NCBI GenBank assembly: GCA_016934535.1 | Contig: JAFGSQ010000006.1 | Span: forward strand, 2,617-66,616 | Source of the DNA: a candidate division WOR-3 bacterium | GTDB lineage: Bacteria > SDB-A | Length of the DNA: 64,000 bases | Direction of reading: 5' to 3' | Shown: one piece after another, positions 1 through 64,000 of the stretch | Position numbering within the stretch: the stretch's first letter is position 1 | How the letters are laid out: every line of letters begins with the position of its first letter | Made by a program: the position numbers and the translations under genes | Notes under the pieces: generated by a model | What the model saw: the letters and a program-made list of their open reading frames with translations, nothing else | Databases searched by the model: none | Told to the model about the DNA's origin: nothing

Positions 1-1010
1 CCCGCAAGATTTTCCTCCGCGATGACAGTTTTTTTATGCTTTTGGATGATTTCAATGTATTCATCCGGAACCGGAAAAAGAGTCTTGGCCACGAGGAGTG
101 AGACCTTTCTTCCGAGCGATCTAAGCGTTTTGACCGCCTCTCTCGCAGCAAAAGAAGTGATGTCGAAGGCAAAAACGAGGCTCTCTTCTCCGTCCTCTTC
201 GTATTCGTAATGGGTGTAGCTCTTTAAATTAATGACTGTTTTCTCTCTCAACCGTTTAGTGTTTGAGATCGCCTCAGGAGTGGAGTGCTGAAGGGCCGCT
301 TTGCGATCGTGCGTAGAAGCAGTGATCCTCACCTGATGGTCAGTGTTTCCAACGCTCAGAAAGTGCGGAACCAGGTCATCTTTCGGCATATACGGCATGT
401 ATTCATCTTTGCCCTGGTAATATTCTTTTTTTATAAGGTCAATATCCTGCAGTGAACTGACATCGAAGTCCTGCAAGGTCATAACCATTTCTTTCGACGT
501 GAGAAGGACAACCGGCGTTCTCAGTTTCAAAGCCGTTTTTACAGCTTCAGAAGGAAGCGACCAGCAGTCTTCGAGACTTGAAATACAGAAAGTCGGAACC
601 GGATATCCGCCAGAATTTATTCCGTTGAGAAGAAGCAGGTCCCCCTGCGCTCCGCAAGTTGCTGAACCAGTCGCGGGGCCGAGTCTCTGAACGAGCATTA
701 TCACCATAGGCAATTCCATCATGAAAGCCATCCCAATTGATTCGACCATTAGAGCGAGTCCCGGATAGGAAGTAGCAGTTACGGGAAGCTTTCCGGTTGA
801 AGAAAAACCTGACATCCACTGCAGAGTCGTGATTTCGTCCGGTGCGGGAAGAACTGTCGGAAAACGTCTGCTCGAATATAAATACAGAAGATTTGCTGGA
901 GTTATCGGATATCCGACGAATACGTCTGCGCCCGTTCTGACAACCGACTCGATAATAATTCTCGATCCGTCAATAAAATGTCTTTTCGCTGTTTTCCGTT
1001 GTTCCTTCAT
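1..1010 (-). CDS. korA: 2-oxoacid:ferredoxin oxidoreductase alpha subunit (KorA/VorA-like). N-terminal ~336 aa; the C-terminus runs off the window start.
   Basis: Manual translation of the minus strand from the ATG at 1010 (GAGG 6 nt upstream) gives MKEQRKTAKRHFIDGSRIIIESVVRTGADVFVGYPITPA...DEITTLQWMSGFSSTGKLPVTATSYPGLALMVESIGMAFMMELPMVIMLVQRLGPATGSATCGAQGDLLLLNGINSGG...LRTPVVLLTSKEMVMT. The match to the OFOR alpha GYPITP and SGPG/QRGGPSTG regions is clear. It is missing from the ORF track because the ORF never reaches a stop inside the window. Confidence 0.8.
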   Translation of the reverse strand, partial: MKEQRKTAKRHFIDGSRIIIESVVRTGADVFVGYPITPANLLYLYSSRRFPTVLPAPDEITTLQWMSGFSSTGKLPVTATSYPGLALMVESIGMAFMMELPMVIMLVQRLGPATGSATCGAQGDLLLLNGINSGGYPVPTFCISSLEDCWSLPSEAVKTALKLRTPVVLLTSKEMVMTLQDFDVSSLQDIDLIKKEYYQGKDEYMPYMPKDDLVPHFLSVGNTDHQVRITASTHDRKAALQHSTPEAISNTKRLREKTVINLKSYTHYEYEEDGEESLVFAFDITSFAAREAVKTLRSLGRKVSLLVAKTLFPVPDEYIEIIQKHKKTVIAEENLA

Positions 1011-1017
1011 ATCCGCC

Positions 1018-2451
1018 TCACTTCGCAGCTTTTTTCCCGCCGCCGAATATTTTATCGAAAGCAGTGCATAAAATTATTATGACTATAGTCGTAACGACGG
1101 CGCTGTATGTTTTATCCACAGTAAACCAGTTCAATTGTTTTGCCAGAAGGGTCAGAAAGATCACGAAGGTTCCAATGATGAACGACAGTTTTACTCCCAA
1201 CGGCGTGATCCATCCCCTCATGTAAAGCCCCATCAGAATGACGATGGCTCCTATCGCTCTTATAGCATAGGAAATGTAAGCCGTATCGAGGATCGCGCCC
1301 CTTAAAAGAATTGCCAGGGGAACTGTTATCAGATTCACGAGTATGACGAGTTTTCTCGCAGTCGAAACGACTTTTTTATCGTCGGCCTTTTTGTTTATTA
1401 TTCCGTGATATATGTCTTTTGCCGCGATAGTGACAACTGCAAAATTAACAGGACCGACTGTTGAAAGGATGGCCGCGATTACACCGGCTAAAGCGATTCC
1501 GCCGAGGACAGGATGGATGAAAGCTGGTGTTTGCAGAAGTGTCGGCAGTATTTCATTGGCTTTTACAGTGCTCGTGTCGAAAAACGCTCCGGTTTTAGCG
1601 TAAAGAGCCAAAAATGCCGCCATTATTCCGAAAGGCGCCACAATAAATCCCGCCAGGACCGAAGCCCATCTGGCTGTTTTTACATTCCTCGCTGCGAATA
1701 TCGGCTGGATACTCGCCTGCGCGGCCATTCCGCCTAGCACTCCTCCGAGGAGCAGAGCAAAAGCGTCGCTGACACCGGCGCTGAAAGGATTGTACAAGTT
1801 GTTGGGAGCGCCTCCAGCCACCAGTGTGTCGTGAAGATTCACCAGGCCGCCTACTTTAACAAGTCCTATGACAAACGCGGTTCCCAGACCTCCGAACATT
1901 GTCACGAGGTAAACTATTCCGGTTACGGCCAAAGCATGCATTCCTCCGAAATAGGTGTAAATTGTTATGATGACCGATGAGATAAGTACAGCCCATATCC
2001 AGTCAATTCCGAAAAGAGGAGCCATGACGCTCGAACAGGTTTGAAGCTGAACATAAGTCAGAATAATATATGCTATTAGGAAAGCTATAGCCGAAACTGT
2101 TCGCGCTTGAGATCCGAAAAGAGAATCTATCATCTCGCTGACCGTGTGCACGCTTTTCCTTCTGTAATGTACGGCTACGGTAAAACCGATTATTATCATT
2201 CCTGCGGCAGTAGCGATGTTATAAAATATCGGTTGAAGAGAACCGGTTTTAAATGCTTTTTCGCTGACGCCTATCGTACTCATTCCTCCTAGCCACTCGG
2301 CGGCGACGACAACGGCGCAGACAATCAATCCGAGATTTCTACCCGCAACCAGAAAGTCGGCCATGGATTTGCTCGCGACTTTTTTCGTCAAAAGGCCTAT
2401 CAATACAATGATCACAAAATAAATCAGAATGATCAGCGCGTAAATACTCAT
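1018..2451 (-). CDS. Sodium:solute symporter family (SSF/SSS) transporter
   Basis: 477 aa and highly hydrophobic with multiple TM helices; length and GxxxG-rich helices are typical of the SSS family (PutP/PanF-like). It overlaps ptb by 4 nt. Confidence 0.7.
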   Translation of the reverse strand: MSIYALIILIYFVIIVLIGLLTKKVASKSMADFLVAGRNLGLIVCAVVVAAEWLGGMSTIGVSEKAFKTGSLQPIFYNIATAAGMIIIGFTVAVHYRRKSVHTVSEMIDSLFGSQARTVSAIAFLIAYIILTYVQLQTCSSVMAPLFGIDWIWAVLISSVIITIYTYFGGMHALAVTGIVYLVTMFGGLGTAFVIGLVKVGGLVNLHDTLVAGGAPNNLYNPFSAGVSDAFALLLGGVLGGMAAQASIQPIFAARNVKTARWASVLAGFIVAPFGIMAAFLALYAKTGAFFDTSTVKANEILPTLLQTPAFIHPVLGGIALAGVIAAILSTVGPVNFAVVTIAAKDIYHGIINKKADDKKVVSTARKLVILVNLITVPLAILLRGAILDTAYISYAIRAIGAIVILMGLYMRGWITPLGVKLSFIIGTFVIFLTLLAKQLNWFTVDKTYSAVVTTIVIIILCTAFDKIFGGGKKAAK

Positions 2452-3389
2452 TTTTTCTCCTTAAGATTGAAAAGAGACTCTCCGTGTACTATAGCTCTCG
2501 CGATGAGAAGCGAATTGAAACGGTTTTGTTCGTCATCAGATCTCGAATTCAAAACACACGGTACTTTTGCTCCGAAAACCATCCCCCCCCATGTCGCTCC
2601 TCCGTGAAACTTGTAGCTTTTACCGAGGGAATTTGCCGTTTCGAGATTTGGGGCGAGAATGAAATCAAGATCACCGCACACCACCGAATCCTTCAATCCC
2701 TTGTGTATGGCGCATTCTCTGTTTATGGCGGCGTCGTAGCCGAGAGGCCCCTCCACGACAAAACCTTTCAGTTGTCCCCTTGCGGACATTACCTGTAGCA
2801 CCGCGGCGTCGAGTGTCGCCTGCATTTTAGAATTGACTGTTTCTACAGCGGCGAGCGCCGCAACTTTGACTTCTTTCACACCCAGGGAATCCCAAAGTCG
2901 TTTTGTGTTTTCTATTATGGCTTTTTTTTCTTCGAGCGATGGACAAATGACAATTGCGTTGTCGCTGACAGCGAAGAATTTATGGTAACTTTCCATTTCG
3001 AAAAGGCTGAGGTTGGACAGAACTGAAGAAGCTTTTATACCTGTTTCTTTGTCAAGTATTGCTTTCAAATACAATTCCGATTTAAGACTGCCTTTGACGA
3101 GGATTTCCGCCCCTTCTTCCCTGACTGCCTTCACGGCGAGAACCGCCGCTTCTTTGTCGCTGGAAGCTTCCATCAACTCGATGTTCTTCATTGCGGTAAA
3201 GACTTTAACGAGGCGTTTTTCTATATTCATTTTGTCGCCCGCGAGAAAACACTTACCTACAAATCCTTTTTCCACGGCAATTTTGAGACTGCCTATGACC
3301 TCCTCGTCCTGCGCTGCCGCGACGGCTAACGCCACGGGAGGCAGTTTACCGACAGCCTCTCCAAGTTCATTGAAATTTTTTATACTCAA
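2448..3389 (-). CDS. ptb: Phosphate butyryltransferase / phosphate acyltransferase (Pta/Ptb family)
   Basis: 313 aa, the size of Ptb rather than the ~700 aa Pta. Pta/Ptb-family similarity across the whole length. It lies immediately downstream of buk. Confidence 0.75.
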   Translation of the reverse strand: MSIKNFNELGEAVGKLPPVALAVAAAQDEEVIGSLKIAVEKGFVGKCFLAGDKMNIEKRLVKVFTAMKNIELMEASSDKEAAVLAVKAVREEGAEILVKGSLKSELYLKAILDKETGIKASSVLSNLSLFEMESYHKFFAVSDNAIVICPSLEEKKAIIENTKRLWDSLGVKEVKVAALAAVETVNSKMQATLDAAVLQVMSARGQLKGFVVEGPLGYDAAINRECAIHKGLKDSVVCGDLDFILAPNLETANSLGKSYKFHGGATWGGMVFGAKVPCVLNSRSDDEQNRFNSLLIARAIVHGESLFNLKEKK

Positions 3390-3405
3390 AACACTCCTCC
3401 GGAAA

Positions 3406-4551
3406 TTATTGATTCGATTTTTTGAATGTTATCATAGGATCAGTGTCTTCGTTTTTAATAATACATTGGGGCCATTTCATAGATTTATCTTTTCCGGTCA
3501 GCACGAGGAAAACGCTAGTCGCTATCGCCTTGTTTTCGTTCTCTCCGGGATAAACATAAACTCTCCCGAGTTTCGAACATTTGCGGGTCACTTCACTCGT
3601 TAGATAGCATTCTTTCGCGACTCCGCCCGTGACTATTATTCCGTTGAGATCAAAATCGAGAACAGACGCCATCGAGCCTATTTCTTTGCAAATCTGATAG
3701 ATCATCGCGTCGTAAATGAATTTTGCGAACTCGTCGCCATCATTTATCCTTCTGACAACTTCCCTGATGTCTTTTGTCCCGAGGTAAGCGTATATACCTC
3801 CGGCTCCGTATAATTTTTTATGAAGCTGATCTCTTGTGTATTTACCTGAAAAACAAGCTTCGAGAAGAGGAATTGGAGGGATTCCACCCGCCCTTTCAGG
3901 CGTGAATGGAGCTCCTTCCATCCTGTTGTCACTGTCAATAATTTTACCCCCCTCGAGAGGCGCTATGGAAAAACCGCCTCCGAGATGGCACACGACGCAT
4001 CTCATTTCGTTGAACTCTTTGTCAAGTTCTTTCGCCAGTTTCCTCACTGTTGCCCTTATGTTTAAAGCGTGCACAAATGAAAAACGGGGAAATTCAGGGC
4101 ATCCTGAAATCCTCGCAATCGGGTTTATTTCATCGACACCCACCGGGTCTACTACATAAGAAGGTGATTTTAAAGACAACGACAATCTGTGCGCAATCGG
4201 AGCCGCGAGATTAGAAGCGTGCTGATAGACGGGGCGGTTGAGGCTGAAATCGGCGAGTTCGGCGTTTAATTCTATCACTCCGCTCGGAACAGGCGGAAGC
4301 ATGCCTCCTATAGCGCCTACTGCCGCCACGGATTCATTTTCAGCCAGGGATCCATCTACGAATTTTCGTACCAGCTCTTCTCTGAAGTCTACTTGTGCGG
4401 AAATTGTCGGATACTTGTGGATGATATCATCGGAATGCTCAAAGACTGATGCTGTCTCAATTTCTATCGCGTCACCATTTTGTTTGAAAAGAGAGCATTT
4501 AGTGGTCGTCGATCCGGTGTTGACTACCAATATAAGACGGTTTTTATCCAT
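3406..4551 (-). CDS. buk: Butyrate (branched-chain fatty acid) kinase
   Basis: 381 aa. N-terminal LILVVNTGSTTTKCSLF matches the acetate/butyrate kinase ASKHA motif (cf. ILVINPGSTSTK). Ptb sits adjacent. Confidence 0.85.
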   Translation of the reverse strand: MDKNRLILVVNTGSTTTKCSLFKQNGDAIEIETASVFEHSDDIIHKYPTISAQVDFREELVRKFVDGSLAENESVAAVGAIGGMLPPVPSGVIELNAELADFSLNRPVYQHASNLAAPIAHRLSLSLKSPSYVVDPVGVDEINPIARISGCPEFPRFSFVHALNIRATVRKLAKELDKEFNEMRCVVCHLGGGFSIAPLEGGKIIDSDNRMEGAPFTPERAGGIPPIPLLEACFSGKYTRDQLHKKLYGAGGIYAYLGTKDIREVVRRINDGDEFAKFIYDAMIYQICKEIGSMASVLDFDLNGIIVTGGVAKECYLTSEVTRKCSKLGRVYVYPGENENKAIATSVFLVLTGKDKSMKWPQCIIKNEDTDPMITFKKSNQ

Positions 4552-4655
4552 TTTCTTTTCCTGTTAGATTTTAATTCGCAGTTTTCGGATTTCCGTTATA
4601 AATGAGTAGTATATAAGAAAGGGACTTTAAGGACAATACTCCGGGAAAAACTACT

Positions 4656-6266
4656 TTAAACAGATTTTTTGTCTTTGGCATGAGAGACTGAAGCTTTTCT
4701 TCCTTTTATTTTAACTGAAAACTTCCTGACTATCTCCTCCGCAGAAGAAAACGGCACAGTGACAAATGAAAAACTTTCGAAAACTTCGACGTCGTTTATG
4801 TTCCTGTCGTGAATATTTACAGTTTTTTTCAGAATTTGCACAAGTTTCTTTGGCGTAATTCCGTCTTTTTTCCCGATTGAAACAAACAACCTTGTAGTGC
4901 CCTGATCGTCAACGGAGTAATCTTTTGATCTTTTTCCTGTCTGTTTTTCATCGATATTGGAATAGACACTCGGGTCGAGCTTCTCGTTAAAAGACAATTT
5001 GAGAAGCGCGGACACAGTTTTTGAAGCACCGTGCTTGGAAATCAACTCTTCCGCCCAACTGAAGTAAGTTCCGTCGGTATCTTTTTGGATTGCTTTTTCA
5101 AGTTCTTTTCTTATTCTCTTTTGCTTTTCCTTCATCACCTCGTCAACTTTGGGTATTTCGGCTTTGCGTATTTGTGTTTTGGCAATCTTTTTAATAAACA
5201 CAAGCTTCCTGTATTCATACGGAGTCACGAACGTTATCGCAGTTCCCCTGTTTCCCGCTCTTCCTGTTCTGCCGATTCTGTGTACATAAGATTCAGGGTC
5301 CTGAGGCAGAGAAAAATTTATTACGTGTGTGATGTTGAAAACGTCCAAACCCCTCGCAGCGACGTCCGAGGCAACGAGAAGATTTATCTGACGACGCTTG
5401 AACCTGGCGAGAATCTTTTCTCTCTGTGCCTGCGATATATCCCCGTGGAGGCCTTCCGCGTCGTACCCTCTGTCATTGAGGCGTGACGTCAGAAAATCGA
5501 CGTCCTTTTTCGTTCTGCAGAAGATCAGTCCGTAAAACTCCTCTTCAAAATCAATAATTCTGCAAAGCGCTTCAACTTTGTCGGCTTCCCTCACCTCAAA
5601 ATATATCTGATCGGCAAGGCTCGTTGTAAGCTGGTCCTTTTTAATTCTTATAATTTCATGATCTTTCATGTAGGAGTTGACTACATTCATTATCCTGTCA
5701 GGCATAGTCGCTGAAAACATAAGCGTTCTTTTACCGGGATTTGTGTGTTTCAGTATCTCTTCCATTTCGTCGGCAAAACCCATATTAAGCATTTCATCAG
5801 CTTCATCTATGACGAGCAACTCGATTTCGGACAGGTCGATTGTTTTTCTTTTAAGATGATCGATTATCCTTCCGGGCGTTCCGACGATTATCTCGGCTCC
5901 CTTTCTGAGGCGTCTGAACTGTTCTTCTATTGACTGGCCTCCGTAAATGGGAACCACGGCAATTTTCTTTTTGCCCTTGAGCGAACTCAATTCTTCTGAC
6001 ACCTGAAGAGCGAGCTCTCTCGTCGGCGTGACCACGAGAGCCTGTACTGTTTTATCGCATCTTATCTTCTCTATTATAGGCAGGCCGAAAGCCGCCGTCT
6101 TTCCCGTCCCAGTCTGCGCCTGTCCGACCAGATCCTTGTCTCCCGACAGCAATTTAGGTATCGTAAGGATTTGAATCTCTGTCGGTTCTTCGAAGCCTTT
6201 CTGAATTATCGCTTCAATTGTTTCCTCGGAAAGCCCGAGTTGCCTGAATTTTTTCAATCTCTGCAT
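4656..6266 (-). CDS. deaD: DEAD-box ATP-dependent RNA helicase with C-terminal DbpA-type RNA-binding domain
   Basis: Q-motif, AQTGTGKT (motif I), PTRELA, DEAD, SAT and HRIGRTGRAG are all present. The C-terminal ~75 aa resemble the DbpA RNA-binding domain. Confidence 0.9.
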   Translation of the reverse strand: MQRLKKFRQLGLSEETIEAIIQKGFEEPTEIQILTIPKLLSGDKDLVGQAQTGTGKTAAFGLPIIEKIRCDKTVQALVVTPTRELALQVSEELSSLKGKKKIAVVPIYGGQSIEEQFRRLRKGAEIIVGTPGRIIDHLKRKTIDLSEIELLVIDEADEMLNMGFADEMEEILKHTNPGKRTLMFSATMPDRIMNVVNSYMKDHEIIRIKKDQLTTSLADQIYFEVREADKVEALCRIIDFEEEFYGLIFCRTKKDVDFLTSRLNDRGYDAEGLHGDISQAQREKILARFKRRQINLLVASDVAARGLDVFNITHVINFSLPQDPESYVHRIGRTGRAGNRGTAITFVTPYEYRKLVFIKKIAKTQIRKAEIPKVDEVMKEKQKRIRKELEKAIQKDTDGTYFSWAEELISKHGASKTVSALLKLSFNEKLDPSVYSNIDEKQTGKRSKDYSVDDQGTTRLFVSIGKKDGITPKKLVQILKKTVNIHDRNINDVEVFESFSFVTVPFSSAEEIVRKFSVKIKGRKASVSHAKDKKSV

Positions 6267-6404
6267 TTTTCCCTCTGGATTGGATTTTTATGGAAATTAA
6301 CAAAAAGGAATAATATCTTCTTTGTCCCTAAAATTTATCTGCCGGATTATACTACAAATGCCTACAATATCAATCATAAATTCAAATTTATAATTTCAAT
6401 CGCA

Positions 6405-7238
6405 TCAAACAAGGGATTTGAAAATTTGTTCTGCCACGGTTTTATCGTTGAGATATTCCTCAATTCCATGATGATTACCGCTGTCGTTTTTTACTTCGGA
6501 CAGGTTCATTATTTCCGGTGTTATCGGAAAAACGTACTTGTCAAGTTTCTTCAGTGCTATAAAATCACGTTCGTCGTAAACATTAAGCCATTTTTCAACG
6601 CAATCCGGCATTTTAAGCGGTTTTGAGAGACATTTTTTTATTGATGATAAACCCAGAGGGGAGCCGACGGTTACGAAAAGGCTAATACTTCTGTGATTTT
6701 TACCCTTTTTCCTTAATGCTTCATAACCTATCACGGAGCCGAGAGAATGACCTATTACGGTTTTTGTGTCCGAATCAATTATTTCCATAACAAAATTGTC
6801 AATTTCGTCCCTTAATTTTCTCACGGAAAGATAGGCGGCGACATCACGAGTGAAAATATCAAGCATCAGAGAACTTATTTCGACATTTCTTTCAAACAGC
6901 CTCAATAACTTTTGGACCGTTTCACTCGCAAAAATGCTTTTCTGTTGAATATCATCCCGCGGTTCTTCAGTGTTTACAAAGTCAATTAAACCGGATAATT
7001 CCGCCATTTCAAACAGGATTTCCTTTATCAATAAATTTTCACGGCGTGACAGAACTGTTTTTCTTAATGTATGTTTTTCAAGAATTTTTCCATAGTAAGG
7101 AAATTCAAAAAGGACATCTTTCGGAAGACTTAGTCCTGTTTTTTTCAGTCCGTTTTTCAGCGCTTTTATCCACGTTATTTTCAATTTCTCAGGATCTTTA
7201 TTTTCCTGAGACCTGCCGTGAATAAAAACCACTTTCAT
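6405..7238 (-). CDS. alpha/beta-hydrolase-fold serine hydrolase (esterase/lipase-like), family unassigned
   Basis: VVFIHG oxyanion-hole segment; GHSLGS nucleophile elbow; downstream Asp/His candidates. No signal peptide. Confidence 0.5.
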   Translation of the reverse strand: MKVVFIHGRSQENKDPEKLKITWIKALKNGLKKTGLSLPKDVLFEFPYYGKILEKHTLRKTVLSRRENLLIKEILFEMAELSGLIDFVNTEEPRDDIQQKSIFASETVQKLLRLFERNVEISSLMLDIFTRDVAAYLSVRKLRDEIDNFVMEIIDSDTKTVIGHSLGSVIGYEALRKKGKNHRSISLFVTVGSPLGLSSIKKCLSKPLKMPDCVEKWLNVYDERDFIALKKLDKYVFPITPEIMNLSEVKNDSGNHHGIEEYLNDKTVAEQIFKSLV

Positions 7239-7295
7239 AAAAACATCCTAAATAACATCCCTTGTTTGCCTGGTTTTCTTTTACTGTTCAAAATG

Positions 7296-9536
7296 CTATT
7301 TTATCAATAAAACTTTTTCTGTAAGTCTGAATTCTCCGGCTTTTAAAACAATAAAATAAAATCCTGTCGAAACACTCGTGTAGTATCCACTGTTATAATT
7401 CCAATTGACAATATAATCTCCGGCGGATTGCCGTTCATCGACCAATTGCCTGACCTCTCTTCCTGAAACATCGAATACAGACAGATTCACAAACACTTCG
7501 TTTCCAATGCTGTAAGAAATTTTTAACCTTTCCGATCCGCATACAGACATCTTCCAGGCACAAGGAGACGGCTGTTCCTCTACTGAAGAACCAGCCACCT
7601 CAATACTGCCAAAGTAAGGATGAAGATTGTGCCCGGATACCATTAGGTTCAATAAAACCGAATTAAGAGCCGACACCTGTATATCAACCGTTCCAGCGGC
7701 GTCCGTGTATTCAGCCCACACTGAATTATCGTCAGACAAAGCAACCAAAGCGTTCTGGCAAGGCGTCCCTTCCTTCATGACAGTCACGTGAACCGTTTGA
7801 TTTCCTGCAGGAATTGTTGCCGGGTGTGATACACTCAGCGCTTCAGGGTATCCCGTCCAGGCATCAATCGACGGATCCCCGAATAAATTATAACCCTCGT
7901 AATAATATTTTGGTTGAACGTAAGTTCCCCCATATGTATAAACGCCAAGGAGGCCATAATCGTAAAAAGCCTTTTCCGACGTCAGAGACAAATCGTAAAG
8001 ACCTTTAAAAACCCACCTTTCAAGCGTGTCGTCTTCAGCCCAAAGAGATCCCGGAGAAGACGCCCAAAAACTCACGGCTCCTTTTCCTTGAGCCCGAATC
8101 CAGGTTTCCGCAAAACATTCCGATGCAGACCATTGCCCGTTTGTGCAAGCATAACTCTGAACGATCGGATAATGGTTGATGTTTGTCAAATTACTGACAT
8201 TCGTCTGCGTGAATGGGGGGCCATCCGACCAGGCGTATACGCCTCCATGTCCTGAAAACACTGCTAAACAACGCCCTCCGTTGAAGGCGTCGCTGACCTG
8301 ACTCGTGGTTGCGCCGTAATAGTGCCAAAGAGTATCACAAATGAAATTATCCGGTCCCAGATAATTGTTAATCACCCAACGATGACTTCCTTCAGAAATC
8401 GTGTGGTTGTCGGTGCTTGCCATAAAAACCACCCGTTTGCACCAAGAACTGTCAGAATTCCATAAATCCGGATTTTCATAAAACAGCGTTTTATCAACTA
8501 TTGCTTTCAATTGAACTACTGACGATACAGGCCATCTGCCTGTCCATACATCAGGCATCATGTCCTGTCCCTTCATAAGGGAATACGGATGATCCGTTAT
8601 TGTTCCGGTCACAGTACCCGTGAAAGCCGGAATGGAATCATCGCCGACGAGCAGTACATATTGAGGAGGTATCGCCCAATAATCATAGGCATTTTGAATA
8701 TACAATTTTATTTCATTTGCCGTTTTACCTACACACGATAAGGCCGTCAGCGTCACAAAGTAGCCTTTTTGTCTTTTCCAGTCCACGAACTCTTCTAAAT
8801 AAGGCAAATATTCATCCGGAGCGATTATCAGATACCCTATAGGATTCTCGGGCAATTTTGTACCGAAACCGTATGCCCCGAAGTTGAGCATGAATGATTC
8901 GAGAAATTTCCTCGATTGGTGATTATCATATCTCCTGTATGATTCAATAGTTGAAGTTAAATCGCTGTCTCTCAGGTCAATCACAATCTCAATGTCATTT
9001 CTGTAAATTATTTCATTCTTTCCCGGATTATAAGACACAGGAAACACTTCTATTGTTATAAATCTGTGTCCTCGAATAAAACCACTGTCTGAAACCCTCA
9101 CTAATGCTTCTCCGAACATTCGATCAGGCAAATAAGCGCTTTCATCTATGGTAAAATCAATGATTGAATGCATCAGTTTTATTTGTGACGGTTGAACCGG
9201 ATATAATTGGTTATCAGGATATATTTGTTTTTGATTTCCCGACCATGCAGTTACTGACCATTGCGCCCCCAGCGGCACTTCAACGATTTTTCTTATTACA
9301 GGAATATACGGTTCTCCGACTGCACCTGACGAATGAGTGCATGGGATCAAAACGGTTGAAAACAGCCTTCCTTCAGCTGTTTTCTGTCCTATTTCAATGC
9401 TTCCAACTTGTGCGTTAAGGATCAGCAAGTGCGGGTCCGAATATTCTACGACCACATCAGTTATTCCTTCACTATATATGGAAAAAATCGAGGCAACGAC
9501 GGCGAAGATAAATGTTGCAGATAATATTATTTTCAT
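7296..9536 (-). CDS. Secreted peptidase C25 (gingipain-like cysteine peptidase) with T9SS C-terminal sorting domain
   Basis: N-terminal signal peptide. C25-like core with VFSGHGG (His) and YACTNGQW (Cys). The C-terminus VFDVSGREV...GFYFIVLKAGEFRLTEKVLLIK matches the type-A T9SS CTD consensus. Confidence 0.7.
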   Translation of the reverse strand: MKIILSATFIFAVVASIFSIYSEGITDVVVEYSDPHLLILNAQVGSIEIGQKTAEGRLFSTVLIPCTHSSGAVGEPYIPVIRKIVEVPLGAQWSVTAWSGNQKQIYPDNQLYPVQPSQIKLMHSIIDFTIDESAYLPDRMFGEALVRVSDSGFIRGHRFITIEVFPVSYNPGKNEIIYRNDIEIVIDLRDSDLTSTIESYRRYDNHQSRKFLESFMLNFGAYGFGTKLPENPIGYLIIAPDEYLPYLEEFVDWKRQKGYFVTLTALSCVGKTANEIKLYIQNAYDYWAIPPQYVLLVGDDSIPAFTGTVTGTITDHPYSLMKGQDMMPDVWTGRWPVSSVVQLKAIVDKTLFYENPDLWNSDSSWCKRVVFMASTDNHTISEGSHRWVINNYLGPDNFICDTLWHYYGATTSQVSDAFNGGRCLAVFSGHGGVYAWSDGPPFTQTNVSNLTNINHYPIVQSYACTNGQWSASECFAETWIRAQGKGAVSFWASSPGSLWAEDDTLERWVFKGLYDLSLTSEKAFYDYGLLGVYTYGGTYVQPKYYYEGYNLFGDPSIDAWTGYPEALSVSHPATIPAGNQTVHVTVMKEGTPCQNALVALSDDNSVWAEYTDAAGTVDIQVSALNSVLLNLMVSGHNLHPYFGSIEVAGSSVEEQPSPCAWKMSVCGSERLKISYSIGNEVFVNLSVFDVSGREVRQLVDERQSAGDYIVNWNYNSGYYTSVSTGFYFIVLKAGEFRLTEKVLLIK

Positions 9537-9755
9537 TCGAGCCTCCTGTTTCTATGTTAAATATACCTTTATAATGTTCACTGCAATCCTATAAAATTAT
9601 TGCGGAATTCCGCAGTTGTAACTCTTTTCGACAATAGAATTTTATCTTCTTTTCAAGACTCGTGTAGAAATAATTTACACAATATTTTAATAATAAAAAC
9701 ATTTTTACAATTCATTAGGATTTATCTGGTTATTATTTTCATCGTTATCTTTGTC

Positions 9756-12700
9756 CTATGAATTCTTCTGCAGTTTACATATTATTTCTTCAGCTCTTTT
9801 CTGACAATCCTCTCCCTTTTCAGCAATTCCCAATGATTTTAAATATGTGCCGTATTTAGACAAAGCCGTCGCATATTCTACCGTATCAAAATCTTTTTTC
9901 ATGTGTTCAAGCGAGTATTCAAAATACGCTTTCGGATCGAGTCCTAAACCGGTCAAAGAGTCTATCTCGTTTTTTAAATCGCAGCACGAATCAAGTTCTG
10001 AAATACAGATTCCCGCGTAATAATAAAGAGGGTAGATTTTTGTCCCGATTTCTTTTTCCAATGAGAGCGCTTCTTTAAGCTTTTCCAGGGCTTTATAATA
10101 ATCTTTTTTCTCTGTTAAAACGTATCCGACGCCGGCTATCCCGGACAAAATGCCCATTTTAAATCCGAGTTCTGAGCACATTTTGATTACGTTATCGTAG
10201 CATTCGGCGGCTTTGTCCCATTTGCCAATCCTTCTGTACAGATCGCCTTTGAAACCCAAAGCGTATCCAAATCCTTTTCTGTCTGCCAGTTCTTCGCAAA
10301 CCTTCTGCTTTTCATTGAAACAATCCAGCGCTTTTTCGTACTCGCCTTTCTCCATATAAATACAGCCCATATTTCCCACGGACAGGCCTATCCCGGATTT
10401 TTCTCCAAGTTCAACCGACATTTTTTTCTTTCTGGCATAATATTCAAAAGCTTTATCGGTGTTCCCCTTTTCCATGTATGCGCCTCCGATGTTTCCTATC
10501 GCGGCGCTCAAAACTCTCTTGTATCCCATTTTTTCGCAAAGATTTTTTGCTTTAGAAAAATAAAACATGGCTTCATCTATTTCCGACTTGTGAAAAAATA
10601 CCGATCCCATGTTCAAGTATGCGACGCTAAGACTGTAAATGTCGTTTTCGCTTTCACAGATTTCAATTTGCTCTTTGTAACAATCAATTGCTTTTTCAAA
10701 CTCGCCTTTGTTCCAATGGATCAAGCCGATGTTTCCTGACACTAAAGAGAGTTTTTTATTATCTTCGCAGGCTTGATGACATTTTTTCTGCTTCTCGTAA
10801 AACCCCATCGCTTTGTCGAATTCTCCTTTGTGGTAATATATCTGTCCGTAAACTCCGAGAAACATTTCTTTTTTGTCTTCTCTTCCATTGACGCCGCAAT
10901 ATGACAGGCCAAGTTCCGCTGTTTCAAGAGCCCTGTCGATTTTTCCCGTGTAAAGATACAATTGCGCAAGCCTGTTCATGGAATCTAAATACGCGCCGGC
11001 ATCAAGTTTATCTTTCACATCTTCTGTCAGGTAAATCAAATCAGACAGCAGTTTCTTCCAATCGCCTGCTAAAAATTCTATTTCTGCTCTGCTGAAAACT
11101 GTGAGTCTTTTCTCGTTTTCGTTATCACTCAATTCAATTATTTTGTTCAGACTCTCTATGGCTTCTCTGTTTCTGTATGCCTTTGACAAATAATCCGAAG
11201 CCACTCTGTAATTTGCGAGCGCTTTTGATCTTTCTTCGGAATAATAATAATGGGAAGCAATTTCGTAACTAAATTCGGGCTTGCCGGTGAACATCTTCTC
11301 AAGAGTATCGGCTGCGGTTCCGTGGATATATTTCAATCTTGATATCAATTGCATTTCGTATACTACGTCTCGGAGAAAATTACTTTTAAAAGCAAATCTC
11401 TTTTCATGAACATCGGTAATCAGGTTCTCTTTCCGGATATCAAGAAGAGTATTTTCGAAATCATCCCTGTCAAATTGGTTTATTTCTCTGGAAACGGAAA
11501 AAAGAATCTCTCTATCAAATTCTTTTCCAAGCACGCTCGCAATCTGAAGCGTTTCTTTGATTTTCAGTGGAAGCCTGTCTATTCTTGCGACAATGACGGA
11601 AGAGATGTTTTCCGGAACATCCGCGACATCCGATTCGAGCGTGTATTCTTCTCTATCTTCCTTCAAAAAGTTGTTTTCTTTGAGATAAAGACAAAACTGA
11701 TCCAGATAAAAAGGATTTCCTTGCGTTTTTTCGAATATCATATCAATCGCTTTTTCAGAGACATTTTTTTTAAGTATGTTCCTTATCATCTCCGTGGATT
11801 CAGTTGGGTCAAGTCCTTTCAGGTTAATCTCCTGGGTCGGCCAACCTTCTTTGCCTATCAAGCGAGGCAGAGATCCGTCATCATTCAGTCTGCTCGCTAT
11901 CACCACGCATATCGGAAAACTTTCGAGCCCTCTCATTAAAACTTCAAAAAACCTGTAAGATTCATCGTCTACCCATTGAAAATCGTCAACAAATAATACC
12001 GCGGGTTTTAGAAGGCTCAATGCCGTCAATAAATATTTAACTGCGAAAAGCGTGTTTTCGTGTCTTTGTTTGGGATCGAGAAATTCATAAACCGAGTTTT
12101 CGGTTGTGTGATTGAGAAGGGCTCCGATAAAATTTTTCCCTCTTTCCAGTTCCTGCAGAATGTCGTCTGCCGAATGTCTTTTCCCGATGGATGCGATCCT
12201 GGCGACAAAAGAATCGAAAATGTCTTCGAAGATGTTACCTTTTAATGAATCGTCTTCGTTACCCAGCTGATTGAAAATGGTTTTCAGGCAGTAAACGATC
12301 GGATTGAACGCCTTTTTCAAAATGGGATCGCAGTTAAAAACCCATGTGTCTGCATCCTTTTTCACATTTTCAGTCATTTTCTTAACGAGAAATGTTTTTC
12401 CGGAGCCTGGTTCTCCCGTGACGTGGATTACGCCTCCGAACTTACCTTCTTTCAGAGAATCGAACGCCCTAATTAAAATTTCAGATTCCGCTTTTCTACC
12501 CACGATTTCAGCGCCTGCATCAGCTCTTTTTCTTTTTTGAAATTTTCCGACAAGCTTGAACGCTGCAGTTAATGTGATTTTCCCTTTCAAACTGACATCG
12601 CCGATAAATTCCATTTCAAATTCTTCGCTGAGTTTAGCGTGAATGTTTTTTGAAACCAGGATTCCTCCTGGTTCGGCTTTTTGCATGAACCTCGAAGCGA

Positions 12701-13742
12701 CAATAACCGCCTCACCGATAAATGAATAGTTACACCTCAAGTCATCACCGATCAATCCCGCGTATACCGTCCCTTTGTTGATTCCAATTTTTGTAGAATC
12801 TGTTTTCAAAGATAAAGCGAATTCAATCGCCCGTTTCTCGTCATTTTCAAAAGATTTTGGAGCACCGAATATCACAAGGAAATTACATCCCTTGTCGCCG
12901 AAATCGAGAGAACTGAAAAAGCCTCCGAATTCCTCGGTCTTTTTGAGTACATCTTCTATATAAGTTTTCAATTCATCGTATTTCTCTTGTCCTTTGAAAG
13001 AAACAAAAACTGCCGTTATCTCCCTGAATTCTCCTCTGTAAGGCATTTCTGTAAGTTCTCGTGAAATAAAACCCGAATACATTTCTCTTGCCAGCTCAAT
13101 TTCAAATGTTTTAATCGCCTCGGCTTTTTGAGGTGTCACTCCGGAATTCACTTTTTTAACGACGAAATATTTTTCTCCGCAGGAAACTGTATCAATACAG
13201 TTTTTATCGAGAACGTCGTAGACGTTTCTGTCTATTACACATTCGGTATGTTTGCACTTTTTTTCGGAATCGGCGCATCCTTCTATCGCATTTCCGCGGA
13301 AATAATAAGTCCTGTTTGAAACAGTTCCAATTGTCCCCCATTCCACTTTACCCCGTGAAATTCCGATTTTCATCGAAAACTCAAAATCGCCAAATTTTGT
13401 ACTCACATGTCCGTTGTCGACGACAAATCCTTTAATGTTTTCAGCGCAAACTAAAACCGCTGAAACAGAGCATTCATTTTCAGGGAATACCGCCGTTATA
13501 CCATCCCCGGCAAAACCTGTCACGAAGCCTCCGCTTTCGTATATCATTCTGGTCACCGGTTTGAATATGGATTCAAGAAGGGTCGAAAGAATTTCCGCTC
13601 CTTCTTTACCGGCTTTCATAAGTTTTTCAGAAATCGAAGTGAATCCTTTTACATCCAAAAACATGGCGGCGGCATTAAATTCACCGAAACAAAGCCCCTC
13701 TTTGTTTTGCCGGACAATAAACCTTGGTATTAAATATTTCAT
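9756..13742 (-). CDS. Multidomain signalling protein: tandem class-III adenylyl/guanylyl cyclase homology domains + P-loop STAND-type ATPase + TPR repeats
   Basis: CHD-1 has the FLDVKGFT and GFAGDGITAVF metal-binding Asp motifs. CHD-2 has VFVSFKG (first Asp lost) and GEAVIVASRF (Arg kept). Walker A GEPGSGKTFLV, then ~600 aa of TPR-like helical repeats. Confidence 0.75.
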   Translation of the reverse strand: MKYLIPRFIVRQNKEGLCFGEFNAAAMFLDVKGFTSISEKLMKAGKEGAEILSTLLESIFKPVTRMIYESGGFVTGFAGDGITAVFPENECSVSAVLVCAENIKGFVVDNGHVSTKFGDFEFSMKIGISRGKVEWGTIGTVSNRTYYFRGNAIEGCADSEKKCKHTECVIDRNVYDVLDKNCIDTVSCGEKYFVVKKVNSGVTPQKAEAIKTFEIELAREMYSGFISRELTEMPYRGEFREITAVFVSFKGQEKYDELKTYIEDVLKKTEEFGGFFSSLDFGDKGCNFLVIFGAPKSFENDEKRAIEFALSLKTDSTKIGINKGTVYAGLIGDDLRCNYSFIGEAVIVASRFMQKAEPGGILVSKNIHAKLSEEFEMEFIGDVSLKGKITLTAAFKLVGKFQKRKRADAGAEIVGRKAESEILIRAFDSLKEGKFGGVIHVTGEPGSGKTFLVKKMTENVKKDADTWVFNCDPILKKAFNPIVYCLKTIFNQLGNEDDSLKGNIFEDIFDSFVARIASIGKRHSADDILQELERGKNFIGALLNHTTENSVYEFLDPKQRHENTLFAVKYLLTALSLLKPAVLFVDDFQWVDDESYRFFEVLMRGLESFPICVVIASRLNDDGSLPRLIGKEGWPTQEINLKGLDPTESTEMIRNILKKNVSEKAIDMIFEKTQGNPFYLDQFCLYLKENNFLKEDREEYTLESDVADVPENISSVIVARIDRLPLKIKETLQIASVLGKEFDREILFSVSREINQFDRDDFENTLLDIRKENLITDVHEKRFAFKSNFLRDVVYEMQLISRLKYIHGTAADTLEKMFTGKPEFSYEIASHYYYSEERSKALANYRVASDYLSKAYRNREAIESLNKIIELSDNENEKRLTVFSRAEIEFLAGDWKKLLSDLIYLTEDVKDKLDAGAYLDSMNRLAQLYLYTGKIDRALETAELGLSYCGVNGREDKKEMFLGVYGQIYYHKGEFDKAMGFYEKQKKCHQACEDNKKLSLVSGNIGLIHWNKGEFEKAIDCYKEQIEICESENDIYSLSVAYLNMGSVFFHKSEIDEAMFYFSKAKNLCEKMGYKRVLSAAIGNIGGAYMEKGNTDKAFEYYARKKKMSVELGEKSGIGLSVGNMGCIYMEKGEYEKALDCFNEKQKVCEELADRKGFGYALGFKGDLYRRIGKWDKAAECYDNVIKMCSELGFKMGILSGIAGVGYVLTEKKDYYKALEKLKEALSLEKEIGTKIYPLYYYAGICISELDSCCDLKNEIDSLTGLGLDPKAYFEYSLEHMKKDFDTVEYATALSKYGTYLKSLGIAEKGEDCQKRAEEIICKLQKNS

Positions 13743-14549
13743 TTACTCTTTTTGGCATTCAGGACAGATGAAAGAGCTGTTCGAGCCTGTTTTAATCTTT
13801 TCTATAGCCGCTCCGCAAACAGGGCATTTTTCACCTTTTCTGTATCCTATGGCGATGTCTTTTCTTTTAAAACCGCCGGGTTTTCCGAAGATGTCTGTTT
13901 CATAAAAAGCACCACCTTTTCTTATACTTTTTTTTAGTCCTTTTTTGATGCCTTCGTGAAGATGTTTTATTTGGATTTCGTCAAGGACTTGAACATTATT
14001 TTTCGGATGCAATTTTGCAAAAAACAAAATATCATGAATATAGGCATTCCCTATACCGGCTATATTTTTCTGATCCAGTAAAAATGATTTGATGTTTCCT
14101 CTTCTTCCTTCGAGCCGAGTTTTTAACTCTGAAAAAGTTATTTTATCCGCATCAATTCCCAGCTTTGCCGTCTCTTTATGTTTATACAATTTTCCATTTT
14201 TTGCGTAATGAATATACCCAAACCACCAAAAATTCACTGAAATGCAAACTCCTCCGGAGAACACGAAAACGGCTCGTTTTTTCAAAGGTATTTTGTCTGC
14301 TTCAGTCAAAAGAATTTCTCCGCCCATTCCGAGATTTATCAAAAGATACCCTCTGTCAGTTTCAGTGAATATCCACTTGCCTCTTTGATAAACTCTAATG
14401 ACATTGGCGTTTTTTAATTTTCTTCGGAATTCTGCTTTATTCATATTGAGACATTTAGGCTGGAATATTTCCGCGGACAAAATTTTTCTTCCGCAAATAG
14501 CGCTGTTCATCTCTTTTGCCCTTGATATAATTTCCGGTATTTCAGGCAT
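13743..14549 (-). CDS. mutM: Formamidopyrimidine-DNA glycosylase / endonuclease VIII family (Fpg/Nei)
   Basis: N-terminal MPEIPEI (catalytic Pro2); H2TH region; C-terminal zinc finger CPVCGAAI...CPECQ. Its stop codon is directly followed by the ATG of the cyclase-STAND gene (TAAATG). Confidence 0.85.
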   Translation of the reverse strand: MPEIPEIISRAKEMNSAICGRKILSAEIFQPKCLNMNKAEFRRKLKNANVIRVYQRGKWIFTETDRGYLLINLGMGGEILLTEADKIPLKKRAVFVFSGGVCISVNFWWFGYIHYAKNGKLYKHKETAKLGIDADKITFSELKTRLEGRRGNIKSFLLDQKNIAGIGNAYIHDILFFAKLHPKNNVQVLDEIQIKHLHEGIKKGLKKSIRKGGAFYETDIFGKPGGFKRKDIAIGYRKGEKCPVCGAAIEKIKTGSNSSFICPECQKE

Positions 14550-14777
14550 ATCGCCTCCGCTGAGTTTATAACAAAAATAATATAGTTTCGGGAATAAGTT
14601 ATCAAGTTCGAAAAAGGTGCGTTACTTAATGCATAAGTCGGGATAAATAATTATTATTTTTAAGCACTTGAAATTGTTCTCTTTTTATGATAAAAAACCG
14701 GACGAATTAAGATCCTGCGAAAATATTTTCTCACACAGTATTTTCTAAATCTCAGCCATCGGAAAGGTGTATATAAA

Positions 14778-16859
14778 ATGTCAGATATAATAGCGTTGGA
14801 AAAAGTAAGAAATATAGGCATAATGGCTCACATAGACGCCGGAAAGACTACCTTAACTGAAAGAATTCTCTTTTACACGGGGAGATCTCACAAAATTGGG
14901 GAAGTCCACAACGGGGAAGCCCTCATGGACTGGATGAAACAGGAACAGGAGAGAGGCATAACCATAACGGCAGCCTCTACTCATTGTCACTGGGAAGATC
15001 ATTGGATAAACATCATAGATACGCCGGGTCATGTAGATTTTACTGTAGAAGTGGAAAGGAGCCTTCGTGTTCTCGACGGAGCAATAGCAGTTTTTTGCGC
15101 GGTCGGCGGCGTTGAACCTCAATCCGAAGCGGTTTGGCATCAATCTCAAAAACACAATGTGCCGAAACTTGCGTTCGTAAACAAAATGGACAGAATCGGT
15201 GCAGATTTTTTCAAAGTGATTGAAGAGATAGAAAACCAGTTGGAAGCTAACGTTATCCCTCTGCAGATACCCATTGGAGCCGAATCTGAATTCAAAGGAG
15301 TAGTCGACCTCGTCGAAATGAAAGCGTATTATTACACCGACGAAAAAGACGCCAAAAGATACGAAGTCGAACAAATTCCACAGGATTTGATTTCTCTCGC
15401 CAACAAATACAGAAAAATAATGCTCGAGAAAGCGGTTGAAAACGACGAAATACTTCTCGACAAATATTTCCACGATGAAGATTCCCTCACAAAAGAAGAG
15501 ATAATCTCGGCCATACGAAAATCCACCGTCACAAACAAGATAGTTCCCGCCCTTTGCGGATCCGCCTTCAAAAACAAAGGAGTGAGAAAGCTCCTCGACG
15601 CAGTAAACATGTTTCTACCTTCCCCCAAAGACATGCCTGCTTTAAAAGGAACAGACAGAGAAGGGAATGAAGTTTTCAGAAACAACGACGATGATGAACC
15701 TTTTTCTGCCCTTGCGTTCAAGATCCAAATAGACAAGCACGTCGGAAAGCTCGTCTATTTCAGAGTTTATTCCGGTTCTGTGAAAGCGGGATCGTACATT
15801 TACAACTCCTCACGCAACAAGCGCGAAAGGCTGAGCAGAATACTCCAGATGCATGCAAATCAGAGAGAAAGCGTAGATTGTTTATACGCGGGCGATATTG
15901 CTGCGGCTGTCGGGCTGTCTGACACCTTCACAGGAGACACTCTTTCAGAATCTGAAAATCCGATACTTCTCGAATCAATAGAATTTCCTTCACCGGTAAT
16001 GTCAATTTCCATTAAGAACAGTGAAAAAAGCCAGACCGATGCACTTACCAGGTCATTGACAAAACTCGCCGAAGAAGACCCGTCTTTTATTTACAAAACT
16101 GATGAAGAAACAAAAGACGTTGTAATATCAGGTATGGGAGAATTGCATCTTGAAGTTTTAATAGACAGGCTTAAACACGAGTTCGGTATTGAAATCGAGA
16201 CCGGCGAACCAAAAGTCGCATACAGAGAGACGATTCTTCAATCTATCGTAGAAGAATTGAAATATTCCAAGCAGACGGGAGGCAAGGGCCAATACGCGCA
16301 CGTAAAAATGAAAGTTTCTCCGACGGGTCCGGGTTGCGGTTTCGAGTTCATAAACAAAATAAAAGAAGGAAGGATACCGAAAGAGTTCATCCCGTCCATT
16401 GAAAAGGGGGTCATAGACGCTCTCCAAAACGGAGTATTGGCAGGATATCCTGTCGTGGACGTCAAAGCAGAACTGATTGACGGATCTTACCATTCCGTGG
16501 ATTCATCTGACATGTCATTCAGAGTGGCCGGCCGAGAGTGTTTTAAAAGCGCTTTCAGAAAGTGCTCTCCAATCCTGCTCGAACCGATAATGCTTATTGA
16601 AATAAACACGCCTGAAGAGTTTGTAGGTTCTATTGCGGGACTTGTAGGTTCAAAAAGAGGCAAAATAAACGGAATAGATATTCAGGGCAGTTTGAACGTC
16701 GTTTCCTGCGAGGCGCCCTTGTCGGAACTTTTCGGTTTCACAACGGTCTTACGCAATCAAACCAGCGGAAGGGCGAGTTATTCAATGGCGTTCCAGCACT
16801 ATTCAGCCGCAACAGAAGAAGCGACGCAGCAAATCCTCAGGATTAAAAAAAGCGCTTGA
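14778..16859 (+). CDS. fusA: Elongation factor G, stand-alone paralog (not in an rpsL-rpsG-fusA-tuf context)
   Basis: 693 aa with G1-G4 motifs ([18 protein letters not shown]). Full EF-G domain architecture. RBS GGAAAGG upstream. Confidence 0.9.
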
Positions 16860-16869
16860 TGTCCCCGCT

Positions 16870-17490
16870 TTAAACGACTGCGGTTTTTCTCGTTTTCTGG
16901 ATCTTGCGACCCAGTTGGAATGCTTTTTCAGTAAATTTGTTTTTAGTTTTTTCGTTGTTTTCCATTCCGCCGGCTTTAAGTGAGCATACTTTGCCGCACG
17001 ACCATAGTTTGCAAATCCACTTTAGTGTTTTTATGGAGTGACCGGTTATGCCGAATATTACGTTTACAGGATAAGGCGCTCCGGAAGAAAGCAGGATGAC
17101 ACCTCTTTTATCTTTCCTTTTCGGGTTCCTTCCTTTTGGCCATCCCTTGCCCGGTTTCAGTACGGCATAATTTCTCTCTAAAAATCTTTTCATCAGGGCG
17201 GTAGGTCCCATTTCATAAACCGGAGTGGCAAAAACCAGAACATCGCATTCGAGCATGTCTTCAAGGATTCCCTTCGTGTCGTCATCTATAGAGCAAATGC
17301 CGATTTTCCCTTCGGTCTTCATGCACTCTTCGCAGCCGCGGCAGAAAGCGACATTTGCATCGAGAAGATCGACAATTTTGACTTCGGCGTTTTCATCTGC
17401 GCTTTTAATTCCTCTCGCGAAATTATCCACGAGTGCCGAAGTCATACCGTCTTTTTTGTAGGTTCCTTTGATTATCAAAACATTTCCCAT
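16870..17490 (-). CDS. Flavodoxin-like fold NAD(P)H-dependent FMN reductase / iron-sulfur flavoprotein family
   Basis: Start moved to the internal ATG at 17490 (MGNVLIIKG), which has AAGGAG 6 nt upstream. A flavodoxin-like fold beginning VLIIKGT and a CxxC pair (CRGCEEC) fit Isf/NADPH-FMN reductase proteins. Confidence 0.55.
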   Translation of the reverse strand: MGNVLIIKGTYKKDGMTSALVDNFARGIKSADENAEVKIVDLLDANVAFCRGCEECMKTEGKIGICSIDDDTKGILEDMLECDVLVFATPVYEMGPTALMKRFLERNYAVLKPGKGWPKGRNPKRKDKRGVILLSSGAPYPVNVIFGITGHSIKTLKWICKLWSCGKVCSLKAGGMENNEKTKNKFTEKAFQLGRKIQKTRKTAVV

Positions 17491-17539
17491 AATGAACTCC
17501 TTTACGAGGTCCGGTACTGACAATTCATTTTTCGAAAAT

Positions 17540-18655
17540 TTACTTTAAATATATAAGTTCTCCGAAAGAACTTTCATTTCCTGATACAAATATTTTATAA
17601 AAATACACTCCATTTTCAGCAGGTTTCAATTCCGAGCAAGTGCCGTCCCACGAAAAACTATGATCTCCTTCTCCGAGAGATCCTTCGAAAATGCTTTGAA
17701 CAAAGCGCCCGAGAACATTGAATATTTTAATTTCGACGAATTCCGATTTTTTCAGATTAAAAGAGATCTCGGCATAATCCGTAAAAGGATTCGGAAATAC
17801 TCTGCATTGCAGGAAATCGTTTACTGGAGACAAAACTCCCTCTTCAACCGAAGAAGGTTCCCATCCGTTCAAAACGGCGAACATGTACCAGACCGCATAT
17901 CCTTTCTGCTGACAGCTGGCATAGGTCGTGTGCCCGCCGTAACTGCCGTTGAATGCCGGGTGTTCGACGGGAATGAGGTGTGTGTCGTATACGTAAACAT
18001 TATGCTCCCAAAGACCTGTCGTGTCGTTGTACCACCAGCAATCGAGATCTGCGAAGTCAAACAGCACCTTGTTGTTATCTATGCAATATTGCCTGATCTG
18101 ATTGTTTCTCAAAAACCTGTTGTATCCGCTCGATCCTGTCGCCTGAGCGTTTCCTGTCATGTAAATAAAAGTGACTCCGGGAAATTCCAGTTCGAGTTGA
18201 GTTATCGAGTCCAAATATTCCTGAATCTGACTTTCGTTGTATCCGTCAATCTGCGTGCACCACGACCACGCTGAAAAATTGAGAGAGGGATTTCCGCTCA
18301 GTACAGCTCTCGTGGCGTTCATGCCGTCCGTTGACTGCCAATACAGATCCGGAGTGATGTAGGTCTGATTGACCTGCCCGTCGTGGATACAAAGAGCGCC
18401 CGGAACATTAGGCAGGTTACAGGAACCAATGGCCACGTTGAAAAAGGGATTCAGATCTTCATAATCATTCAATCCTATGGTCAACTGACCTCCGTGAGAC
18501 GTGTGCGCGTAATGCCATTTACAGTTTGTCTTCACAGAATCTATCCAGATCTGCGGGATACTTTCAGGATGAACATAAGAGTGGTCAATTATGATCCCTT
18601 GCCCGTTGATCAATCCCGAACAAAAAATCAGGAAAACAGCGGTTGAAAATTTCAT
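17540..18655 (-). CDS. Secreted protein of unknown function with T9SS C-terminal sorting domain
   Basis: Start moved to the internal ATG at 18655 (MKFSTAVFLIFCSGL), which has AGGAGG upstream and encodes a signal peptide. The C-terminus IFNVLGRFV...GVYFYKIFVSGNESSFGELIYLK is a T9SS CTD. The Trp/Tyr-rich core may be a carbohydrate-active or binding domain. Confidence 0.55.
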   Translation of the reverse strand: MKFSTAVFLIFCSGLINGQGIIIDHSYVHPESIPQIWIDSVKTNCKWHYAHTSHGGQLTIGLNDYEDLNPFFNVAIGSCNLPNVPGALCIHDGQVNQTYITPDLYWQSTDGMNATRAVLSGNPSLNFSAWSWCTQIDGYNESQIQEYLDSITQLELEFPGVTFIYMTGNAQATGSSGYNRFLRNNQIRQYCIDNNKVLFDFADLDCWWYNDTTGLWEHNVYVYDTHLIPVEHPAFNGSYGGHTTYASCQQKGYAVWYMFAVLNGWEPSSVEEGVLSPVNDFLQCRVFPNPFTDYAEISFNLKKSEFVEIKIFNVLGRFVQSIFEGSLGEGDHSFSWDGTCSELKPAENGVYFYKIFVSGNESSFGELIYLK

Positions 18656-18778
18656 GTTGCCTCCTGCGGAAAATGATTTAAAGTAATGATAATACAAACG
18701 CATAAAAAAATAACAGTTTTTTTTGTTTAATGAGCGCATTTGAAATGCCAGTAAAACAATTAAATTGAGAGGCTAATA

Positions 18779-19390
18779 ATGACGTGGCTTGAAAACAAAA
18801 TCGACAAATGGAAGCAAAACATAGAACGCTACACGGATCCCTATACTTCAGCAAAAATAATGGCCGGTTCGGATATATTAAAAGAAGCCTCAGAAAAAGA
18901 AAGAGCCGAATATTTCGAAAAAACATTGAATAAGCTTGAACTTGAAATCCCTGACGAAGAAACGAGAGAAAATATTTTATCGGCCTGTTCGTGCGTTTTT
19001 ACTGAGGAATTCGGAGATGAATTAATACTCGAACTTCGTGAGATATATAAAAATACCGTCAAAATAGAAAAAGTGGTAGAACGGATGAAACAGCATCCCG
19101 GTAAATTTGCCCACACTGTTTACGAAAACGGCGTCGTAAGGGAAAAAAGGAAACCGAGAGATCCAGTTGCATACGCATCGGCAAAGACGGGCGAAGAGAG
19201 AAAACTTGCAGCTTGTTTCTGTCCTCTAGTAAGAGACGGAAATGTACCTTTTCCAAAGCCTATCTGTCATTGCAGCGCCGGATGGTATAAAGGGATATGG
19301 GAAGGAATTCTTGATAGACCGGTAAAAGTTAAAGTCATAAAGTCATTGTTATACGGAGACGAAACCTGCGAATTTGAAATCCGATTTTAA
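18779..19390 (+). CDS. Hypothetical cytoplasmic protein with conserved Cys pairs (CSC...CFCP...CHCS)
   Basis: 203-aa ORF with an RBS-like GAGAGG upstream. It diverges from the T9SS gene. No recognisable family. Confidence 0.4.
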   Translation: MTWLENKIDKWKQNIERYTDPYTSAKIMAGSDILKEASEKERAEYFEKTLNKLELEIPDEETRENILSACSCVFTEEFGDELILELREIYKNTVKIEKVVERMKQHPGKFAHTVYENGVVREKRKPRDPVAYASAKTGEERKLAACFCPLVRDGNVPFPKPICHCSAGWYKGIWEGILDRPVKVKVIKSLLYGDETCEFEIRF

Positions 19391-19406
19391 CTTTCTTTCG
19401 GCGGAA

Positions 19407-20525
19407 CTATATTGTTTTTCTAAACCTCAGAATCGCCCCGTATAGAAATATTAAACCCAAGACAGTCAAAGATGCAAAATTCGGCCAAAGGACCTGTAAA
19501 GAACTGCCTTTTAAAAACAATCCCCGCAGAATAACTATCATATACTTGAGAGGATTTAAATAAGTCAAATACTGAATCCACACGGGCATGTTAGACACCG
19601 GAAAAATGAACCCCGAAAGAAGGAGAGCCGGTATTACGAAAAAGAATGTGCTGAGCATCGCCTGTTGCTGAGTTGAGCAAAGAGTCGATATCAGCAACCC
19701 GACTCCAAGAGTGCTCAGCAAAAAAAGCGAATTGGCAAAAAACAGCAAAAGCAAATTACCTCTGAACGGTATCTTAAACCAGAATATTGCCACTGTTGTC
19801 ACTAAAATCACATCTATCATGCCAATTATTGCGAATGGAAAAGTTTTTCCGACAATGAATTCAAATTTACTTATAGGCGTCACTAATATCTGTTCTATGG
19901 TTCCCATTTCTTTTTCTCTGACAATGGACATACCTGACAGCATCAATGTTATTATCATTACCATGGCGGCAATGACTCCCGGTAAATAAAAATTTTTACT
20001 ATGAAGATTCGGATTGAAAAGAATTCTTTCTGAAAGTTTTACCTGCTTTACGTTCACTGAATTGAGATCCAATCCTCTGAGAACAGTCTCTTTGTTGAAT
20101 TTCGAAATAATATCGCTGGCATAACCCAGGACTGTCCCGGCTTTCATTGCATTTGATCCGTCGACTATGATCTGAACGGAAATTTCGAAATTTTTGCTGG
20201 CGGTTTTGCAGAATTCCGGGGATATTATCAATCCGAAATCCGCTTCTCCGCAGTCAATCATTTGCACTGCGTAATCATAATTGTCTCCTGTGCCGGAAAG
20301 CCTGAAGTGATCTGTGGACATGAATGCGTTCACGAACTTTCTGCTCAGAGAACTTTTATCTCCATCGACGATTACCGTTCCTATGTTTTTCACGTCTGTA
20401 GTCACTGCGTAACCAAAAAGAAATGTCTGGATTATTGGTACTAAAAGTATGACGGTCCTCATTCGGGGATCCCGAAAAGCCTGAATAAATTCCTTTTTCA
20501 GCATGTGCTTTATTCTGTTAAGCAA
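19407..20525 (-). CDS. ABC-2 family transporter permease
   Basis: 372 aa with an N-terminal cytoplasmic/periplasmic loop then 6 TM helices. YbhS/YbhR-like. Confidence 0.8.
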   Translation of the reverse strand: MLNRIKHMLKKEFIQAFRDPRMRTVILLVPIIQTFLFGYAVTTDVKNIGTVIVDGDKSSLSRKFVNAFMSTDHFRLSGTGDNYDYAVQMIDCGEADFGLIISPEFCKTASKNFEISVQIIVDGSNAMKAGTVLGYASDIISKFNKETVLRGLDLNSVNVKQVKLSERILFNPNLHSKNFYLPGVIAAMVMIITLMLSGMSIVREKEMGTIEQILVTPISKFEFIVGKTFPFAIIGMIDVILVTTVAIFWFKIPFRGNLLLLFFANSLFLLSTLGVGLLISTLCSTQQQAMLSTFFFVIPALLLSGFIFPVSNMPVWIQYLTYLNPLKYMIVILRGLFLKGSSLQVLWPNFASLTVLGLIFLYGAILRFRKTI

Positions 20526-20535
20526 TTTTTACGCC

Positions 20536-21645
20536 CTACATTTTTAGACGGAAACTTTTAACCGCCACCGCAAGAGACAGGAATGCATATACAATCATAA
20601 AAATAAACTCAATCCACAGAGTAGTAATACTTCCGCCTTTTAAAAAAACTGCTTTGATTATTGATATAAAATATTTTGCCGGAACAAAATGGCTTATCAG
20701 ACGCACTGGCAAAGGCATGTTGGAAACATCATACACGAATCCCGAAAGAAGAAACGCTGGAAGAAATGTTGAAACCAATGACAATTGACATGCCAAAAGC
20801 TGGTTTTTTGTTACTATGCTTATAGTCATTCCCATCATGAAGGCTCCGAAAAGAAAAAGAATACTGGAAAATGAAAAAAACAAAAAGTCTCCCTTTATCG
20901 GAATACCGAATATGAATTTTGCCGCCAATACAGCTACGACTACATCAAAGATTCCTATTAATAAATACGGTGTCAGTTTTCCTACAATTATTTCCAGTGA
21001 TTTCACAGGTGTCGAAATAAGAAGCTCCAAAGATCCATTTTCCCATTCTCTTGCCACGGTCAGAGAAGTGAGCATTGCCGCGATAATCATAATTATAACC
21101 GCCAGCAAACCCGGTATAACTCCTATACGGGTTGAGAGTTCCGGATTATAAAGAATTTTTACAGAGACACCCTGATTTGCTGCGTTTATTAATTTAAAGT
21201 AATCAGCCATAAGTACTGTTCTGTTGAATACTTCAGTTGCGTTTTTGGCATAATTTAGAGATATCCTCGCGAAATAAGCGTCCGATCCGTCTAAAATCAG
21301 CTGAATTTCAGGAGAATCGGCTCCAGAAAAATTCTCAGGAATGATAATTGCCGCCCGAATCATGTTTCTGTCCATAAGATTCATCAACTGGCTATAACTA
21401 TCCGCGTTCGACACGACTTTAAAAGTTCCTGAAGCCGTCATACCAGCCAAAAACGCTCGGCTCATACTTGATGAACTCCTGTCATATACTCCAAGTGGAA
21501 TATTTTTGACATCAAGCGATAGAGCGAAACCAAAAAACACAAGAAGAAGCAAAGGAATTGCTATCCCCATACCCAGACTTCTCGAATCCCTAATGACGTG
21601 AATAATTTCCTTCCGAGCCAGGGCAAACACTCTTCTATTATTCAT
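20536..21645 (-). CDS. ABC-2 family transporter permease (paralog)
   Basis: 369 aa with the same architecture as the adjacent permease. Confidence 0.8.
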   Translation of the reverse strand: MNNRRVFALARKEIIHVIRDSRSLGMGIAIPLLLLVFFGFALSLDVKNIPLGVYDRSSSSMSRAFLAGMTASGTFKVVSNADSYSQLMNLMDRNMIRAAIIIPENFSGADSPEIQLILDGSDAYFARISLNYAKNATEVFNRTVLMADYFKLINAANQGVSVKILYNPELSTRIGVIPGLLAVIIMIIAAMLTSLTVAREWENGSLELLISTPVKSLEIIVGKLTPYLLIGIFDVVVAVLAAKFIFGIPIKGDFLFFSFSSILFLFGAFMMGMTISIVTKNQLLACQLSLVSTFLPAFLLSGFVYDVSNMPLPVRLISHFVPAKYFISIIKAVFLKGGSITTLWIEFIFMIVYAFLSLAVAVKSFRLKM

Positions 21646-21648
21646 GCT

Positions 21649-22578
21649 TTAACTATCCGTAACTCTTATAAAAACATCTTCAAGTGATGGAACTATTGTT
21701 TTCACCAGGCTGAAGCTGTAATTTCTGCTTTTAAGCAATGATTCGATTTTGGATTTGTCAACTTTTTCTTTCAAAACAAGTTTCAAAATATTTTTATGAA
21801 TCAATCCTTCCAGAATAAATCCAGTCTTTTTAAGCTCTTCAAGAACTGAATTCGGATCACAGCATCTGATTTCTATCATCGGTTCGGGTGATATCATTTT
21901 TTTAAGTTCATCCGGACTTCCTATGGCTTTTATTGATCCGCGGTCAATCAGAGCCAGCTTGTGACAATACTCGGCTTCCTGCATATAATGCGTAGTAACA
22001 AATACAGTGACGCCGCTGTCTGAAAGTTCATAAATCAGTTTCCAAAAATTTCTTCTCGTGACAGGATCAACTCCGGATGTCGGCTCATCCAAAAAAAGTA
22101 TGGACGGATTGTGTACCACTGCACAACCCAGGGCCAGTCTTTGTTTCCAGCCCAAGGAAAGTGTTTTAGTAAGCCGGTTTTCCTTTCCTGTTAAACCTGC
22201 CATATCGAGTATCCATCTCTTTCTCATTTTTAATAAATTGTTTTTTACTCCGTATATTCCGCCGTAGAAATCTATGTTTTCTGAAATCTTCAGGTCTTCG
22301 TATAAAGAAAATTTTTGACTCATGTATCCGGTTATTTTTTTTACATCGTCAGGATGTTTCAAAATATCTATACCGTCCACGATGCAATCTCCAGAAGTAG
22401 GTTTAATTAGACCGCATAACATTTTTATTGTCGTTGTTTTACCGGCCCCGTTCGGTCCCAAAAAACCAAAAATTTCAGCCCTTTCTACATTCATGCTTAT
22501 ATAGTCGACGGCAGTGAAACCACCAAACTTTTTCAACACCTGACGGAGAATCACAGAATATTTACGATCGTCAGGCAT
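21649..22578 (-). CDS. ABC transporter ATP-binding protein
   Basis: Walker A GPNGAGKTT, signature LSLGWKQRL, Walker B LFLDEPTSGVD. Confidence 0.85.
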   Translation of the reverse strand: MPDDRKYSVILRQVLKKFGGFTAVDYISMNVERAEIFGFLGPNGAGKTTTIKMLCGLIKPTSGDCIVDGIDILKHPDDVKKITGYMSQKFSLYEDLKISENIDFYGGIYGVKNNLLKMRKRWILDMAGLTGKENRLTKTLSLGWKQRLALGCAVVHNPSILFLDEPTSGVDPVTRRNFWKLIYELSDSGVTVFVTTHYMQEAEYCHKLALIDRGSIKAIGSPDELKKMISPEPMIEIRCCDPNSVLEELKKTGFILEGLIHKNILKLVLKEKVDKSKIESLLKSRNYSFSLVKTIVPSLEDVFIRVTDS

Positions 22579-23500
22579 GCAAACCTTTCATCATGCTGAT
22601 GAAGACGTCTTCCAAACCGGGTTCAACGGGATATGTCTCATAATAATCGGAATTTTTTCTTTCAAGAACATCGGTAATAAATGAGACGTCGACGTTATTT
22701 TTAAATGTTAAGACGTTTACAAAATCCCCGTAAACAAATACGTCCGAGACTTCATTTATGCCGTCGAAGCATCTGGCGATCTCACCAGGTTTTTTACACA
22801 CTATTTTTATTATTTTTCCTGTAAACATCCCTTTTATGCTGTCCGGAGTTCCCTGAGCGATTATTTTTCCGTTGAAAATCAAAGATATGCTGTCGCATTT
22901 TTCGGCTTCGTCTATGTATGAAGTTGAAATGAATACAGATGTTCCTTCTTTAGTCACTCCGGAAAGTATTTTCCAGAATTCCATTCTAGAAACCGGATCA
23001 ACGCCGTTTGTCGGTTCGTCGAGAAATATAATTTGAGGTTTGTGAATCAAAGCACAGATCAGCGAGAGTTTTTGTTTCATTCCCCCTGAAAGATGTCCCG
23101 CTTTTCTTTTGACAAACTCCGACAAATTATACATTTCCAGAAATTTTGAAGATTTTTGTCTGCATTCTTTCCTGTCAACCTCGTAAATATCTGCATAAAA
23201 TTTTATGTTTTCCTCAACAGTTAGATCTCTGTACAAACCGAAGTTCTGACTAACGTAACCGATTTTATTTTTGATTTTTTCCGGATTGTTTGAAGGATTT
23301 AATCCTAATATTTCAACCACTCCGGAAGAAGGATTCATTACTGTTGACAATATTCTTATGAGAGTGGATTTTCCAGATCCGTCAGGACCGATCAATCCGT
23401 ATATTTCATTGCTTTTTACACTTAGAGAAATACAATCAATGGCTCTGACTTTCCCGAAATCCTTTGTAACTTTTTCGACTCTGATAATATCTTCATGCAT
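22571..23500 (-). CDS. ABC transporter ATP-binding protein (second, separate ATPase)
   Basis: Walker A GPDGSGKST, signature LSGGMKQKL, Walker B IFLDEPTNGVD. Overlaps the next ATPase gene by 8 nt. Confidence 0.85.
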   Translation of the reverse strand: MHEDIIRVEKVTKDFGKVRAIDCISLSVKSNEIYGLIGPDGSGKSTLIRILSTVMNPSSGVVEILGLNPSNNPEKIKNKIGYVSQNFGLYRDLTVEENIKFYADIYEVDRKECRQKSSKFLEMYNLSEFVKRKAGHLSGGMKQKLSLICALIHKPQIIFLDEPTNGVDPVSRMEFWKILSGVTKEGTSVFISTSYIDEAEKCDSISLIFNGKIIAQGTPDSIKGMFTGKIIKIVCKKPGEIARCFDGINEVSDVFVYGDFVNVLTFKNNVDVSFITDVLERKNSDYYETYPVEPGLEDVFISMMKGLHA

Positions 23501-23504
23501 CTCA

Positions 23505-24470
23505 TTAATATATTATTTCAATTGTCACCGGCATACCTGATTTAAGGGACTCATCACAATTCGGAACAAGTGCGTTAATTTCATAGACTAAACCGGCTCT
23601 GACATCTTCAGTATAAACAACAGAAGGTGAAAATTCTGCTTCGTTTGAGATGTTCAGAATTTTTCCCTCGAAAATGTTGTCTTCATCAGAACCAAAAAAG
23701 ATCGATACTTTCTGATTCAACCTGATGTTTCCGAGCTGATCTTCACTAATCCAAAAATTTACAATCACAGTATCCAACATACTTATCCGCGCAACTTCTT
23801 TCCCGGCCGCAACAATTTCCCCGCTTGCATAATTCAATTCTTCGACTACACCTTTTACAGGTGAAATTAAATATGTTCTGTCAACTTGAAGCTGGGCAAG
23901 TTCCAGGGACTTCTCGGCGGCGATTACTTTTTCAATCGCAATTTCAATATCTTCAACCCTGTTTCCTTCGTTTGCCAAAGAAAATTCCTGGAATGAAGCG
24001 CTGGTTTGTGCCTCTGCAATCTGGAATTCAGCCAATGCTTTGTCATAATCCTGCCGCGGCACATTTCCTTCTTCATAAAGAGCCTCTATGCGTAAAAGAT
24101 TTTCTTTAATCAATTCAAGTCTTGTCTGATTTTGTTTAAGAACATAATATGTTCTGCTGATTTCCTGGTTTCTCAGACCGGCTTGCAGTTTTTCCAAAGA
24201 CGCCCGCGCACCCGACAATTCTGCCAGCCTTAAGTCTCTGTTCAGTTCGAATTCTATCCTCTCTAATTCGGCAATAGTGTCGCCTGTTTCAATTTGTTCA
24301 CCCTCTTTAAAATTCACTTTGGAAATTCTTCCGCCGACAAGAAAAGCAAGCCTCAATTCGTCGGCCTCGACGAATCCGTAACATTTGATTTTTTGGATTT
24401 TATTTTGTTCACAGTCAGTTAAACTGACAAGACAAAAAAATAATATAATTTTTGATGATACATGTTTCAT
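23505..24470 (-). CDS. HlyD-family membrane-fusion / periplasmic adaptor protein
   Basis: 321 aa. N-terminal signal/anchor, long coiled-coil region and a C-terminal beta-barrel segment typical of HlyD/YbhG. First gene of a YbhGFSR-like operon. Confidence 0.8.
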   Translation of the reverse strand: MKHVSSKIILFFCLVSLTDCEQNKIQKIKCYGFVEADELRLAFLVGGRISKVNFKEGEQIETGDTIAELERIEFELNRDLRLAELSGARASLEKLQAGLRNQEISRTYYVLKQNQTRLELIKENLLRIEALYEEGNVPRQDYDKALAEFQIAEAQTSASFQEFSLANEGNRVEDIEIAIEKVIAAEKSLELAQLQVDRTYLISPVKGVVEELNYASGEIVAAGKEVARISMLDTVIVNFWISEDQLGNIRLNQKVSIFFGSDEDNIFEGKILNISNEAEFSPSVVYTEDVRAGLVYEINALVPNCDESLKSGMPVTIEIIY

Positions 24471-24553
24471 TGCAGATCTCTTTTATTTTTCAAATTTTAT
24501 ACCTTTTACCCAAAATTGCACTATAAAATATTTTAGATTAAAGTAAAAAAGAT

Positions 24554-24567
24554 GTTTCTATAGAAAC
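24554..24567. promoter_or_regulatory. Perfect 14-bp palindrome GTTTCTATAGAAAC in the divergent promoter region between the HlyD/ABC operon and the second cyclase-STAND gene
   Basis: Seen directly in the sequence. Candidate operator for a dimeric HTH regulator. Confidence 0.3.
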
Positions 24568-24686
24568 CAAGTGTTTGGAATATTAAAAAATTTTACTTAG
24601 TTTACTTATTGTCCAATAATGTTAAAATTGATACAAGGTGATTTTTGACCAAAGGAGAACGGCGTTTTAAGTAGCAGGGAATAATT

Positions 24687-27600
24687 ATGAAAAACAACAC
24701 GCCATCTTTTATACATGAACGCTTCAAATCCTCTCAGCAATACGGCGTATTTCCTTGTTCCGCAGTGACTATTAATCTTTCCGGTCTTCCCGGAATCATT
24801 GAAAAACTGAAAGATTATAAAAGCGAGGGTTTTACCGAATTCACGGCAAACATTACCAAAATTTACACGCCAATAATCGAGACCATATATCGCCACAGCG
24901 GATTTGTATGTAAATTTTTCAGCGACCAGTTTATAGCCGTTTTCCCACATGAAAATCCGTCCCCTTCAGCAGACAATGCAATTTTTTGCAGTCTCAGTAT
25001 ACTTAAAAAAATGAAAGATCTTGCCAGAATCAAAACTCCATTCGGAGATTACTTTATTTTTTGTAAAATCGGCATCGGAACTGGAAACGCCGATTGGGGA
25101 ATTTTCGGAAAAAAGGAAAAAAATTATTATTTTAAAGGCGACTCGTTCATAAAGTCCTACATGTCGATTTCCGCCGGAGCTCTGAACCGCGTGACACTCG
25201 ACGAATCCACGGTAAAATTGATTACTGACGAAAACATCAAGGCTTCGCTTTTCAGGCAGAAAAATTTCTTTTACGCTGAAAACGTAGATTCAGCTTTGAT
25301 GTCAACGGAATTCACTGATCCAAAATACACGGAAGTAAATGACGAAAGCTTTACTCGAACGGACCTATCAAAACTCCAGGACGGTGATTTCAGCCAGATC
25401 ACATCGCTTCTGACTTCTTTTGACGACAGAGCGTTTGACAACGAAGAAGAATTGATCGATTTTCTTTCATTCGTCTTCGAAAACTCCCGTAAAGACGGTT
25501 TGCTTTTCGGCGGACTTATACATTTCAAACCCAACCCTCACTTGACGTTCTATTTTGAATCAGAAGATGCGCAAAATATTGAAAACGCAGTAAAATCAAT
25601 TTTCCTGGCTGAAAAAGAATTTAAAATTTCAACTCGGACCGTAATGACGAGAGGTATCTCTTACGTTGGCTTCCTCGACACACAATATTATAAAGATTTC
25701 GTTTGTATTAGCCGTTCAATAAACACAGCAGAAATGATTTTGACTCAAACAACTGAAAAAGGAATTTTGATAACAGAAGAGATAAACGAGAAAATTAAAG
25801 ATTCGGTAAATACTCTGCCTCATTCTTCGTTCGTCGAAAAAGGATCCATCAAAGAAACGAGGATTTTCAAGGTTGTCAATAAAAAGACTACCGAACCCGC
25901 AAAAGGGCTTTTTAAAGAGAGGATCGTTTACGGAGAAAAATGTCTAAAGTTCGTAAAACCGTTTCTTGAAAAAAATTTTCCTGGAATAATTTATATTTAC
26001 GGCGACCAGGGCTCCGGAAAAACATTTTTTGCAAACGAGCTTTCAAAAAAATTGAAATCTTCAGTTTTTCTTCTTCACGGAAACCCAATTTTCAACGAAT
26101 CTTTGAAGCCGTTCAAGGATTTTTTCAATGATTTTTTTTTCAAAGAAGAAAGCGCTCAGGACAAGAAAGAAGCGTTCATCCAGAAATACGAAATATTTTT
26201 AAAAAAATGTCAATCATCGACTTCTGAAGGAAATGTTGTTTTAAATGAAGAATTGATAAGAACTCCGACGATTATTGCAGCTTTGACCGGTTTGGAGTGG
26301 GAAAACTCTGTTTACAACAGCGTAGAACAGTGTAATAGGTTTGAAAACTCGGTTTTTGCCATTAAAAATTTTATGCTCTCTGTCGCTTTTATGAATCCTT
26401 TAATTTTAATACTGGATGATTTTCAATACTTTGACCAGGATTCATTGAGCGTCATCCAGGTACTGACGCGCGATATCGCGAACCGTCAACTTCTCATTAT
26501 AGCAACCGCCCGATGTGAAAAAGGTTCTGAAAAACCGAAACTGCTTCTCGACGAAGATGTCCCAAGTCTCGAAATCGAACTTGCAAAAACTTCTATTCAA
26601 GCTCTCGAAGGATTTATAGTATCCTTTCTCGGAGAAGATTCGCCAGACAAATTAATAAACAAAATTACGACTCTTTCTTCCGGAAACCCCTACTTAGCCG
26701 AACAACTGTGTCTTTTGGCAGTGGAAGCACAGGAACAGAAAGAGGAACTGTATTCAAAATTACAAAGCAAAATAAATGAGATTGCAGCCAAAAGAGTTGA
26801 CTTTTGGGAGGAAAAATTACGTGACTCTGTCATTTTCTGTGCGATTTTAGGTAATCATTTCGACAAAAAATCACTCACAGCTTCAAATCCATCGAAAATC
26901 GAAGATTCAAAACTAATCAACTTTTATGACTCTCTCCTGGATGAAGGAGTAAAAAAACAGATTTGGACAATTTCGGCGCCCACCCACATATTTTTTAGAA
27001 ATGAAGAACTCAGAAAATCCATAGTCCAAAACTTGAGCGAAGAAAAAAGAACGACCTTACACCTTGAAGCGGCTAAAGTCCTTGAAACTCTGTTTGGAGA
27101 TGATAAAACACGATTCACTGAAATCGCCTTTCATTTTCAAAGAGGCGGAGACATCGTCAAGGCGGTTAAATACTATATCGATTCCGCCGAATGGTCTTTC
27201 TTTAATTACAGACTTGAAGAATCCGTTGGCCTCTTGAGGACGGCTTATGAGATAGAGAAAGATTTGACAAAAAAATTCGAAATATTATTGAAAATGTTCT
27301 CTGTTCAGAAAGAAATGAAAATTTTTCAGATAGACGAAATACTATACGGACAGGCGGATGAATATTTCCGCTCTGAGAATGACACACCATCTTCCGTAAA
27401 ATTGCTATATTACAGGGCTCATTCTTTTCTCAAGGAAGACGATAAAGACAGAGCTCTCGAGTATATTGAACAGGCGAAAAATCTTGCCGAAGAAAATAAT
27501 CAAACCGAACTTCTGCCTGAAATTTACAAATTTTTTGTTCCTATGCTCATAGAAACACGCAGATTCGAAAAGGCGGAAAAAAGCCTCGATTCTTTCGAAA

Positions 27601-28412
27601 AACTTCCGGAAAAAACCGTCGAACCGCACCTTGGAGACATTATTTCATTCAAAGGGACAATCTTGATGAATAAAGGGAAATTTGACCAGGCACTTGAAGT
27701 GTTCGACAAGGCGGTCACAATTTTTGAAAACAATAAAAATCTGTCCGGTATGGCACCTGTTCTCGACAATGTATCAAAGATATATTTCAAAAAAGGTAAA
27801 GCCGGAAAAGCTTTGGAATACAGTATAAAGTCGCTAAACGTCGGCAAAGAGATAGGTTCATACAAGACCATGGTAATAAATCTGCACAACATAGGCGGAG
27901 TCTTCATGAAGGCGAGAGATTTCAACAAGGCCGTAAAATTTCTCGAACAATCCCAGCGTTTGTCCCGCGAGCTGAAAAACTACAAACTTGAATCTTACGT
28001 CCTCGACAAACTTGGAGACATAGAAAGAGCGAGAGGCTACATGGCAGAGGCTATGTCTTTTTACGAAAGGTCTCTTGAAAACCGTTTAAAACTGGGTGAC
28101 TTGATTGCCGCTGGAAAATCGTTTAAATTCATCGGCGACGTTCTCAGCAGTCAGAACAACTTTGATAAAGCCAAAGAATATTACGTAAAAAGCATGTCGT
28201 ATTTTAAGAAAGCCGATGACAGGAAATCATTGGCCGAATCAATAGAAAGCTTCGGAACAAACGAGTTTAAAAAAGACAAACAAAACAAATTCAAGACTCT
28301 CAAATGCTTGGAACACGCATGGAACATATACGAGAGCCTTAGCGACTACGACAGACTGACCAACCTCGAAAAACTTATAAACCAGGTCACGTGGGAAGGC
28401 ATAGACATCTGA
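24687..28412 (+). CDS. Paralogous multidomain protein: two degenerate cyclase-homology-like domains + P-loop STAND ATPase + TPR repeats
   Basis: Same overall architecture as 9756..13742. Walker A GDQGSGKTFF. The cyclase-like regions lack the FxDxxGFT Asp (VTINLSGLPG) and have degenerate N/R motifs, so they are probably non-catalytic. C-terminal TPR array. Confidence 0.7.
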   Translation: MKNNTPSFIHERFKSSQQYGVFPCSAVTINLSGLPGIIEKLKDYKSEGFTEFTANITKIYTPIIETIYRHSGFVCKFFSDQFIAVFPHENPSPSADNAIFCSLSILKKMKDLARIKTPFGDYFIFCKIGIGTGNADWGIFGKKEKNYYFKGDSFIKSYMSISAGALNRVTLDESTVKLITDENIKASLFRQKNFFYAENVDSALMSTEFTDPKYTEVNDESFTRTDLSKLQDGDFSQITSLLTSFDDRAFDNEEELIDFLSFVFENSRKDGLLFGGLIHFKPNPHLTFYFESEDAQNIENAVKSIFLAEKEFKISTRTVMTRGISYVGFLDTQYYKDFVCISRSINTAEMILTQTTEKGILITEEINEKIKDSVNTLPHSSFVEKGSIKETRIFKVVNKKTTEPAKGLFKERIVYGEKCLKFVKPFLEKNFPGIIYIYGDQGSGKTFFANELSKKLKSSVFLLHGNPIFNESLKPFKDFFNDFFFKEESAQDKKEAFIQKYEIFLKKCQSSTSEGNVVLNEELIRTPTIIAALTGLEWENSVYNSVEQCNRFENSVFAIKNFMLSVAFMNPLILILDDFQYFDQDSLSVIQVLTRDIANRQLLIIATARCEKGSEKPKLLLDEDVPSLEIELAKTSIQALEGFIVSFLGEDSPDKLINKITTLSSGNPYLAEQLCLLAVEAQEQKEELYSKLQSKINEIAAKRVDFWEEKLRDSVIFCAILGNHFDKKSLTASNPSKIEDSKLINFYDSLLDEGVKKQIWTISAPTHIFFRNEELRKSIVQNLSEEKRTTLHLEAAKVLETLFGDDKTRFTEIAFHFQRGGDIVKAVKYYIDSAEWSFFNYRLEESVGLLRTAYEIEKDLTKKFEILLKMFSVQKEMKIFQIDEILYGQADEYFRSENDTPSSVKLLYYRAHSFLKEDDKDRALEYIEQAKNLAEENNQTELLPEIYKFFVPMLIETRRFEKAEKSLDSFEKLPEKTVEPHLGDIISFKGTILMNKGKFDQALEVFDKAVTIFENNKNLSGMAPVLDNVSKIYFKKGKAGKALEYSIKSLNVGKEIGSYKTMVINLHNIGGVFMKARDFNKAVKFLEQSQRLSRELKNYKLESYVLDKLGDIERARGYMAEAMSFYERSLENRLKLGDLIAAGKSFKFIGDVLSSQNNFDKAKEYYVKSMSYFKKADDRKSLAESIESFGTNEFKKDKQNKFKTLKCLEHAWNIYESLSDYDRLTNLEKLINQVTWEGIDI

Positions 28413-28511
28413 ATTTTCCCGTTTTTTCTGATCTGATTTCAACCAAACACATTTTTATTACAATCGAGTGCATTTTGTGACATATAAGTTTCAAAATTTT
28501 TCAAATTCACT

Positions 28512-28545
28512 AAAAAAAAATCTGCCGTTTTACGGCAGATTTTTC
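28512..28545 (-). terminator. Rho-independent terminator, mainly minus-strand
   Basis: Hairpin ATCTGCCG-tttta-CGGCAGAT at 28520-28540, followed on the minus strand by a 9-T run. It sits 13 nt after the stop of the small Cys-rich ORF. Confidence 0.6.
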
Positions 28546-28557
28546 GCGGAAATGAAT

Positions 28558-28698
28558 TTAATTATTTTTCTCTTCTTTTTCACAGCATCCTTTTTTCTCG
28601 CAGGGATGCTTGGAATTTTCGCCGTGGCATTCTTTTATCTGTTCTTTTGAGCATTCTCCGGGTTTGACATCTTTTTCGCAGTGTTTTTTCTTACACAT
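28558..28698 (-). CDS. Unannotated 46-aa Cys-rich (7 Cys) peptide, possibly a metallothionein-like metal-binding peptide
   Basis: Translation: MCKKKHCEKDVKPGECSKEQIKECHGENSKHPCEKKGCCEKEEKNN. RBS AAGGAG 6 nt upstream. It lies downstream of arsR on the same strand and is followed by a strong terminator. It overlaps the 3' end of the arsR ORF by ~64 nt in another frame. Confidence 0.3.
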   Translation of the reverse strand: MCKKKHCEKDVKPGECSKEQIKECHGENSKHPCEKKGCCEKEEKNN

Positions 28699-28982
28699 CT
28701 GTGGCTCCTTTTTTGGGTTTTCAATAAATAGTCATGATACTCTTTTAAAAAAATTTCCACCTGTTCTTTTTCGACTGAATAATGCGCGAAATACCCGGTT
28801 TTTATCGCTTTCACGAAACCGGCTTCCCTCAATATTTTCAGGTGCTGAGAAACAGCGGATTCGGATATTCCGGTGATTTTTGAAACGGCTTTTCCGCAGA
28901 GATTTCCCGAAGATATCAGCGACATTATTTTAGCTCTCGTAGGGTCTAACAAAGCCCTTATTTTCTTTTCTTCAATTTTCAT
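28635..28982 (-). CDS. arsR: ArsR/SmtB-family metalloregulatory transcriptional repressor
   Basis: wHTH core AVSKITGISESAVSQHLKILREAGFV. Length ~115 aa with a Lys-rich C-terminal tail. Confidence 0.8.
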   Translation of the reverse strand: MKIEEKKIRALLDPTRAKIMSLISSGNLCGKAVSKITGISESAVSQHLKILREAGFVKAIKTGYFAHYSVEKEQVEIFLKEYHDYLLKTQKRSHRCVRKNTAKKMSNPENAQKNR

Positions 28983-29115
28983 AATTAAGTGATGACTGAA
29001 TTAATTTAGTGTTAACTTTATATGTATTTCACTGTTTTGTCAAAAGAATATTATTGTTTATAGATTCTATTATCTAAAGTCGCTTCAAAACAGAACATCT
29101 ATTATGAAAAATCTA

Positions 29116-29147
29116 TTAAAAAGCAAAAGCGCGGCTTAGGCCGCGCT
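29116..29147 (-). terminator. Rho-independent terminator (minus strand) downstream of the Lys-rich small ORF
   Basis: GC-rich stem AGCGCGGC-ttag-GCCGCGCT, followed on the minus strand by TTTTGCTTTTT. Confidence 0.5.
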
Positions 29148-29198
29148 CCCATGTATTTATCTTTTTGAATTTTCTGTTAGAAACCATTACATGGCAGT

Positions 29199-29303
29199 CT
29201 ATTTTTTCTTTTTATCGCTCGTACCGCTTTTTCCCTTTCCGCAGGGTTTCTTTTTCGTTCCATCCATCTTTTTCCCTTTACCGCTTCCAGCTGTCTTTGC
29301 CAT
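29199..29303 (-). CDS. Unannotated 34-aa Lys/Gly-rich basic peptide
   Basis: Translation: MAKTAGSGKGKKMDGTKKKPCGKGKSGTSDKKKK. GGAGGA RBS 4-5 nt upstream of the ATG, an AT-rich promoter region and its own terminator. The ORF-track entry 29177..29401 is a different frame of the same DNA. Confidence 0.35.
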   Translation of the reverse strand: MAKTAGSGKGKKMDGTKKKPCGKGKSGTSDKKKK

Positions 29304-29572
29304 GAGTCCTCCTCTTTTAGGTGATATAACCACCATCTTGTGACTCGAAATATATATAACCCTACATATAGTAATGTATTACAAAAAATAATTATAGTCA
29401 AGTAAATTTATTTTCAAATATGATTGTCTTTATATGTCATTACAAAAATATAACTTTATTTTTAACAAAAAATCGAAAACAATTCAGAGCATCCAAAATT
29501 TTACTAAAGCGTATTTATAAATTTTTAACATTTATTTTTTAAACTTATATTGAAATTAAAAAGGAGAAAATA

Positions 29573-30004
29573 GTGAAAAAAGTTCTGTTCGTCTGCGTTC
29601 ACAATTCGGCAAGAAGCCAGATTGCAGAAGAGCTTCTTAAAAAATTCGCGCCGGACATGTTTGAAGCGGAAAGCGCCGGCTTGGAACCCGGTGAAATAAA
29701 TCCTTACGTCGTTGAAATATTAAAAGAAGAAGGTATTGACGTTACGAAAAAAAAGACGAACAGCGTGTTTGCTTTTTTTAAACAAGGAAAAAAATACAAC
29801 TATGTAGTGACAGTCTGCAGTGAAACCGAGGGAGAAAAATGTCCGCTTTTCCCCGGGGTGTCAGAAAGGCTTCATTGGAGTTTCGAGGATCCTTCGGCTT
29901 TTAAAGGGAATCACGAGGATGTTATTAATTTGGTCAGAAGTCTCAAAGACAAAATAAAAGAATCCATATTGAAATTTATCAAAGATCATGGAGACGAAGC
30001 CTGA
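29573..30004 (+). CDS. arsC: Arsenate reductase, low-molecular-weight phosphatase family (thioredoxin-coupled)
   Basis: N-terminal P-loop CVHNSARSQ (CX5R); conserved downstream Cys (VTVCSE...KCP); 143 aa. RBS AAGGAG. Confidence 0.85.
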   Translation: MKKVLFVCVHNSARSQIAEELLKKFAPDMFEAESAGLEPGEINPYVVEILKEEGIDVTKKKTNSVFAFFKQGKKYNYVVTVCSETEGEKCPLFPGVSERLHWSFEDPSAFKGNHEDVINLVRSLKDKIKESILKFIKDHGDEA

Positions 30005-30006
30005 CT

Positions 30007-30660
30007 GTGCTTTGGAGAGACAGCCCTCCATATATCGGCCACGGGCTGACAACCAGCAAAATAAAATATACGGCTGTATTGATAGCCTTTCTCACAGTTA
30101 TATTTGATTTTTATTTATCCGGCCACGGTATTTATAATGATGCACCGAGAAAAATCCTCGCTATAGGTTCGCTGATATTAATTTTGGTCTTGTCGAAAGG
30201 AAATTTACCGTCCAACGGCTTTTCAATAAATTTTTATCCCTGTAAAAAATTTTGGTTGATCACTTCTCTCGTAGCTTTTTTTGTCACCGTTTTTTTTCTT
30301 TCAATTTACGGATCTTACCTGTTTTTTTCAGGAAGACAAAATACGGCGACAATTCCTAAAGAATTCCTTTTCAGACAGTTGAAATATTTCGCCTTTGAAA
30401 TCCCTTTAATAGAAGAAACAATATACCGCGTCGTGTTGTGCGCTTCTCTCCGTTCTGTCGCGGGTTATAAAACGACAATTTTCATTTCGGGTACTCTTTT
30501 CGCCTTTTTACATTTCATATACGGAAACCCCGCAATTGACAATATTCTTGGGGGATATTTTCTTTCATGGGCTTTTTTGACAGGTAAATCTATTATTATT
30601 CCTGTTGTTTTCCACTCCGCCGGCAATGCCCTGTTTGTCATATTTGGTTTGTTTTTCTAA
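30007..30660 (+). CDS. CPBP-family (CAAX protease / Abi) intramembrane metalloprotease
   Basis: Motifs EETIYR (motif 1, EExxxR), FAFLHF (FxxxH) and HSAGN (HxxxN) in a polytopic membrane protein. Begins 3 nt after the arsC stop. Confidence 0.7.
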   Translation: MLWRDSPPYIGHGLTTSKIKYTAVLIAFLTVIFDFYLSGHGIYNDAPRKILAIGSLILILVLSKGNLPSNGFSINFYPCKKFWLITSLVAFFVTVFFLSIYGSYLFFSGRQNTATIPKEFLFRQLKYFAFEIPLIEETIYRVVLCASLRSVAGYKTTIFISGTLFAFLHFIYGNPAIDNILGGYFLSWAFLTGKSIIIPVVFHSAGNALFVIFGLFF

Positions 30661-30732
30661 ATTTTTCCTAAAAAAATTGCGCTTTTTACAAATTATTGAT
30701 ATATTTAGATTTAATTTTTACAAGGAGAGATT

Positions 30733-32922
30733 ATGTTTTCCCTATTTTTCCTCCTGTTCTTCTCATTTACAAACCAAATCCAGGAAAGACAGATGCTGGT
30801 CAGAATTTTTGTAGACGACTACAGAATTTTAAGGACTATAGACGAAAAAGGACTCGATATAGCCGGAAGAGAGTACGGCGAATACTGGGACATAGTCGTC
30901 ACGCCGCAAAAATTCAATTCTGTAATCGCGTCCGGTTTGCCGTACGAGATTGTTTCCCAAAACATCGAAGGTTTGAAAGATCAGGTCAGGGGTCAATATC
31001 ACAGCTACGATCAGGTCGTCGCTATTATGCGAAACTACGCTTCGACATATTCGTCTATCTGTAAACTCGATTCGATAGGAAAAAGTTACGAAAACAGATG
31101 GATTTACGCCCTTAAAATATCAGACAATCCTTCGTACGAAGATCCCGACGAACCGGGGATCCTCTTCGACGCGCTCCATCACTCAAGAGAATGGGCGACA
31201 ATTGAGGTCGTTCTTTTCTACGCCGACACCCTCTGCAGGGGATACAACAACGACCCCGTATTGACTTCTCTCATCAACGACAACGAAATATGGCTTATTC
31301 CGATGGTCAACGTCGACGGTTATGTCTATGACTACCCCGGTCAGGAATGGTGGAGAAAGACGAGAAAACCTTTCGGCGGATCAACCGGAACAGACCCGAA
31401 CAGAAACTATCAAGGTTGTTTCATGGGCGATCCCTTCGGCGACTGGGGAGCCATACCTCCGGACGCTTCGATGTCCCATTACCCCAGCCAGGAGACTTTC
31501 TGCGGAGCATACAGCGGATGGTCTGAAGAAATTTCAGCAATGGTAAATTTTCACAAAACTCACGAAATAAACGCGAACATAACTTACCACAGCTACGCCC
31601 AGGAAATCCTGTGGCCATGGGGACACACGAGCACCGTGCTTCCTCCCGACAACACGGCAATCGTAAATATAGCCAACCAGATGGCTTCAAGAATTCAAAA
31701 GGTCAACGGAGGAAATTACGTAGCCTCATCGAGTCTTTATCCTACTTCGGGCTCTACAGATGATTTCGTTTACGGATATCATTACTTCATCCATGGTTTT
31801 CCCTGTTTTTCCTACACAATTGAAGTCGGAACTGCATTCTACCAGAACGTCAACAATCTCGATCAGATAGCCCACGAAAACTGGGAAGGAGCGCTTTATT
31901 TCGCCCAACAGGCGGCGACCATACGGCAGAATTATCCATCGAGAGTTCCGTCTTCTGATATATCTGCTCCCGACACAGCAGTTTCAAATTCCTGCCTCAT
32001 AACATGGGCTCCTGTCTTCGCCACTTATAACACTCCCGATCTATGGCAGTTGGACAGGCTTTCAGGCTATTCGTTTACATCTGACGGTATTGAATCCGGA
32101 ACCGCGAACTGGATTCTCTCGGGTTTCACTCAGAGCACTGCTAGAAAACACGCTGGAACCTACAGTCTTTATTCAGGTTCACAGAACAACATCGCCAACA
32201 CCGCACAGACGAGATATCCATACATCGTCCAGCCCAACGACACTTTCTCGTTCTGGTGCTGGAACTACTCCGAGAACAATTATGACGTCACTATTGTGGA
32301 AATCTCGGAAGACGGACTGGCCTGGAATCAGCTCGACACGAGGTACACAGGAAGCCAGCAGACCTGGACTCAGAAAAAATACTCCCTTGCCCCGTGGCAG
32401 GGAAAAGCAGTTTACTTCAGGTTCAGAACCATAACTGACGACGGAACACTGAACGAGAATTTCTATGTTGATGACATATCGCCTGTCGCTCATTTCAATC
32501 AAATCGAGGTTCTGGACAGCATAATCTGTGACACTTTTTATACGGCGACAAGCCTTCCTCTAGGTGAAAGTTATTTCCGAGTCCGCGGCCACAATACGAG
32601 AGGCTGGGGCAATTATTCCAACACGGGTAAAACGATCATCGTTCAGGGAAACTCTGTGGAAGAACCGGTCCAGGTTTTTGCCGGAAATATTTCCGTATTC
32701 AACAATTCCAAAAACATCGAGATAAGATACAGTTTACCCTCCGGTCAGGATATGAGCGTGAACATTTTCGACGTAACGGGAAGACAGGTAGGCAATTACA
32801 GATATCAGAACCTTTCCGGCGACGACAGAATTCAGATATCACCCGCGTCGGAAGGCGTTTTATTCGTTCACGTCAATTCAGGTGAAATAAACATTACAGA
32901 GAAAGTGCTTATAATAAGATAA
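30733..32922 (+). CDS. Secreted M14-family zinc carboxypeptidase with T9SS C-terminal sorting domain
   Basis: Signal peptide. M14 motifs HSREW, NVDGYVY and HSYAQ. The C-terminus IFDVTGRQV...GVLFVHVNSGEINITEKVLIIR is a T9SS CTD. Confidence 0.8.
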   Translation: MFSLFFLLFFSFTNQIQERQMLVRIFVDDYRILRTIDEKGLDIAGREYGEYWDIVVTPQKFNSVIASGLPYEIVSQNIEGLKDQVRGQYHSYDQVVAIMRNYASTYSSICKLDSIGKSYENRWIYALKISDNPSYEDPDEPGILFDALHHSREWATIEVVLFYADTLCRGYNNDPVLTSLINDNEIWLIPMVNVDGYVYDYPGQEWWRKTRKPFGGSTGTDPNRNYQGCFMGDPFGDWGAIPPDASMSHYPSQETFCGAYSGWSEEISAMVNFHKTHEINANITYHSYAQEILWPWGHTSTVLPPDNTAIVNIANQMASRIQKVNGGNYVASSSLYPTSGSTDDFVYGYHYFIHGFPCFSYTIEVGTAFYQNVNNLDQIAHENWEGALYFAQQAATIRQNYPSRVPSSDISAPDTAVSNSCLITWAPVFATYNTPDLWQLDRLSGYSFTSDGIESGTANWILSGFTQSTARKHAGTYSLYSGSQNNIANTAQTRYPYIVQPNDTFSFWCWNYSENNYDVTIVEISEDGLAWNQLDTRYTGSQQTWTQKKYSLAPWQGKAVYFRFRTITDDGTLNENFYVDDISPVAHFNQIEVLDSIICDTFYTATSLPLGESYFRVRGHNTRGWGNYSNTGKTIIVQGNSVEEPVQVFAGNISVFNNSKNIEIRYSLPSGQDMSVNIFDVTGRQVGNYRYQNLSGDDRIQISPASEGVLFVHVNSGEINITEKVLIIR

Positions 32923-32944
32923 TAATCTTTTTATAAACAATAAA

Positions 32945-32976
32945 GGGCTGTTTTTTATGCGACAGCCCTTTTTATT
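32945..32976 (+). terminator. Rho-independent terminator after the M14 gene, potentially bidirectional
   Basis: Stem GGGCTGT/ACAGCCC with a 10-nt loop, followed by TTTTTATT and preceded by an A-run. Confidence 0.6.
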
Positions 32977-33011
32977 ATAATGCTCAAGGTAAAATAATTC
33001 CCAGAGAACTA

Positions 33012-33662
33012 TTAGTCAACACTGATCAAATTATTTTTTATCCATTTGTTAAAATCCGGTTTACCTGCATTAAACAGCAATTCTTTCAAGGAAATTATAC
33101 TTAAGAACAGCCTGAAGACATGAGCGTAGTTCTTGTAACTGCCTCTGTCCGGATTGTCTACAATTTCAATTATCTCATTTTTTGACAAAAACAATCCGTC
33201 CGACCTCAGCTGATCAGCGGCGAAGATTGCAAATCCTTCAAAAAACCAGACAGGACCCATGGCGTCTTCGTCTCCGTTGAGAATCCTTATATGCAATCTG
33301 TGCGCGATTTCATGAGCCAGAAGTTTTTCGTAACTCGAGTCTTCTATACCTTCGGGATAAACCACGGCATAAAATTCAGGAGTCATTGCCGTCAAAACAC
33401 CTTTCTCAAGAGCTGCGCAATACGTGTCGGGTAATTCGAATTCCGGTACTATCTCCGCCAATGAGGCAAGTTCAGAATTGAACTTTTTCTTGTCGTTAAA
33501 AATTCGGACTTCATTCATGAAAGGTTTTTGGGCATGCTCTTCCCAGCCGAATTTTTTCGCAAAAGCACTTACTCTTTTCCGGGCGTTGTCTATATAACCT
33601 TCAAATTCAATTCTTCTGTTTTCCAAAGATTCCGGTAAAACAAGATTAATGCAATCTTTCAT
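33012..33662 (-). CDS. Hypothetical zinc-metallopeptidase-like protein (HExxH motif)
   Basis: LLAHEIAHRLH motif in a 216-aa soluble protein. Overlaps the upstream GNAT gene by 4 nt. Confidence 0.4.
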   Translation of the reverse strand: MKDCINLVLPESLENRRIEFEGYIDNARKRVSAFAKKFGWEEHAQKPFMNEVRIFNDKKKFNSELASLAEIVPEFELPDTYCAALEKGVLTAMTPEFYAVVYPEGIEDSSYEKLLAHEIAHRLHIRILNGDEDAMGPVWFFEGFAIFAADQLRSDGLFLSKNEIIEIVDNPDRGSYKNYAHVFRLFLSIISLKELLFNAGKPDFNKWIKNNLISVD

Positions 33663-34462
33663 CCGAAATTTCCTCCGATTCTTCCGTAAAGTTTATCGGG
33701 TTGCCAGGGAAATTCTTTTCCAAGAATCATTCTTTTCGCCCGTTTTTTTTCTGCACACCCAATGGACTTAAGGAATTTAATCCCTTCAAGATTATCAGCG
33801 GGTAAGACCGCTTTATTTTTCATTGTCTGCTTTTTTTTCATCAATTCTATGCCTGCTTCAGCATTTTCAGCAACGACAAGACCTTCTCCCATTTTAGGAA
33901 GAAAAAAACCCTGAATTCTTGCATTTTTTTTATAAACAAATCCGTCGTTAATTTTATCGGAAAGAATGCAGTTTCTTTTCTCTCCCGAGACTTTTTCATC
34001 CATTTTCATCACAAGTAAAACATTTTCCGGCGTCAAGGGTTCGATGTGTTTCGCTCTAATATCTTCTTCATTTTCCAAATCAAAAAATACATATTCAGTC
34101 TGAATTCTGAATCCTGCTTTTTCGTACACCGGGCAACCAAGTTCCGTCGCTATGAGAGAGACTGTCTCGCATTTCGAAGTGTTTGTAATCTCCAGTAATT
34201 TTCTGACAATCTCTTTACCGAGTCCTCTGTTCCGGTGGTCCTGTCTTACTATTATATGCGCGAGCCAGGCGGTTTTTCCGAAAACGATAGCAGTTCCGAC
34301 ACCAATTATGTCCTCGCCCATGAAAACCTTTATGGGTGTGCAAAAATGTTTTGAAGCATAATACATAAAAACGGGGACAATATCACCCCACCCTTCCGGC
34401 TGAAGCTTTTTCAGACTTTCTGCTTCTTTATCCGACAATCTTTCTATAATATTAAAATTCAT
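33659..34462 (-). CDS. GNAT-family N-acetyltransferase with C-terminal YitH-like domain
   Basis: Acetyl-CoA binding motif QDHRNRGLGKEIV (R/QxxGxG/A). Total 267 aa with a C-terminal extension. Confidence 0.7.
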   Translation of the reverse strand: MNFNIIERLSDKEAESLKKLQPEGWGDIVPVFMYYASKHFCTPIKVFMGEDIIGVGTAIVFGKTAWLAHIIVRQDHRNRGLGKEIVRKLLEITNTSKCETVSLIATELGCPVYEKAGFRIQTEYVFFDLENEEDIRAKHIEPLTPENVLLVMKMDEKVSGEKRNCILSDKINDGFVYKKNARIQGFFLPKMGEGLVVAENAEAGIELMKKKQTMKNKAVLPADNLEGIKFLKSIGCAEKKRAKRMILGKEFPWQPDKLYGRIGGNFG

Positions 34463-34991
34463 ATAAAAATTTATTCAAAACAACTTTATTTTTAGAATCG
34501 AATTCAATGCCTTCCATTTCGAGAAGCCTTCGTTTCATGTCTGAGCCTCCCTGAAATCCTCCCAATGACCCGTCAGACCTCACTGTTCTGTGGCAGGGAA
34601 TCAACAGTGGAAAAGGATTTTTGGACAAAGCATTTCCAACAGACCTCGCGCCGTTTTTCAAACCGAGGTATTCGGAGATTATTTTATATGTCGTAACAAA
34701 ACCTCTCGGAGTTTTACTTTCCGCCGCAAGCACCTTATTTTGAAATTCCGAGCAGACACTAAAATCGAGCAAATCAAGGTTGAATGTAACTTCCCATCCC
34801 TTTAGAAAAGCCTGGATTTTGTAAGCGGTATCATCAATCTGGTCGCAGCTTTTTTTCTCGCAATCCGCTCTTTTTAATGTTCCTCCGTCCTTTAATGAAA
34901 AACCTGTTATCAGGGAGTTTTTCTCATATAGACGCCAAAAAATAACTGTTTTACCGAAAACAGTAATATTATCCAAAAAGTAACAGTCCAT
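34452..34991 (-). CDS. ogt: Methylated-DNA-protein-cysteine S-methyltransferase (O6-alkylguanine-DNA alkyltransferase)
   Basis: Active-site IPCHRTV motif (PCHR) and the helix-turn-helix DNA-binding region before it; 179 aa. Confidence 0.85.
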   Translation of the reverse strand: MDCYFLDNITVFGKTVIFWRLYEKNSLITGFSLKDGGTLKRADCEKKSCDQIDDTAYKIQAFLKGWEVTFNLDLLDFSVCSEFQNKVLAAESKTPRGFVTTYKIISEYLGLKNGARSVGNALSKNPFPLLIPCHRTVRSDGSLGGFQGGSDMKRRLLEMEGIEFDSKNKVVLNKFLYEF

Positions 34992-35016
34992 TTATCTCGC
35001 CGTTTGAAGAATATTT

Positions 35017-35961
35017 TTATATCAGATGATTCTCTTTTCCCGACTTCGTCAGGCAAAGACCTGTCAAATCTTTTATGTCGGCTTCTCCCACGCACATCAC
35101 CGTGTCTGCGCCGCCCCAATAGATTTTCACGGTTTTGTCCGGTTCAGGTACCGCCCCGCAAGTAAATACGACATTGTGTACATAACCTGTAATTTCCCAG
35201 GGATCCTGCGGTTGTAAAATCCAGTCATCTGATATGCCGAGGATTTTTGAGGGATCTTTTATATCGTGGAGAGCTGCTCCAAGTCTGTATACGGCTCCGT
35301 CCATAGTTTTAAAAACTCCGTGATAGATATTTAACCAGCCTTCATCTGTCTTAATAGGTGTCGCCCCGGGACCTATTTTCATCTCGTCCCATCTGTACTG
35401 TCCGGGTTTCATTATTACTTTTGAATCACCCCAATAGATCAGGTCGGGAGAATATGAAATCCAGATAGACCAGGGTGAAATTTCAGAATGAGGCCTGTCG
35501 AGTCTCGCGTATCTTCCGTCAATTTTCTCCGGAAAAATTACGACATTCCTGCTGTCAGCCACGGTGATTAAAGCGATTCGTTCAATGTTAAAAAAATCCT
35601 CGGTTTTGGCCAAGGCGGTTCTTACTCCGTGTCTGGAATAAGCGCTGTAAGTTAAAAGAAATTCCCCCTCGATTTCACAGATTCTGCAGTCTTCAACTCC
35701 GTATTCTTCGTATTCTGCAAAAACACCTTTTTCGGCGGGGACAATAAAAGGTTTTTCCCTGACTATAAAATTATATCCGTCTTCGCTTTCGGCTATACCG
35801 ATTATGGATCTGCCGTTTCTTTTGTGTGAACGAAAAAGCATGACATATTTTCCGGCGTGTTTTACTGCACCGGCGTTGTGGACGGTTTCAACCTGATACG
35901 GGACGTCATCCTTCGTCAGTATCGGATTTTGTTTGTATCTGCGGACAATTTCTTTTTTCAC
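35017..35961 (-). CDS. Glycoside hydrolase family 130 (beta-mannoside phosphorylase/hydrolase-like)
   Basis: 314 aa beginning NPILTKDDVPY, typical of the GH130 N-terminus. Beta-propeller-like repeats with conserved Asp/Glu (YSPDLIYWGD, DEGWLNIYHG). Confidence 0.6.
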   Translation of the reverse strand: MKKEIVRRYKQNPILTKDDVPYQVETVHNAGAVKHAGKYVMLFRSHKRNGRSIIGIAESEDGYNFIVREKPFIVPAEKGVFAEYEEYGVEDCRICEIEGEFLLTYSAYSRHGVRTALAKTEDFFNIERIALITVADSRNVVIFPEKIDGRYARLDRPHSEISPWSIWISYSPDLIYWGDSKVIMKPGQYRWDEMKIGPGATPIKTDEGWLNIYHGVFKTMDGAVYRLGAALHDIKDPSKILGISDDWILQPQDPWEITGYVHNVVFTCGAVPEPDKTVKIYWGGADTVMCVGEADIKDLTGLCLTKSGKENHLI

Positions 35962-36992
35962 CTTTTTAACGCACCTTCAGAATTCAATAATATTTCATTA
36001 TAAACTTCTATATATTCCCGTGCCATTCGTTCTTTTGTAAATTTGTTTTCTATTGTTTTTCTGCAATCACTTCTTTTGATTTCACTTATCTTTTCTACGC
36101 AGTCCGCCGCCTCCTTAACGGATGAAACGAGAAAACCTGATTTTTTATCTTCTATTATTTCCTGCATGCTTCCTTTTTTGAAAGCTATTACCGGAGTCCC
36201 GCAAGCCATAGCCTCAACAACCGAGAGACCAAAAGGTTCTTCAAAATTTATCGGATGTAACAGAGCCTCAGCATTGCCGAGTAATTCGTTCCGTTCCTGG
36301 GGGGCGACACTGCCAAGATAATTTATTTCCCCTGATTTGACAAACGGCTCAATATATTTATGAAAATATTCCTTGTCCTGTACAATTCCAGCCATCAGCA
36401 GTTTTTTCCCTGTCATTCTCGATATCTCCACCGCTTCTTTGGCTCCCTTGTCCGGATGGAATCTTCCGAAAAACAACAGGTAATCCCCTTTTGGATTTTC
36501 TCTGTAAGTGAAATTCTCAAGATCAATTCCATGGTGTATGGTCTTTTCGTAGGACAGCAGAGGAGACCTGTCAGAATCGCTTATAGAGACATAATATGTC
36601 ACCTCATCGTATTTTTTATAAACCTCGATAATTTTTTCAGAAGAAAATCCGTGTATTGTCGTCAAAACAGGAGTCTGGACCAGTTTTGAATATGTCAAAG
36701 GCAAGAAGTCGAAATTATTGTGAATTATGTCGAAATCGGAAGCCTTTTCAAAGCAGTTTGATATGTGCAGGCATTCCCGGACTTTCGGATCTACTTTTTT
36801 GTCCTCTTCATAACCTTTCGGGCAGACGGACAGGAGTTTTGCGCATGTAACTGAATCGCCCGTTGCGAAAAGAGTTACGTCCATTCCCATTCTGACAAGT
36901 TCTTCTGTAAGAAGAGATGTAACCCTTTCCCACGGTCCGTAATGCCTTGGCGGTGTACGCCAGGCTATAGGAGCGAGCATTGCTATTTTCAT
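35958..36992 (-). CDS. Glycosyltransferase family 4 (GT-B fold)
   Basis: 344 aa. The C-terminal EX7E-like region FEEPFGLSVVEAMACGTPVIA is typical of GT4. Confidence 0.75.
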   Translation of the reverse strand: MKIAMLAPIAWRTPPRHYGPWERVTSLLTEELVRMGMDVTLFATGDSVTCAKLLSVCPKGYEEDKKVDPKVRECLHISNCFEKASDFDIIHNNFDFLPLTYSKLVQTPVLTTIHGFSSEKIIEVYKKYDEVTYYVSISDSDRSPLLSYEKTIHHGIDLENFTYRENPKGDYLLFFGRFHPDKGAKEAVEISRMTGKKLLMAGIVQDKEYFHKYIEPFVKSGEINYLGSVAPQERNELLGNAEALLHPINFEEPFGLSVVEAMACGTPVIAFKKGSMQEIIEDKKSGFLVSSVKEAADCVEKISEIKRSDCRKTIENKFTKERMAREYIEVYNEILLNSEGALKR

Positions 36993-37014
36993 TGCATCTG
37001 AGAGCCGGTTTTGG

Positions 37015-38469
37015 TCAGGTCATAGCGTCTAATAAATCTTTTGTATCAACAACGGCAAAACCGGTTGCATAATCCGACATCGCGTAAGGAATTATAAGTT
37101 TATTTTTATGTTTCAAAGCTCCGCAGGTGTAAACAACATTCGGAACGTAACCTTCCCTTTCATTTTCGTCCGGTTCAATCAAAGGTTTTTTAAGGCGTCC
37201 GATGACTTTTGAAGGATCGTCCCTGTCGAGGAGAAAAGCACCAATACAGTATTTTCTCATCGGCCCGACTCCGTGGCTCAGGACAATCCATCCTTCATCG
37301 GTTTCTATCGGAGAACCGCAGTTTCCGATCTGGACAAATTCCCATGTAAAAGTAGGGCGGATAATTATTTGGGGTTCAAACCAGAAATGAATATTTTCAG
37401 AATACATAATGAACAAATTTTCGTTGTCCTGTCTCGAAAGCATCGTGTATAAACCGTTGATTTTCTTCGGAAAAAGAGCAAGCCCCTTGTTTTTTGCCGC
37501 TGGTCCGTTCAGAGTGATGAACGTAAAAGAAACAAAATCTTTTGTCTCAATCATTTGGGGGAGAATCGTTTTACCGTCAAACGCTGTATATGTCGCATAA
37601 TAAAGGCGGGTCCCGTTTTCTTCTGAAAACAATACAAATCTTGCATCTTCAATCCCGTTGCGATGACTGGGAGCGAAAGGAAAGATCGCTTTTTCTGAGG
37701 TTTTTTGATCAATTCCAAAAGTGACTTCATAATTTGAATAAGCGAGCACAAGAATGTTCTGAGCGGTTAATTCTATATCTCCTCCGGAGTGTTGAAATCT
37801 ATTTTTAGTTCGGTTAATATTTTCCTTTAATTCCGACAAAGTAAAATTTTCCGGAAGCAGTGATAAAACATTTTTGCTGAATTCGTTTTGAAAATTCAGT
37901 TCAGTTAATTTCCTCGAAAAAAGGTTTTTCTCATATATTTGATTCGGTTTCATGACCGGTTGAGTTACAAAAGGAGTCGGCTGTTTGATCTCAATCTGAA
38001 AATCATCCGATATCGTTCCTTCTCTGAATACTATCGACGAAATGTGTCCTTCTCCTGTAGCTCTCAGACTTAATATGAATTTAATTGAACCTTCGGGGAG
38101 ACCGGATTGATCGGGGTGCGGAACAATGCACGGATTGAAAAGGGCGGCTGATTCGAGAGAATATTCCTGCGTGAAATACGCTCCGATTAGAAGTTTTCTC
38201 TCGTCAGAAAGTGCATTGTCCGTTATCGTCCAGCGCCGAACATTTTCAAAATTTCTCAATAATACTTTTTTTATATCCTGGTGACGGGTTTTAAAATCCG
38301 TCATAACTTTTTCCAGCACCTCTTTTGTCTGTTTTTCGCTAAGGCTCATAACCCTTCCGATAATCTTTTCTCTTCTGCTTTCATCTTCCGGGATAAACTC
38401 TCTTATTAGAACTCTTTCGTGAGAGGGTTTTAATATTATGTTCTTTTTTTCAAGATGCAAATTTTTCAC
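37015..38469 (-). CDS. GH130-family glycoside phosphorylase-like protein with N-terminal extension
   Basis: 484 aa. The C-terminal two-thirds show GH130-like motifs (YTCGA, DPSKV, ETDEGW) parallel to those in 35017..35961. Confidence 0.55.
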   Translation of the reverse strand: MKNLHLEKKNIILKPSHERVLIREFIPEDESRREKIIGRVMSLSEKQTKEVLEKVMTDFKTRHQDIKKVLLRNFENVRRWTITDNALSDERKLLIGAYFTQEYSLESAALFNPCIVPHPDQSGLPEGSIKFILSLRATGEGHISSIVFREGTISDDFQIEIKQPTPFVTQPVMKPNQIYEKNLFSRKLTELNFQNEFSKNVLSLLPENFTLSELKENINRTKNRFQHSGGDIELTAQNILVLAYSNYEVTFGIDQKTSEKAIFPFAPSHRNGIEDARFVLFSEENGTRLYYATYTAFDGKTILPQMIETKDFVSFTFITLNGPAAKNKGLALFPKKINGLYTMLSRQDNENLFIMYSENIHFWFEPQIIIRPTFTWEFVQIGNCGSPIETDEGWIVLSHGVGPMRKYCIGAFLLDRDDPSKVIGRLKKPLIEPDENEREGYVPNVVYTCGALKHKNKLIIPYAMSDYATGFAVVDTKDLLDAMT

Positions 38470-38473
38470 TATT

Positions 38474-40750
38474 TTATTCCTCTATAGGATTTATGTACTG
38501 CAATTTTTTCTGTTCCGCATTGAATCCATGCATTGAAAGCAGAGACAAGAGCCATGCGAGTGTCGATTCGGCCCCCTGATTCAAGTTGGGTCCATCGGGA
38601 GTCAAGCCGTCTTTGCACCCGCCCGTCGTGTAATCGTAAAGAGGTTCATTCAAAACATTCTGGCCCAAAAACCAGTTGAAAGCAAGATGCGCCGTGTTGC
38701 TGTAAAGCTCGTTTCCCGTCATGTTGTATGCCAGAAGACATGTTTCGAGCATTGATTGAGCTTCAATAGGCTGTTGATCGAACATGGATTTTGTCTTGCC
38801 TTTTCTCAGCCAGTCTCTGTTGCCGACCGGACAGAAATAATTCTTTTCTATCTGCAGTTCTATCAGCCAATTCAAAAGTTTGTATCCTGTTTCTGTCATG
38901 TCGTTGCGCTGCATCCATTGTCCTGACAACAAGAGCGCCTGAGGCACTTTCGCGTTTGCATAAAACAGCTCGTCGTCGAACCACGGCCATTTTTCATCCG
39001 GCCGGTTTTTAATTTTTTCAAAAAGATAATTTGCCAATTTTTCGCGTATCCTGCGAACTTCGCTGTCACCGGAAAATCTTGCCAGGTACGCGTGTATTCC
39101 GACCAAAGCAAACGAAACTGAACGCGGATGCCTGAGTTCTTCCATCAATTTAATGGTTTTGTGAAAAAGAGTCGTGCTCAAAGCAACACAACCCCTGTCT
39201 TTTGACAGGGCCGCACTCACACCGAGACCCCATATTGCTCTGCCCTGGCTGTCTTCGGAACCTTTTTCTTCGAGCCAGGTTCTGTCAAAAGACATGAAGT
39301 TTCTGAACCATCCGTTCTTTTCATTGAAAGCGTGCTGGATGAACGCGAGATACTTTTTTTGAAATCTGAAAAATTGAGGATCTTCCGGAGTCAGACTTTG
39401 AGCCATCACCGATGCAATAAGAGCTCTCGAGTTGTCATCCATACAGTAACCGTGATTGTAATCAGGTATCGAATAAGTGGCGTGCTGTATTATTCCTGTA
39501 TCATCAGTCATTAGTAAAATGTGCCTGAAATCAATTTCGGGCAGGCTTGTCTTGTCCTGATCGAGTGTTTTCGTGTTGAAAAACACTCGCGCTTTTTTGA
39601 CTCTTTCATCCTTGACTTCGTTAAAAACAGCCAAGTAATCCACGGCGACCTGATTCCAAACTGCTTTTCGAAGATACGTGTAAGCCCGTTTTCTCATGGC
39701 GTTTCGTTTATTGTCGTCTTCGAGAAGTTCTATTACAGAATCAGCCAATCCGTCTGAATCCCTGAAATTCACCAAAATACCCCTGTCATCCGCCATCATT
39801 TCCTTGGCGTACCAATAAGGAGTCGATACAGAGGCTTTACCCACACCCATGGCGTAAGCGAGTGTTCCGGATACTATCTGCGCTTCTGAAAGATACGGAG
39901 TTACATATACGTCGCATGCGCCAAGGAATTCACAAAGTTCCTTTCTGTCGACAAAGCGGTTAAAAAACATAATATTCTGATCTACACCGATTGCTTTTGC
40001 ACGCCTGACAAGGTTTTGCCTGTATTCTTCACCCTGCGTTTTTTTTATGTTGGGATGAGTGGCTCCTACAACTATATAAACTGCGTCCGGGTGTTTTTTA
40101 ACAATTATCGGCAGAGCCTCTATCATAAATTCGATCCCTTTGTTTGGAGACAGAAGACCGAAGGTGAGGATTACTTTTTTTCCTTCCACGCCGAACTGGT
40201 CTTTGTAAAAATTTGGATCGACAAAGGGCATGTCAGGAATTCCGTGGTGTATTAAAGTAATCTTTTCTTCCGGGATATCGTATATATCTTTCAAAAAACA
40301 GCAAGCAGTCTCTGACATGACGACCAGCCTCGATGAAAGGGAAGCTATATCAATCAGCGTTTTTCTCTGCTTGTCTGACGGCTCTTTAAGCACAGTGTGC
40401 AAAGTCGTCACTACCGGCATTCTCAACCGGCGAATCAGTGAAAGAATGTATGTTCCCGTTTCGCCTCCGAAAATTCCGAATTCGTGTTGAAGCGACACAG
40501 CATCAATTTGGCTGATGTTCAGGTAATCAGAAGCAAGTACATATTCGCTCGATCTGTTCTGATTTATCTCAAAACGGACTTCTTTTGGATATTTGTATCC
40601 TTCAGATCTGTCGTTCATCGCCAGGGTCCAGCAATCAATTTCATTTCCGACATTAGAAATCGCCGTGACAAGGTCTGTAGTAAAAGTCGCTATTCCGCAC
40701 ATCCGCGGAAGGTAATTTCCTATGACAGCGATTGATCTGATTCTTTCCAA
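38474..40750 (-). CDS. Bifunctional-looking protein: N-terminal GT4 glycosyltransferase fused to a C-terminal (alpha/alpha)6-barrel glycoside-hydrolase-like domain
   Basis: The first ~400 aa are GT4 (YVTPYLSEAQIVSGTLAYAMGVGKASVSTP). The last ~350 aa are rich in aromatic/acidic residues in a six-hairpin-glycosidase-like pattern. Confidence 0.6.
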   Translation of the reverse strand: MERIRSIAVIGNYLPRMCGIATFTTDLVTAISNVGNEIDCWTLAMNDRSEGYKYPKEVRFEINQNRSSEYVLASDYLNISQIDAVSLQHEFGIFGGETGTYILSLIRRLRMPVVTTLHTVLKEPSDKQRKTLIDIASLSSRLVVMSETACCFLKDIYDIPEEKITLIHHGIPDMPFVDPNFYKDQFGVEGKKVILTFGLLSPNKGIEFMIEALPIIVKKHPDAVYIVVGATHPNIKKTQGEEYRQNLVRRAKAIGVDQNIMFFNRFVDRKELCEFLGACDVYVTPYLSEAQIVSGTLAYAMGVGKASVSTPYWYAKEMMADDRGILVNFRDSDGLADSVIELLEDDNKRNAMRKRAYTYLRKAVWNQVAVDYLAVFNEVKDERVKKARVFFNTKTLDQDKTSLPEIDFRHILLMTDDTGIIQHATYSIPDYNHGYCMDDNSRALIASVMAQSLTPEDPQFFRFQKKYLAFIQHAFNEKNGWFRNFMSFDRTWLEEKGSEDSQGRAIWGLGVSAALSKDRGCVALSTTLFHKTIKLMEELRHPRSVSFALVGIHAYLARFSGDSEVRRIREKLANYLFEKIKNRPDEKWPWFDDELFYANAKVPQALLLSGQWMQRNDMTETGYKLLNWLIELQIEKNYFCPVGNRDWLRKGKTKSMFDQQPIEAQSMLETCLLAYNMTGNELYSNTAHLAFNWFLGQNVLNEPLYDYTTGGCKDGLTPDGPNLNQGAESTLAWLLSLLSMHGFNAEQKKLQYINPIEE

Positions 40751-40798
40751 TTTTATATCCTTTTGTTATATTCCGTATCTATGAGATTTAACAACGCC

Positions 40799-41896
40799 TT
40801 ATTTGTTTTCAATTTCAAATCTTTTATCAATGAATTTAGAATTCATAATCCTCAATACCCCGAGATAATCCAATTTAAATTCAAGAAAATCTCCGGTTTT
40901 GTAATTTTTGGGATTGTCTCCAAGATCAATCACAAACATATCTGAACTGGCTCCAATTATTGAATATGAGTCGTCGGCAGGGAAAACATGGTTTTTATCT
41001 ACATCGAGTATACCTATGTCAATTATAGCCCGATGTGAATTTTTATTAGCTTCGTTTATATCATGTCTTTGACTTTCTCCCTCAATGTTAGTCCCCATAT
41101 CGCCTATTGGTATACTCGGTTTATTTTTAAGTTCGATTATTTCGCAGTATAGTTTAAAAACGTCAGGATGAAGGTCTTTTAACGGCGCTCCGTTGTAGAC
41201 ATCCGTTCCCAAAAACAGAGATTCTCCCACTCTGAAATGATTTATTCCCCTGGGCAAAAGATTTTGAAAAATTAAAGGTATGGTAACAGAGGCTCCCCCT
41301 GAAACAAGCGGAATCCTTTTTCCGAATTTAGCTTCAATTAATTGCTTATATAAACTTAACTGTATTAGTTTATCATGATTCGGAAGCACTCCATTCAAAC
41401 AAGCAAGGTTTGTCCCAATTCCAACAACTTCTATATTTGGAAGTTCGAATATTTTTAAATAAAAATCCATCAATCTGTCTCTCATGACACCTTCTCTAAG
41501 CTCCCCCATCTCAATCATAATAATAATCTTATGTATTTTGTTCTGACACTGGGCTTCTTTGGATAAAAGGCCAACGGTTTTCAATTCTGTATTAAGACTA
41601 ATATCTGCATATTTTACGACACTTGGAATTGATTTCTGTGGCGGGGGTTTTATGTAAATCGTTTCAACGCCGGGATCTATACTTTTAACCATCTTCAAGC
41701 TCGAAAGTCTCGAGTCGCAGACCTGATCTACGTTTAATTTCAGCACTTCTTCGAGATATTCTCTGTTTCCGCAGAGAAGTTTAGTGACTACGGCCCATTT
41801 TATTTCGTGTTTTTTAAATATCTTGTCGAGATATTTGTAGTTAGACCTTAATTTTGAGCTGTTTAATGTTATTTTGGCCATATCACTATTTGGCAA
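40799..41896 (-). CDS. PLP-dependent fold-type III enzyme, alanine/ornithine racemase-like (YhfX/Orr family)
   Basis: 365 aa with an N-terminal TIM-barrel-like segment carrying the Lys (WAVVTKLLCGN) and a C-terminal beta domain. The assignment is tentative. Confidence 0.45.
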   Translation of the reverse strand: MPNSDMAKITLNSSKLRSNYKYLDKIFKKHEIKWAVVTKLLCGNREYLEEVLKLNVDQVCDSRLSSLKMVKSIDPGVETIYIKPPPQKSIPSVVKYADISLNTELKTVGLLSKEAQCQNKIHKIIIMIEMGELREGVMRDRLMDFYLKIFELPNIEVVGIGTNLACLNGVLPNHDKLIQLSLYKQLIEAKFGKRIPLVSGGASVTIPLIFQNLLPRGINHFRVGESLFLGTDVYNGAPLKDLHPDVFKLYCEIIELKNKPSIPIGDMGTNIEGESQRHDINEANKNSHRAIIDIGILDVDKNHVFPADDSYSIIGASSDMFVIDLGDNPKNYKTGDFLEFKLDYLGVLRIMNSKFIDKRFEIENK

Positions 41897-42326
41897 GTCT
41901 CATTTCGAGATACTTGTTTGTGAAACCGGATTTTTCATAGAGGAATCTCGCCGGATTGTCAGGTTCGACATGAAGCTTAATGTTTCCATCCGCTTTTTCA
42001 ATAGTATTTCTCAGCAGTTCTTTGCCTATTCCTTTTCCCCTGTTCTCTCTCTTTGTGGCTATATAGACGAGAATATTTTCAGGAATGTAGTCTTTCATTC
42101 CGGTCCTGTTGACGACAACCGCGCCCAGAATATCGTTTTCGGAATTGTATGTAATGACAAATCCACCGAATGATTCTATATTTTTCAATGCGTAATCGAC
42201 CGCTTTTTCAATCGCTGGTTTAGGGTCTCCGTATTTGTCTAAATTTTCAAAAAGAAAATCGACAATTTTACTTTTTTCAATGGGAGCCGGCTTGTTATCC
42301 GGTCTGTAAATTTTTATTTCTGCCAT
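41886..42326 (-). CDS. GNAT-family N-acetyltransferase
   Basis: 146 aa with the RENRGKGIGKELL motif. Confidence 0.75.
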   Translation of the reverse strand: MAEIKIYRPDNKPAPIEKSKIVDFLFENLDKYGDPKPAIEKAVDYALKNIESFGGFVITYNSENDILGAVVVNRTGMKDYIPENILVYIATKRENRGKGIGKELLRNTIEKADGNIKLHVEPDNPARFLYEKSGFTNKYLEMRLAK

Positions 42327-42395
42327 GATATAACTCCTTTCATATACATAAGGATTGAGATAGAGCTTTCAAAATCTCAATATAAAATCCTGCCG

Positions 42396-42818
42396 TCAAG
42401 TCTTTGAACTGTGAATTTTCTCTGCGAAAGCCAAAACATGACCGTCCGGATCCGAAAAGTAACAAGTTCTGTCACCCCAGTTTCTTTTCTCTATCGGGCT
42501 AATCTCTACAGCTCCTGTTTTTTTGGCGTTTTCGTATTCAAATTCAAGATCTTCGACATATAGGTATAATTCGCACCTCGGAATACCGTTTCCTTTTGAC
42601 GGATGAAGAGTTTTTTCTTTTAATATAGACGCAATACCGTCATTTGGCATAATGCCTAATCTTAAGTTTTCAAAGACATCGAATTCTGTCATCCCCGGGA
42701 CATCAAGATCAGGTTCCTTCCTGAAAATATTTTTGTAAAATTCAGCGCTCCTTTTCTGATCACTGACATAAAGCACTGTTAGGAAACACTTTACATGTTC
42801 AAGCAATTTACTCTCCAT
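42396..42818 (-). CDS. VOC-family protein (glyoxalase/bleomycin-resistance/dioxygenase fold)
   Basis: 140 aa with paired beta-alpha-beta-beta-beta modules and the C-terminal DPDGHVLAF motif typical of VOC proteins. Confidence 0.7.
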   Translation of the reverse strand: MESKLLEHVKCFLTVLYVSDQKRSAEFYKNIFRKEPDLDVPGMTEFDVFENLRLGIMPNDGIASILKEKTLHPSKGNGIPRCELYLYVEDLEFEYENAKKTGAVEISPIEKRNWGDRTCYFSDPDGHVLAFAEKIHSSKT

Positions 42819-43022
42819 TTTATTGATTTTTTGAAATTTTTTAAGAGTTTATTAAAGAAAAACAACATCAAATATATATTATATCATAACATGCATGTAA
42901 AATATTGTCAAGGTAAAGGTAAAAATGAATCAGTTTCTGTAAAATATGAACAGCGCGCAGCCATTTCCGTGTTTTTTCTACATAAAAGGCTTATAAAAGT
43001 ATGAATTTTTATATTTTACAAT

Positions 43023-43754
43023 TCATTTTATCAAACTTACAATACCGATGTATTGACCCTTTTCTAATTCAGAATGCTCTATTGTCTCAAAAAAAACATT
43101 ATAACCTGCTTGTTCAAGGAGATCCTGCCAGGTCTTTTGATGAAAAATTCCGTTTATTGAAAGATCGTCCTCGAACCGTATTTCACCTTTTTCGTTCATC
43201 AGAATATACGCGAAATAAGTTTCTGTCAGATTATCGTCCGGGTCGTCATCTTTCATCCATTCCAAATATCTCATGCTTCTTTCTTTTCTGTCGTGTCCTC
43301 CATGGCTCGTTTGAGGCTTGAAAGTTTCCTTGAAGTAATCCGGTGCCATGAACAAAATTCCGTCTTTTTTCAGGTGTTCCATGGCCGTGATGAAAGTTTT
43401 GAAAAGATCTTCTTCCGTTGTCATATACATTATTGCGTCGTGAATGAAAACAAGGTCGAATTTTTCTCCAAGCCTTACTACCCTCATGTCGCCTTCAAAA
43501 TGTCTGCATTCGGGATTTAATAACTTGCTGACCTCAAGCATACCCGGAGAGATGTCGACTAAAGTCATGTTGTAATGTTTCTTAAAGAACGATGCGTTAC
43601 TGCCTCCTCCGCATCCAAGTTCAAGAGCGCATTTTATATCTTTCTTGTATTTTTCAATTATTTTTATATAAAGTCCGGATTCTTCCTCGTAATCCTCGGG
43701 AGCGGACAACACGGGCCACCACTTGGAGAGTTCATTATAGAGTTTCACGTTCAC
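43023..43754 (-). CDS. Class I SAM-dependent methyltransferase
   Basis: Motif I LELGCGGGSN, motif post-I VDISPGM and motif II region DLVFIHDAIMYM. Confidence 0.8.
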   Translation of the reverse strand: MNVKLYNELSKWWPVLSAPEDYEEESGLYIKIIEKYKKDIKCALELGCGGGSNASFFKKHYNMTLVDISPGMLEVSKLLNPECRHFEGDMRVVRLGEKFDLVFIHDAIMYMTTEEDLFKTFITAMEHLKKDGILFMAPDYFKETFKPQTSHGGHDRKERSMRYLEWMKDDDPDDNLTETYFAYILMNEKGEIRFEDDLSINGIFHQKTWQDLLEQAGYNVFFETIEHSELEKGQYIGIVSLIK

Positions 43755-43789
43755 CTCCCTTTTTTCTGTCGCTTGGTTCGACCTTTTCT

Positions 43790-44341
43790 CTAGCGAATAT
43801 AATTGACAAGGTCAAGATTCCTTTTCGGCGCTTCCGGTTGTGTATCCATTGCTTTGTATCCGAGAGCGATTGAATAAAGCGGTTCGTATCCTTCCGGAAT
43901 GCAGATTTTTTTATTAACTTCATCTTTTAAACCGAAAAGCACAAATCCCAGCCAAATTGAACCTATATTGAGGCTTTCAGCCGCTATCAACATGTTCTGC
44001 GTTGCAGCACAACAGTCAATTTTATATGTTATGGCGTCTTTTTTCCCCGAAATCACAATTAGCGTCGGCGCTTTGTAAGTAATGTCATATTCAGGATTTT
44101 TACCGGCATTTTTAATCCATTCATTGTCAAGAGACGACATGAACTTTTTTGCTTCAACATTTATCAGATCAATTATTTTTCTGTCCTGAATTACAGTGAA
44201 ATACCAGGGTTGAGTATTGTGACCTGAAGGAGCGTACATGCCGGCCTCTATAATCCGGTCAAGTTCCTCCTGCTTTATCTGTTCTTTTTTATAAGCTCTT
44301 ATACTTCTTCTTCTCTTTATAGTCTGAAGTACATCATTCAT
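43790..44341 (-). CDS. Nitroreductase-family FMN-dependent oxidoreductase
   Basis: Nitroreductase signature RRSIRAYKKEQI...APSGHNTQPW; 183 aa. Confidence 0.85.
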   Translation of the reverse strand: MNDVLQTIKRRRSIRAYKKEQIKQEELDRIIEAGMYAPSGHNTQPWYFTVIQDRKIIDLINVEAKKFMSSLDNEWIKNAGKNPEYDITYKAPTLIVISGKKDAITYKIDCCAATQNMLIAAESLNIGSIWLGFVLFGLKDEVNKKICIPEGYEPLYSIALGYKAMDTQPEAPKRNLDLVNYIR

Positions 44342-44360
44342 CTATGCCCTCCTTTTGTGC

Positions 44361-44753
44361 TTATTTGTCACCTAATTCATCTCCTGCATTCAATCTCTCT
44401 TTCAACTCAATGCTCATCTCGAGGAAATCCCTGTAAGCCTTATCTCTTTGTTTAAACATTGAAAAATAGACTGAAAATATGTTATAGAATTCATCGGAAG
44501 TACAATAATCGAAAAGAATGATTCCATCGAAGCAATTGACTTTCTGAATAATAAACGGAAGAACAAAATCGTTGAAATATCTGTCGAAGTGTTCTTCGAC
44601 AAATCTTAGTCCGTCTATACCCGTGTGATAATCAACAATACTCTTCCTTTTTTCAAAATCTCTTATGACACCAATATTTCCGCTGCCGGTCATATCCTCA
44701 TACGTGCTTTTTTGCAGATTTATCCGGGATAATGTTCCCATTAAATTAATCAC
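44361..44753 (-). CDS. Hypothetical protein (130 aa)
   Basis: The ORF starts 3 nt after the stop of the preceding small membrane ORF. No recognisable family. Confidence 0.35.
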   Translation of the reverse strand: MINLMGTLSRINLQKSTYEDMTGSGNIGVIRDFEKRKSIVDYHTGIDGLRFVEEHFDRYFNDFVLPFIIQKVNCFDGIILFDYCTSDEFYNIFSVYFSMFKQRDKAYRDFLEMSIELKERLNAGDELGDK

Positions 44754-44755
44754 CG

Positions 44756-45052
44756 CTAACGCAGAATCCTCTGAGAAAAACCATCGGCCATAGATAAAAC
44801 CAGAGGAGACGCTCTTTCGAGCCAGGTGCTGTCTTTCTCTATTTGTGTCTCCAGTTCCTCTATATTGAATTGTATGTCCTGAAGAAAACCGGCGATATAT
44901 TTTTTTTCCAACTGTCTCTCCTGAAAATCCGATCTCCAGTTATTAAGAACAAAGCCGGCTGTTACGCCAAGAAAAACCACTAAAAGTTCAAGTGTCAATT
45001 TAAACAATAAACTTCCGCGATCTTGTTTTGGGTTATTTTTGTTTTTGGACAT
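44756..45052 (-). CDS. Hypothetical small single-pass membrane protein (98 aa)
   Basis: N-terminal basic stretch, one TM helix (LLFKLTLELLVVFLGVTAGFVL), then a predicted coiled coil. Confidence 0.35.
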   Translation of the reverse strand: MSKNKNNPKQDRGSLLFKLTLELLVVFLGVTAGFVLNNWRSDFQERQLEKKYIAGFLQDIQFNIEELETQIEKDSTWLERASPLVLSMADGFSQRILR

Positions 45053-45144
45053 TTTTATCCATGATATTATTTCTTGTAACTATATTCAACATCATAAAAT
45101 CGGCGATGATTAAAAAATTCCGAATTGCAATGAGAGCGACTAGT

Positions 45145-45912
45145 TCATAAAATATTTTCTTTTTTTAAAATGTTTTTCAATCTTGTCATGGACACGTATC
45201 TGTCTGCGAGAAGTTGTCCGTCGTAAATCAGGTTGAACGTCGCGTACAAAGAAGGCGCCTTCTGGGCTTCGGCGGGGGTTTTAAGTTCTTTAATTTTTAT
45301 ATTCTCGTCAAGTCCGGATGCGTGTATTTCCTGAATAAGCCTCGCCACCCATGGACACTGCTTTGAATATACTATGTTAATGCCCTTATATTTTAACAGC
45401 TGTTTTTTCCAGTCATTAAATCTTGGAAGCGGAGCTCCTTTAAAAGAACGCACCAGCAATTCATTCGAGGAACCGTCCTTTTCAGTTTCTATGAAGCCGT
45501 TTTTAATAAAAAGCCTTTTATCAGCCATAAAAGGTCCGGAACTTGTCACGACAGCAACACCCGGGCATCCCGATTTTTTTGCATCCTGAAGACACTCTTC
45601 TATTAACTTAGATCCATATCCGCGACCCTTGTTTTTATTAGGGTAGACATAAAGGCAGTGAATGAACATGTATTCCTGGGCTGATACAGCGCGCCAGGCA
45701 TTCTCTCCGGGAACGTACTCGATGAAACCGGCAGGTCTTTTTTGATTTTCAGGAAATAAAAGTTTAATTCTCAATCCCTCAGAGAATCGTTTTTTCAGCC
45801 ATCCGGTTTTCAAAGGGTGCGAGCTGTGTTTAGGATTGATAAAGCAAATTATTTCAGGATATTCTTTGTAGTTTTTTCCGTCGACATTTACTATTTTGAC
45901 CAAATTCTTCAT
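45145..45912 (-). CDS. YoaP-like protein: GNAT N-acetyltransferase fused to a YoaP-type C-terminal domain
   Basis: GNAT core (NKGRGYGSKLIEE), then a C-terminal domain with a CPW motif as in Bacillus YoaP. Confidence 0.6.
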   Translation of the reverse strand: MKNLVKIVNVDGKNYKEYPEIICFINPKHSSHPLKTGWLKKRFSEGLRIKLLFPENQKRPAGFIEYVPGENAWRAVSAQEYMFIHCLYVYPNKNKGRGYGSKLIEECLQDAKKSGCPGVAVVTSSGPFMADKRLFIKNGFIETEKDGSSNELLVRSFKGAPLPRFNDWKKQLLKYKGINIVYSKQCPWVARLIQEIHASGLDENIKIKELKTPAEAQKAPSLYATFNLIYDGQLLADRYVSMTRLKNILKKENIL

Positions 45913-46006
45913 TGTTTACCACCCTTATTAATATTCAAGTAAAACATAAATAACCGGCAGGCACTTTTTCCCGACGACAATGACACTTTCGCCGTGACAC
46001 ACAAAT

Positions 46007-47755
46007 TTATTCAGCCAGTTTATTGTCTAATACAGATCTCTCTACAATAAGATCTTTGAACACGTCCTCAAGAATTTCTTTTGTGGTCGCGTAATCCTTG
46101 ATTTTCAGAATTAACTCCCTTATACCGACTTTGGACATTGATCTTGCTATAAAAGAAAGGATTTGTATCTGCATGTCGACGTCGTCCTGAGGCGTCAGGA
46201 TAAGGAAAACGAGCTGAGAAGGTTTTCCGTCTGGGGAATCCCAGTCTATGCCGGTTTCACTTTTACCGAAAACAACTACAGGCTTCTTCAATTCTTTCAT
46301 TCTCGCGTGCGGAACTGCTATACCCTCCTCTAAAGCCGTACTGACAAGTTCTTCTCGGGCAGAGACTTCATTCAGTATCAATGATTTTTCAAGTCCGCAG
46401 ATATCCGAAGCGGACGCACATAGTATTTCAAGAGCTTTGAATTTTTCCTCTACGCCAAGGTCTTCGATGATGCCTTTTCTTGAAAATTTTAAAACGCCTT
46501 GTCCTCTGTATCTTTTTCCGACTACAAACGACAGCCATGGCCCTAAAATTATTGAAGAAATGATCGCACCGGCAATTATAGCTACATAGACGCTTTGCGT
46601 TATAAGACCGAGCTCCACGGCCAGAGTGCTTATTACAATGTGCATCTCTCCGCCAGGTGTGTGGAGAACCGCTATGGTGGCTCTGTTTTGCCTTGGTGTT
46701 CTGGCGAAAATGGTCCCAATGTATGCCGCCAAAAATCTAGCGATTATACCGATGAGAGACATAAATGCGACGAGAAATAAATCGAGATTTGCAAGTATAT
46801 CGAATTTCAAGCCTATGTTGACAAAAAACAGGGGCACAAAAACTGCGTGAACTATGTGCGATATAGTCGTCCTCGTCTTTTCCGAAAGATCTTTAGCCTC
46901 TCCCGCTATCATTCCGGCTATAAAAAAACCGAAAAGAGCGTGAATTCCTATTCTTTGCGTCATTGCGCCGAAAGCGAGTCCTGTGAGGACGACAGCAGTC
47001 AAGGCATAGCCTGAATTATCGTGTGTTCTTTTCTTTATCTGCGTAACTATAAAAGAAATGACGTGCCTGCCGGCAGTCAAAGCGGCAACAGTGAACAATA
47101 GTGTCGCGCCGGCTATTTTCAGCGTAAAAACAATGTCGAACGATCCGTGAGAAAATATTCCGAGGACAATGGTGAATATCATCCAGCCGATGATGTCGTT
47201 AATTGAAAGGCAGGAGATGACTAGAAATCCCATGTCCGTCTTCAGCAGGTTCATGTCCTTCATAGCTCTTATTGCTACGGGCAAAGCGCTTATTGTCATA
47301 ATAGTGCTCAAAAAAACCGTGAACAGAATCCTGTTGTCCGGATCAACCAGATATTTCGACGGCAGAAAATATATGAAAATCCCGCTTATTATCATCGGAA
47401 GAAAGATGTCGAACGAAGAAATCTTCGCCGCTTTTTTCTTTTGTTTCCAAATACTTGAAAAGTTCACTTCGAGTCCTGTAGAAAGAAGAAGTAAAAGAAT
47501 TCCCGTCCACGCGATAGTCTCAAGCATGTTGCGTTGTATTATGTCGTCAGGGAACAAAGCGCCGAAAAAATTTGGGAACAAGCGTCCTATTATAGTCGGC
47601 CCCCAAATTATACCTACAAGTATATCCGCAGTAACCGTAGGTTGTTTCAAGCGGGAAAAAATAAGACCTAATAATTTCGCCGAAGAAAGAAGAACAAAAA
47701 TCTGTAAAAGAAACAGGAGAATATGACTTTCGTCAAGAAAGTGAACTCCGCCCAA
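46007..47755 (-). CDS. Cation:proton antiporter (CPA2/KefB-like) fused to a C-terminal PTS EIIA(Ntr/fructose)-type domain
   Basis: ~400 aa polytopic Na+/H+-exchanger-like membrane domain. The C-terminal ~150 aa carry the EIIA-2 signature, including the phosphorylatable His context GIAVPHARM. Confidence 0.75.
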   Translation of the reverse strand: MGGVHFLDESHILLFLLQIFVLLSSAKLLGLIFSRLKQPTVTADILVGIIWGPTIIGRLFPNFFGALFPDDIIQRNMLETIAWTGILLLLLSTGLEVNFSSIWKQKKKAAKISSFDIFLPMIISGIFIYFLPSKYLVDPDNRILFTVFLSTIMTISALPVAIRAMKDMNLLKTDMGFLVISCLSINDIIGWMIFTIVLGIFSHGSFDIVFTLKIAGATLLFTVAALTAGRHVISFIVTQIKKRTHDNSGYALTAVVLTGLAFGAMTQRIGIHALFGFFIAGMIAGEAKDLSEKTRTTISHIVHAVFVPLFFVNIGLKFDILANLDLFLVAFMSLIGIIARFLAAYIGTIFARTPRQNRATIAVLHTPGGEMHIVISTLAVELGLITQSVYVAIIAGAIISSIILGPWLSFVVGKRYRGQGVLKFSRKGIIEDLGVEEKFKALEILCASASDICGLEKSLILNEVSAREELVSTALEEGIAVPHARMKELKKPVVVFGKSETGIDWDSPDGKPSQLVFLILTPQDDVDMQIQILSFIARSMSKVGIRELILKIKDYATTKEILEDVFKDLIVERSVLDNKLAE

Positions 47756-47901
47756 GACACCGCCTTCTTTGAAGTCAAATAAATCTTGTGTCGCAAGTGA
47801 AATTTAACATTTATCCTGCAGGATTTGAAGAAAATTCAATTCATTTCGCAACTCGTGTCGCTAAACCGGCATAATATATGTGTTATTTTCGCAGGGTTAT
47901 T

Positions 47902-49296
47902 TCAAATCCATTTTTCAGGCGTCGCGTTTTTCTCGTTGTTTTTCACCGGGAAAAGTATTATTCGGCGTAAATAATCGACTCCCCACCTGTATCGAGTTCC
48001 GCAGGAAGTGCATGTATAACCTGGAGCCGTGTCTTTTCCGCCCGTCTTCTGCACGTGAGAGAATTTTTTACATATAGGGCAGACTGGATCTAGAGCTGTT
48101 TTCGGAGCGAGCATATCCAAATTGGGGTCGAGCATACTTCTCAGTATTTCATCAAATTTCACTCTGATCTCTTTGAGCGGACCCGTGTATGTTCTCGTAA
48201 TCGTTTTTATTTTCTGATGCGTCACTGCATGAGTTCCGACCGTGAGAATCGTCACCGGAATTCCATTGAGTGGTTCGGCGAAGCTGATATACGTTTTTCC
48301 GCCGGCTTCACGCTTCAGATTGACAATGAACTCCGGAGGAATTATGTACAATACGTTTCCGGGGTATGTCCGATTGTGATCCAATAAAAACTCTGCTTTG
48401 TCCGGACCTGTCTGTGCGCCTATGCCCAGAAGAAGTACAATAAAATTCGGCGAGACCGCCATAAATAAATCGCCGTTCAAGGGATTGGTGTCATTCTCCC
48501 TCGGCGCGTATGAAATCTGCTGGAATATCAGTTTAAATTGTGAAAGATTCTCCGCGAAAGGTATAAGCTCCGATTTCAGCTTTAACCTGTCGTAAGACTT
48601 GTCGAATTGATCCAGGCGATACGCTTTTTGTCTCAGTGCCTCTCTTGCTTGTTCTTTGTCCTTTAGCCTGGCTTCCCAGTCGGCTTTATCCCGCGCGTTT
48701 TCAGCCGCTTCAGCTTTCCTTCTTTCTTCTAAATCTATTTTTGTAATCCGGTTTATGTACTCTTCGCATTCAGAAAGCAGTTTTCTGTCAATTTTAATAC
48801 CTTTCGAAAATAGCTTTATCCTCTCTTTCACTGTCTCAAGAAAATAATCGTCTTTATTTCTTCTGCTCCATGTTTTCAAGGCGGCGACTTCTAATTCGGA
48901 GTTTTTTGAACCGGTTAAAACCGCACTCAGAAAAAAGTCTACGGCTTTGACAATTTTCTTTTTGTGCAAATTTATCAAAACTACATTGAATAAAAAAGAA
49001 AGCATTCCGCTCAAGACCGTCATGATTAAAAATATAAGTATCTTTAAAAAAAAGTTGGGATTGAATCCAGTTCGGGGAAAAATAAAAAAGACGCTCAATG
49101 CGGAAAGGAATACAAGAAAAAAAGCCAACACTTTGGATAAAACGTGGCTTTCGGCGCCTTTTATAAATTCAAAATTCAGGCCGTTCCTTTCTGTAGAAAA
49201 ATCTTTCATTTTTTCGTAACGGTCAAAATATTTGATTTTTAGCTTTTCTATGTCGGGAAAACCGTTTTGTAACTCTTCCTTTTTTTCTTCCTGCAT
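47902..49296 (-). CDS. Hypothetical membrane protein: 2 TM helices + long coiled coil + globular domain + C-terminal zinc ribbon
   Basis: Hydrophobic helices at ~aa 55-105. A coiled-coil region EERRKAEAAENARDKADWEARLKDKEQAREALRQ. C-terminal CPIC...CTSCG. No family recognised. Confidence 0.45.
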   Translation of the reverse strand: MQEEKKEELQNGFPDIEKLKIKYFDRYEKMKDFSTERNGLNFEFIKGAESHVLSKVLAFFLVFLSALSVFFIFPRTGFNPNFFLKILIFLIMTVLSGMLSFLFNVVLINLHKKKIVKAVDFFLSAVLTGSKNSELEVAALKTWSRRNKDDYFLETVKERIKLFSKGIKIDRKLLSECEEYINRITKIDLEERRKAEAAENARDKADWEARLKDKEQAREALRQKAYRLDQFDKSYDRLKLKSELIPFAENLSQFKLIFQQISYAPRENDTNPLNGDLFMAVSPNFIVLLLGIGAQTGPDKAEFLLDHNRTYPGNVLYIIPPEFIVNLKREAGGKTYISFAEPLNGIPVTILTVGTHAVTHQKIKTITRTYTGPLKEIRVKFDEILRSMLDPNLDMLAPKTALDPVCPICKKFSHVQKTGGKDTAPGYTCTSCGTRYRWGVDYLRRIILFPVKNNEKNATPEKWI

Positions 49297-49372
49297 ATAC
49301 CCTTTTTATCAGTCTTTAAAATATATTTTTACAGATAATTTTCTCCAAAAATAAATTGAAAATCCAATTAAT

Positions 49373-49750
49373 TCATTTAAAGTCAATTTCGCTGGAATTA
49401 ATAAAACCGTCGGAATTCTCGTTAATGTATTCCTCGAGAGCACTTTCTTCTATCAATATTGTCTGTTCGCCGGTTTTCGTGAATTCATTTCTTGCTGGTT
49501 TTTCTGTTAATTTAATAAAAAAATCGAATCCTTCAAATTCTGAAATGTCACTAATTCTCATTGTCACGACATCGTATGTCTGCACATAATCTTCTCCGTC
49601 TTCACCCGTATAAAATATTTTGATTTCTTCTCTCTTGTAATCAGAAAAAGTCGCCACCATTTCAATTTTTCCGGACCATGCAGATGCTGTGCCGCTGCAG
49701 GTTAGAACCACAAATGACAGATATGAAAAGAAGGCTCTTGCTAAATACAT
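49373..49750 (-). CDS. Hypothetical small secreted protein (signal peptide)
   Basis: N-terminal MYLARAFFSYLSFVVLTCSGTASA, then an acidic domain. It lies directly upstream of 47902..49296 on the same strand. Confidence 0.4.
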   Translation of the reverse strand: MYLARAFFSYLSFVVLTCSGTASAWSGKIEMVATFSDYKREEIKIFYTGEDGEDYVQTYDVVTMRISDISEFEGFDFFIKLTEKPARNEFTKTGEQTILIEESALEEYINENSDGFINSSEIDFK

Positions 49751-50087
49751 AACAATCCTCCAAATTAAAGTTTAAATACACTGACAATTGAATTATATAC
49801 GACAAATTTGCCGGAAAGACAAATTACAAAATTTTAATGCACGGACTATGACAAACGACTTTATTCAATTTAAAAAGATCTTATTTAATCCTCCCCCATT
49901 ATCGCCAGTTAAACAAAAACAATCACGGGTAATAATTTCATTGAGAGGTCATATCCGTTTTTTAAAATGTTTATTTCAAAGCCATAAGCAACTATGAAGC
50001 CTAATCTAATGATGTTTGTTTGAATCGTCATTCTTGTTATAATTAATGAGATTATTATTCAACACTCTAATAAAGGATTAAGTTTTT

Positions 50088-50852
50088 ATGAGTGCCTTGA
50101 ATTGTTTTGCTCTTATTTTTGTTTCTTTGTCAGCCTGTTCCAACCTTCAAAAAGCAAATCTTGACAGCAATTACTGTCAAAATAAAGTAGACGAATTTAA
50201 TCAACTTATTAAGCCGTATTTTTGTTACGAGGAAACTGATCCGGACAAACGATTTGACGTTACAAATTTCTTACTAGTCCTCGACCTCCTTTCCATGGAC
50301 AGCGGCTATCGCCTGGATTTCCTTTACATGCCTGTCGCCGGAGGCGGGCAACCTGTTCTGGTTTCGATACCTGTATCACAGTCCATCGATGAATTCGCTG
50401 ATAAATTCAGAGATATATTTACAGAGGAAGAATGGCAAAATAACGCGGCTTACGATAAATTCTTTGAACACATTCGAACCGACGGTTCACCGGAAGCCTT
50501 TTTCCAGCTAGCCATTCTCGGAATTATGGGCAATCATTTCTGCCTTTTCTGGCATTCCCTGGAGTTAGACGATGTCATCATCTGCAGCCAAAGTGGTCTC
50601 GATGAACTTATCAACACCCTTTTGTCCGAAGGATTCCAGATTCCGCCGGACGCACTTAAAACAGCGCGCGAGACCGACCTTACTCCTTCAATTATAATGA
50701 CTGAAAATTCAGTTGAAATATCAGTTATAGCCTTTACTAAATACGGAGGATTTGAGAAACACACGCTTGTTTTTAATTCTGAATTTCCTCACATTCTGCT
50801 TTCAAGAAACATTGAAACTGTCGCTTGGTGCTTTATAGGAGGAATTCACTAA
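50088..50852 (+). CDS. Hypothetical lipoprotein
   Basis: Signal peptide with a lipobox-like LSAC. 254 aa, no recognisable family. Confidence 0.4.
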   Translation: MSALNCFALIFVSLSACSNLQKANLDSNYCQNKVDEFNQLIKPYFCYEETDPDKRFDVTNFLLVLDLLSMDSGYRLDFLYMPVAGGGQPVLVSIPVSQSIDEFADKFRDIFTEEEWQNNAAYDKFFEHIRTDGSPEAFFQLAILGIMGNHFCLFWHSLELDDVIICSQSGLDELINTLLSEGFQIPPDALKTARETDLTPSIIMTENSVEISVIAFTKYGGFEKHTLVFNSEFPHILLSRNIETVAWCFIGGIH

Positions 50853-50961
50853 AACAGGATAAGCGTCATCTCAACAGGACTGATTGTCTGTTTTTCTGCT
50901 ACAAGCAAAATTTCTCAATAATTTGACAATCATTTGCTTCCTGAACTCAGTGTGTAAGTTT

Positions 50962-51549
50962 CTATATGTCTTTTCGGGGATATACTTTTAAATACGGTGA
51001 TTCACCGGAGCAATTTTTGCATTTGTCTCCGTGTTTGACGGGATATGCTTCTTTACAAACCGGGCAAATTCCTGAGGGACCGCCTCTTTCTCTTGTCAAT
51101 TTTTTCGAATCGACAAGCACATTTTGCCGGCTTAGAATATTTTGGCCGGCTTCTTTGATCTGAAACAGCAAAAGATCTTTGTCTTGATCTTTTTTTGGTT
51201 TAAGCTTAAAAAACCAACTGTTGATTTCAGGCCAATTTATCAATTTTTCCGCATCAAGATAAACTCTCACGCCGTTGCCGGATTTTTTTTCATATAATGT
51301 AACGGCAAATTTTCCAAAATCAAAAACTTTCAGCCATCCGTTGCCTATTGTACAAGGAGTGAGTATCTGAACGGCGTCGGGAAGACATGACTGAGTTTCG
51401 CAAATGGCGTCAAAAAAATCTCCTTCGGGAAGATTTTTCATGGCTAAATCAATAATAAAGCCGCCTATCAGCAAACCGGGAGCCAGACTGCCGTGAAAAG
51501 ATTCGACCAGTCTGATATATTCTTCGTATGAGTATTTCCCTATGTTCAC
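50962..51549 (-). CDS. FmdE-family protein with C-terminal zinc ribbon, a frequent partner of tungstate/molybdate uptake genes
   Basis: 195 aa. N-terminal FmdE-like domain with conserved Cys (CETQSCLPDA). C-terminal CPVCKEAYPVKHGDKCKNCSG. Confidence 0.65.
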   Translation of the reverse strand: MNIGKYSYEEYIRLVESFHGSLAPGLLIGGFIIDLAMKNLPEGDFFDAICETQSCLPDAVQILTPCTIGNGWLKVFDFGKFAVTLYEKKSGNGVRVYLDAEKLINWPEINSWFFKLKPKKDQDKDLLLFQIKEAGQNILSRQNVLVDSKKLTRERGGPSGICPVCKEAYPVKHGDKCKNCSGESPYLKVYPRKDI

Positions 51550-51568
51550 TTGCCTGAAATCTCCATTT

Positions 51569-52282
51569 TCAGTATGCCAATGCCAGTTTCGGCTCCCTCG
51601 CCGCTTTGTTTACTTTTCCCTCGTCTGCTTCTGTATTTAATAATTGCTGATCCCATTCCTTGTCAATTTTCCCGTCAACAATCGGCAACATCTCATCCGC
51701 GAGGAACAATGCTTCGTTAATGTCGTGAGTGACATAAACTATCGGAACAGAAAGACTTTGCTTTAATTTTTTCAATTCCTCTCTGAGACTGCGGCGCGTG
51801 ACAAAATCCAGGGCAGAGAACGGCTCGTCCAGAAGAAGAATCTTCGGTTTTCTCGCGAGCGCCTGACAGAAGGCGCATCTCTGTCTTTCGCCGCCAGACA
51901 CCTGATAAGGTTTTCTGTCTGAAATATGGCTTATTTTAAACGCATCAAAAAGGTCGTAAACCTCTTTTTTATCGACGGCGGCAAACGCAGCATTATCAAA
52001 TAAACTGAGGTGCGGGAAAAGTGTGTAATCCTGGAACACATATCCGGTTCTTCTTTTCTGCGGAGATAAAAACCGCTTGGCGGAAGAATCGAACCATACA
52101 TCATCGCTTACGGATATTTTTCCCGTGTCCGGTTTTTCGAGTCCTGCGAGCATTCGAACGACAGTTGTCTTGCCGCTGCCGGAAGGTCCAATCAACACTG
52201 CTATCTTGCCTTCTTCGCAGGAAAAAGATAAGTCAATTACATAATGGTAAAGTTTCTTCTTTAAAGATACGCTTAATGACAT
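51569..52282 (-). CDS. Tungstate/molybdate ABC transporter ATP-binding protein (TupC/ModC-like, no Mop domain)
   Basis: Walker A GPSGSGKTT, signature VSGGERQR, Walker B LLLDEPFSALD. 237 aa with no C-terminal Mop domain. Confidence 0.8.
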   Translation of the reverse strand: MSLSVSLKKKLYHYVIDLSFSCEEGKIAVLIGPSGSGKTTVVRMLAGLEKPDTGKISVSDDVWFDSSAKRFLSPQKRRTGYVFQDYTLFPHLSLFDNAAFAAVDKKEVYDLFDAFKISHISDRKPYQVSGGERQRCAFCQALARKPKILLLDEPFSALDFVTRRSLREELKKLKQSLSVPIVYVTHDINEALFLADEMLPIVDGKIDKEWDQQLLNTEADEGKVNKAAREPKLALAY

Positions 52283-52935
52283 ATTCTTTTTTCAGTAAGT
52301 TTATTGACAACCAGTAAAAACACAAAACTTATCGGGATCATGCTCAAAGACAAAATTCCCGCGGTCGAGTAATCCATCTTTTCAACCGCTTCGTAAATAG
52401 CTATAGATGCAACCTTCGTGACGCCTCTTATGCTTCCTCCGACCATGACTATTACCCCGAAAGCTCCCATTGTGTGAATGAAAACAAGGACTGCTGCAGC
52501 GACGATTCCGCTGATGCTGTTCGGCAGGACAACTTTGAAAAAAACTTTCGGTTCCGACAAACCGAGCACTTTTGCGCTTTCAATGAGCCTCGTGTCGATT
52601 TTTTGAAACGCAGCTTTCATCGGCTGAACCGCGAAAGGCAAGCTGTATATCACAGTGGCTATTGTAATTGCAATAAAAGTAAAAAGAAGAGTACTTCCCG
52701 TCGCTTTTTCCCAGATACGGCCTATAAAACCTTTCGGCCCCATTGCCATTATCAGATAAAATCCTATCACTGTCGGGGGCAAAGCGGTCGGAAGATAAAG
52801 AAACGATTCAATGAACGGTTTTCCTTTGAATCTGTTGAAAGCCAAAAAATAAGCGAGAGGAGCTCCTAAGACCATCAAAACGGCAGTTGTTGTAAACGCA
52901 AGCTTCAGTGTGACGTATAGAGGCAGTAGATCCAT
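52273..52935 (-). CDS. Tungstate/molybdate ABC transporter permease (TupB/ModB-like)
   Basis: 220 aa with 5-6 TM helices and an EAA-like loop (ESAKVLGLSEPKVFFKVVLP). Confidence 0.8.
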   Translation of the reverse strand: MDLLPLYVTLKLAFTTTAVLMVLGAPLAYFLAFNRFKGKPFIESFLYLPTALPPTVIGFYLIMAMGPKGFIGRIWEKATGSTLLFTFIAITIATVIYSLPFAVQPMKAAFQKIDTRLIESAKVLGLSEPKVFFKVVLPNSISGIVAAAVLVFIHTMGAFGVIVMVGGSIRGVTKVASIAIYEAVEKMDYSTAGILSLSMIPISFVFLLVVNKLTEKRICH

Positions 52936-53724
52936 CTATTCGTAACCGTATCTGACATTTATTTGATTTACTTCATTCGACGACAAAAATTTAATAAACT
53001 CTTCGACCGCTCTTCTGTTTTCAGTTCTGACAAGCAAACAGGCGGATTGTATGACGGGAGGAGCTTCTTCAACGAAGAAATAACTTCCCTTCTCTCCTTC
53101 GGAGGAAAAAACAGAAGAGTAAGCGCAGAAACCGGCGTCCACTGCTTCAGTGGATGCGTACTGAAAGGCCTGGGCGATCGTCTGGGCAGTTACAATTCTA
53201 TCTGACACAGTTTCGGCTAATCCTGCAGATTCCAAAGCTATCAAAGCAGAAGTCCCGTATGGAGCAGTTTCAGGATTGGCCAAAGCAATTTTTGATATAT
53301 TTTCCCTTGCCATGGCTGATTTCCAGTCTCCGGAATCCGCGAAATTCGCGTCAGCCGACCAGAGCACTACTTTGCCGCGGGCATATATAAAAGGTTTTTC
53401 CGAAAGCCCTGCGCTGAAAAGAGATTCCGGTCTTTCTTCGTCGGCAGAGAAAAAAATGTCGTAAGGAGCACCGTTGATTATCTGATTATAAAGGTTTCCT
53501 GAGGATGTGAACGTCGCCTCTATTTCTATACCGGTCTCTTTCTCAAAAGCGGCTTCAATCTCACCGAAGGGCTGAGTGTAGTTTGCCGCGACCGCGACCT
53601 GAATACTTTCAGTTTTTTTTTCACAACCGGTAAATGATAGAACAGAAATACTGACAATTGAAAATACAAAAAATAACGATTTTAATTTCATTTTATAGCG
53701 TCTCCGATATTTGTCACATAACAT
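52936..53724 (-). CDS. Periplasmic oxyanion-binding protein (TupA/ModA/WtpA-like)
   Basis: Signal peptide with lipobox (LSFTGC). A 262-aa type-II substrate-binding protein fold. First gene of the ABC cassette. Confidence 0.75.
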   Translation of the reverse strand: MLCDKYRRRYKMKLKSLFFVFSIVSISVLSFTGCEKKTESIQVAVAANYTQPFGEIEAAFEKETGIEIEATFTSSGNLYNQIINGAPYDIFFSADEERPESLFSAGLSEKPFIYARGKVVLWSADANFADSGDWKSAMARENISKIALANPETAPYGTSALIALESAGLAETVSDRIVTAQTIAQAFQYASTEAVDAGFCAYSSVFSSEGEKGSYFFVEEAPPVIQSACLLVRTENRRAVEEFIKFLSSNEVNQINVRYGYE

Positions 53725-53758
53725 TTAAGGCATAAAAAAACTCACAAACCAATATAAT

Positions 53759-53782
53759 ATCCGGGCATTTTTGAGCCCGGAT
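53759..53782 (-). terminator. Inverted repeat ATCCGGGC-atttttga-GCCCGGAT 19 nt downstream of fdhA; a weak terminator candidate or regulatory hairpin
   Basis: Perfect 8-bp stem. The T-run on the minus strand is not immediately adjacent, so intrinsic-terminator strength is uncertain. Confidence 0.3.
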
Positions 53783-53800
53783 ATCATATCTCTTAAAAGC

Positions 53801-56488
53801 TCAGATTTTTTCTATTTTTACCGCGCAAGCTTTGTATTCGGCGGTTTTCGTGTCAGGATCAAACACGTTGTTTGTCAGCCAGTTCGCATTTCCTTCCCTG
53901 AAATGAAAAGCCATCCAGACCAGACCGGGTGGAATTTTTTCCGTCACTTTCGCCCTGACTTTCACCGATCCACGGCGGGAGCTTACTTTTATGTACTCAC
54001 CGTCTTTGATTTTCATTTTTTTTGCGTCTTCAAGTGAAATGTCGGCTGTTTCTTCAGGCAGGATCTTGTCCAGCCCCACTCTTTTGGTCTGTGTTCTCGT
54101 GTGATAGTGGAACAGTCGGCGCCCAGTGCTGAGAACGAAGGGATATTCAGCATCTTCGACCTCCGCAGGCGGCGTCCATTCGACACCTTTGAACAGTCCT
54201 TTACCCCGGGAAAATTTTCCTTCTTTATGGAGAAACTTCGTTCCGGGATGTTCCACTGTCGGGCATGGCCACTGAAGTCCGTCTTTTTCTATTCGGTTAT
54301 ATTTTATCCCGCCGTAAGCAGGGGCGCACACCGAGATTTCGTTGTCCCAGATTTCCTGCGCGCTGTTGGACTGCCAGTCATGCCCCATGCGTTTTGCAAT
54401 CTCCTTGAAAATCCACCAGTTCGGTTTTGATTTTCCGGGAGCTTCCTTGATTTTGCGCACGCGGTTGACACGTCTTTCGCTATTTGTGAATGTTCCTTCG
54501 TCTTCACACCAGGCCGCCGCTGGAAGTATGACGTGGGCAAACCGTGTGGTCTCAGTCGGGAATATGTCGTTGCATACAATAAACTCTGCGGAAGAGAGTT
54601 CATGCTCGACATGTGTGATGTTAGGTTCAGAATTTGCGAGATTCTCGCCGAATATATAGAAAGCCCTGACTTTATTTGTCGGAAGTCCGGCCATCATATC
54701 GGGAAGCATCAGTCCCACTTTGTCAGAAAGATTTGAAACGTTCCAGAACTTTTCGAACTTTTCTTTATTTTTCGGATCGGTAACCGCCTGGTATCCAGGA
54801 TAAACATTCGGTAGAGCCGCCATGTCGCAGGCGCCCTGGACATTGTTCTGACCGCGAAGCGGGTTCACTCCGCCGCTTTCTTTGCCCATGTTTCCTAAAA
54901 GCATCTGGAGGTTGGCGGTAGACATGACGTTGTTTTTTCCGCATGTGTGTTCTGTTATGCCGAGCGTGTAACAGAGCATGGCGGGTTTGACAGACGCCAT
55001 CGTTTTGGCTATTTCTATGATTTTCTCGGTGGGAACACCGGATATAATTGAGGCTTTTTCGGGCGGATAGTTCATGACCGTTTTTTTAAGTTCCTCAAAA
55101 TTCTCGCAGTTTTCCTCGACAAACTTCTTGTCGTAGAGATTCTCGGTTATCAGAACATTCATGATGCCATTGAGAAAAGCAATGTCCGAACCCACCTTTA
55201 TCTGTGCAAAAATGTCCGCCTTCTTAGCCAGATCGTGTTTTCTGGGATCGGCTACGATAAGCTTTGCGCCTTTTTTCTTTGCGCGTTTGACGAAATACGA
55301 AGCCACGGGATGCGCTTCCGTCATGTTTGTGCCGATCAGGAAAAACATCTTGGCGTTTTCAAATTCACCGAAAGAATTTGTCATCGCACCGGAACCGAAG
55401 GTAGTTGCCAGACCGGCAACTGTCGGAGCGTGTCAAGTTCGTGCGCAATGGTCAATGTTGTTTGTGCCTACGACGCTCCTGAAAAGCTTCTGCATGTTGT
55501 AGGAGTCTTCGTTTATGCTCCTCGCACAGCTGACAGCAGCGAGAGCATCGGGACCGGATTCTTTCAAAATCTGCTTGAATTTGTCAGCGACCAGACAAAG
55601 AGCTTCGTCCCAGTCTGCTTCCCTGAACTTGCCGTCTTTTTCCCTTATCAGAGGAGTCGTAAGTCTGTCTTTATCATAAATGAAGTCGTAACCGTAGCGC
55701 CCTTTGACACAAAGATGCCCTTGATTCGGTTTCGCTTCATCAACTCCTTTGACTCTTACAATCTGATCCCCTTTAACCCACAACTCAAGCTGACAGCCCA
55801 CACCGCAGTATGGACATGTAGTTCGTACTTTTTCTATCTCCCAGGCCCGCGCTTTTCCCATGCCTTTTTTGTCCACCAGGGCTCCTACAGGGCATAACTG
55901 AACGCATTCCCCGCACTGAACGCACGTTGAATCTCCCATCGGACTGTCCTCATCGCAAACTACTTTTGTGTGTCCGCCCCTGTATCCAAAATCAAGAACT
56001 TCATTGACCACAAGATTGTTACATCCCTCTATACAGCGTCCGCACTGAATACACTTGCCGAAATCTCTCATTATGAACGCGGCGCTTTCGTCCTTCTCCT
56101 CTTTCTGTTCGACCAAAAAAGCAGGTACTTCAATTCCAAGATGATAAGCGGCGTCCTGAAGTTCGCAGTCTCCGTTGCGCTCGCACGACAGACAGTTGTG
56201 ATTCCCGTTGGCTAAAAGCAGGTTGACTATCATCTTGCGAGATTCAATAATTGTTTCAGTATTCGTCCTGATTTTCATCTGGTCTGCCGCCGCCAGCGAA
56301 CATGAGGTCTGCAGTCCTCTCATGCCCTCTACCTCTACAACGCATATTCTGCACATGCTCGCAGGACCGATTTTGGTATGATAACAGAGCGATGGAATGT
56401 AAATATCATTCTCCCTCGCAACCTGAAGTATTGTTTTATCACCTTCAAAGGTTATCTCTCTTCCGTCGATAATCATTTTTTTGCTCAT
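53801..56488 (-). CDS. fdhA: Formate dehydrogenase catalytic (alpha) subunit, NAD-linked FdhA/FdsA type, selenocysteine-containing (in-frame TGA at 55433-55435)
   Basis: The ORF track splits it into 55433..56488 and 53801..55384. Reading through the TGA in frame gives ...[53 protein letters not shown]..., which matches the FdhF Sec motif CARVUHGPSVAGL. The N-terminus has NuoG-like 2Fe-2S/4Fe-4S Cys clusters. The C-terminus has the molybdopterin-dinucleotide-binding domain. Confidence 0.85.
55395..55432 (-). promoter_or_regulatory. Bacterial SECIS element (selenocysteine insertion hairpin) immediately 3' of the UGA
   Basis: mRNA: UGA CAC GCU CCG ACA GUUGCC-GGUCU-GGCAAC UACC. E. coli fdhF: UGA CAC GGC CCA UCG GUUGCA-GGUCU-GCACC. 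Shared features are the same spacing from the UGA, a 6-bp stem and the GGUCU apical loop. Confidence 0.7.
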
Positions 56489-56504
56489 CAGAGATTCTCC
56501 TTTT

Positions 56505-58223
56505 TCAATTATTCACCAGAGCCTCAAACTCTGACCTGAATTTTTCTACCATGGCTTTTATGGGTAAGGAAAACGCTTCACCGGTTGGGCAAAGAGTCAG
56601 CCCTTTTATGTTCGAACAAAGATTAACAATAAGGTCTATGTCTGATTTTGACCCTCTGCCTTCGACTATGTCGCGCAGTTTGTTGACAATTACGAGAGAA
56701 CCTTCTCTGCAGGGCGTACACTGTCCGCAGGATTCGTGGTGATAAAACTCCATGGTTCTCAGGGCTAAAGCAGGTATAGACACAGTGTCGTTAATCACTA
56801 TTATTCCGCCCGAACCCAAAGCAGTCCCGGCTTTAGCGCATGAATCGTAATCGAGCAAAAGGTTCTTTGCCTCTTTGGCTGTGAGAACAGGCACAGAAAG
56901 TCCTCCGACGATTATCGCTTTCATTTTCCCTTTCACTCCTCCCGCCGCCTTGAGAATAACGCTGAGTTTTGTGCCAAGAGGATATTCGAACACGCCGGGA
57001 TTGCTGACGTGTCCGGAAACTCCGAATATTTTGGGTCCGTAGTTGTCTTTTGTTCCGATTTTTTTAAATTCGGCCGCTCCTTTTCCGACAATGTATGGAA
57101 CACAAGATAAAGTTTCGACATTGTTGACAACTGTCGGGCATCCGTAGAGACCGAAGTTCGCAGGGAAAGGCGGCTTGGATCTCGGATTTCCTCTTTTCCC
57201 CTCCAATGATTCAATCTGTGCGGTTTCGTCTCCGCACACGTATGAACCTGCGCCTCTGTGAACCACTATGTCTATGTGTTTTATCTGACCGTCATTTTTG
57301 GCTTCTTCAATTGCCGTTTCGAGGATATCGGCTATCCAGGAAAATTCCCCTCTTATGTAGACAAATGCTTTGGCCGCTTTAATCGCGTGAACGCAGATGG
57401 CTATACCCTCAATAAGCAAATGGGGATTAAATTCCATGATCTGCCTGTCTTTGAAGGTTCCGGGTTCCCCTTCGTCGGCATTGCAAATAAGGTAAACAGG
57501 GCGCGGATCATTTTTTGGAAGAAATGACCACTTGGTTCCTGCAGGAAAACCGGCTCCTCCTCTTCCGCGGATTTGAGCCTCTTTAACTTCATTTACAACT
57601 TCTTCGGGCCTCATATTCAGGGCTTTTGTCAGCGCTTCGTACCCGCCGTTGGACTTATAATATGATAAAGTGCGGCAATCCTTTTTGGAACGATCGTTCA
57701 AAAGTATATTGCACTCCGAAACGACTCTCATCTTTGAGCTTTTTTCCGGTATTTTGCCTTTTTTCAGAGATTCAATAAGCTTTTCAGTTTTACTTACTGT
57801 CATATTTTCGAAATACCTGTCGTTGACCTGTATCACCGGACCCGTTGCGCATGAAGCCAGGTCCTGAACCGTGGACAATGTGAACATTCCGTTTTTTGTG
57901 GTTTCACCGACATTTATTCCGAGTTTTGAACTGAGATATTTTACTATTTTATCTGCACCGTGAAGATAGCCGGGAACACAAGTATCAACCTGAAGGTGAT
58001 ATTTCCCCACCGGAACCGTATTGAACATCGAATAATATGTGGCGATGCTGAAAACACGGCTTTTGCTCACTCCGGTAATACGTGATATTTTTTCAATCAA
58101 CGCCGGACTCATGTAATTGCCGTTTTTTTTCTGTAAATGCTGCATAACCGGCAACAAAGCCGATTCCGGCTTCGGATATTTGCCGGTTATTTTCTCAAAA
58201 TTCTCTTTCGTCTCTGTTTTCAT
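56505..58223 (-). CDS. fdhB: Formate dehydrogenase NAD(P)-binding subunit: fused NuoE-like + NuoF-like (FMN, NADH, 4Fe-4S) domains
   Basis: NuoF motifs GRGGAGFPAGTKW (FMN), ICNADEGEPGTFKDR (NADH) and ESCGQCTPCREG (4Fe-4S). The N-terminal ~160 aa are a NuoE-like thioredoxin-fold domain in which only 2 of the usual 4 cluster Cys are evident. Confidence 0.85.
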   Translation of the reverse strand: MKTETKENFEKITGKYPKPESALLPVMQHLQKKNGNYMSPALIEKISRITGVSKSRVFSIATYYSMFNTVPVGKYHLQVDTCVPGYLHGADKIVKYLSSKLGINVGETTKNGMFTLSTVQDLASCATGPVIQVNDRYFENMTVSKTEKLIESLKKGKIPEKSSKMRVVSECNILLNDRSKKDCRTLSYYKSNGGYEALTKALNMRPEEVVNEVKEAQIRGRGGAGFPAGTKWSFLPKNDPRPVYLICNADEGEPGTFKDRQIMEFNPHLLIEGIAICVHAIKAAKAFVYIRGEFSWIADILETAIEEAKNDGQIKHIDIVVHRGAGSYVCGDETAQIESLEGKRGNPRSKPPFPANFGLYGCPTVVNNVETLSCVPYIVGKGAAEFKKIGTKDNYGPKIFGVSGHVSNPGVFEYPLGTKLSVILKAAGGVKGKMKAIIVGGLSVPVLTAKEAKNLLLDYDSCAKAGTALGSGGIIVINDTVSIPALALRTMEFYHHESCGQCTPCREGSLVIVNKLRDIVEGRGSKSDIDLIVNLCSNIKGLTLCPTGEAFSLPIKAMVEKFRSEFEALVNN

Positions 58224-58428
58224 GCCTTTTCCTTTACTGTTTGCTTTCCACCAAGTTCAGCGTACGTAAATAAAAATTTATTTTGAAAAAAGACGGCATA
58301 TTATACAAGAATACTTTTATTATGAGAATTAAAAAAATAATTTTTTTTACAGAATAAATGATTCGAAAATGTTGTCTTTATTTGGGGTACTTGTTTAAAT
58401 GTTCACATTGATCCTGCATACGTAGAAA

Positions 58429-59187
58429 TCAATCGCTTGTCGGGAATATTTTTGTTTGACACCTTACAAGATTAACAAGCTTTATACCTCCGCATTTTTT
58501 CATCGCACTGAAGCTCATACCTTTTTTTATATTTTCAAGAACGAGATCAGTATCAGTGACATACGAACCGGAAATAACGTCTATACCATAATCGAAAAGA
58601 ATTTTCGTCAATGGAGTGGTCGGCCCTAATAAAATTTTAACGCTTTCATCCGGGCAAAGCTTTAGAAGATTCGATAAAGTGTGATTTATAAAAGTTGTGC
58701 TCGTTATGGCAATGATGTCCGACTCGGGTAAATATGTCTTGCTGTCGCCTTCCTGAAAGTCTCCCGGCTTAGGCTTTTTTTCAATAACCCACAGATTTTT
58801 AGTGACATTCCTGAGTTCATCGACAAAAGGAAAATGACCTACGACAGACACGTTTTTCCCTTTTCCTGATTTTATAATGAAATCCTTGGAATTAAATTCC
58901 TCACAAGATTCAATATCAATGTCAATGACAGAATTTATCGCGGCCATACCGAGTGATGCTTCGGCAATATCGTCCGAAAGAGATAATGAAGCGAGTTTAT
59001 CGGCGGACATGTCCGAATATTTATCGGCAAAGTTTTCATGTCCGTATTTCCCGCAATTTCTTCCGTTTAAAGCAGAAGATAATCCGCATCGCCTGCTGAC
59101 AACGCCCGTCCAAAGAGAGCCTTTTCTTATTGCGCTTACTTTCACTCCCTTTTCAAGGTCGGATATTATTTCTTTGAGAATTTTCAT
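58429..59187 (-). CDS. DUF364/DUF4213-like Rossmann-fold protein (putative heavy-metal chelation domain)
   Basis: Start set at the internal ATG (MKILKEIISD) that overlaps the upstream stop as ATGA. ~250 aa, paralogous to the adjacent gene. The family assignment is from memory of PF04016/PF13938 and needs checking. Confidence 0.45.
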   Translation of the reverse strand: MKILKEIISDLEKGVKVSAIRKGSLWTGVVSRRCGLSSALNGRNCGKYGHENFADKYSDMSADKLASLSLSDDIAEASLGMAAINSVIDIDIESCEEFNSKDFIIKSGKGKNVSVVGHFPFVDELRNVTKNLWVIEKKPKPGDFQEGDSKTYLPESDIIAITSTTFINHTLSNLLKLCPDESVKILLGPTTPLTKILFDYGIDVISGSYVTDTDLVLENIKKGMSFSAMKKCGGIKLVNLVRCQTKIFPTSD

Positions 59188-59954
59188 GTTGACGCCTTTT
59201 CTCTGCTCCGCGGGCATATTCTGTTCAATCCCAACAATTCGCATATTCCTGCGCATGTGACACCGAAAATTATATACTTTTTATTGTGTCGGCATATTTT
59301 TTCCCAGATACCGTCAAACGAGTCATTTACAAAAGTTGTACCTGTGAGAAGAACAACGTCAGATTCCCTGATGAGTCTTTCAGTTTCGGTTTCGCCGTCC
59401 CAAATTATTGTTCCATACTTTTCCACTCCTATATTCGCAGGATTTAGATCGGTTGCTCTTATGTTCCCGGTTCCGAAATTTCTGCGGAGGGAATCCAGTA
59501 TGGCGGGATTCAATCCTATGAGGCCAACGACGGAAGAAGAAAACTCATTATTAATGAATGAAGATATTTCCTGAGCACATTCTTCCGGATCCTCGTCTTT
59601 GCAGTGGATGGTGTTTTTCACAATTGAAAGATGTTTCAAAACAGAGTTCATTGCGGCGATAAACAAAGCACGTCTGCTGTTGTCAGAAAGCGACATTTCT
59701 AACACATCTTTCAACTTTCCTGTAAATTCCCTTGGCGTGTCAGTAAATACGTGCGCTTTTGACCCGACAAAATCAGCCTCAATTACTCTTTCTTTACCGA
59801 TCAGGATAGGGAAATCCCTCCTTCCCGGCGAACCTATGGCTTCTTCCGGTGACAGGGTTTTAACAAGTATCGAGATATTACAATCCATAAGATTCTTTTC
59901 TATTACTATTTTTCTGAATATTTCTTTTGCAGTTATCAGTGCTTTAGTTATCAT
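59184..59954 (-). CDS. DUF364/DUF4213-like Rossmann-fold protein (paralog)
   Basis: 256 aa with similar length and pattern (VVLLTGTTFVND...IIFGVTCAG) to the downstream paralog (ILLGPTTPL...VISGSYVTD). Confidence 0.45.
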   Translation of the reverse strand: MITKALITAKEIFRKIVIEKNLMDCNISILVKTLSPEEAIGSPGRRDFPILIGKERVIEADFVGSKAHVFTDTPREFTGKLKDVLEMSLSDNSRRALFIAAMNSVLKHLSIVKNTIHCKDEDPEECAQEISSFINNEFSSSVVGLIGLNPAILDSLRRNFGTGNIRATDLNPANIGVEKYGTIIWDGETETERLIRESDVVLLTGTTFVNDSFDGIWEKICRHNKKYIIFGVTCAGICELLGLNRICPRSREKAST

Positions 59955-60015
59955 TAAACATCCTCGATCAAGCTTTGAAAAGTTTTTACAAAAAAAATAT
60001 ATAGAAACAAATTAT

Positions 60016-60792
60016 CTATTTTTCAGCCACAACGAGCATTTCAAAATCTTCCGTCGTCAGTTTGTCATCTCTCGAAAAAGCGCCGAGTTTCGCGCCGAAT
60101 ATATCGATTTTTTTGTACCCCAGGGTCTTTAAAAGCCACGTTATCTCGCTCGGTACGTAATACCTTTCGTCGCACTCCAGGGATATTTTCGCTCCTTCGT
60201 CGTTTTCCAGTTCAGTTATGTTGTGGTCTCTGAATGTCATGAGATCGAAAGTGTTGCTCCTGTATGTCGCGTTGCCCTGCGCCGAATCTTTGGCACAAAA
60301 CTCTTCGACAGAATGATACAGAGGAAAAAGTCCGTTTAATGTCGTGAATATCAATTTCCCACCGTTTTTAAGAGACTTCGTAGCACTTTTAAGAATTTCA
60401 TAGTTCATTTCGTCGGTCTCCATCAGAGGGAAACCGCCTTCACAGAGCATTATGACTGATTCAAATTCTGCTTCAAAAGGAAGATTTCTCGCGTCGTGCT
60501 TCGAAAAATCAATCCTGAGACCCGATTTTTCGGCTTTTTCTCTCGCTTTTACGAGCATGGATTCAGACATGTCTATTCCTTTGACTTTGTAACCTCTTCT
60601 GGTCAACTCGATTGAATGCCTTCCTGTCCCGCATCCGACATCGAGAATTTTGACCGATTTATCTTTGTTCAACTCCTTTTCAATAAAATCGCACTCACCG
60701 ATGGTTCCTCTTGTAAAAGTCTCTTTGTCGTAAGTGTCTCCGTAATTTTCGAACAAAGCTTCATACCATTTTTTTTTATTCATTAGTCTCAC
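60016..60792 (-). CDS. Class I SAM-dependent methyltransferase
   Basis: Motif I ILDVGCGTGRHS, post-I acidic residue (GIDMSESM) and motif II/III region VIMLCEGGF...GGKLIFTT. Confidence 0.75.
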   Translation of the reverse strand: MRLMNKKKWYEALFENYGDTYDKETFTRGTIGECDFIEKELNKDKSVKILDVGCGTGRHSIELTRRGYKVKGIDMSESMLVKAREKAEKSGLRIDFSKHDARNLPFEAEFESVIMLCEGGFPLMETDEMNYEILKSATKSLKNGGKLIFTTLNGLFPLYHSVEEFCAKDSAQGNATYRSNTFDLMTFRDHNITELENDEGAKISLECDERYYVPSEITWLLKTLGYKKIDIFGAKLGAFSRDDKLTTEDFEMLVVAEK

Positions 60793-60810
60793 CCCGTAAT
60801 TTCATGTTTT

Positions 60811-61302
60811 TTAATATCTTCGAGGGATTTTTTCTCCGCACGAACGGCATGCCTCATCATACCAGCCCATCCTCTTTCCGCATTTTCTGCACTTCCAGTA
60901 TTCATTTTGAGACTTCAACCATTCGTCCTTGCCTAGTCTTTTTATATCCATCATATTGTTTATTATGAATCTTACATGAGGCAGTGAGACTTTTAACGAA
61001 TCAACAGCCACCTTCATCTCTTTTAAGAGAGTACAGGGAAAATCCGGGCATTCAAAACAGAATTGAACCTGTTTGTTTTTAGCGCATTCCCGCATTTTAC
61101 ATTTTTTACAGCCCTCAAAAACCAGATCAGACTTACAACCCCTGCACTCAATCCTGGCTGGACTTATGTGGTTTTTAATCGGTTCGGGAAAATCAGCCCA
61201 CTCAAAACACCGGCCTTCTTCCGAAGTTCTTTTGTAAGCGAGTAAAATTTCACAAGCTCCGCAGAAAAGACCGCAATATGAATCTTCGTAGAAAACAGAC
61301 AT
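60811..61302 (-). CDS. Cys-rich protein, DUF3795-like (16 Cys in 163 aa)
   Basis: Multiple CxxC/CxxxC pairs (CGLFCGAC, CRGC, CKKCKMREC, CFECPDFPC, CRKCGKRMGWYDEACRSC). The family name is recalled, not verified. Confidence 0.45.
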   Translation of the reverse strand: MSVFYEDSYCGLFCGACEILLAYKRTSEEGRCFEWADFPEPIKNHISPARIECRGCKSDLVFEGCKKCKMRECAKNKQVQFCFECPDFPCTLLKEMKVAVDSLKVSLPHVRFIINNMMDIKRLGKDEWLKSQNEYWKCRKCGKRMGWYDEACRSCGEKIPRRY

Positions 61303-61385
61303 CTATACTCCCTCATAACAACTTTTAAAATCTCCACCGAAGACATTTATACTCATTAATACTTTAAAACACTGCTTTTCGATTA

Positions 61386-62828
61386 TCATATCAAAAGTTC
61401 CCAATCAGTTCTGTTCGGATAATCGAGAAGCTTGATTCCTTTGCTCATTAATTCAGCCCTTATGCCGTCGGCTGAAGTGTAATCTTTTGTTTTCTTGAAC
61501 TCATTCCGGGCGTCGATTGTTTTTTGGAGTTCTTCCTGCTTTAGATTCAACCTGTTTAAATACTTTAATTTTATTTTTTCAACCACATCACGGGGGTCGT
61601 CGTTTAATAAATTAAGCACTTTTGAAATGACTTCGAAGTCTTTTTTGAAAAGCGAAATTATTTTCACTTTTTCCTCTTCACTCGTTTTTTTGTCCGACAA
61701 TATCCTGTTTGCTTCGCTGAAGGCGTTTGATAATTCGGCAATGACCTTTGCCGTGTTGAAATTGTCGTCCATGCCCTGTTCAAATAGTTCTTTCAATCCA
61801 TTGCCTTTTGATTGCAGCTCAGGCCTTTTAATATCTGAAGCGCTTTCCAGAAAACGGTTTACAGAAAGGAGCGATTTGTAAAAATAGAAAACTCTCTTCT
61901 CTGCGTTTTTGAATGCGTCCTCGGAAAAATCGATGTTTGAAGAATAATGATGCGACAGGATAATGTATCTGATCACATCGGGTTCGAATTTTTCGAGAGC
62001 TTCCTTTATTGTATAGAAATTTCCGAGGCTCTTGCTCATTTTCTGGTTGTTGACCATCACCAGGCCGTTGTGTATCCAGTAGCGGGAAAACGGTTTTCCC
62101 GTCAAACTCTCGCTTTGAGCTATTTCATTTTCATGATGAGGGAAAAGCAGGTCAACTCCTCCGCCGTGTATATCCAGCGTATCTCCCAAAAGTTCACGGG
62201 CCATGACCGAGCACTCGATGTGCCAGCCCGGCCTTCCTTTTCCCCAGGGGGATTCCCATGACGGCTCGCCCGGTTTAGCGGCTTTCCACAGGGCGAAATC
62301 TGCCGGATTTTTCTTGCTTTCAGAAGGTTCCTGCTCGAGCAATTCCTCGGTTTTCCTGTTTGACAGTTTTCCGTATCCTTTGAATTTATCTACTGAAAAA
62401 AGAACGTCTCCCCGCGATTCGTATGCGAAACCTTTTTCAATCAATTCTTCTATAAATTTTATAATGTCTTTGACGTGGTCGGTGACTTTTGGTTCTGCCG
62501 TCGCGGATCTGACTTTTATCTTTTGTAAATCATTCCGGGTCTCTTCAATGTAATGACTGCTGATTTCAGACGCGGATTTACCTGTCTCAAAAGCTTTATT
62601 TATTATTTTATCGTCTATGTCTGTAAAATTTCTTACATAAAAAACCTTAAAGCCTCTGTATTCGAGATAACTTCTTATGACGTCAAAAAAAACTGCCTGG
62701 CTGGCGTGACCGATGTGAGCTTCGTCGTAAACGGTCACACCGCAGGCATAAAGTTTTACGTTGTTTGAATCTTCTGGCCTGAATTCTTCCAAAGACCTGC
62801 TTAAAGTATTGTAAATTTTAATGCTCAT
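61386..62828 (-). CDS. cysS: Cysteinyl-tRNA synthetase
   Basis: Start set at the internal ATG (MSIKIYNTLSR) with AGGAAGG upstream. HIGH motif (AHIGHA), zinc-binding Cys (YACGVTVYD) and KMSKS. Confidence 0.9.
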   Translation of the reverse strand: MSIKIYNTLSRSLEEFRPEDSNNVKLYACGVTVYDEAHIGHASQAVFFDVIRSYLEYRGFKVFYVRNFTDIDDKIINKAFETGKSASEISSHYIEETRNDLQKIKVRSATAEPKVTDHVKDIIKFIEELIEKGFAYESRGDVLFSVDKFKGYGKLSNRKTEELLEQEPSESKKNPADFALWKAAKPGEPSWESPWGKGRPGWHIECSVMARELLGDTLDIHGGGVDLLFPHHENEIAQSESLTGKPFSRYWIHNGLVMVNNQKMSKSLGNFYTIKEALEKFEPDVIRYIILSHHYSSNIDFSEDAFKNAEKRVFYFYKSLLSVNRFLESASDIKRPELQSKGNGLKELFEQGMDDNFNTAKVIAELSNAFSEANRILSDKKTSEEEKVKIISLFKKDFEVISKVLNLLNDDPRDVVEKIKLKYLNRLNLKQEELQKTIDARNEFKKTKDYTSADGIRAELMSKGIKLLDYPNRTDWELLI

Positions 62829-62905
62829 GTCATACCTTCCTGTTTTTGCAGACATAAAATATACACGAAAAGAATATTAAAATCAGTCAAATTCCCGAAT
62901 TCAGA

Positions 62906-63094
62906 TACCGATTACCTTTCCTTCTTTTTCGTACACAAATGCTTTATAAATCTCTGATCTCGTATACATCTCGTCGAATTTTTTTTTAAGACTTGAAAAT
63001 CATTGTGAAAATTACAATCTATGGATTCCGACAATTCTTTCAATAGATTCATCAGGTCCGAAAGATCTTCATCGCGCCATTCACGAATACTCAT
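62906..63094 (-). pseudogene. Truncated, frameshifted remnant of a GNAT acetyltransferase
   Basis: Frame 1 reads MSIREWRDEDLSDLMNLLKELSESID..., a GNAT-like N-terminus. After an A9 homopolymer the GNAT-like continuation FDEMYTRSEIYKAFVYEKEGKVIGI is in the +1 frame. All frames stop before a full ~150-aa GNAT is reached. Confidence 0.35.
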
Positions 63095-63113
63095 TTTTTA
63101 CCTCAGGTATAAT

Positions 63114-64000
63114 TTACGCAATTGTTGATTTAAATTTCTTTCTGTCTTTTTTACAAATCGCTTTCAAAAGTCTTCTCCCCGACATGACACCGGTCGGCAG
63201 ACCGCCTCCCGGTTCTACCCACTGTCCGCACATGTAAAAATCGGCCAATCCGGGTAACGTCTGGCTCATAGGTTTCATGACAACATGGGAATTTTCAGGC
63301 GTTATCAGCCAGCCTTCGAAACTGCCTTTCCAATTACCCGTAAATCTTTCAAAAGTCAGAGGTGTAGCGACGTCGGACATCTCTATCTGGTTTGATATTC
63401 CGGCAAATCGTTCTTCGAGCGCTTCGATGACAATTTTTGTTATCTGCTCTTTTTTCTGCTGATAAGCCGTTTTATCCCTGGCGATTTCCTTCCAGTATTC
63501 GTAACTGCTCGACAGCATGACGGTGAGACAAGTCTTGCCGGCGGGAGCCATGGTAGCATCCTGATTGAATATATGAACGGAAAGGCATTTAATCATCGAA
63601 CCGCCAATTTCAACGGGTTTTTTCAATTGAAAGCAAATACCAGAGACCGTTTTCGGTTCGTTTTCAAACGACTTGTTCACTCCCAATCCGACATATACCA
63701 GAGGAGGAAAAATTTTCCACTTTTCGTAGGTTTCCCGGATTTTCTCGTCCGTATATTTGCCGTCCAGCATTTTAAATATCGTAGTATGCCCGTCTGCCGC
63801 CGAAATAAATTTTTCCGCTCTATGTTCTGTCCCGTCTGATAACTTCACTCCGACCGCTTTGTCATTTTCTGTCAAGATTTTATCCACTCGCTTTCCGTAA
63901 TGAATGACTCCGCCCAAATCTTTGTATCTCTTTTCAAGCGCTCGCGACAAAGGCATTGAACCGCCGACAGGATATCCGGCATTTTTGTTGTGAAGAAAAG
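63114..64000 (-). CDS. FAD-dependent oxidoreductase, phytoene-desaturase (CrtI)-like family. C-terminal ~290 aa; the N-terminus runs off the window end.
   Basis: The C-terminal region is typical of the CrtI/amine-oxidase superfamily (GQWVEPGGGLPTGVMSGRRL near the end). The ORF remains open to position 64000. Confidence 0.55.
   Translation of the reverse strand, partial: FLHNKNAGYPVGGSMPLSRALEKRYKDLGGVIHYGKRVDKILTENDKAVGVKLSDGTEHRAEKFISAADGHTTIFKMLDGKYTDEKIRETYEKWKIFPPLVYVGLGVNKSFENEPKTVSGICFQLKKPVEIGGSMIKCLSVHIFNQDATMAPAGKTCLTVMLSSSYEYWKEIARDKTAYQQKKEQITKIVIEALEERFAGISNQIEMSDVATPLTFERFTGNWKGSFEGWLITPENSHVVMKPMSQTLPGLADFYMCGQWVEPGGGLPTGVMSGRRLLKAICKKDRKKFKSTIA

Follow-up and report, generated by a model that had tools for sequence, protein, structure and literature searches.

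Bacterial sAC-like enzymes share the full architecture of soluble adenylyl cyclase (sAC), and mycobacterial Rv0386-type cyclase-ATPase-HTH proteins show a similar arrangement of cyclase, STAND ATPase and helical repeats. To our knowledge, the control of the cyclase by the STAND and TPR parts is not understood, either in bacteria or in mammalian sAC. The literature on bacterial sAC-like STAND cyclases or pseudo-cyclases contained little that is directly relevant. For full-length sAC a putative STAND-type NTPase region has been described after the C2 domain (PMC6023465, citing Leipe et al. 2004), and the roles assigned here to residues of the sAC active site follow Table 1 of PMC12867704. sAC-like cyclase-STAND-TPR proteins are widespread, as more than 4000 representative clusters match the family (4274 representatives at E <= 1e-3).

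The window, i.e. the whole stretch of 64,000 nucleotides analysed here, harbors a gene, referred to as the target, whose product is probably a pseudoenzyme form of this known and widespread family. The open reading frame is real, and its protein is identical (100%) to MBN2362638.1 of candidate division WOR-3, which is annotated only as "AAA family ATPase". The orthologs carry nothing but the same label, which leaves an annotation gap. The target and a first paralog in the window are organized as follows:

9756-13742, - strand: first paralog, 1328 aa, with sAC-type C1-C2, STAND and TPR regions (Pfam, sAC matches)
24687-28412, + strand: target gene, 1241 aa, with pseudo-cyclase domains C1 and C2, followed by a STAND NTPase and a TPR array
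24741-25286, + strand: C1-like cyclase homology domain, residues ~19-200 (profile alignment, AlphaFold, dN/dS)
25392-25886, + strand: C2-like cyclase homology domain, residues ~236-400 (weak sequence matches, Foldseek, dN/dS)
25914-26786, + strand: STAND nucleotide-binding oligomerisation module (Pfam AAA_16, motifs)
26001-26024, + strand: Walker A GDQGSGKT, residues 439-446
26403-26426, + strand: Walker B ILILDDFQ, residues 573-580
27327-28409, + strand: TPR array, presumed sensor or partner-binding domain (Pfam TPR families)

The AAA_16 match exceeds its Pfam cut-off (38.0 versus 32.6 bits). Beyond this score the STAND assignment is at the level of motifs, namely the sensor arginine (TAR at residue 607) and GxP (GNP at residue 666), both of which align with the first paralog. 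Walker A, Walker B and GNP are common to the target and the members of the family. In Pfam, TPR_12, TPR_2, TPR_8 and TPR_1 score above their cut-offs and TPR_MalT below (38.3 versus 45); the matches to MalT and AfsR are confined to the TPR part and lie far under their cut-offs. The TPR array is the best-conserved part of the target, with 68% identity to the P0002 ortholog compared to 50% in the N-terminal part. The initial annotation of this DNA had stated that Walker A and the TPR array are kept, and this is confirmed by the motif and by the Pfam TPR families.

The N-terminal region is related to cyclases. A profile of five orthologs found human sAC (ADCY10) as its best PDB match (E 1.2e-8) and aligned target residues 22-171 to sAC residues 39-189. 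The combined family profile covers residues 39-468 of sAC as one stretch (E 1.6e-53), and residues 1-400 of the target align end to end with family proteins of 1200-1450 aa. An AlphaFold model of the N-terminal region (pLDDT 89, pTM 0.89; C1 part >90) matched sAC structures with an E value of 7.5e-23 and TM scores of 0.75-0.77, covering both sAC halves, and the best 24 Foldseek matches were all human sAC. In sequence searches the C2 region matched CyaB, CyaC and the C2 domain of sAC weakly; its alignment is weak in sequence (7.4 bits) and leans on the multiple alignment and on predicted secondary structure. Pfam detected no Guanylate_cyc domain (PF00211) in the target at E <= 0.1, nor in any of the four other orthologs. 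According to the model, the N-terminal 400 residues of the target retain the pseudo-heterodimer fold of sAC.

The residues of the active site were located in the following stretches of the target gene:

24765-24794, + strand: VTINLSGLPG, degenerate FxDxxGFT, residues 27-36 (alignment)
24774-24776, + strand: codon of Asn30, in place of the first metal-binding Asp (sAC D47)
24924-24926, + strand: codon of Asp80, the retained second metal-binding Asp (sAC D99), invariant in 5/5 orthologs
25710-25736, + strand: SRSINTAEM, C2 alpha4 motif (alignment)

The aspartate of FxDxxGFT, described as lost in the initial annotation, is indeed replaced by Asn30. The five orthologs harbor Asn, Asn, Asn, Asn and His at the position equivalent to D47, whereas an Asp is found in 71/71 and 142/142 relatives (213/213), so that the loss is restricted to the target clade. 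The equivalent of D99 is an Asp in 100% of the relatives. Both transition-state residues, Asn and Arg, had also been reported as lost. This holds for the alpha-phosphate Arg (sAC R416), which is Met350 in the target and Met or Phe among the orthologs, but not for the Asn (sAC N412), which is retained as Asn346 and invariant in 5/5 orthologs. In the relatives these two positions are occupied by Arg in 127/134 and by Asn in 132/135 sequences. The base-recognition residues K334 and T405 are replaced by Gly276 and Val339 (Val or Ile among the orthologs), calls that depend on a C2 alignment of moderate confidence. The target clade keeps the pyrophosphate Lys as invariant Lys127 and the SG(F/L)(T/P) phosphate loop. 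In its C2 domain, the beta2/3 loop FDKG is changed to FKPNP and the motif SFD[DE]R[AV]F is invariant. At the bicarbonate site, Lys76 (sAC K95) is invariant in the five orthologs and the equivalent of R176 is Tyr158. Most bacterial relatives lack the equivalents of both K95 and R176; thus the bicarbonate site does not define the bacterial family. An exchange of roles, with C2 donating the metal Asp and C1 the Asn and Arg, had been suggested by the invariant SFDDRAF. It was rejected, because Lys, Ser or Arg takes the place of the C2 hairpin Asp (sAC D339) and because alpha4 of C1 contains neither Asn nor Arg.

Judged by these alignments, the single active site of the target appears to be broken, as it no longer contains the first metal Asp, the alpha-phosphate Arg or either of the base-recognition residues. 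This agrees with the initial description of the cyclase-like domains as catalytically dead. Since residues needed for cAMP synthesis are lost, the target is probably a non-catalytic signalling protein. We regard it as unlikely that the target is instead an active nucleotidyl cyclase or related transferase with a non-canonical metal ligand and a remodelled pocket, perhaps for a non-adenine substrate. The Asn or His at the D47 position could still be a metal ligand, and the retained second metal Asp, Asn and pyrophosphate Lys would allow residual or altered chemistry. Activity would also fit the invariance of Asp80, Asn346, Lys127 and the phosphate loop, and the strong purifying selection on both cyclase domains described below. 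A precedent is the structure 6YII, deposited as "class III adenylyl cyclase-like ATP-binding protein" but today classed as the clade A Pycsar pyrimidine cyclase PaPycC (PMC11224242). In addition, salmon sAC is active with an Arg at the Asn412 position (PMC12867704), which indicates that single substitutions are not always fatal. However, in the target clade the equivalents of R416, K334 and T405 are simultaneously hydrophobic or Gly, the C2 beta2/3 loop is altered, and the first metal Asp is missing from this clade alone. In class III cyclases mutation of either metal Asp abolishes nearly all activity.

The target clade is defined by only five sequences, which represent three or four lineages. 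Among 1.84 billion representatives it forms one cluster at 50% identity, and it is restricted to WOR-3. It scores 699 bits, compared to 158 bits for the next match, and has a long stem (0.85 versus 0.32 for the clade of the first paralog). A scan of GTDB genomes for more orthologs yielded two loci, both from already known lineages. A look-up of P0020 to widen the phylogenetic profile found nothing, and the context of P0014 was an unrelated integrase/ParA region. Purifying selection acts on both dead cyclase domains as well as on the ATPase motifs and the TPR array. In two close pairs dN/dS was 0.10 and 0.17 for C1 and 0.09 and 0.07 for C2; values of 0.12-0.15 were obtained for the STAND module and of 0.06-0.085 for the TPR array. 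The selection on the dead domains (0.07-0.17) indicates that they still do something. It is very improbable that the target is a decaying, functionless duplicate or that it belongs to an anti-phage system of the STAND or Pycsar-like type. Such an origin could be read from the long stem branch, the lost catalytic residues and the weak PADLOC matches to PycC and TPR domains. However, the open reading frame is intact in five orthologs, with this low dN/dS in each domain. The PADLOC matches, generic for TPR and weak for the PycC domain (E 2.8e-5, no stretch passing), reflect generic domain homology, and the neighbourhood is stable and housekeeping-like, with genes for housekeeping or secreted proteins and no defence island.

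The two proteins, named as paralogs in the initial annotation, align colinearly over their full length with 23% identity (BLASTP, E 4e-81). The first paralog contains a Guanylate_cyc domain (Pfam, 1.8e-19), matches C1 and C2 of sAC at E 4e-22 and retains the Arg as well as the two metal-binding Asp; the equivalents of Asn412 and Lys334 are Ile and Ser. Among its orthologs the Asn position is occupied by Ile or Thr and the position of the base-recognising Lys/Arg by Ser or Ala, whereas the family keeps both. An active/inactive pair of the first paralog and the target is thus unproven, since neither the Asn nor the base-recognising Lys is present in the first paralog itself. A recent tandem duplication of the first paralog as the origin of the target was rejected, since other family members outscore the first paralog in comparison to the target (377 versus 280 bits) and an exclusive clade of the two was recovered in 0/100 bootstraps.

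The neighbourhood of first paralog, EF-G, T9SS-tail gene, DUF6144 and target is shared by three lineages with EF-G proteins of only 80-83% identity, and one lineage encodes a third family member at the same locus. This conserved neighbourhood, together with the shared domain plan and the intact ATPase motifs of both proteins, would be consistent with a dedicated pair, in which the target hetero-oligomerises with the cyclase-competent first paralog and sets its output, like the sensor/helper pairs of other STAND/NLR proteins. We do not consider such a pair likely. The genes in between are unrelated and lie on mixed strands, so the linkage of the paralogs may be mere inherited synteny; moreover, the two do not form sister clades, other family members match the target better, a third member occurs at the locus of one lineage and the first paralog lacks the Asn412 and Lys334 equivalents. 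It is decidedly doubtful that the locus represents a bacterial paired-STAND module, in which a dead-cyclase sensor co-assembles with the cyclase-competent paralog and gates cyclic-nucleotide output. The ligand would then be sensed perhaps in the remodelled pseudo-symmetric pocket (Lys76, Tyr158, SFD[DE]R[AV]F) or by the highly conserved TPR array. If true, prokaryotes would have a counterpart to the sensor/helper NLR pairs, and the module could serve as a model for the STAND/TPR half of mammalian sAC, which is still unexplained.

The surroundings of the target include two further features:

19407-24470, - strand: genes for HlyD, two ABC ATPases and two ABC-2 permeases, a YbhGFSR-like exporter (Pfam, NCBIfam)
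24601-24628, + strand: promoter-like motif TTTACT, 16-nt spacer, TG-TAAAAT (sigma-70-type scan)

The two paralogs had been described as bracketing this operon in divergent orientation. The target does adjoin HlyD divergently, with a gap of 216 bp, but the first paralog is located 5.7 kb past the operon's far end and is encoded on the operon's strand, and five unrelated genes lie in between (Fpg, EF-G, FMN reductase, T9SS-tail protein and DUF6144). At the target site the HlyD/ABC-2 operon occurs only in the window and in a 92%-identical lineage. It is missing in the P0002 (L004, L010) and P0004 (L001) lineages, where DUF6144 is directly followed by the ortholog; co-conservation with the exporter was rejected on this synteny. 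As the operon is absent from two of the three ortholog lineages, regulation of the exporter by the target is not supported. The initial suggestion that the target regulates the exporter as a sensor-scaffold, which its divergent position next to HlyD in the window and in the lineage of 92% identity had favored, is largely refuted by synteny and extremely unlikely. In addition, the block TTTAC[T/A]TATTG[T/A]CCAATAATG[T/C]TAAAAT is kept upstream of 5/5 orthologs, with or without the ABC operon, and the motif presumably serves as the target's own promoter. No HTH or other DNA-binding family was present in the Pfam and NCBIfam output for the target. In its evolution, and presumably also in its transcription, the target does not depend on the ABC-2 exporter operon, and its position beside the operon is a lineage-specific accident. 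The link to the exporter, on which the impression of a system at this locus was based, is not real.

We therefore favor, as fairly probable, the interpretation that the target belongs to the bacterial sAC-like family as a non-catalytic pseudo-cyclase, composed of C1-C2, STAND ATPase and TPR array. Binding of a ligand or partner to the TPR array would release autoinhibition, as in other STAND switches, and ATP at the intact P-loop would lead to oligomerisation. The N-terminal pseudo-cyclase module would represent the output. Nucleotide binding or docking to a partner, without cyclisation, is its most likely activity, as the phosphate-binding loop, Lys127, Asp80 and Asn346 are kept. In this way the target might modulate the signalling of catalytically equipped family members encoded nearby. 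The target may bind nucleotides and may interact with the first paralog, which itself departs from the family consensus. As a family member that is probably dead by nature but kept by selection, and that lies beside catalytically equipped relatives, the target offers a clean test for a non-catalytic role of the cyclase module, for which nucleotide sensing and scaffolding within STAND oligomers are candidates.

Several known systems resemble the target in part. The TOMM system kinase/cyclase fusion protein (TIGR03903) likewise combines a cyclase, an AAA_16/STAND ATPase and helical repeats. The target matches it over positions 593-911 at E 1.9e-12 and the first paralog does so at 1.3e-44, with scores (45.9 and 152 bits) far below the cut-off of 705.75. 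In contrast to TIGR03903 and the Rv0386-type proteins, the target possesses neither a kinase domain nor a LuxR-type HTH, and its cyclase is a tandem pair instead of a single domain. PaPycC (PDB 6YII) shares the two-lobed cyclase fold (Foldseek E 3.3e-10) but lacks a STAND or TPR region. As a pyrimidine cyclase it was discarded as an example of an inactive protein of the sAC type; it illustrates the known pitfall of calling inactivity from the wrong substrate and sets no pseudoenzyme precedent. AdvA of Acinetobacter baumannii also keeps a class III cyclase-like fold for a non-enzymatic role. However, AdvA is anchored in the membrane, acts in cell division and contains one cyclase-like domain whose sequence shows no detectable similarity to cyclases, whereas the target, with its STAND/TPR context, clearly belongs to an enzymatic family by sequence. 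With mammalian sAC the target shares the single-chain tandem C1-C2 arrangement, forming a pseudo-heterodimer with one active site, and Lys76 corresponds to the bicarbonate-binding Lys95. It differs from sAC by the replacements D47 to Asn, R416 to Met, K334 to Gly, T405 to Val and R176 to Tyr; the identity is only 13-15%, and activity of the target would not be expected. The bacterial sAC-like cyclase-STAND-TPR proteins, including the first paralog, have the same domain order as the target and are colinear with it over ~1200-1450 aa. They differ in conserving D47 and D99 at 100% and N412 and R416 at ~95%, with D47 lost only in the target clade.

The open reading frame at 24687-28412 (+) is real, and its 1241-aa product is 100% identical to MBN2362638.1, which is annotated as "AAA family ATPase [candidate division WOR-3 bacterium]"; the window thus derives from a WOR-3 metagenome-assembled genome. 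Pairwise protein comparison of the two paralogs named in the initial annotation gave a colinear alignment from end to end (23% identity, E 4e-81) between this protein, the target, and paralog 1 (1328 aa). The claim of an intact Walker A motif and TPR array also held, as the following features of the target show.

Target residues 432-605: AAA_16 (Pfam, above cut-off)
Target residues 439-446: Walker A, GDQGSGKT (aligned with paralog 1 counterpart)
Target residues 573-580: Walker B, ILILDDFQ (aligned with paralog 1 counterpart)
Target residue 607: TAR sensor motif (aligned with paralog 1 counterpart)
Target residue 666: GNP motif (aligned with paralog 1 counterpart)
Target residues about 900-1180: several TPR families (Pfam)

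Pfam detected no Guanylate_cyc (PF00211) match in the target; paralog 1 matched this family in two stretches at 1.8e-19. The relation of the N-terminus to cyclases was nevertheless confirmed. Residues 1-411 of paralog 1 match human soluble adenylyl cyclase (ADCY10, sAC) in its two catalytic domains (C1 at 21-191, C2 at 234-359, E 4e-22). The target sequence alone yielded only weak class III cyclase matches (e.g. CyaB, E 0.009). A profile built from the target together with four orthologs (P0001-P0004, 92-53% identical) matched sAC at E 1.2e-8, with profile residues 22-171 corresponding to sAC 39-189 and a second, weak stretch (296-351) to sAC 361-417, and a 61-sequence family profile covered sAC 39-468 as one stretch (E 1.6e-53). 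The best 24 Foldseek matches of an AlphaFold model of target residues 1-410 (mean pLDDT 89, pTM 0.89) were all human sAC structures (E down to 7.5e-23, TM 0.72-0.77 across both halves), followed by membrane cyclase C1-C2 pairs. Profiles and structural matches thus indicate that the target N-terminus is a sAC-type tandem C1-C2 pseudo-heterodimer. In full-length sAC, a putative STAND-type NTPase has been described as following C2 (PMC6023465), so that the whole target protein has a sAC-like plan.

Catalytic residues were mapped on a MAFFT alignment of sAC fragments, both paralog clades and 76 relatives, and a second count was made after a further 142 representative relatives had been added. Residue roles were taken from Table 1 of PMC12867704.

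Residues at sAC functional positions (sAC residue, role: relatives; target clade; paralog 1 clade)
D47, metal ion: Asp 71/71 + 142/142; Asn30 (Asn x4, His x1); Asp
D99, metal ion: Asp in all; Asp80, invariant; Asp
K144, pyrophosphate: Lys or Arg; Lys127 (Lys or Arg); Lys
N412, ribose / product release: Asn 57/64 + 132/135; Asn346, invariant; Ile or Thr
R416, alpha-phosphate: Arg 59/63 + 127/134; Met350 (Met x4, Phe x1); Arg
K334, base recognition: mostly Arg or Lys; Gly276; Ser or Ala
T405, base recognition: mostly Thr; Val or Ile; Ser
K95, bicarbonate: mostly Thr, Gly, Asn or Ser; Lys76, invariant; Gly
R176, bicarbonate: mostly Ala; Tyr158, invariant; Ala or Val

These placements fit the secondary structure of the model, in which Asn30 sits close to the end of strand 19-32, ahead of helix 34-69, Asp80 within the 78-81 hairpin, and Asn346 and Met350 both on helix 343-354. 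The reported loss of the FxDxxGFT aspartate is borne out by all five orthologs (Asn or His, against Asp in every aligned relative) and is unique to the target clade among these sequences. The further claim that the transition-state Asn and Arg are gone was correct for the arginine, which is replaced by Met or Phe, but not for the asparagine, which is kept. In total, three of the five catalytic-residue features of a competent class III cyclase fail. Alignment and model together show a predicted sAC-type fold with a broken two-metal active site. As the phosphate loop, Lys127, Asp80 and Asn346 are still present, nucleotide binding or partner docking without turnover would be the most plausible function of the module. 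Set against these losses, residual or altered catalysis, the main rival, is improbable. It should still be taken seriously, since PDB 6YII entered the database as a cyclase-like ATP-binding protein and is today considered a pyrimidine cyclase (PMC11224242).

The pseudo-symmetric (regulatory) site of the cyclase pair carries residues that are invariant in the target clade and absent from the wider family. It may be a ligand pocket.

24912-24914 (+): Lys76, equivalent of the sAC bicarbonate Lys95
25158-25160 (+): Tyr158, at the sAC Arg176 position
25416-25436 (+): SFDDRAF, residues 244-250 (invariant SFD[DE]R[AV]F motif), end of C2 beta1

The paralog 1 clade includes the following members, L001 and L010 being loci of related genomes.

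Window 9756-13742 (-): paralog 1
L001:1511-5482 (-): paralog 1 ortholog
L010:839-4825 (-): paralog 1 ortholog

Paralog 1 retains the D47, D99, K144 and R416 equivalents, but at N412 and K334 it deviates from its family. Salmon sAC has Arg at the Asn412 position, yet is active (PMC12867704), so by analogy paralog 1 may remain functional, perhaps with changed kinetics or specificity. Since its clade carries Ile or Thr at Asn412, where 132/135 relatives have Asn, and Ser or Ala at Lys334, paralog 1 may also be unusual in activity or substrate. On these residues paralog 1 cannot simply be called "the active partner" of an active/inactive pair. In the L010 lineage, a third cyclase-family gene (L010:2-832 (-); FVDAKGFT, NFAGDA; Pfam Guanylate_cyc 5e-7) begins immediately downstream of the paralog 1 ortholog; in the window this place is taken by a gene for a C25 (gingipain-like) peptidase (7296-9536 (-)). 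At a distance of 2.5 kb downstream from the target ortholog, the L001 genome encodes an 834-aa AAA_16 and TPR protein without any cyclase region (L001:16282-18786 (-)). These genomes seem to have an expanded set of STAND-TPR proteins.

The gene order in the window is paralog 1 (-), Fpg (-), EF-G (+), FMN reductase (-), T9SS-tail protein (-), DUF6144 (+), two ABC-2 permeases, two ABC ATPases and HlyD (all (-)), target (+), ArsR (-), then low-molecular-weight phosphatase, CAAX protease and M14 peptidase. Two features lie between DUF6144 and the target.

19407-24470 (-): HlyD / ABC ATPase x2 / ABC-2 permease x2 operon, five genes, about 5.1 kb
24601-24628 (+): promoter-like motif TTTACT, 16 nt, TG-TAAAAT; block TTTACTTATTGTCCAATAATGTTAAAAT (extended -10)

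The operon resembles YbhGFSR, except that two separate genes encode the tandem ATPase. Gene order in the 92%-identical lineage matches that of the window. In the 58% (L004 and the longer L010) and 53% (L001) lineages the target ortholog directly follows DUF6144, and the operon is absent from the intervals between them (L001:9278-10001, L004:5499-6417, L010:9083-10001); the paralog 1 ortholog adjoins EF-G in both. Between these lineages EF-G identity is no more than 80-83%. Thus the neighbourhood of the two STAND genes survived substantial divergence, and the exporter operon is a lineage-specific insertion between DUF6144 and the promoter of the target. The promoter-like block is kept upstream of 5/5 orthologs, with or without the operon, in diverged intergenic DNA. 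Co-conservation of the target with the operon, a check proposed initially, is therefore contradicted, and the target evolves independently of the exporter. Pfam and NCBIfam revealed no DNA-binding domain in the target and a PADLOC search only generic domain matches, so neither regulation of the exporter nor a defence function is supported.

ArsR (-) and the low-molecular-weight phosphatase / ArsC-like gene (+) downstream (28635-30004) are syntenic in all lineages compared and may be an arsenate-response pair unconnected with the target. Secreted proteins with type IX C-terminal sorting domains or C25/M14 peptidase domains (17540-18739 (-), 30733-32922 (+), 7296-9536 (-)) are consistent with an FCB-group (WOR-3) organism. 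L010 (CAYNIW010000021.1) is titled "uncultured Desulfuromonadaceae bacterium" in GTDB; its gene order and a 99.9%-identical protein agree with the WOR-3 locus, and the bin is probably mislabelled or contaminated. A 100-N gap and duplicated segment inside its target ortholog (about 10114-10216) are probably an assembly artefact.

Selection was assessed by Nei-Gojobori dN/dS in two independent close pairs.

dN/dS of target domains (window vs L005; L004 vs L002)
C1: 0.097; 0.17
C2: 0.092; 0.07
STAND ATPase module: 0.15; 0.12
TPR: 0.085; 0.06

Every domain is under purifying selection and the reading frame is intact in 5/5 orthologs; the dead cyclase module is not decaying. Conservation is strongest at the TPR end, a hint that it meets a conserved partner and not a variable ligand. 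When 1.84 billion representatives were scanned in full with HMMER, 4274 proteins matched at E <= 1e-3, the best mostly full-length (1200-1450 aa). The target clade formed a single 50%-identity cluster at 699 bits, with the next match at 158 bits. A GTDB species-genome scan found two loci only, both within lineages already sampled. In a neighbour-joining tree the target clade was supported by 100/100 bootstraps, and its stem measured 0.85 substitutions per site (paralog 1 clade: 0.32); an exclusive grouping with the paralog 1 clade received 0/100. Against the target, paralog 1 scores lower (280 bits) than other family members (377 bits). A recent duplication of paralog 1 is therefore rejected, and the tree and scores point to an old, fast-diverged lineage.

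The target might operate as a STAND switch, in which autoinhibition would be released through the TPR array, oligomerisation would depend on ATP, and the non-catalytic cyclase module would thereby be presented as output. It could modulate catalytically equipped family members encoded nearby. We consider the pseudoenzyme core of this account rather probable, and are far less sure of the partner-modulation step. The pseudoenzyme status is missing from the present annotation. By architecture the target belongs to the sAC-like cyclase-STAND-TPR family, and it differs from a competent class III cyclase in its catalytic residues and the missing PF00211 match. It is, judged from its sequence, a new pseudoenzyme variant within a known family, confined to few WOR-3 lineages, for which the non-catalytic cyclase-fold domain of AdvA provides a precedent (PMC13060281).

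Follow-up and report, generated by a model that had tools for sequence, protein, structure and literature searches.

An undescribed family of small Cys/His-rich proteins linked to ArsR regulators, recognized from a gene overlapping arsR in a candidate division WOR-3 bacterium

Genes and signals at the arsR locus

The window analyzed in this study is a 64-kb stretch of DNA from a candidate division WOR-3 bacterium. An arsR gene lies on its minus strand, and the 3' end of arsR overlaps a gene for a 46-aa peptide. The genes and their signals, in the order in which they would be transcribed, are as follows.

29015..29043, minus strand: candidate sigma-70-type promoter, TTGACA-17 nt-TAAAGT, 10/12 consensus, presumed functional.
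28995..29010: candidate ArsR operator, the palindrome ACTNAATTAATTNAGT, located past the -10 element and ahead of the arsR start.
28635..28982, minus strand: arsR, encoding an ArsR/SmtB winged-helix repressor of 115 aa (HTH_5, E=3e-15); its final 21 codons are shared with the peptide gene.
28710..28705, minus strand: Shine-Dalgarno sequence AAGGAG of the peptide gene, located inside arsR, 6 nt 5' of the ATG, read from the sequence.
28558..28698, minus strand: gene for a 46-aa Cys7His3 mini-protein, MCKKKHCEKDVKPGECSKEQIKECHGENSKHPCEKKGCCEKEEKNN, assigned by purifying selection in its own frame and by a family profile.
28511..28545, minus strand: intrinsic terminator, a hairpin (28545..28515) plus T9, -25.3 kcal/mol, z = -7.1 versus shuffles.

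The arsR product passed the curated cutoffs for PF01022 (HTH_5; 56.2 bits versus 22) and for NF033788 (HTH_metalloreg; 67.7 versus 55). The peptide gene begins with an ATG at 28698..28696 and ends with a TAA at 28560..28558. A first-pass annotation of this DNA had reported a 46-aa ORF with seven Cys downstream of the ArsR/SmtB gene on the same strand, and the translation is exactly as given there. The canonical AAGGAG ribosome-binding site that it described is present 6 nt ahead of the ATG. The strong hairpin and nine-T terminator was also found, beginning 12 nt past the peptide stop where 13 nt had been given. The peptide contains 7 Cys (15%) and 3 His, is rich in Lys and Glu, and has no Phe, Tyr or Trp.

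The promoter-region sequences TTGACAAAACA and TATAAAGT are conserved across the window and two related loci described below, L001 and L007. The palindrome ACTNAATTAATTNAGT is conserved in the same three loci and occurs once in the 64-kb window, versus 0.05 occurrences expected by chance. Its sequence and position make it a plausible autoregulatory ArsR operator. The CTGCCG...CGGCAG hairpin and T-run are likewise found in L001 and L007. A simple terminator scan missed the hairpin because A:U pairs lengthen the stem into the T-run. In a comparison with Rfam, nothing scored above the gathering scores and only terminator look-alikes were returned. With its own promoter, a candidate palindromic operator and a strong terminator, arsR and the 46-aa gene would form a two-gene operon. 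The terminator marks the end of the operon, and no transporter gene lies beyond it. Since an A-run precedes the stem and a T-run follows it, the hairpin can terminate bidirectionally. It would be shared with the convergent gene at 24687..28412 on the plus strand, which encodes a 1241-aa AAA_16/TPR (STAND-like) protein.

Two neighboring genes are transcribed divergently from the operon, one for a CPBP protease and one for an LMW-phosphatase/ArsC-like protein (29573..30004) that scored 101 bits against a cutoff of 174. Between this arsC-like gene and arsR is a second small conserved ORF (29199..29303, minus strand) encoding 34 aa, MAKTAGSGKGKKMDGTKKKPCGKGKSGTSDKKKK. It has AGAGGAGG 6 nt ahead of the ATG and its own strong GC-rich terminator at 29124..29151. 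L001 and L007 have conserved versions of this ORF, with a 9-nt indel that keeps the frame and a codon-position bias of 3/7/17. It matched no Pfam or NCBIfam model, and gene callers use an upstream ATG that extends it to 45 aa.

Conservation of the peptide frame and the overlap with arsR

The closest relatives of the window ArsR are P0001 (96% identity; loci L001-L006 of Logan sediment assemblies) and P0002 (86% identity; loci L007 and L008 of a candidate division WOR-3 MAG). The loci of both have an open -1 frame, which codes for MCKKNHCGKDVKPEECSKEQIKECHGENSKHPCEKKGCCEKEEKNN in the first and MCKKNHCGKEVKPEECTQDQIKECHGENADHPCEKKRCCEKEEKK in the second. Conservation of the Cys pattern downstream of arsR had been named beforehand as a check on the ORF, and in these orthologous loci 7/7 Cys and 3/3 His are retained in both peptides. 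The Shine-Dalgarno sequence, the ATG and the terminator are retained as well. The peptide gene had escaped annotation in most records, as first supposed. It was called once, in L008, and left uncalled in the NCBI WOR-3 MAG and in the six Logan contigs L001-L006.

The window and L007 were then compared over 44 codons. The 27 nucleotide differences fall on codon positions 1, 2 and 3 in the ratio 5/2/20 (binomial P=1.8e-5). In the peptide frame pN/pS is ~0.12 and dN is 0.105, with synonymous sites near saturation. The remaining two frames contain stops and have dN/dS >1.

The peptide gene overlaps the 3' end of arsR by 64 nt and is in the -1 frame relative to arsR. Within this overlap the arsR stop shifts, giving ArsR proteins of 115, 105 and 106 aa in the window, P0001 and P0002. 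It shifts by substitutions that leave the peptide sequence unchanged; GTC to GTA, for example, makes a TAA in the arsR frame. The peptide frame is therefore the constrained one in the shared stretch. The first-pass annotation had viewed the overlap as an annotation conflict, with one of the two readings of the stretch probably wrong. That view is not supported: both ORFs are conserved, arsR ends variably inside the peptide gene, and three unrelated loci (L010, L034 and L047) also show a -1 overlap of this kind. Judged from these comparisons, arsR genuinely reads into the peptide gene and both overlapping readings are genuine. The peptide would be translated from its own AAGGAG and ATG inside the 3' end of arsR, and the 64-nt out-of-frame tail of arsR would be a by-product of the overlap.

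Two other explanations of the overlap sequence were discarded. A homopolymer sequencing error at the A6 run was rejected since three independent assemblies share the frame structure and other lineages have the overlap without a comparable A-run. The arsR-frame tail HRCVRK was likened to the CLRK linker of the fused forms described below, and was judged to be a by-product of MCKKK in the +1 frame.

Family members and their genomic arrangements

A word-based search with the window peptide as single query gave zero matches, and comparison of the peptide with Pfam and NCBIfam returned nothing at E≤1. The family was opened up only by an alignment that included a homolog from another candidate phylum, FCPU426. 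At this locus (L010), found in a genome scan with the three WOR-3 peptides as queries, arsR occupies 237-599 and the peptide gene 557-703, encoding MCEEKQECQKPEELKDKPENCTPEQIEKCHGDSASHPCCEKEEKEGEE. AAGGAGA precedes the ATG, and the two genes overlap by 43 nt in the -1 frame with no A-run. A metagenome scan that included the FCPU426 sequence produced at least 283 confirmed matches, from which 80 loci were kept. The protein database yielded 39 called proteins of 35-84 aa, all but one ≤60 aa. Each is unnamed or labeled "hypothetical", and Pfam domains were found in none of them. A family profile was searched against 1.84 billion cluster representatives, giving 415 matches at E≤1e-3 and 130 at E≤1e-10, mostly of 40-90 aa. 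Among the ORFs of the window the profile identified the peptide (E=3e-12). The window carries one ArsR and one module.

These results bear on the possibility that the peptide is a chance ORF in the 3' region of arsR or in untranslated sequence. The reading draws on the failure of gene callers to report the peptide in the WOR-3 MAG and the six Logan contigs, and on the empty word-based search. The conservation of the frame, the Cys and His residues, the Shine-Dalgarno sequence and the ATG, the codon-position bias, and the number of profile matches all stand against it. It is refuted by the conservation, and we give it almost no credence. That the 46-aa ORF is a real, conserved gene is in our judgment virtually certain. 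As the first-pass annotation proposed, it sits on the arsR transcript as a genuine gene, with its Cys pattern kept downstream of arsR in related genomes.

The family core is KPxxC[TS]PEQI[KE][EK]CHGx5HPC, and 4 Cys and 2 His are invariant in the alignment (A3). In window numbering the invariant residues are C7, C16, Q20, C24, H25, H31, P32 and C33, while P13, E19, I21 and G26 are nearly invariant. The invariant Cys are spaced x8-13, x7 and x8. The family consensus is MC..K..CQKPE.LKGKPE.CTPEQIKECHGD...HPC. In the window peptide, a short form, PE.LKG is missing and a C-terminal CC is added. The peptide contains the motif KPxxC[ST][PK][ED]Q[IV]xxCHGx5HPC, preceded by a Cys that lies 8-13 residues ahead of the first Cys of the motif, and reads C7, KPGEC16, SKEQIKEC24, H25, G, ENSK, H31, P, C33.

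Some members have two tandem units, including 19/149 of the best cluster matches retrieved. The two-unit modules are either free (68-103 aa) or fused to ArsR (196-216 aa), and occur in L041, L042, L063, L064, L072, L075 and L086 and in P0160-P0177. The repeat unit is ~34 aa and begins C(E/Q)(H/K)PE(K/R)L.

According to the source records, members come from WOR-3, FCPU426, Eisenbacteria and Deltaproteobacteria MAGs. The hosts are all uncultured and known from environmental metagenomes alone, and the JGI records are largely from sediments. The C-terminal part of the ArsR-fused proteins matched neither Pfam nor NCBIfam models. A literature search, motif strings included, found no description of the family. 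On the sequence comparisons made here, the peptide belongs to an undescribed small-protein or domain family linked to ArsR regulators.

The peptide was modeled with AlphaFold in two runs (38 and 82 sequences), with a pLDDT of 65 and 62. Only the helix at residues 18-25 is firm, and no metal site is visible in these low-confidence models. A Foldseek search of the PDB with the peptide model gave 0 matches, and a PDB sequence search with the peptide gave nothing meaningful.

The arrangement of module and arsR was examined with an ArsR profile search. After removal of redundancy, 63 loci with ≥420 nt upstream were available. An ArsR gene was found in 38/63. It is fused to the module in frame in 16, directly upstream in 17 and elsewhere in 5 (4 farther upstream, 1 downstream). 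The module is thus fused or adjacent to ArsR in 33/63 non-redundant loci, and in the window its gene overlaps arsR. No ArsR was found in the remaining 25/63. The in-frame fusions put the module at the ArsR C-terminus, as in the 162-aa protein of L039 and the 196-aa protein of L041, which has two modules.

Eighteen loci with arsR immediately upstream were inspected. Ten have the order arsR stop, 5-120 nt gap, GGAGG and ATG, so in these loci the peptide is an independent cistron. An overlap of 8-64 nt is found in 7/18 (the window, L001, L007, L010, L034, L047 and L077). In L020 the nearest ATG is 3' of the first Cys of the module and the true start is uncertain. A GGAG-type site is present 6-10 nt ahead of the ATG in all 18/18. 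Among the fused ORFs, 15/17 have an internal ATG-TGT that is still preceded, at 8-10 nt, by a GGAGG-type site. In a rough neighbor-joining tree without support values, the fused ArsRs form one diverged clade, which suggests that the internal start of the fused genes has been kept for a long time. The WOR-3 ArsR falls outside the other motif-linked ArsRs in the same rough tree.

The frame relationship at the window could also be read as a programmed -1 frameshift at CAAAAAAGG that joins ArsR to the Cys-rich tail, making a fused ArsR the functional product. The peptide frame is indeed -1 to arsR and open from the A6 run on, in-frame fused relatives exist, and all three WOR-3 loci have kept the A6 run. 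However, the zero frame reads CAA AAA AGG, which is out of register with a slippery X XXY YYZ site of the dnaX type, and no stimulatory element was found at the expected spacing. L010 and L047 share the -1 overlap without an A-run, and L034 has just a short GAAAAA. The canonical Shine-Dalgarno sequence and ATG at the peptide start of every locus, and the stop and gap between the genes in ten loci, also count against it. We consider a frameshift very improbable.

Among the 88 downstream neighbors, genes for an ABC ATPase (ABC_tran, 18) together with an ABC-2 permease (ABC2_membrane, 10) are the commonest; class I methyltransferases (5) and chromate-type transporters (ChrA, 3) are also found. 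The context did not name a ligand. Neighboring methyltransferases fell below the ArsM cutoffs, the ArsC-like protein of the window fell below its own, and the rest is heterogeneous. The frequent ABC-2 genes downstream, together with the length of ~45 aa and the many Cys, would suit the precursor of a modified Cys-rich peptide (SCIFF- or ranthipeptide-like) that is exported by an ABC-2 transporter. Yet the peptide has no match in NCBIfam, a library that presumably includes the SCIFF models. A radical-SAM or other maturase is absent from the window and none recurs among the locus neighbors. In-frame fusion to a DNA-binding protein is moreover incompatible with secretion, and we regard such a precursor as highly implausible.

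The upstream genes of loci without ArsR are heterogeneous and include ComEC, PCC-domain, DsrE-like and PadR genes. The module gene is 3' of a PCC-domain (PF03479) gene in the ArsR-less loci L021 (1788..2237), L035, L082 and L087. ComEC-like genes (DUF4131/Competence, 5-6 matches) are the other commonest family among upstream neighbors overall. In L011 (2501..3844) the module is the fused N-terminal part of a 447-aa membrane protein whose methyltransferase domain is PEMT/ICMT-like, and this gene directly follows an arsR gene. Because of the 25/63 loci without ArsR, the PCC-domain and PadR contexts and the methyltransferase fusion, the module does not depend on ArsR.

Possible roles of the module

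A canonical sensing site (alpha3 ELCVCDLC for As, alpha3N, or alpha5 DxHx10Hx2E) was sought in the window ArsR by reading its sequence and was not found. Alpha3 is NLCGKAV, with a single Cys, and alpha5 is EKEQVEIFLKEYHDYLLK, without DxH...HxxE. With one alpha3 Cys and no alpha5 site, the window ArsR thus lacks a complete canonical sensing site of its own.

Under the reading that we favor, with confidence just short of even, the peptide is a separate Cys4His2 module that binds a metal or metalloid and acts jointly with its ArsR. The incomplete sensing site of the window ArsR argues for this reading, as does the fusion of the module to ArsR in some genomes. Proteins that are fused in some genomes and separate in others present a classic sign of working together. 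Also counted in its favor were the ArsC-like neighbor and, elsewhere, the downstream ABC_tran, ABC2_membrane, ChrA and methyltransferase genes. Counted against it were the 25/63 ArsR-less loci, the tandem units, which are more like metallothionein-style multiplication, the low pLDDT, neighbors that name no ligand, and the position of the WOR-3 ArsR apart from the others in the rough tree.

The peptide would be the free-standing form of the module KPxxC[ST]PEQIxxCHGx5HPC, and in a sister clade the same module forms a C-terminal domain of ArsR. Its ligand would be a thiophilic metal or metalloid ion, probably the one that its repressor senses, held by C7, C16, C24 and C33 together with H25 and H31, and C2, C38 and C39 could supply additional binding sites. 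In concert with the ArsR dimer, the module may then serve as a sensor that can detach, as a metal donor or buffer, or as an anti-repressor, and would thereby set the inducer level at which the operon is derepressed. In other loci a downstream ABC-2 exporter would be derepressed along with the operon. The metal binding, the ligand identity, the ArsR contact and the regulatory outcome are what we infer for the module.

A more specific proposal, which we hold to be possible and rather doubtful, is that the ArsRs of this group are two-piece sensors whose Cys4His2 module is made separately from an internal or overlapping start. The internal ribosome-binding site that the fused genes retain would let the module be made in free and tethered form side by side, and the ratio of free module to repressor would tune the induction threshold. 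If this is true, a one-component metalloregulator would have a sensory domain that can detach from it and that belongs to a fold family without a described member.

The first-pass annotation had suggested a metallothionein-like gene. A stand-alone sink of this kind would sequester excess metal while ArsR only controls transcription, as in the logic of smtB/smtA, with no interplay between the two proteins. The composition fits, with 7 Cys and 3 His in 46 aa, no aromatic residues, and an abundance of Lys and Glu. Low AlphaFold confidence is compatible with metal-dependent folding. The tandem two-unit versions, the 25/63 loci without ArsR and the co-transcription with a metalloregulator can be cited for a sink as well. 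The metallothionein likeness ends with composition. The peptide matched no Pfam or NCBIfam model, metallothionein models included, and there are only 4 Cys and 2 His per unit. Several non-ligand positions are strictly conserved, which is unusual for metallothioneins and suggests a defined fold or interaction surface. The module is a C-terminal domain of ArsR in 16/63 loci, and this in-frame fusion persists through a deep clade. Placement on the same mRNA as the repressor suggests repressor-tied expression, versus the high level expected of a sink. Taken together, the conserved non-ligand residues and the ArsR fusion point to a defined module working with the regulator, not to a generic metal sponge. 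We view a sink as a possible and rather doubtful explanation.

Like SmtA of the smtB-smtA pair of Synechococcus, and like other bacterial metallothioneins under ArsR/SmtB control (BmtA family), the peptide is a small Cys/His-rich protein, presumably cytoplasmic, that is genetically tied to an ArsR/SmtB repressor, and its expression is presumably derepressed by the metal that it binds. Unlike SmtA and BmtA, it has no match to the bacterial metallothionein model (Metallothio_Pro), and its family conserves non-ligand residues and occurs fused to the regulator. The smtB and smtA genes are divergent, whereas here the peptide gene is co-directional with arsR and overlaps it.

In the CopY-CopZ and ArsR-ArsD systems a small metallochaperone is co-transcribed with a repressor and acts on or beside it. 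The present operon resembles these in having a small protein encoded with a repressor, and by analogy the module may deliver metal to ArsR or withhold it. It differs in that neither the HMA (MxCxxC ferredoxin-like) domain of CopZ nor the ArsD domain was detected in the peptide using Pfam and NCBIfam, and the fold family is unrelated. To our knowledge CopZ and ArsD have not been found fused to their repressors as this module is. The peptide is best placed in an undescribed ArsR-linked family, as a variation on the known pairing of Cys-rich proteins with ArsR/SmtB repressors, with a genetic logic like that of smtB/smtA or CopY/CopZ.

The four invariant Cys at regular spacing raise the possibility of an Fe-S cluster or of a thiol-redox module (disulfides or polysulfides), through which ArsR would sense redox state, O2, NO or sulfide in the manner of SufR or BigR/SqrR. 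SufR has an ArsR-like HTH joined to a C-terminal four-Cys Fe-S site. The cyanobacterial [4Fe-4S] SufR therefore resembles the fused family members in combining a winged-helix DNA-binding domain with a C-terminal segment that has four spaced Cys. The uncultured hosts, known from environmental metagenomes with JGI records largely from sediments, and the DsrE-like genes upstream in 3 loci can also be cited for a redox role. However, the two invariant His beside the Cys and the variable additional Cys suit a metal site better. The SufR and BigR models match the HTH part alone and far below their cutoffs (E=0.019 for SufR). The suf genes are not nearby, and neither Fe-S assembly nor sulfur-oxidation genes are consistently linked among the locus neighbors. 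We consider a redox module improbable.

If the ArsR-partner reading is true, an undescribed sensory or metal-handling module joins the repertoire of the ArsR/SmtB proteins, which are much-studied metal sensors. The module is found widely in uncultured lineages of sediments, and its gene, being short and overlapping with arsR, is often missed by gene callers. The gradation from split through overlapping to fused genes, in which the internal start is retained, would be a natural experiment on the attachment and detachment of a sensor domain. At 34-45 aa the module is small enough for chemical synthesis and for metal-binding and structural work, and it may serve as a compact metal-binding tag or biosensor part.

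Other ArsRs carry Cys near the C-terminus. The ArsR of Acidithiobacillus ferrooxidans (Cys95/96/102) and CmtR (Cys102) have a Cys-bearing extension after alpha5, a feature that the fused family members share. Here, by contrast, the window has a separate polypeptide with its own start, and the conserved unit is a module of 34-45 aa and not a few tail Cys. Homology of the peptide to the Clostridia-type ArsR Cys tail PCDGPFYGCPESEYVRC was considered and rejected, with an hhalign probability of 0.1%. The ArsRs with this tail are the next-closest homologs of the window ArsR (P0003-P0120, ~49% identity). The tail is in frame and conserved, as R(Q/E)PCDGPFYGCPE(S/A)EY(V/I)RCK(S/A)YVPPE, and it also seems undescribed. 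The few named carriers of this tail among P0003-P0120 are Clostridia and Lachnospiraceae MAGs.

Follow-up and report, generated by a model that had tools for sequence, protein, structure and literature searches.

The four-gene cassette of two GH130 and two GT4 glycosyltransferase genes found in a candidate division WOR-3 bacterium is a real genomic unit, and its two-gene core recurs across approximately 20 bacterial phyla. Based on the family assignments of its products, the fusion of one GT4 domain to an (alpha/alpha)6 barrel, and the lack of signal peptides, transmembrane segments, transporters and kinases, a self-contained cytoplasmic module for making and recycling a glycan is the most economical interpretation. 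We tentatively propose, with a confidence that falls a little short of even, that the cassette builds and phosphorolytically turns over a mannose-containing oligosaccharide or glycoside serving as a reserve or stress solute, both the product and the sugar donors being what we infer from the enzymes.

Organization and conservation of the cassette

The window analyzed is a 64,000-nt stretch of the forward strand of contig JAFGSQ010000006.1 (positions 2,617-66,616; assembly GCA_016934535.1). Within it, four open reading frames at 35017-40750, all on the minus strand, form a single tight operon-like block (Table 1) comprising two GT4-GH130 pairs. Pair 1, the conserved core, joins a divergent GT4 fused to a YPO2471-family barrel with a downstream GH130 of E/K signature (GH130L); pair 2, which is accessory, has a glucosylsucrose-synthase-like GT4 (GT4s) ahead of a GH130 whose signature is E/R (GH130s). 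The preliminary description spoke of 4-nt overlaps in the plural; a GTGA at 35958-35961, read directly in the sequence, indeed joins the start of GH130s to the stop of GT4s, but it is the sole overlap, with spacers of 4 nt between the fusion and GH130L and of 22 nt between GH130L and GT4s. A sequence check detected no signal peptide or membrane segment in any of the four proteins, all of which are predicted to be soluble, in keeping with the cytoplasmic location suggested earlier.

Table 1. Coordinates in the window of the cassette genes and of the domains of the fusion protein
Feature	Position	Strand	Remarks
Fusion protein, 758 aa	38474..40750	-	TTG start; AAGGA ribosome-binding site
GT4 domain of fusion, residues 1-~385, divergent, GT-B	39581..40750	-	Non-canonical donor site
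C-terminal (alpha/alpha)6 domain of fusion, residues ~391-758, YPO2471 family	38477..39580	-	
GH130L, 484 aa, GH130 beta-propeller	37015..38469	-	Pfam; best PDB matches 9fj8, 7fip
GT4s, 344 aa, soluble GT4, TeGSS clade, canonical donor site	35958..36992	-	7FG9 match
GH130s, 314 aa, GTG start	35017..35961	-	Pfam; PDB matches TM1225, Lin0857, Teth514_1788

At least 593 species genomes, drawn from approximately 20 phyla, encode the GT4-barrel fusion; Sediminispirochaeta and Desulfobacter vibrioformis are examples of carriers. Of 71 usable loci, again spanning about 20 phyla, 60 have a GH130 gene next to the fusion, in 52 cases immediately downstream and on the same strand, and the arrangement is not attributable to chance; the other 11 have no neighboring GH130. 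All four gene types occur together in seven of the 71 loci, as well as on the metagenome contig L083, with varying gene order. Orthologs of GH130s (64-74% identity) always adjoin a GT4s gene, and GT4s is found alone in Sphingobacterium. Besides GH130, every gene family is conserved in at most six of 79 loci, and these minor families around the fusion include no transporter, kinase or secreted glycosidase. The earlier observation that the cassette encodes neither a transporter nor a kinase extends to 80 related loci, in which none is conserved. Likewise, no phosphomannomutase or GDP-mannose pyrophosphorylase gene is linked, and a literature search recovered no paper characterizing this cassette.

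Sequence features of the four proteins

GH130 enzymes are almost entirely regarded as catabolic mannoside phosphorylases and, to our knowledge, every characterized member acts on beta-mannosides. Pfam searches bear out the presence of two GH130 and two GT4 proteins rather than placing the former in unrelated families: PF04041 (Glyco_hydro_130; cut-off 26 bits) is recovered in GH130s (E 9e-53, 179.6 bits) and in residues 261-483 of GH130L (E 3e-28, 99.1 bits). GH130L additionally displays an N-terminal extension of ~95 aa and an insertion of ~100 aa; its best PDB matches are beta-1,2-oligomannan and beta-1,2-mannobiose phosphorylases, and its catalytic domain comes closest to Teth514_1788/1789 (E 3e-35, 3e-33). 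To separate phosphorylases from hydrolases we considered the proton-donor Asp, the phosphate-binding Arg and His, and the lack of a signal peptide (PMC7660257). At the sequence level both proteins retain this Asp, Arg and His and have an N-terminus that is not hydrophobic, on account of which both are predicted to be phosphorylases. The relevant residues are D275, E274/K328, R346 and H399 in GH130L, invariant in 24 orthologs, and D91, E90/R138, R156 and H214 in GH130s, invariant in nine orthologs; the mapping of blade 1 in GH130L is weak. The E/K pair at the +1 subsite, a "beta-1,2" signature, is seen in 24/24 GH130L orthologs and in 27/27 of the short GH130 proteins that replace GH130L in other phyla; all nine GH130s orthologs instead carry E90/R138, a pair assigned to beta-1,3 GH130 enzymes (PMC7660257). 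By this signature GH130L is of the beta-1,2-mannoside phosphorylase type (GH130_4/_6), and GH130s is not. The NCBIfam equivalogs for beta-1,2-mannobiose phosphorylase, NF052550 and NF050092 (cut-offs 450 and 550 bits), were rejected for both GH130s (209.5 and 244.6 bits) and GH130L (148.7 and 151 bits). No GT108 chains were found among the PDB sequence matches of either protein.

The two glycosyltransferases combine Glycos_transf_1 (87.1 and 78.8 bits; cut-off 26.4) with Glyco_transf_4-type regions, the latter scoring 35.5 bits in the fusion (whose match to the two models covers residues 17-380) and 26.4 bits, slightly below the cut-off of 28.5, in GT4s; their structural matches are MshA, PimA, PimB' and BshA. 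GT4s possesses the canonical Leloir donor residues R177, K182, E252 and E260, and its residues 1-338 match the glucosylsucrose synthase TeGSS (tll1591, of the TeGSS/alr1000 family; PDB 7FG9, E 4.5e-76), making it a full-length homolog. Its nearest relatives, TeGSS, a cyanobacterial alpha-1,2-glucosyltransferase that elongates sucrose, and BGluT, are soluble glycosyltransferases of small molecules and oligosaccharides (PMC9909042), rather than the glycerate- or glycerol-glycosylating enzymes that the preliminary description had in mind. TeGSS is soluble like GT4s and shares with it equivalents of the catalytic Y18 and R179, of K184 and of the EX7E glutamates. However, the fructose-stacking Trp10 of TeGSS corresponds to Ala10 in GT4s, where a Trp occurs one position on (Trp11), and TeGSS adjoins sucrose-phosphate synthase, whereas GT4s adjoins GH130 and no sucrose-phosphate synthase gene is adjacent to it here or in related loci. 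On several metagenome contigs, among them L083 with the whole cassette, the GT4s homolog is fused to a mannose-6-P-isomerase-type cupin (PF01050). The comparison with mannosylglycerate and mannosylglucosylglycerate loci also fails: no GpgS/MpgS-type or other GT81/GT55/GT78 synthase, specific phosphatase or MggA is found in the cassette or its flanks or conserved in related loci, and MGG, being alpha,alpha-linked (PMC3736172), is not a GH130 substrate.

The GT4 domain of the fusion, which in PDB sequence searches best matches the GDP-Man-dependent PimA and PimB' (E 7e-12), departs from the canonical Leloir GT4 pattern (the Arg and Lys of GR...KG and the EX7E glutamates). Leu199 replaces the diphosphate-binding Arg in 80/80 homologs and Tyr299 the ribose-binding Glu in 76/80; Gln291 is found in 80/80, the first Glu of EX7E not being conserved, and H118 and K204 are invariant (80/80 for the latter). 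Because the nucleotide-sugar site has neither its canonical Arg nor either of its two Glu, this domain may not be an ordinary transferase.

Residues ~391-758 of the fusion have no match in Pfam or in a PDB sequence search and are predicted to adopt an (alpha/alpha)6 barrel (pLDDT 92, pTM 0.91). Conserved in the barrel are a GYCxDDNARA motif (residues 434-443) and the acidic positions D500, E/D592, D658, E663, D714 and E728; the domain also occurs as a stand-alone protein of ~360 aa or joined to either a GFO/IDH/MocA oxidoreductase or an alpha/beta hydrolase. Among proteins of solved structure, its only relative by sequence is YPO2471 of Yersinia pestis (PDB 7TEM), to which it shows significant sequence and structure similarity and whose family has no Pfam model. 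In annotation YPO2471 is a stand-alone, putatively exported protein of unknown function, in contrast to the fused barrel of the cassette, and no paper on it was found in the literature search. The next structural neighbors are AGE-type sugar epimerases and isomerases, ahead of the first clear mannoside glycosidases (GH76, MmpH). The previously noted fusion of a GT4 to an (alpha/alpha)6 barrel stands, with the barrel a possible rather than an established glycosidase.

Proposed function and alternatives

In the cycle that we favor, both GT4 enzymes would attach sugars in alpha linkage to a small acceptor or a growing chain, and the GH130 enzymes would reversibly add or remove beta-mannosyl units in exchange with alpha-mannose-1-phosphate (Man1P), and perhaps also use GDP-mannose as characterized beta-1,2 GH130 enzymes do. 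The barrel with its acidic center may cut or transfer the chain; parallels would be MmpH, which acts in the recycling of mycobacterial methylmannose polysaccharide, or the cyclization domain of cyclic beta-1,2-glucan synthase. Overall, an intracellular glycan pool would be tied to the Man1P pool without ATP or transport. As GT4 enzymes form alpha linkages and GH130 enzymes act on beta-mannosides, the latter cannot simply recycle GT4 products; thus, although the synthesis-plus-recycling module suggested earlier survives as the most economical reading, its product would have to be of mixed linkage or the GH130 enzymes would themselves add beta-mannose. Characterized beta-1,2 GH130 enzymes can make beta-mannosides from Man1P or GDP-Man (PMC4264767, PMC12814180), although the physiological relevance of this anabolic activity has been doubted (PMC12814180). 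In favor of the cycle we count this synthetic ability, the family assignments and the intact, invariant catalytic and phosphate-site residues of both predicted phosphorylases, the adjacency in ~20 phyla, the soluble proteins and tight operon junctions, the soluble kin of GT4s, and the link to mannose via the cupin fusions. Against it we count the alpha/beta mismatch, the non-canonical donor site of the fused GT4, the 11 loci without GH130, the lone GT4s of Sphingobacterium and the lack of linked phosphomannomutase or GDP-mannose pyrophosphorylase.

An alternative that we consider unlikely is salvage, wherein the two GH130 enzymes would phosphorolyse imported beta-mannosides, one acting on long chains and the other on short ones, and the resulting Man1P would be activated for alpha-mannosylation of glycoconjugates by the GT4 enzymes, as proposed for Teth514_1785-1796 of Thermoanaerobacter sp. 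X-514. That cluster likewise joins two GH130 beta-1,2-mannoside phosphorylases, which are the best PDB matches of GH130L, to a GT4 alpha-mannosyltransferase, and all its proteins are cytoplasmic (PMC4264767). However, its own ABC transporter, GH5 and Man1P guanylyltransferase are absent here and not conserved in the 80 related loci, and it has neither the (alpha/alpha)6 fusion nor a TeGSS-like GT4, nor the extension and insertion of GH130L, nor the E/R in place of E/K of GH130s. Rather unlikely, in our estimate, is a shuttle in which the fused GT4 would not be a nucleotide-sugar transferase but would draw on alpha-Man1P that the neighboring GH130 sets free or takes up, so that beta- and alpha-mannosides are interconverted via a common sugar-1-phosphate, with the barrel processing the product. 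This fits the substituted donor site with its invariant Lys204 and His118, the strictly adjacent GH130 phosphorylase, and the listing of GT4 as a family with phosphorylases (PMC4264767, PMC7660257). Yet the loss of the Arg may equally reflect another mode of nucleotide binding or lost catalysis. Moreover, the characterized GT4 trehalose phosphorylase retains its Arg/Lys phosphate site.

That the barrel is an AGE-type epimerase or isomerase seems to us quite improbable. In such a role it would convert the sugar at the reducing end (Glc<->Man) and thereby prepare the substrate for GH130, much as, in mannan catabolism, cellobiose 2-epimerase serves 4-O-beta-mannosylglucose phosphorylase. AGE-superfamily catalysis relies on two His in the second half of the barrel, whereas the only conserved His here is domain residue 33 and many Asp/Glu are invariant; further, no sequence-level similarity was found to proteins of the AGE superfamily, to which cellobiose 2-epimerase, AGE and YihS belong. 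There is also little to commend a role in cell-envelope or exopolysaccharide biosynthesis, with ordinary "cell wall biosynthesis" GT4 enzymes and GH130 enzymes trimming or editing the glycan. The JGI label of the homologs ("glycosyltransferase involved in cell wall biosynthesis") and weak NCBIfam matches to EPS and LPS GT4 families point that way, but every such match is far under its cut-off, none of the loci has a linked flippase, polymerase, polyprenyl-phosphate transferase or exporter, and the four proteins are soluble, phosphorylases requiring cytoplasmic phosphate (PMC7660257).

Related systems and biological significance

In the mycobacterial methylmannose polysaccharide system the GT4 ManT, with a normal GDP-Man site, and the (alpha/alpha)6 endomannosidase MmpH are encoded by separate genes alongside methyltransferases and without GH130 (PMC9883506), and no sequence similarity is detectable. 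The Leishmania mannogen cycle maintains an intracellular beta-1,2-mannan reserve that GH130-related five-bladed propellers build and degrade in exchange with Man1P and GDP-Man (PMC10913872, PMC12814180); however, it is eukaryotic and uses GT108 mannosyltransferase/phosphorylases without a GT4 or (alpha/alpha)6 partner, whereas the cassette combines GH130, GT4 and barrel. A broader proposition, worth entertaining though we think it unlikely, is that many environmental bacteria from ~20 phyla maintain a hitherto unseen intracellular mannose-containing glycan or solute, on which GH130 enzymes act anabolically or in turnover with a new type of GT4-(alpha/alpha)6 enzyme, whose transferase domain gave up nucleotide sugars and may use Man1P from its GH130 partner, thereby constituting a bacterial counterpart of the mannogen cycle made of different parts.

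In hundreds of species GH130 genes are coupled to biosynthetic GT4 genes with no transporters alongside, and the cassette therefore provides a tangible, cloneable system in which an anabolic or reserve-turnover role of bacterial GH130 enzymes could be tested. It would also give the YPO2471 barrel family, with a solved structure, its first functional context, and would delimit a GT4 subfamily that is strongly conserved but departs from the canonical donor site. In Acidobacteriota, Chloroflexota, Verrucomicrobiota, Planctomycetota, Desulfobacterota and others it might bring to light a widespread carbohydrate pool that has so far gone unseen.

Organization and phyletic spread of the cassette

The four genes of the cassette (see table), coding for a GT4-barrel fusion protein, a long GH130 protein (GH130L), a small GT4 (GT4s) and a short GH130 protein (GH130s), are arranged head-to-tail on the minus strand. 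The family assignments of the preliminary description, two GH130 and two GT4 proteins, were borne out by Pfam, with Glyco_hydro_130 matching the 314-aa GH130s and residues 261-483 of the 484-aa GH130L, and the GT4-family models Glycos_transf_1 and Glyco_transf_4 matching the 344-aa GT4s and residues 17-380 of the 758-aa fusion. Of the 4-nt overlaps that it reported, we could read one from the sequence, namely the GTGA in which the stop codon of GT4s overlaps the start of GH130s; this is the sole overlapping junction in the cassette, and the fusion and GH130L genes are separated by a spacer of 4 nt. The TTG start of the fusion gene is preceded by an AAGGA ribosome-binding site. A hydrophobic N-terminus or membrane-like segment was found in none of the four proteins, all of which are predicted to be soluble. 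NCBI has an identical fusion protein on record from a candidate division WOR-3 bacterium.

Coordinates of the cassette genes and other features of the window
Feature	Position	Strand	Remarks
Fusion gene	38474-40750	-	758 aa, TTG start
GH130L gene	37015-38469	-	484 aa, GTG start
GT4s gene	35958-36992	-	344 aa
GH130s gene	35017-35961	-	314 aa, GTG start
Same-strand run around the cassette	33012-45912	-	small-molecule-modifying genes
Promoter-like site	42911-42883		rated good in the promoter scan; best site of the same-strand run
Terminator-like hairpin	32942-32971		bidirectional; terminator scan
Na+/H+ exchanger-EIIA-2 protein	46007-47755	-	582 aa
M14 zinc carboxypeptidase	30733-32922	+	MAM and Por/T9SS domains
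STAND-type NTPase	24687-28412	+	1241 aa
Very large ORF	9756-13742	-	1328 aa
ORF	47902-49296	-	464 aa, no Pfam match
ORF	50088-50852	+	254 aa, no Pfam match

Full-length homologues of the fusion protein, at 55-80% identity, number in the thousands. Scanning a single genome for each species, we recovered it from at least 593 species covering about 20 phyla, including Fibrobacterota, Spirochaetota, Desulfobacterota, Bacteroidota/Ignavibacteria, Planctomycetota, Chloroflexota, Acidobacteriota, Verrucomicrobiota, Lentisphaerota, Elusimicrobiota, Myxococcota, Actinomycetota, Alpha- and Gammaproteobacteria and several candidate phyla. We then examined the gene neighborhoods of 80 carrier loci by tblastn with the four window proteins, treating as usable the 71 loci in which the fusion gene is followed by 1.2 kb or more of sequence. 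A GH130 gene is present in 60 of these 71; in 52 it immediately follows the fusion gene in the same orientation, in 16 of them as the long form with the N-terminal extension and in 36 as a short form of ~320 aa that shares only ~38% identity with the GH130s of the window. The small GT4 was found in 14 loci, and every close orthologue of GH130s (64-74% identity) adjoins a small GT4 gene. All four gene types occur together, in varying order, in 7 loci, among them that of the cultured Desulfobacter vibrioformis (DSM 8776), and again in the metagenome contig L083. Proteiniphilum and Sediminispirochaeta bajacaliforniensis have a three-gene version comprising the fusion, the long GH130 and the small GT4, and S. 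smaragdinae is a further cultured carrier of homologues. We conclude that the cassette is conserved as a unit, with the fusion-GH130 gene pair as its core.

Upon clustering all ORFs of the 80 loci we saw no further gene family shared by more than 6. The small recurrent clusters comprise regulators, GroEL, an RNA-binding protein and a stand-alone paralogue of the GT4 domain of the fusion, and none is a transporter, kinase, phosphomannomutase, guanylyltransferase, flippase or secreted glycosidase, in agreement with the earlier remark that neither a transporter nor a kinase is linked to the cassette; we accordingly rejected the idea of linked mannose-activation genes. In the S. bajacaliforniensis locus (L088) a DUF386 (YhcH/YjgK/YiaL cupin) gene at 13807-14262 follows the small GT4 and occupies the slot of the short GH130 of the window. 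Together with the cupin fused to the small GT4 in other contigs, this suggests that a cupin may be a recurrent accessory.

In the window the cassette is flanked by genes for an Orr-like racemase and GNAT acetyltransferases and by ogt. Synteny of these genes is limited to close WOR-3 relatives, and we did not count them as members of the system. The same-strand run around the cassette holds four GNAT acetyltransferases, a glyoxalase-fold protein, a nitroreductase, a SAM methyltransferase, ogt and an HExxH protein, and its Orr-like PLP racemase gene overlaps that of a GNAT by 11 nt. Rfam and tRNA scans found no RNA genes in the window. Elsewhere in it, an uncommon regulatory fusion joins an Na+/H+ exchanger membrane domain to a C-terminal PTS EIIA-2 domain, and the first ~415 residues of a STAND-type NTPase (AAA_16/nSTAND3) with a long TPR array gave no Pfam match. 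The M14 carboxypeptidase combines an InhA-like MAM domain with a C-terminal Por/T9SS sorting domain, which implies type IX secretion in the WOR-3 bacterium; synteny of its gene extends to related WOR-3 contigs.

Predicted active sites of the GH130 and GT4 proteins

To predict the mechanism and linkage of GH130 enzymes, Li et al. (PMC7660257) use the rules that phosphorylases keep a proton-donor Asp and a phosphate-binding Arg/His pair and lack a signal peptide, and that the +1-subsite pair reads Y/R in β-1,4-, E/K in β-1,2- and E/R in β-1,3-specific enzymes. Aligning our proteins to solved enzymes and checking the columns in orthologues, we found that GH130L has the proton donor D275, the +1 pair E274/K328 and the phosphate-site residues R346 and H399, invariant in 24/24 orthologues, and that GH130s has D91, E90/R138, R156 and H214, invariant in 9/9. 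In the short GH130 that replaces GH130L in other phyla (n=27) the Asp is likewise invariant, the +1 pair is E/K, and the Arg and His are retained in 27/27 and 26/27 sequences. Based on the conservation of the Asp and the phosphate-site residues, all three GH130 types are predicted to be phosphorylases. The partner of the fusion always displays the β-1,2-type signature, and that of the small GT4 the E/R signature. Neither window GH130 reaches the NCBIfam equivalog cut-offs for β-1,2-mannobiose phosphorylase, and environmental GH130 meta-nodes of predicted β-1,2 specificity were left uncharacterised by Li et al. (PMC7660257). In GH130L ~240 residues precede the well-aligning propeller part, and a partial HMM places the FNP motif of the first blade at residues 107-120, through matches that are weak yet consistent in position across orthologues; this mapping suggests a ~95-aa N-terminal extension and a ~100-aa insertion.

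The best solved relative of GT4s, matched over its full length (E 4.5e-76), is 7FG9, TeGSS/tll1591 of Thermosynechococcus. TeGSS is a UDP-glucose-dependent α-1,2-glucosyltransferase that elongates sucrose to glucosylsucrose oligomers, which build up under salt and heat stress (PMC9909042). Tyr18, Arg179, Lys184 and the two glutamates of TeGSS have equivalents in GT4s, whereas the fructose-stacking Trp10 aligns with Ala, a Trp lying one position on. As the next relatives are tetrahydrobiopterin glucosyltransferases, GT4s is assigned by its sequence kinship to a clade of soluble GT4s acting on small molecules or oligosaccharides. Seven of the 120 best GT4s homologues end in a PF01050/cupin domain of mannose-6-phosphate-isomerase type, and contig L083 combines such a cupin-bearing small GT4 with the full cassette; these observations tie the small GT4 to mannose metabolism without settling its donor.

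The nearest solved relatives of the fused GT4 domain are PimA and PimB' (E 7e-12), both GDP-mannose-dependent. We mapped its donor site by aligning it with HMMER to PimB' and 5i45 and, profile against profile, to the small-GT4 family, the PimA alignment being off by one residue at the Arg position. The diphosphate-binding Arg of canonical GT4s is replaced by Leu199 (80/80 homologues), the first Glu of EX7E is not conserved, with Gln291 nearby (80/80), and the ribose-binding second Glu is replaced by Tyr299 (76/80); the Lys of the same motif as the Arg (Lys204) and the active-site His of TLHT (His118) are each present in 80/80. The donor site is, as read from these alignments, non-canonical. 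The domain itself is strongly constrained and hence probably functional; its binding of a nucleotide sugar may depart from the usual mode. In four loci (L009, L011, L017 and L059) a stand-alone ~408-aa paralogue of the domain adjoins the fusion gene and shares the unusual motifs PRLCGIATF, QHEYG and QSGTLA, indicating that this non-canonical GT4 subfamily also exists unfused.

The C-terminal barrel of the fusion

A fold search with the whole fusion model returned only GT4 structures, and the C-terminal half was therefore modelled separately; the confident AlphaFold model (pLDDT 92, pTM 0.91) is an (α/α)6 barrel, as the preliminary description had guessed. Its label of "glycosidase" is unproven. 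The top structural match (score 38.3) is YPO2471 of Yersinia pestis (7TEM), a structural-genomics entry of unknown function on which our literature search found no paper. It is followed by the AGE-superfamily cellobiose 2-epimerase (30.5), other AGE members, namely glucose 2-epimerase, mannose isomerase and YihS (28-29), GH76 α-1,6-mannanases (about 27) and the mycobacterial methylmannose-polysaccharide (MMP) hydrolase MmpH (25.6). A single-sequence search with the C-domain found no PDB relative, and there is no Pfam model for the barrel; a profile of 44 diverse C-domain homologues does match YPO2471 (E 1e-23). The family is large, with 4604 cluster representatives at E<=1e-3, and the domain also occurs stand-alone. 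Two homologues (P0246 and P0252) have a YPO2471-type barrel fused N-terminally to a GFO/IDH/MocA sugar oxidoreductase or a BD-FAE-type α/β hydrolase, and such alternative partners might hint at the substrate of the barrel.

Invariant in the barrel are a GYCxDDNARA motif (D438/D439), D500, D658, E663, D714, E728 and several Trp residues, an array that looks like a glycosidase, transglycosylase or phosphorylase center. The candidate catalytic acids of MmpH are D47 and D50 and its base E262 (PMC9883506). In our barrel the DD pair occupies domain positions 48/49, with D268/E273 not far from position 262, a likeness in residue numbering that is suggestive only.

A possible role in intracellular mannoside metabolism

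In light of the two GT4-GH130 pairs and the retention of this pairing across phyla, we tentatively propose, at somewhat less than even odds, that the module synthesizes and turns over a mannose-containing oligosaccharide or glycoside inside the cell. GT4s and the fused GT4 would supply α-linked residues, the GH130 proteins would add or remove β-mannose in exchange with mannose-1-phosphate, and the barrel would cut or transfer chains. GT4 enzymes retain configuration and, to our knowledge, every characterised GH130 acts on β-mannosides; the product hence cannot be a plain polymer for which one family serves synthesis and the other breakdown. The cytoplasmic synthesis-plus-recycling scheme suggested earlier is still the best available reading, minus the notion that one enzyme simply degrades the product of the other. 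Similar logic is seen in the MMP system, where the GT4 ManT is paired with the primer-generating barrel hydrolase MmpH, and in the mannogen cycle of Leishmania. Characterised β-1,2 GH130 enzymes carry out this exchange of β-mannose with mannose-1-phosphate reversibly and also accept GDP-mannose (PMC4264767, PMC12814180).

The lack of a transporter counts against salvage of imported β-mannosides of the kind proposed for Thermoanaerobacter; such salvage seems unlikely to us, and we consider it slightly less likely still that the divergent GT4 domain draws on mannose-1-phosphate from its GH130 partner. Synthesis of an envelope glycan appears improbable, and an epimerase role for the barrel more so: AGE-type catalysis requires a pair of His residues from the latter half of the barrel, and since the C-domain has no conserved His beyond domain residue 33 it seems to be excluded here. 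The parallel drawn in the preliminary description to mannosylglycerate and mannosylglucosylglycerate (MGG) loci fails, as the enzyme families differ and there is no phosphatase. We also rejected MGG itself as the compatible solute in question, for it is α,α-linked (PMC3736172) and made by a GT81 enzyme, the GT4 MggA and a phosphatase.

Our literature search found no paper on the cassette, the fusion or the barrel family. What the present analysis adds to the preliminary description is how widely the cassette is conserved, its architecture of two pairs, the kinship of the small GT4 with TeGSS and the anomalous donor site in the fused GT4 domain. In our rating, the cassette belongs with the known modules for intracellular glycan synthesis and phosphorolysis, and it offers a direct test of a physiological role for bacterial GH130 enzymes beyond catabolism.

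Follow-up and report, generated by a model that had tools for sequence, protein, structure and literature searches.

The window analysed here, a stretch of 64,000 nucleotides from a candidate division WOR-3 bacterium, contains a series of genes encoded throughout on the minus strand (Table 1). Those for two DUF364-fold proteins (D1 and D2), a formate dehydrogenase (FDH; fdhB and fdhA), a molybdate-type importer (modA, modB and modC) and FmdE were found at the positions originally assigned to them. The preliminary description counted nine same-strand genes between positions 50962 and 59954. The common strand is correct, but the nine ORFs of this island correspond to eight genes, because a selenocysteine UGA codon splits fdhA. 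Upstream of D1 lies a gene for a class I SAM-dependent methyltransferase, for which no NCBIfam model exceeds its cutoff and which is part of the DUF364 module. It is preceded by a DUF3795 gene, possibly the first of the upstream unit; the 94%-identical relatives L004-L006 have it at the same place, and none was found near D1 or D2 at other loci in our neighbourhood census. We give about even credence to a locus composed of three co-directional units: DUF3795-methyltransferase-D1-D2, fdhB-fdhA and modA-modB-modC-fmdE.

Table 1. Features of the locus (window coordinates)
Feature	Coordinates	Strand	Basis
fmdE, FmdE core domain and treble-clef zinc finger, 195 aa	50962..51549	-	PF02663, PF23475
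modC, ATPase, short form, 237 aa	51569..52282	-	ABC_tran
modB, permease	52273..52935	-	TIGR02141
modA, molybdate/tungstate-binding lipoprotein	52936..53724	-	TIGR01256, Pfam SBP_bac_11
Hairpin, 10-bp stem, just 3' of the fdhA stop, then T-rich tail	53757..53784	-	
fdhA, Sec formate dehydrogenase alpha subunit (predicted), 895 aa including U	53801..56488	-	Pfam, TIGR01591, TGA
SECIS element beginning at the UGA codon	55380..55438	-	Rfam RF01989 SECIS_3, full-length model match
fdhB, NuoE+NuoF fusion, diaphorase subunit, 572 aa	56505..58223	-	Pfam, NCBIfam
Promoter-like site TTCTCA-17-TATAAT in the D2-fdhB gap	58300..58328	-	Consensus scan, 10/12 matches
D2, canonical DUF4213+DUF364 protein, 252 aa	58429..59187	-	Pfam
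D1, divergent DUF364-fold protein, 256 aa	59184..59954	-	Pfam DUF364
Class I SAM-dependent methyltransferase, 258 aa	60016..60792	-	Pfam Methyltransf_25/31/11
DUF3795 Cys-rich protein, 163 aa	60811..61302	-	Pfam PF12675, 56.2 bits

FdhA exhibits an N-terminal NuoG-like Fe-S module (with a match to the NuoG model) and the Pfam domains Fer2_4, NADH-G_4Fe-4S_3, Fer4, Molybdop_Fe4S4, Molybdopterin and Molydop_binding. Its scores against TIGR01591 are 176 bits for the N-terminal part and 634 bits for the C-terminal part. The in-frame TGA (55435..55433) occurs in the context NIDHCART-U-HAPTVAGL, with a histidine directly after U. The SECIS_3 match scores 43.1 bits, short of Rfam's gathering score of 63, with an E-value of 4e-7 on 16 kb and of 5e-9 on 201 nt. 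The split gene is also present in the relatives. By the equivalog match, the UGA-His context and the SECIS element, fdhA is predicted to encode the alpha subunit of a selenocysteine FDH, in agreement with the selenium-dependent enzyme first proposed. FdhB consists of a NuoE-like [2Fe-2S] part and a NuoF-like FMN/NAD(H)/[4Fe-4S] part (Pfam 2Fe-2S_thioredx, Complex1_51K, SLBB and NADH_4Fe-4S) and matches the NCBIfam models of both NuoE and NuoF. With NuoE-, NuoF- and NuoG-like parts all found, the enzyme is a putative NAD(H)-linked, FdsGBA-like FDH.

The appropriate comparison systems are the soluble NAD-dependent FdsGBA-type FDHs of Rhodobacter capsulatus and Cupriavidus necator, and FdhF of E. 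coli. As in FdsGBA, the alpha subunit joins a NuoG-like Fe-S module to a bis-PGD catalytic domain and has NuoE- and NuoF-like partners; as in FdhF, a histidine directly follows the catalytic residue. The window enzyme differs from FdsGBA in the fusion of NuoE and NuoF and in its selenocysteine, and its operon shows no apparent FdhD-, FdsC- or FdsD-like gene. The cofactor is predicted to be a Mo/W-bis-pterin; the metal could be Mo or W, and we know of no sequence signature that tells the two apart in this FDH family.

The DUF364 pair had been placed immediately upstream of fdhB. It does lie upstream, but an AT-rich gap of 205 bp containing the promoter-like site intervenes. From this element down to the fdhB ATG, over approximately 115 nt, L004 has exactly the same sequence (100% identity), whereas the part of the gap upstream of the element exhibits substitutions and indels. 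A promoter for the fdhB side is suggested, and suggested only, by these features; in the window, D1/D2 and fdh probably have separate transcripts. The hairpin between fdhA and modA, its stem identical and its loop different in L004, may terminate or attenuate transcription there.

The importer had been regarded as of a Tup/Mod kind and tungstate-favouring. ModA (177.4 bits against TIGR01256, cutoff 62.5) and ModB (211.7 bits against TIGR02141, cutoff 182.6) reach the Mod cutoffs, and all 15 relatives of ModA found in the PDB are ModA structures, with no TupA or WtpA among them. A TupABC importer was rejected (TupB 50.6 bits where 320 are required, TupA-type match absent), as was WtpABC (WtpA 28 bits against 243-355, WtpB 99 against 340, WtpC 172 against 440). 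From these family scores, the transporter is assigned to ModABC rather than Tup. The modA start is probably at 53691 (MKLKSLFF...), with a lipobox FTGC; L004 has this shorter gene call. ModC lacks a TOBE/Mop domain, as previously described, its TIGR02142 match (192 bits, cutoff 285) covering model positions 1-213 of 353.

FmdE was likewise correctly recognised, with 131.4 bits for the core domain (PF02663), 48.5 bits for the treble-clef zinc finger (PF23475) and a match to PDB 3D00 from Syntrophus (E-value = 4e-71). The three-ligand metal-site motif FHGHxC of the FmdE N-domain (PMC2954224) is absent from the window protein, which has FHGSLA at this place; 3D00 has FHGYPA. FmdE-MoCF_biosynth fusions have been reported (PMC2954224).

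D1 and D2 had been described as paralogues coupled by an ATGA overlap. The overlap (59187..59184) is real, and the D2 start within it is supported by the N-terminal consensus MxILxxII of the D2 homologues; D2 is predicted to be translationally coupled to D1. Their paralogy is only distant: identity is 29% over 150 residues and just 45 columns align in a profile comparison, which points to anciently diverged DUF364-fold paralogues. Both match Pfam DUF364 (PF04016, gathering score 23), D2 with 126.6 bits and D1 with 36.6 bits over its C-terminal half only. DUF4213 (PF13938) is matched by D2 (44.5 bits) and not by D1. D2 is a canonical DUF4213+DUF364 protein, and D1 is a member of a large, divergent and previously undescribed subfamily. 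A His-Cys...Cys...Cys motif and an Arg/Lys-rich loop are invariant in the D1 subfamily and are kept in its fusion proteins (see below). The invariant residues of D2 are G117-H118-F-P, E136, T164-T165-x-x-N168-H169 and C34.

Known DUF364 structures are 3L5O (Dhaf4260 of Desulfitobacterium hafniense) and 3NPG (PH1506 of Pyrococcus horikoshii). D2 matches 3L5O with an E-value of 1e-18, and its AF2 model has a pLDDT of 89.6. D1 is only 11-15% identical to either structure, and its family profile retrieves neither by sequence; it is set apart by the missing DUF4213 match and by its own cysteine motif and basic loop. The cleft residues of 3L5O (a glycine followed by a histidine or hydrophobic residue, an acidic residue, polar residues) have counterparts in both proteins: G147-L148 after β1, D169 at the end of β2 and T204-G-T-T-x-x-N210 after β4 in D1; G117-H118, E136 and T164/T165/N168 at the same places in D2. 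Each protein is predicted to combine an enolase-N-like with a Rossmann domain, the latter bearing the hallmarks of an adenosyl-ligand site, besides a mobile conserved loop and conserved cysteines. The authors of 3L5O judged its site suited to a long pterin- or flavin-like ligand.

We searched raw ORFs with home-made HMMs around 80 D1 loci (counted at species level) and 80 D2 loci, the metagenome loci being partly redundant. D1 was found fused to ModC, FmdE and NifU. The ModC+D1 fusion (623 aa, on at least 22 contigs) carries D1 at the C-terminal end of the ATPase and stands third in its operon, modA-modB-[modC+D1]; the FmdE+D1 fusion (433 aa, 24 contigs, Peptococcaceae MAG) adjoins an ABC importer. 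The gene order is modA-D1-modB-modC in the cultured Syntrophorhabdus aromaticivorans UI, modA-D1 pairs occur at two other loci, and ModB lies within 10 kb of D1 at 6/80 loci against a rough expectation below one. YqeB (TIGR03309, 316-354 bits), presumably a protein of "selenium-dependent molybdenum cofactor biosynthesis" as its label says, is encoded directly downstream of D1 at five loci; XdhC occurs near D1 at ten loci, MOSC and MoeA at four each. The proposed link to oxyanion transporters and Mo/W is supported for D1. D2 is mostly found without Mod, in the company of NifU_N, NifX-domain, MinD-ferredoxin, MBL and radical-SAM genes. D1 and D2 adjoin each other in only about 10% of each one's loci, and are therefore not obligate partners. 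These neighbourhoods support a tie of D1/D2 to Mo/W handling in anaerobes generally, not to FDH in particular.

XdhC and YqeB resemble D1 in their Rossmann-type domains, in being accessory rather than catalytic and in being its frequent direct neighbours; they belong to other families, their clients are molybdenum hydroxylases and not bis-PGD enzymes such as FDH, and neither is present in the window. The TOBE/Mop domain of full-length ModC confers trans-inhibition by cytoplasmic molybdate. In the ModC+D1 fusion, D1 is likewise a cytoplasmic module on ModC, but as a 250-residue two-domain protein in place of a small β-barrel. This fusion appears to keep a TOBE-like stretch between ATPase and D1; the window ModC has neither.

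The nearest known arrangements are in methanogens: the mod genes beside fmdECB in Methanothermobacter, and the published cluster of M. maripaludis S2, in which modC, DUF364, modB, modA, fmdE and fmd run contiguously from MMP_RS02670 to MMP_RS02710; nifH is cofit with the mod/DUF364 operon there. In M. maripaludis and in the window alike, ModABC and FmdE stand side by side with a DUF364 protein and with a Mo/W enzyme that belongs to the formate/formyl-methanofuran dehydrogenase superfamily. The client is Fmd in the former and a bacterial NAD-linked Sec-FDH in the latter, where two DUF364 genes of different subfamilies stand with a methyltransferase outside the mod operon.

The reading that we prefer, and hold roughly as probable as its negation, is that D1, D2 and FmdE constitute an accessory module of general use that acts once Mo/W has been taken up, the FDH being its local client. 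It is favoured because the ModC+D1, FmdE+D1 and FmdE+MoCF_biosynth fusions chain the parts together, because D1 lies in or beside mod operons and near YqeB, XdhC, MOSC and MoeA, because M. maripaludis has the contiguous cluster, and because the glycine loop, the acidic residue and T-T-x-x-N are kept in both proteins and the basic loop and cysteine motif throughout D1. What we observe are the genes present, the fold and family of their products, the fusions and the neighbourhoods; which ligand is bound, which way it is passed on and whether catalysis takes place are inferred. D1 and D2 would sit in the cytoplasm, downstream of uptake, where with FmdE they would receive Mo/W from the anion importer as oxyanion, thio-oxyanion or already pterin-bound, and would hand it to the factors that assemble and insert the cofactor (MoeA, MogA, XdhC-type proteins). 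The clients of the module would be Mo/W enzymes at large. Several points count against this reading. To our knowledge, no biochemical datum connects any DUF364 protein with Mo/W, and Orf5, the one member that has been characterised, belongs to a Streptomyces pathway in which it cyclises 4''-methyl-SAM. The mod/DUF364 phenotype in M. maripaludis may be polar. TauE/TSUP permeases, the commonest partners of D1 (directly upstream at 31/80 loci, translationally coupled across many lineages), are usually assumed to carry sulfur anions. D2 mainly keeps NifU_N, NifX-domain and MinD-ferredoxin company, and the pair is probably transcribed apart from fdh.

It is possible, though unlikely, that D1 and D2 traffic sulfur, selenium or Fe-S instead of metal to Mo/W centres or apo-enzymes, by means of the conserved cysteines, a NifU-type scaffold, rhodanese and anion permeases, the cargo being a sulfido or selenido ligand or an Fe-S unit. 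There are two separate clusters of NifU_N+D1 fusions, and NifU_N is encoded near D1 at 20/80 loci and directly downstream of D2 at 16/80. D1 clusters include rhodanese together with MOSC, XdhC and YqeB, with Se_S_carrier and Sulf_transp genes near by; TauE is nominally a sulfite exporter, and the His-Cys...Cys...Cys motif of D1 is invariant. FDHs of the FdhF/FdhD kind, and so the local enzyme, need both selenocysteine and a sulfido ligand. However, the ModC+D1 and FmdE+D1 fusions and D1 within modABC operons indicate a metal oxyanion, and neither a cysteine desulfurase nor a SelD gene adjoins D1 or D2 in the loci inspected. The two readings overlap, as a thiomolybdate-handling role would fit both.

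The chemistry of Orf5 raises another, improbable alternative, namely that D1 and/or D2 are SAM-consuming small-molecule enzymes attacking the aminocarboxypropyl part (cyclisation or transfer), which with the adjacent methyltransferase would make a metabolite, possibly a chelator, unconnected with cofactor insertion. Orf5 (PMC12930334), the DUF364-type synthase of 4-methylazetidinecarboxylate in the bonnevillamide cluster, with catalytic residues Tyr61 and Glu204, provides the sole biochemistry of the family, the conversion of 4''-methyl-SAM to MeAZE and MTA. The predicted adenosyl-site hallmarks are kept in D1 and D2, for which a SAM ligand is plausible by analogy. Methyltransferase genes of the window family overlap the D2 start at five metagenome loci (within 5 kb at 10/80), form a methyltransferase-D2-D1 order at L129/L130, and stand directly upstream of D2 at three further loci, on unrelated contigs; at 16/80 loci, D2 has radical-SAM genes within 2 kb. 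Orf5 belongs to an actinomycete secondary-metabolite cluster, in contrast to D1/D2, which in anaerobes are surrounded by genes for anion import, for Fe-S proteins and for the Mo/W cofactor.

Still more improbable is a coincidental adjacency, the DUF3795-methyltransferase-D1-D2 unit having a function unconnected with Mo/W or FDH. The probable separate promoter would fit, as would the closest D2 homologues, which may stand alone amid unrelated genes (two loci), and the many D1 loci where TauE is the sole recognisable neighbour. The gene set is nevertheless also present in methanogens, and chance co-location with modC and fmdE is unlikely because D1 is independently fused to both. Finally, a W/Mo (or Se) insertion chaperone reserved for the present FDH, as the preliminary description suggested, would suit a pair that adjoins fdhBA on the same strand in the window and in the 94%-identical relatives, an operon with no apparent fdhD-like gene, and FdhA 2-6 kb upstream of D2 clusters at two metagenome loci (TIGR01591, 758-762 bits; fragments at three others), but is very improbable given the conserved promoter-like element before fdhB and the rarity of FDH elsewhere: within 5 kb, D1 has an FdhA-like gene at 1/80 species-level loci, on the opposite strand, and an FdhB-like gene at none of the 80, FDH is near D2 at about 5/80, and most D1 and D2 genes have none in their vicinity. 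Of that suggestion the Mo/W link is retained, and the FDH-dedicated role, its synteny not being conserved, is not.

Returning to the accessory module acting after Mo/W uptake, the association of mod, DUF364 and fmdE is already known, uncharacterised, from M. maripaludis, and the present locus is a variant with FDH. A bolder extension, which we think distinctly unlikely, is that D1-type DUF364 proteins and FmdE supply a cytoplasmic step that has been missing from the picture of Mo/W acquisition in anaerobes. They would dock on importers (ModBC, a TauE/TSUP permease or an ABC system of the NitT/TauT type), and an Arg/Lys loop and a Cys3His site would capture molybdate, tungstate or thiomolybdate/thiotungstate, the latter being the dominant species in sulfidic habitats. 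The Mo/W-S species would then be passed, with the help of a NifU-type scaffold and an adenosyl cofactor, to molybdopterin insertion or, alternatively, to the widespread and unexplained NifX-domain/MinD-ferredoxin/radical-SAM clusters of non-diazotrophs. If this were true, the TauE/TSUP permease would be an unrecognised carrier of Mo/W or thio-oxyanions.

All genes of the island lie on the minus strand, among unrelated flanks: cysS and an amine oxidase gene upstream; downstream, a plus-strand gene of unknown function and a Na+/H+ exchanger-EIIA gene. The preliminary description counted nine genes; there are eight, since fdhA is a single gene interrupted by an in-frame TGA. The ATGA stop/start overlap that it placed between the divergent DUF364-fold protein (D1) and the canonical DUF4213+DUF364 protein (D2) is indeed present. 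Its picture of a same-strand island holds; as judged from the sequence, the genes probably form three transcription units rather than a single operon. The gap between D2 and fdhB contains TTCTCA-17-TATAAT (58328..58300); the final ~115 nt of the gap agree fully with those of a 94%-identical relative, while the D2-side part has diverged. Between the fdhA stop and modA lies a perfect 10-bp inverted repeat (ATATCCGGGC...GCCCGGATAT, 53757-53784) with a T-rich tail, which could be a terminator, an attenuator or a protein-binding palindrome; in one such relative (L004) the stem is kept and the loop is variable. An Rfam search of these two gaps identified neither a Moco nor any other riboswitch. SECIS was the sole match in the Rfam scan of 48-64 kb, and the whole 64-kb window exhibits no Rfam family at gathering score and no tRNA genes. 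The longest modA ORF begins at 53724 (MLCDKYRRRYK...); a relative's gene call and a signal peptide with a lipobox (MKLKSLFF...FTGC) point to the start at 53691.

Genes of the island and its upstream neighbours in the window
Feature	Position	Strand	Remark
DUF3795 Cys-rich protein	61302..60811	-	
Class I SAM methyltransferase (MTase)	60792..60016	-	
D1	59954..59184	-	256 aa
D2	59187..58429	-	252 aa; D2 ATG overlaps D1 TGA as ATGA
D2-fdhB gap			205 bp, AT-rich
fdhB	58223..56505	-	NuoE+NuoF fusion
fdhA	56488..53801	-	
modA	53724 or 53691..52936	-	
modB	52935..52273	-	
modC	52282..51569	-	
fmdE	51549..50962	-	

The DUF3795 gene precedes MTase-D1-D2 in the window and in the 94% relatives; none of the other neighbourhoods examined around D1 or D2 contains it. 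For the three ORFs that border the island (47902-49296, 49373-49750 and 50088-50852; 464, 125 and 254 aa), Pfam gave no match at E<=1e-5. The window also encodes two very large signalling proteins, unrelated to the island, that combine AAA_16 ATPase and TPR regions: one at 9756-13742 (-; 1328 aa), which additionally has adenylate/guanylate cyclase domains, and one at 24687-28412 (+; 1241 aa). The window CysS shows 100% identity to a protein from an NCBI MAG that bears the label "candidate division WOR-3 bacterium", and the next relatives of CysS (62-65%) belong to Chitinivibrionales/Chitinispirillia (Fibrobacterota); given these, the label of the source contig may be imprecise.

Within their families, the importer, the formate dehydrogenase (FDH) and FmdE are unremarkable. 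The binding protein scores 177 bits on the ModA equivalog model (cutoff 62.5) and the permease 211.7 bits on the ModB model (cutoff 182.6), and the solved structures related to the binding protein are all ModA. All Tup and Wtp models remain far below their cutoffs, which rules out either identity; the tungstate preference proposed earlier is thus not supported. ModC is, as had been described, a short form lacking the TOBE/Mop domain. ModA proteins commonly bind both molybdate and tungstate. In fdhA, the in-frame TGA (55435..55433) stands in the context NIDHCART-U-HAPTVAGL, and a full-length Rfam SECIS_3 match begins at this codon (43.1 bits, below the curated score of 63; E-value 4e-7 on 16 kb and 5e-9 on 201 nt). 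Because the alpha subunit carries a NuoG-like Fe-S module and its partner is a fused NuoE/NuoF, the enzyme is predicted to be a soluble NAD(H)-linked FdsGBA-type FDH with selenocysteine and either W or Mo. The window FmdE matches the Syntrophus FmdE structure (PDB 3D00) with an E-value of 4e-71. Its residues 17-22 read FHGSLA; the family motif at this site is FHGHxC, which provides three metal ligands, and 3D00, with FHGYPA, shows the same loss: two of the three N-domain ligands are gone. The subgroup with these variants probably has the zinc finger as its sole metal site.

D2 exhibits both Pfam domains and matches a DUF364 structure from Desulfitobacterium hafniense (PDB 3L5O; E-value 1e-18); its G-H loop, beta2 Glu and T-T-x-x-N-H motif are conserved. 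D1 shares 29% identity with D2 over 150 residues; comparison of their profiles aligned just 45 columns, around the post-beta4 motif, and a sequence search of the PDB with the D1 profile returned no DUF364 match. Its kinship to DUF364 is visible solely by fold comparison: both proteins adopt the DUF364 fold, with features of the adenosyl-ligand pocket preserved. DUF364 splits into a canonical form, to which D2 belongs, and the large divergent D1 subfamily, with 925 clusters at 90% identity, 732 representatives at 50%, and 255 loci in species-representative genomes from many anaerobic phyla. Invariant in D1 are an Arg/Lys-rich loop (EEAIGxPGRRDFPIxxGKER) modelled as disordered, His117-Cys118, Cys126, Cys247, a GLNPA loop, Asp169 and TGTTxxN. 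D1-D2 fusions, sought as evidence of a heterodimer, were not found among the 150 best representatives.

Gene neighbourhoods were surveyed by running HMMs built from the window and from annotated relatives on all six-frame ORFs around D1 in 80 independent genomic loci and around D2 in 80 partly redundant metagenomic loci; the counts rest on these home-made HMMs and raw ORFs rather than curated annotation, and the expected background frequencies are rough estimates. The complete gene order of the island recurs only in contigs with a 94%-identical D1. The most frequent partner directly upstream of D1, on the same strand, is a TauE/TSUP permease gene (31 of 80 loci, including L022, L035, L041, L047, L054, L060, L076 and L087), the ORFs overlapping in 21; such loci often have no other recognisable genes nearby, and TauE occurs beside D2 in none of 80. 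A role for TauE as molybdate carrier, by way of Rhodobacter capsulatus PerO being a TSUP/TauE protein, was dropped, PerO being cited as DASS family. Other D1 partners are MinD-type ATPases with ferredoxin inserts (27), an MBL-fold protein (24), NifX-like (22), DUF134+NifX-domain (21) and NifU_N (20) proteins, D2 (15, directly downstream in 4), XdhC (10), YqeB (6, directly downstream in 5; TIGR03309, 316-354 bits), ModB (6), and ModA, MoeA and MOSC (4 each), with FmdE in a single locus. Of the D2 loci, 23 have a DUF134+NifX-domain gene directly upstream and 16 have NifU_N directly downstream; MBL (26), MinD-ferredoxin (21), radical SAM (17) and ModA (6) genes also occur, and D1 is adjacent in 9. 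D1 and D2 are recurrent, non-obligate partners. The window-type MTase gene, which overlaps the D2 start in 5/80 D2 loci and occurs in the order MTase-D2-D1 in L129/L130, belongs to the D1/D2 module; no NCBIfam model above its cutoff gave this enzyme a specific identity.

A conserved synteny with FDH was not borne out. An FdhA-like gene accompanies D1 in 1 of 80 loci, on the opposite strand, and FdhB-like genes in 3, all >5 kb off; a true FdhA or a fragment lies <=6 kb from D2 in about 5 of 80, and these look like one lineage. On these counts, the synteny is weak and lineage-restricted.

A long conserved cluster occurs twice in the Syntrophorhabdaceae chromosome OY762209.1 (L001 4920-17007, L003 6397-14877) and again in loci L012-L014, L019 and L053. 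It begins with a DUF134+NifX-domain regulator, two to three MinD/CbiA ATPases with ferredoxin inserts, a NifX-like and an MBL-fold protein, continues with D1, YqeB, XdhC, a methyltransferase, D2 and NifU_N, and ends with a gamma-carbonic-anhydrase-like LbH protein, a rhodanese and a radical SAM protein. It looks like a cofactor-assembly pathway in non-diazotrophs; our literature search found no paper explaining such NifX-domain/MinD-ferredoxin clusters.

Searching the D1 representatives for fusions, we identified a 623-aa ModC+D1 protein, on at least 22 contigs, as the third gene of a modA-modB-[modC+D1] operon whose ModA passes the TIGR01256 cutoff. An FmdE+D1 fusion (433 aa, 24 contigs, Peptococcaceae MAG) adjoins a TrmO-like gene and an NMT1-type ABC importer, and NifU_N+D1 fusions form two separate clusters. 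All three kinds keep the His-Cys...Cys...Cys motif. Fusions to Aminotran_4, GNAT, Barstar and PfkB were set aside as single representatives, possibly gene-calling artefacts. The cultured Syntrophorhabdus aromaticivorans UI has modA-D1-modB-modC and, 5 kb away, a second cluster, MBL-D1-D2-NifU; the modA-D1 order is also found in a Dehalococcoidales MAG and in locus L089. Elsewhere D1 precedes a NitT/TauT-type ABC system (L040 12125-15046, L063 10744-13710, L064 3903-6772), and the FmdE+D1 fusion adjoins such an importer (L093 4586-7104). This importer, which may be an oxyanion transporter not recognised so far, combines an SsuA/NMT1-like binding protein with a TauC/SaoP-like permease; its ATPase has a TOBE-like tail and matches WtpC best, below cutoff. 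Directly upstream of the FmdE+D1 fusion (L093 7196-7996, L094 6247-7047) stands a TrmO_N (UPF0066) gene, and another lies near the large D1/D2 cluster (L001 4112-4675); the family is a possible further member of this functional network. FmdE+UPF0066 fusions have been reported, as have fusions of the FmdE core to the molybdopterin-binding MoCF_biosynth domain, and most fmdE genes adjoin metal-ion transporter genes (PMC2954224).

D1 is in some organisms physically fused to ModC, FmdE and NifU and is translationally coupled to anion permeases, and both D1 and D2 are placed among Mo-cofactor maturation and Fe-S genes. We propose, with roughly even confidence for and against, a cytoplasmic role for D1, D2 and FmdE after import and before cofactor insertion: these proteins would carry Mo or W, either as a (thio)oxyanion or as an intermediate that is pterin-bound or adenylylated, and hand it on, the adjacent FDH being their client in this lineage. 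The main rival, delivery of sulfur, selenium or Fe-S to the Mo/W centre, appears unlikely on balance; it draws on the NifU, rhodanese, YqeB, XdhC, MOSC and TauE partners and on the conserved cysteines. Thiomolybdate or thiotungstate as the substrate would unite the two readings; Mo in sulfidic media is largely thiomolybdate, which Methanococcus maripaludis can use (PMC11484787, PMC10390477). A SAM-consuming small-molecule enzyme is suggested by the only characterised DUF364 protein, Orf5 of the bonnevillamide cluster, which acts on 4''-methyl-SAM, and by the recurrent MTase, and is distinctly improbable. Mere coincidence of adjacency is less likely again. Least likely is a chaperone dedicated to FDH, a role left unsupported by the weak, lineage-restricted synteny.

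Methanogens are already on record with Mod, DUF364, FmdE and a Mo/W enzyme side by side. M. maripaludis carries modC, DUF364, modB, modA, fmdE and fmd genes as one contiguous set, akin to the window island; its mod/DUF364 operon is cofit with nifH, a result that may reflect polarity. The association of DUF364 with metal transporters dates from 2010, and Miller et al. list tungstate, molybdate, vanadium and iron transporters as its partners. The metal-handling link in the preliminary description therefore stands as a restatement of a published hypothesis, without its FDH-specific and tungstate-specific parts. New are D1 as a separate widespread subfamily, its ModC, FmdE and NifU fusions, its coupling to TauE, and the MTase-D1-D2 module as part of a larger unexplained NifX-domain/MinD-ferredoxin/NifU/MBL/radical-SAM cluster.

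The route of molybdate and tungstate from importer to molybdopterin is poorly understood, above all where the habitat is anoxic and sulfidic and the metals are present as thio-anions. Both DUF364 and FmdE are widespread and structurally solved, have no assigned role, and have repeatedly been associated with metal transporters; M. maripaludis and S. aromaticivorans are tractable organisms for the role of D1 and D2. Should the proposed hand-over be wrong, the island is an ordinary FDH-Mod operon beside an uncharacterised module; should it be right, D1, D2 and FmdE would be accessory genes for expressing W/Mo formate dehydrogenases in CO2 reduction.
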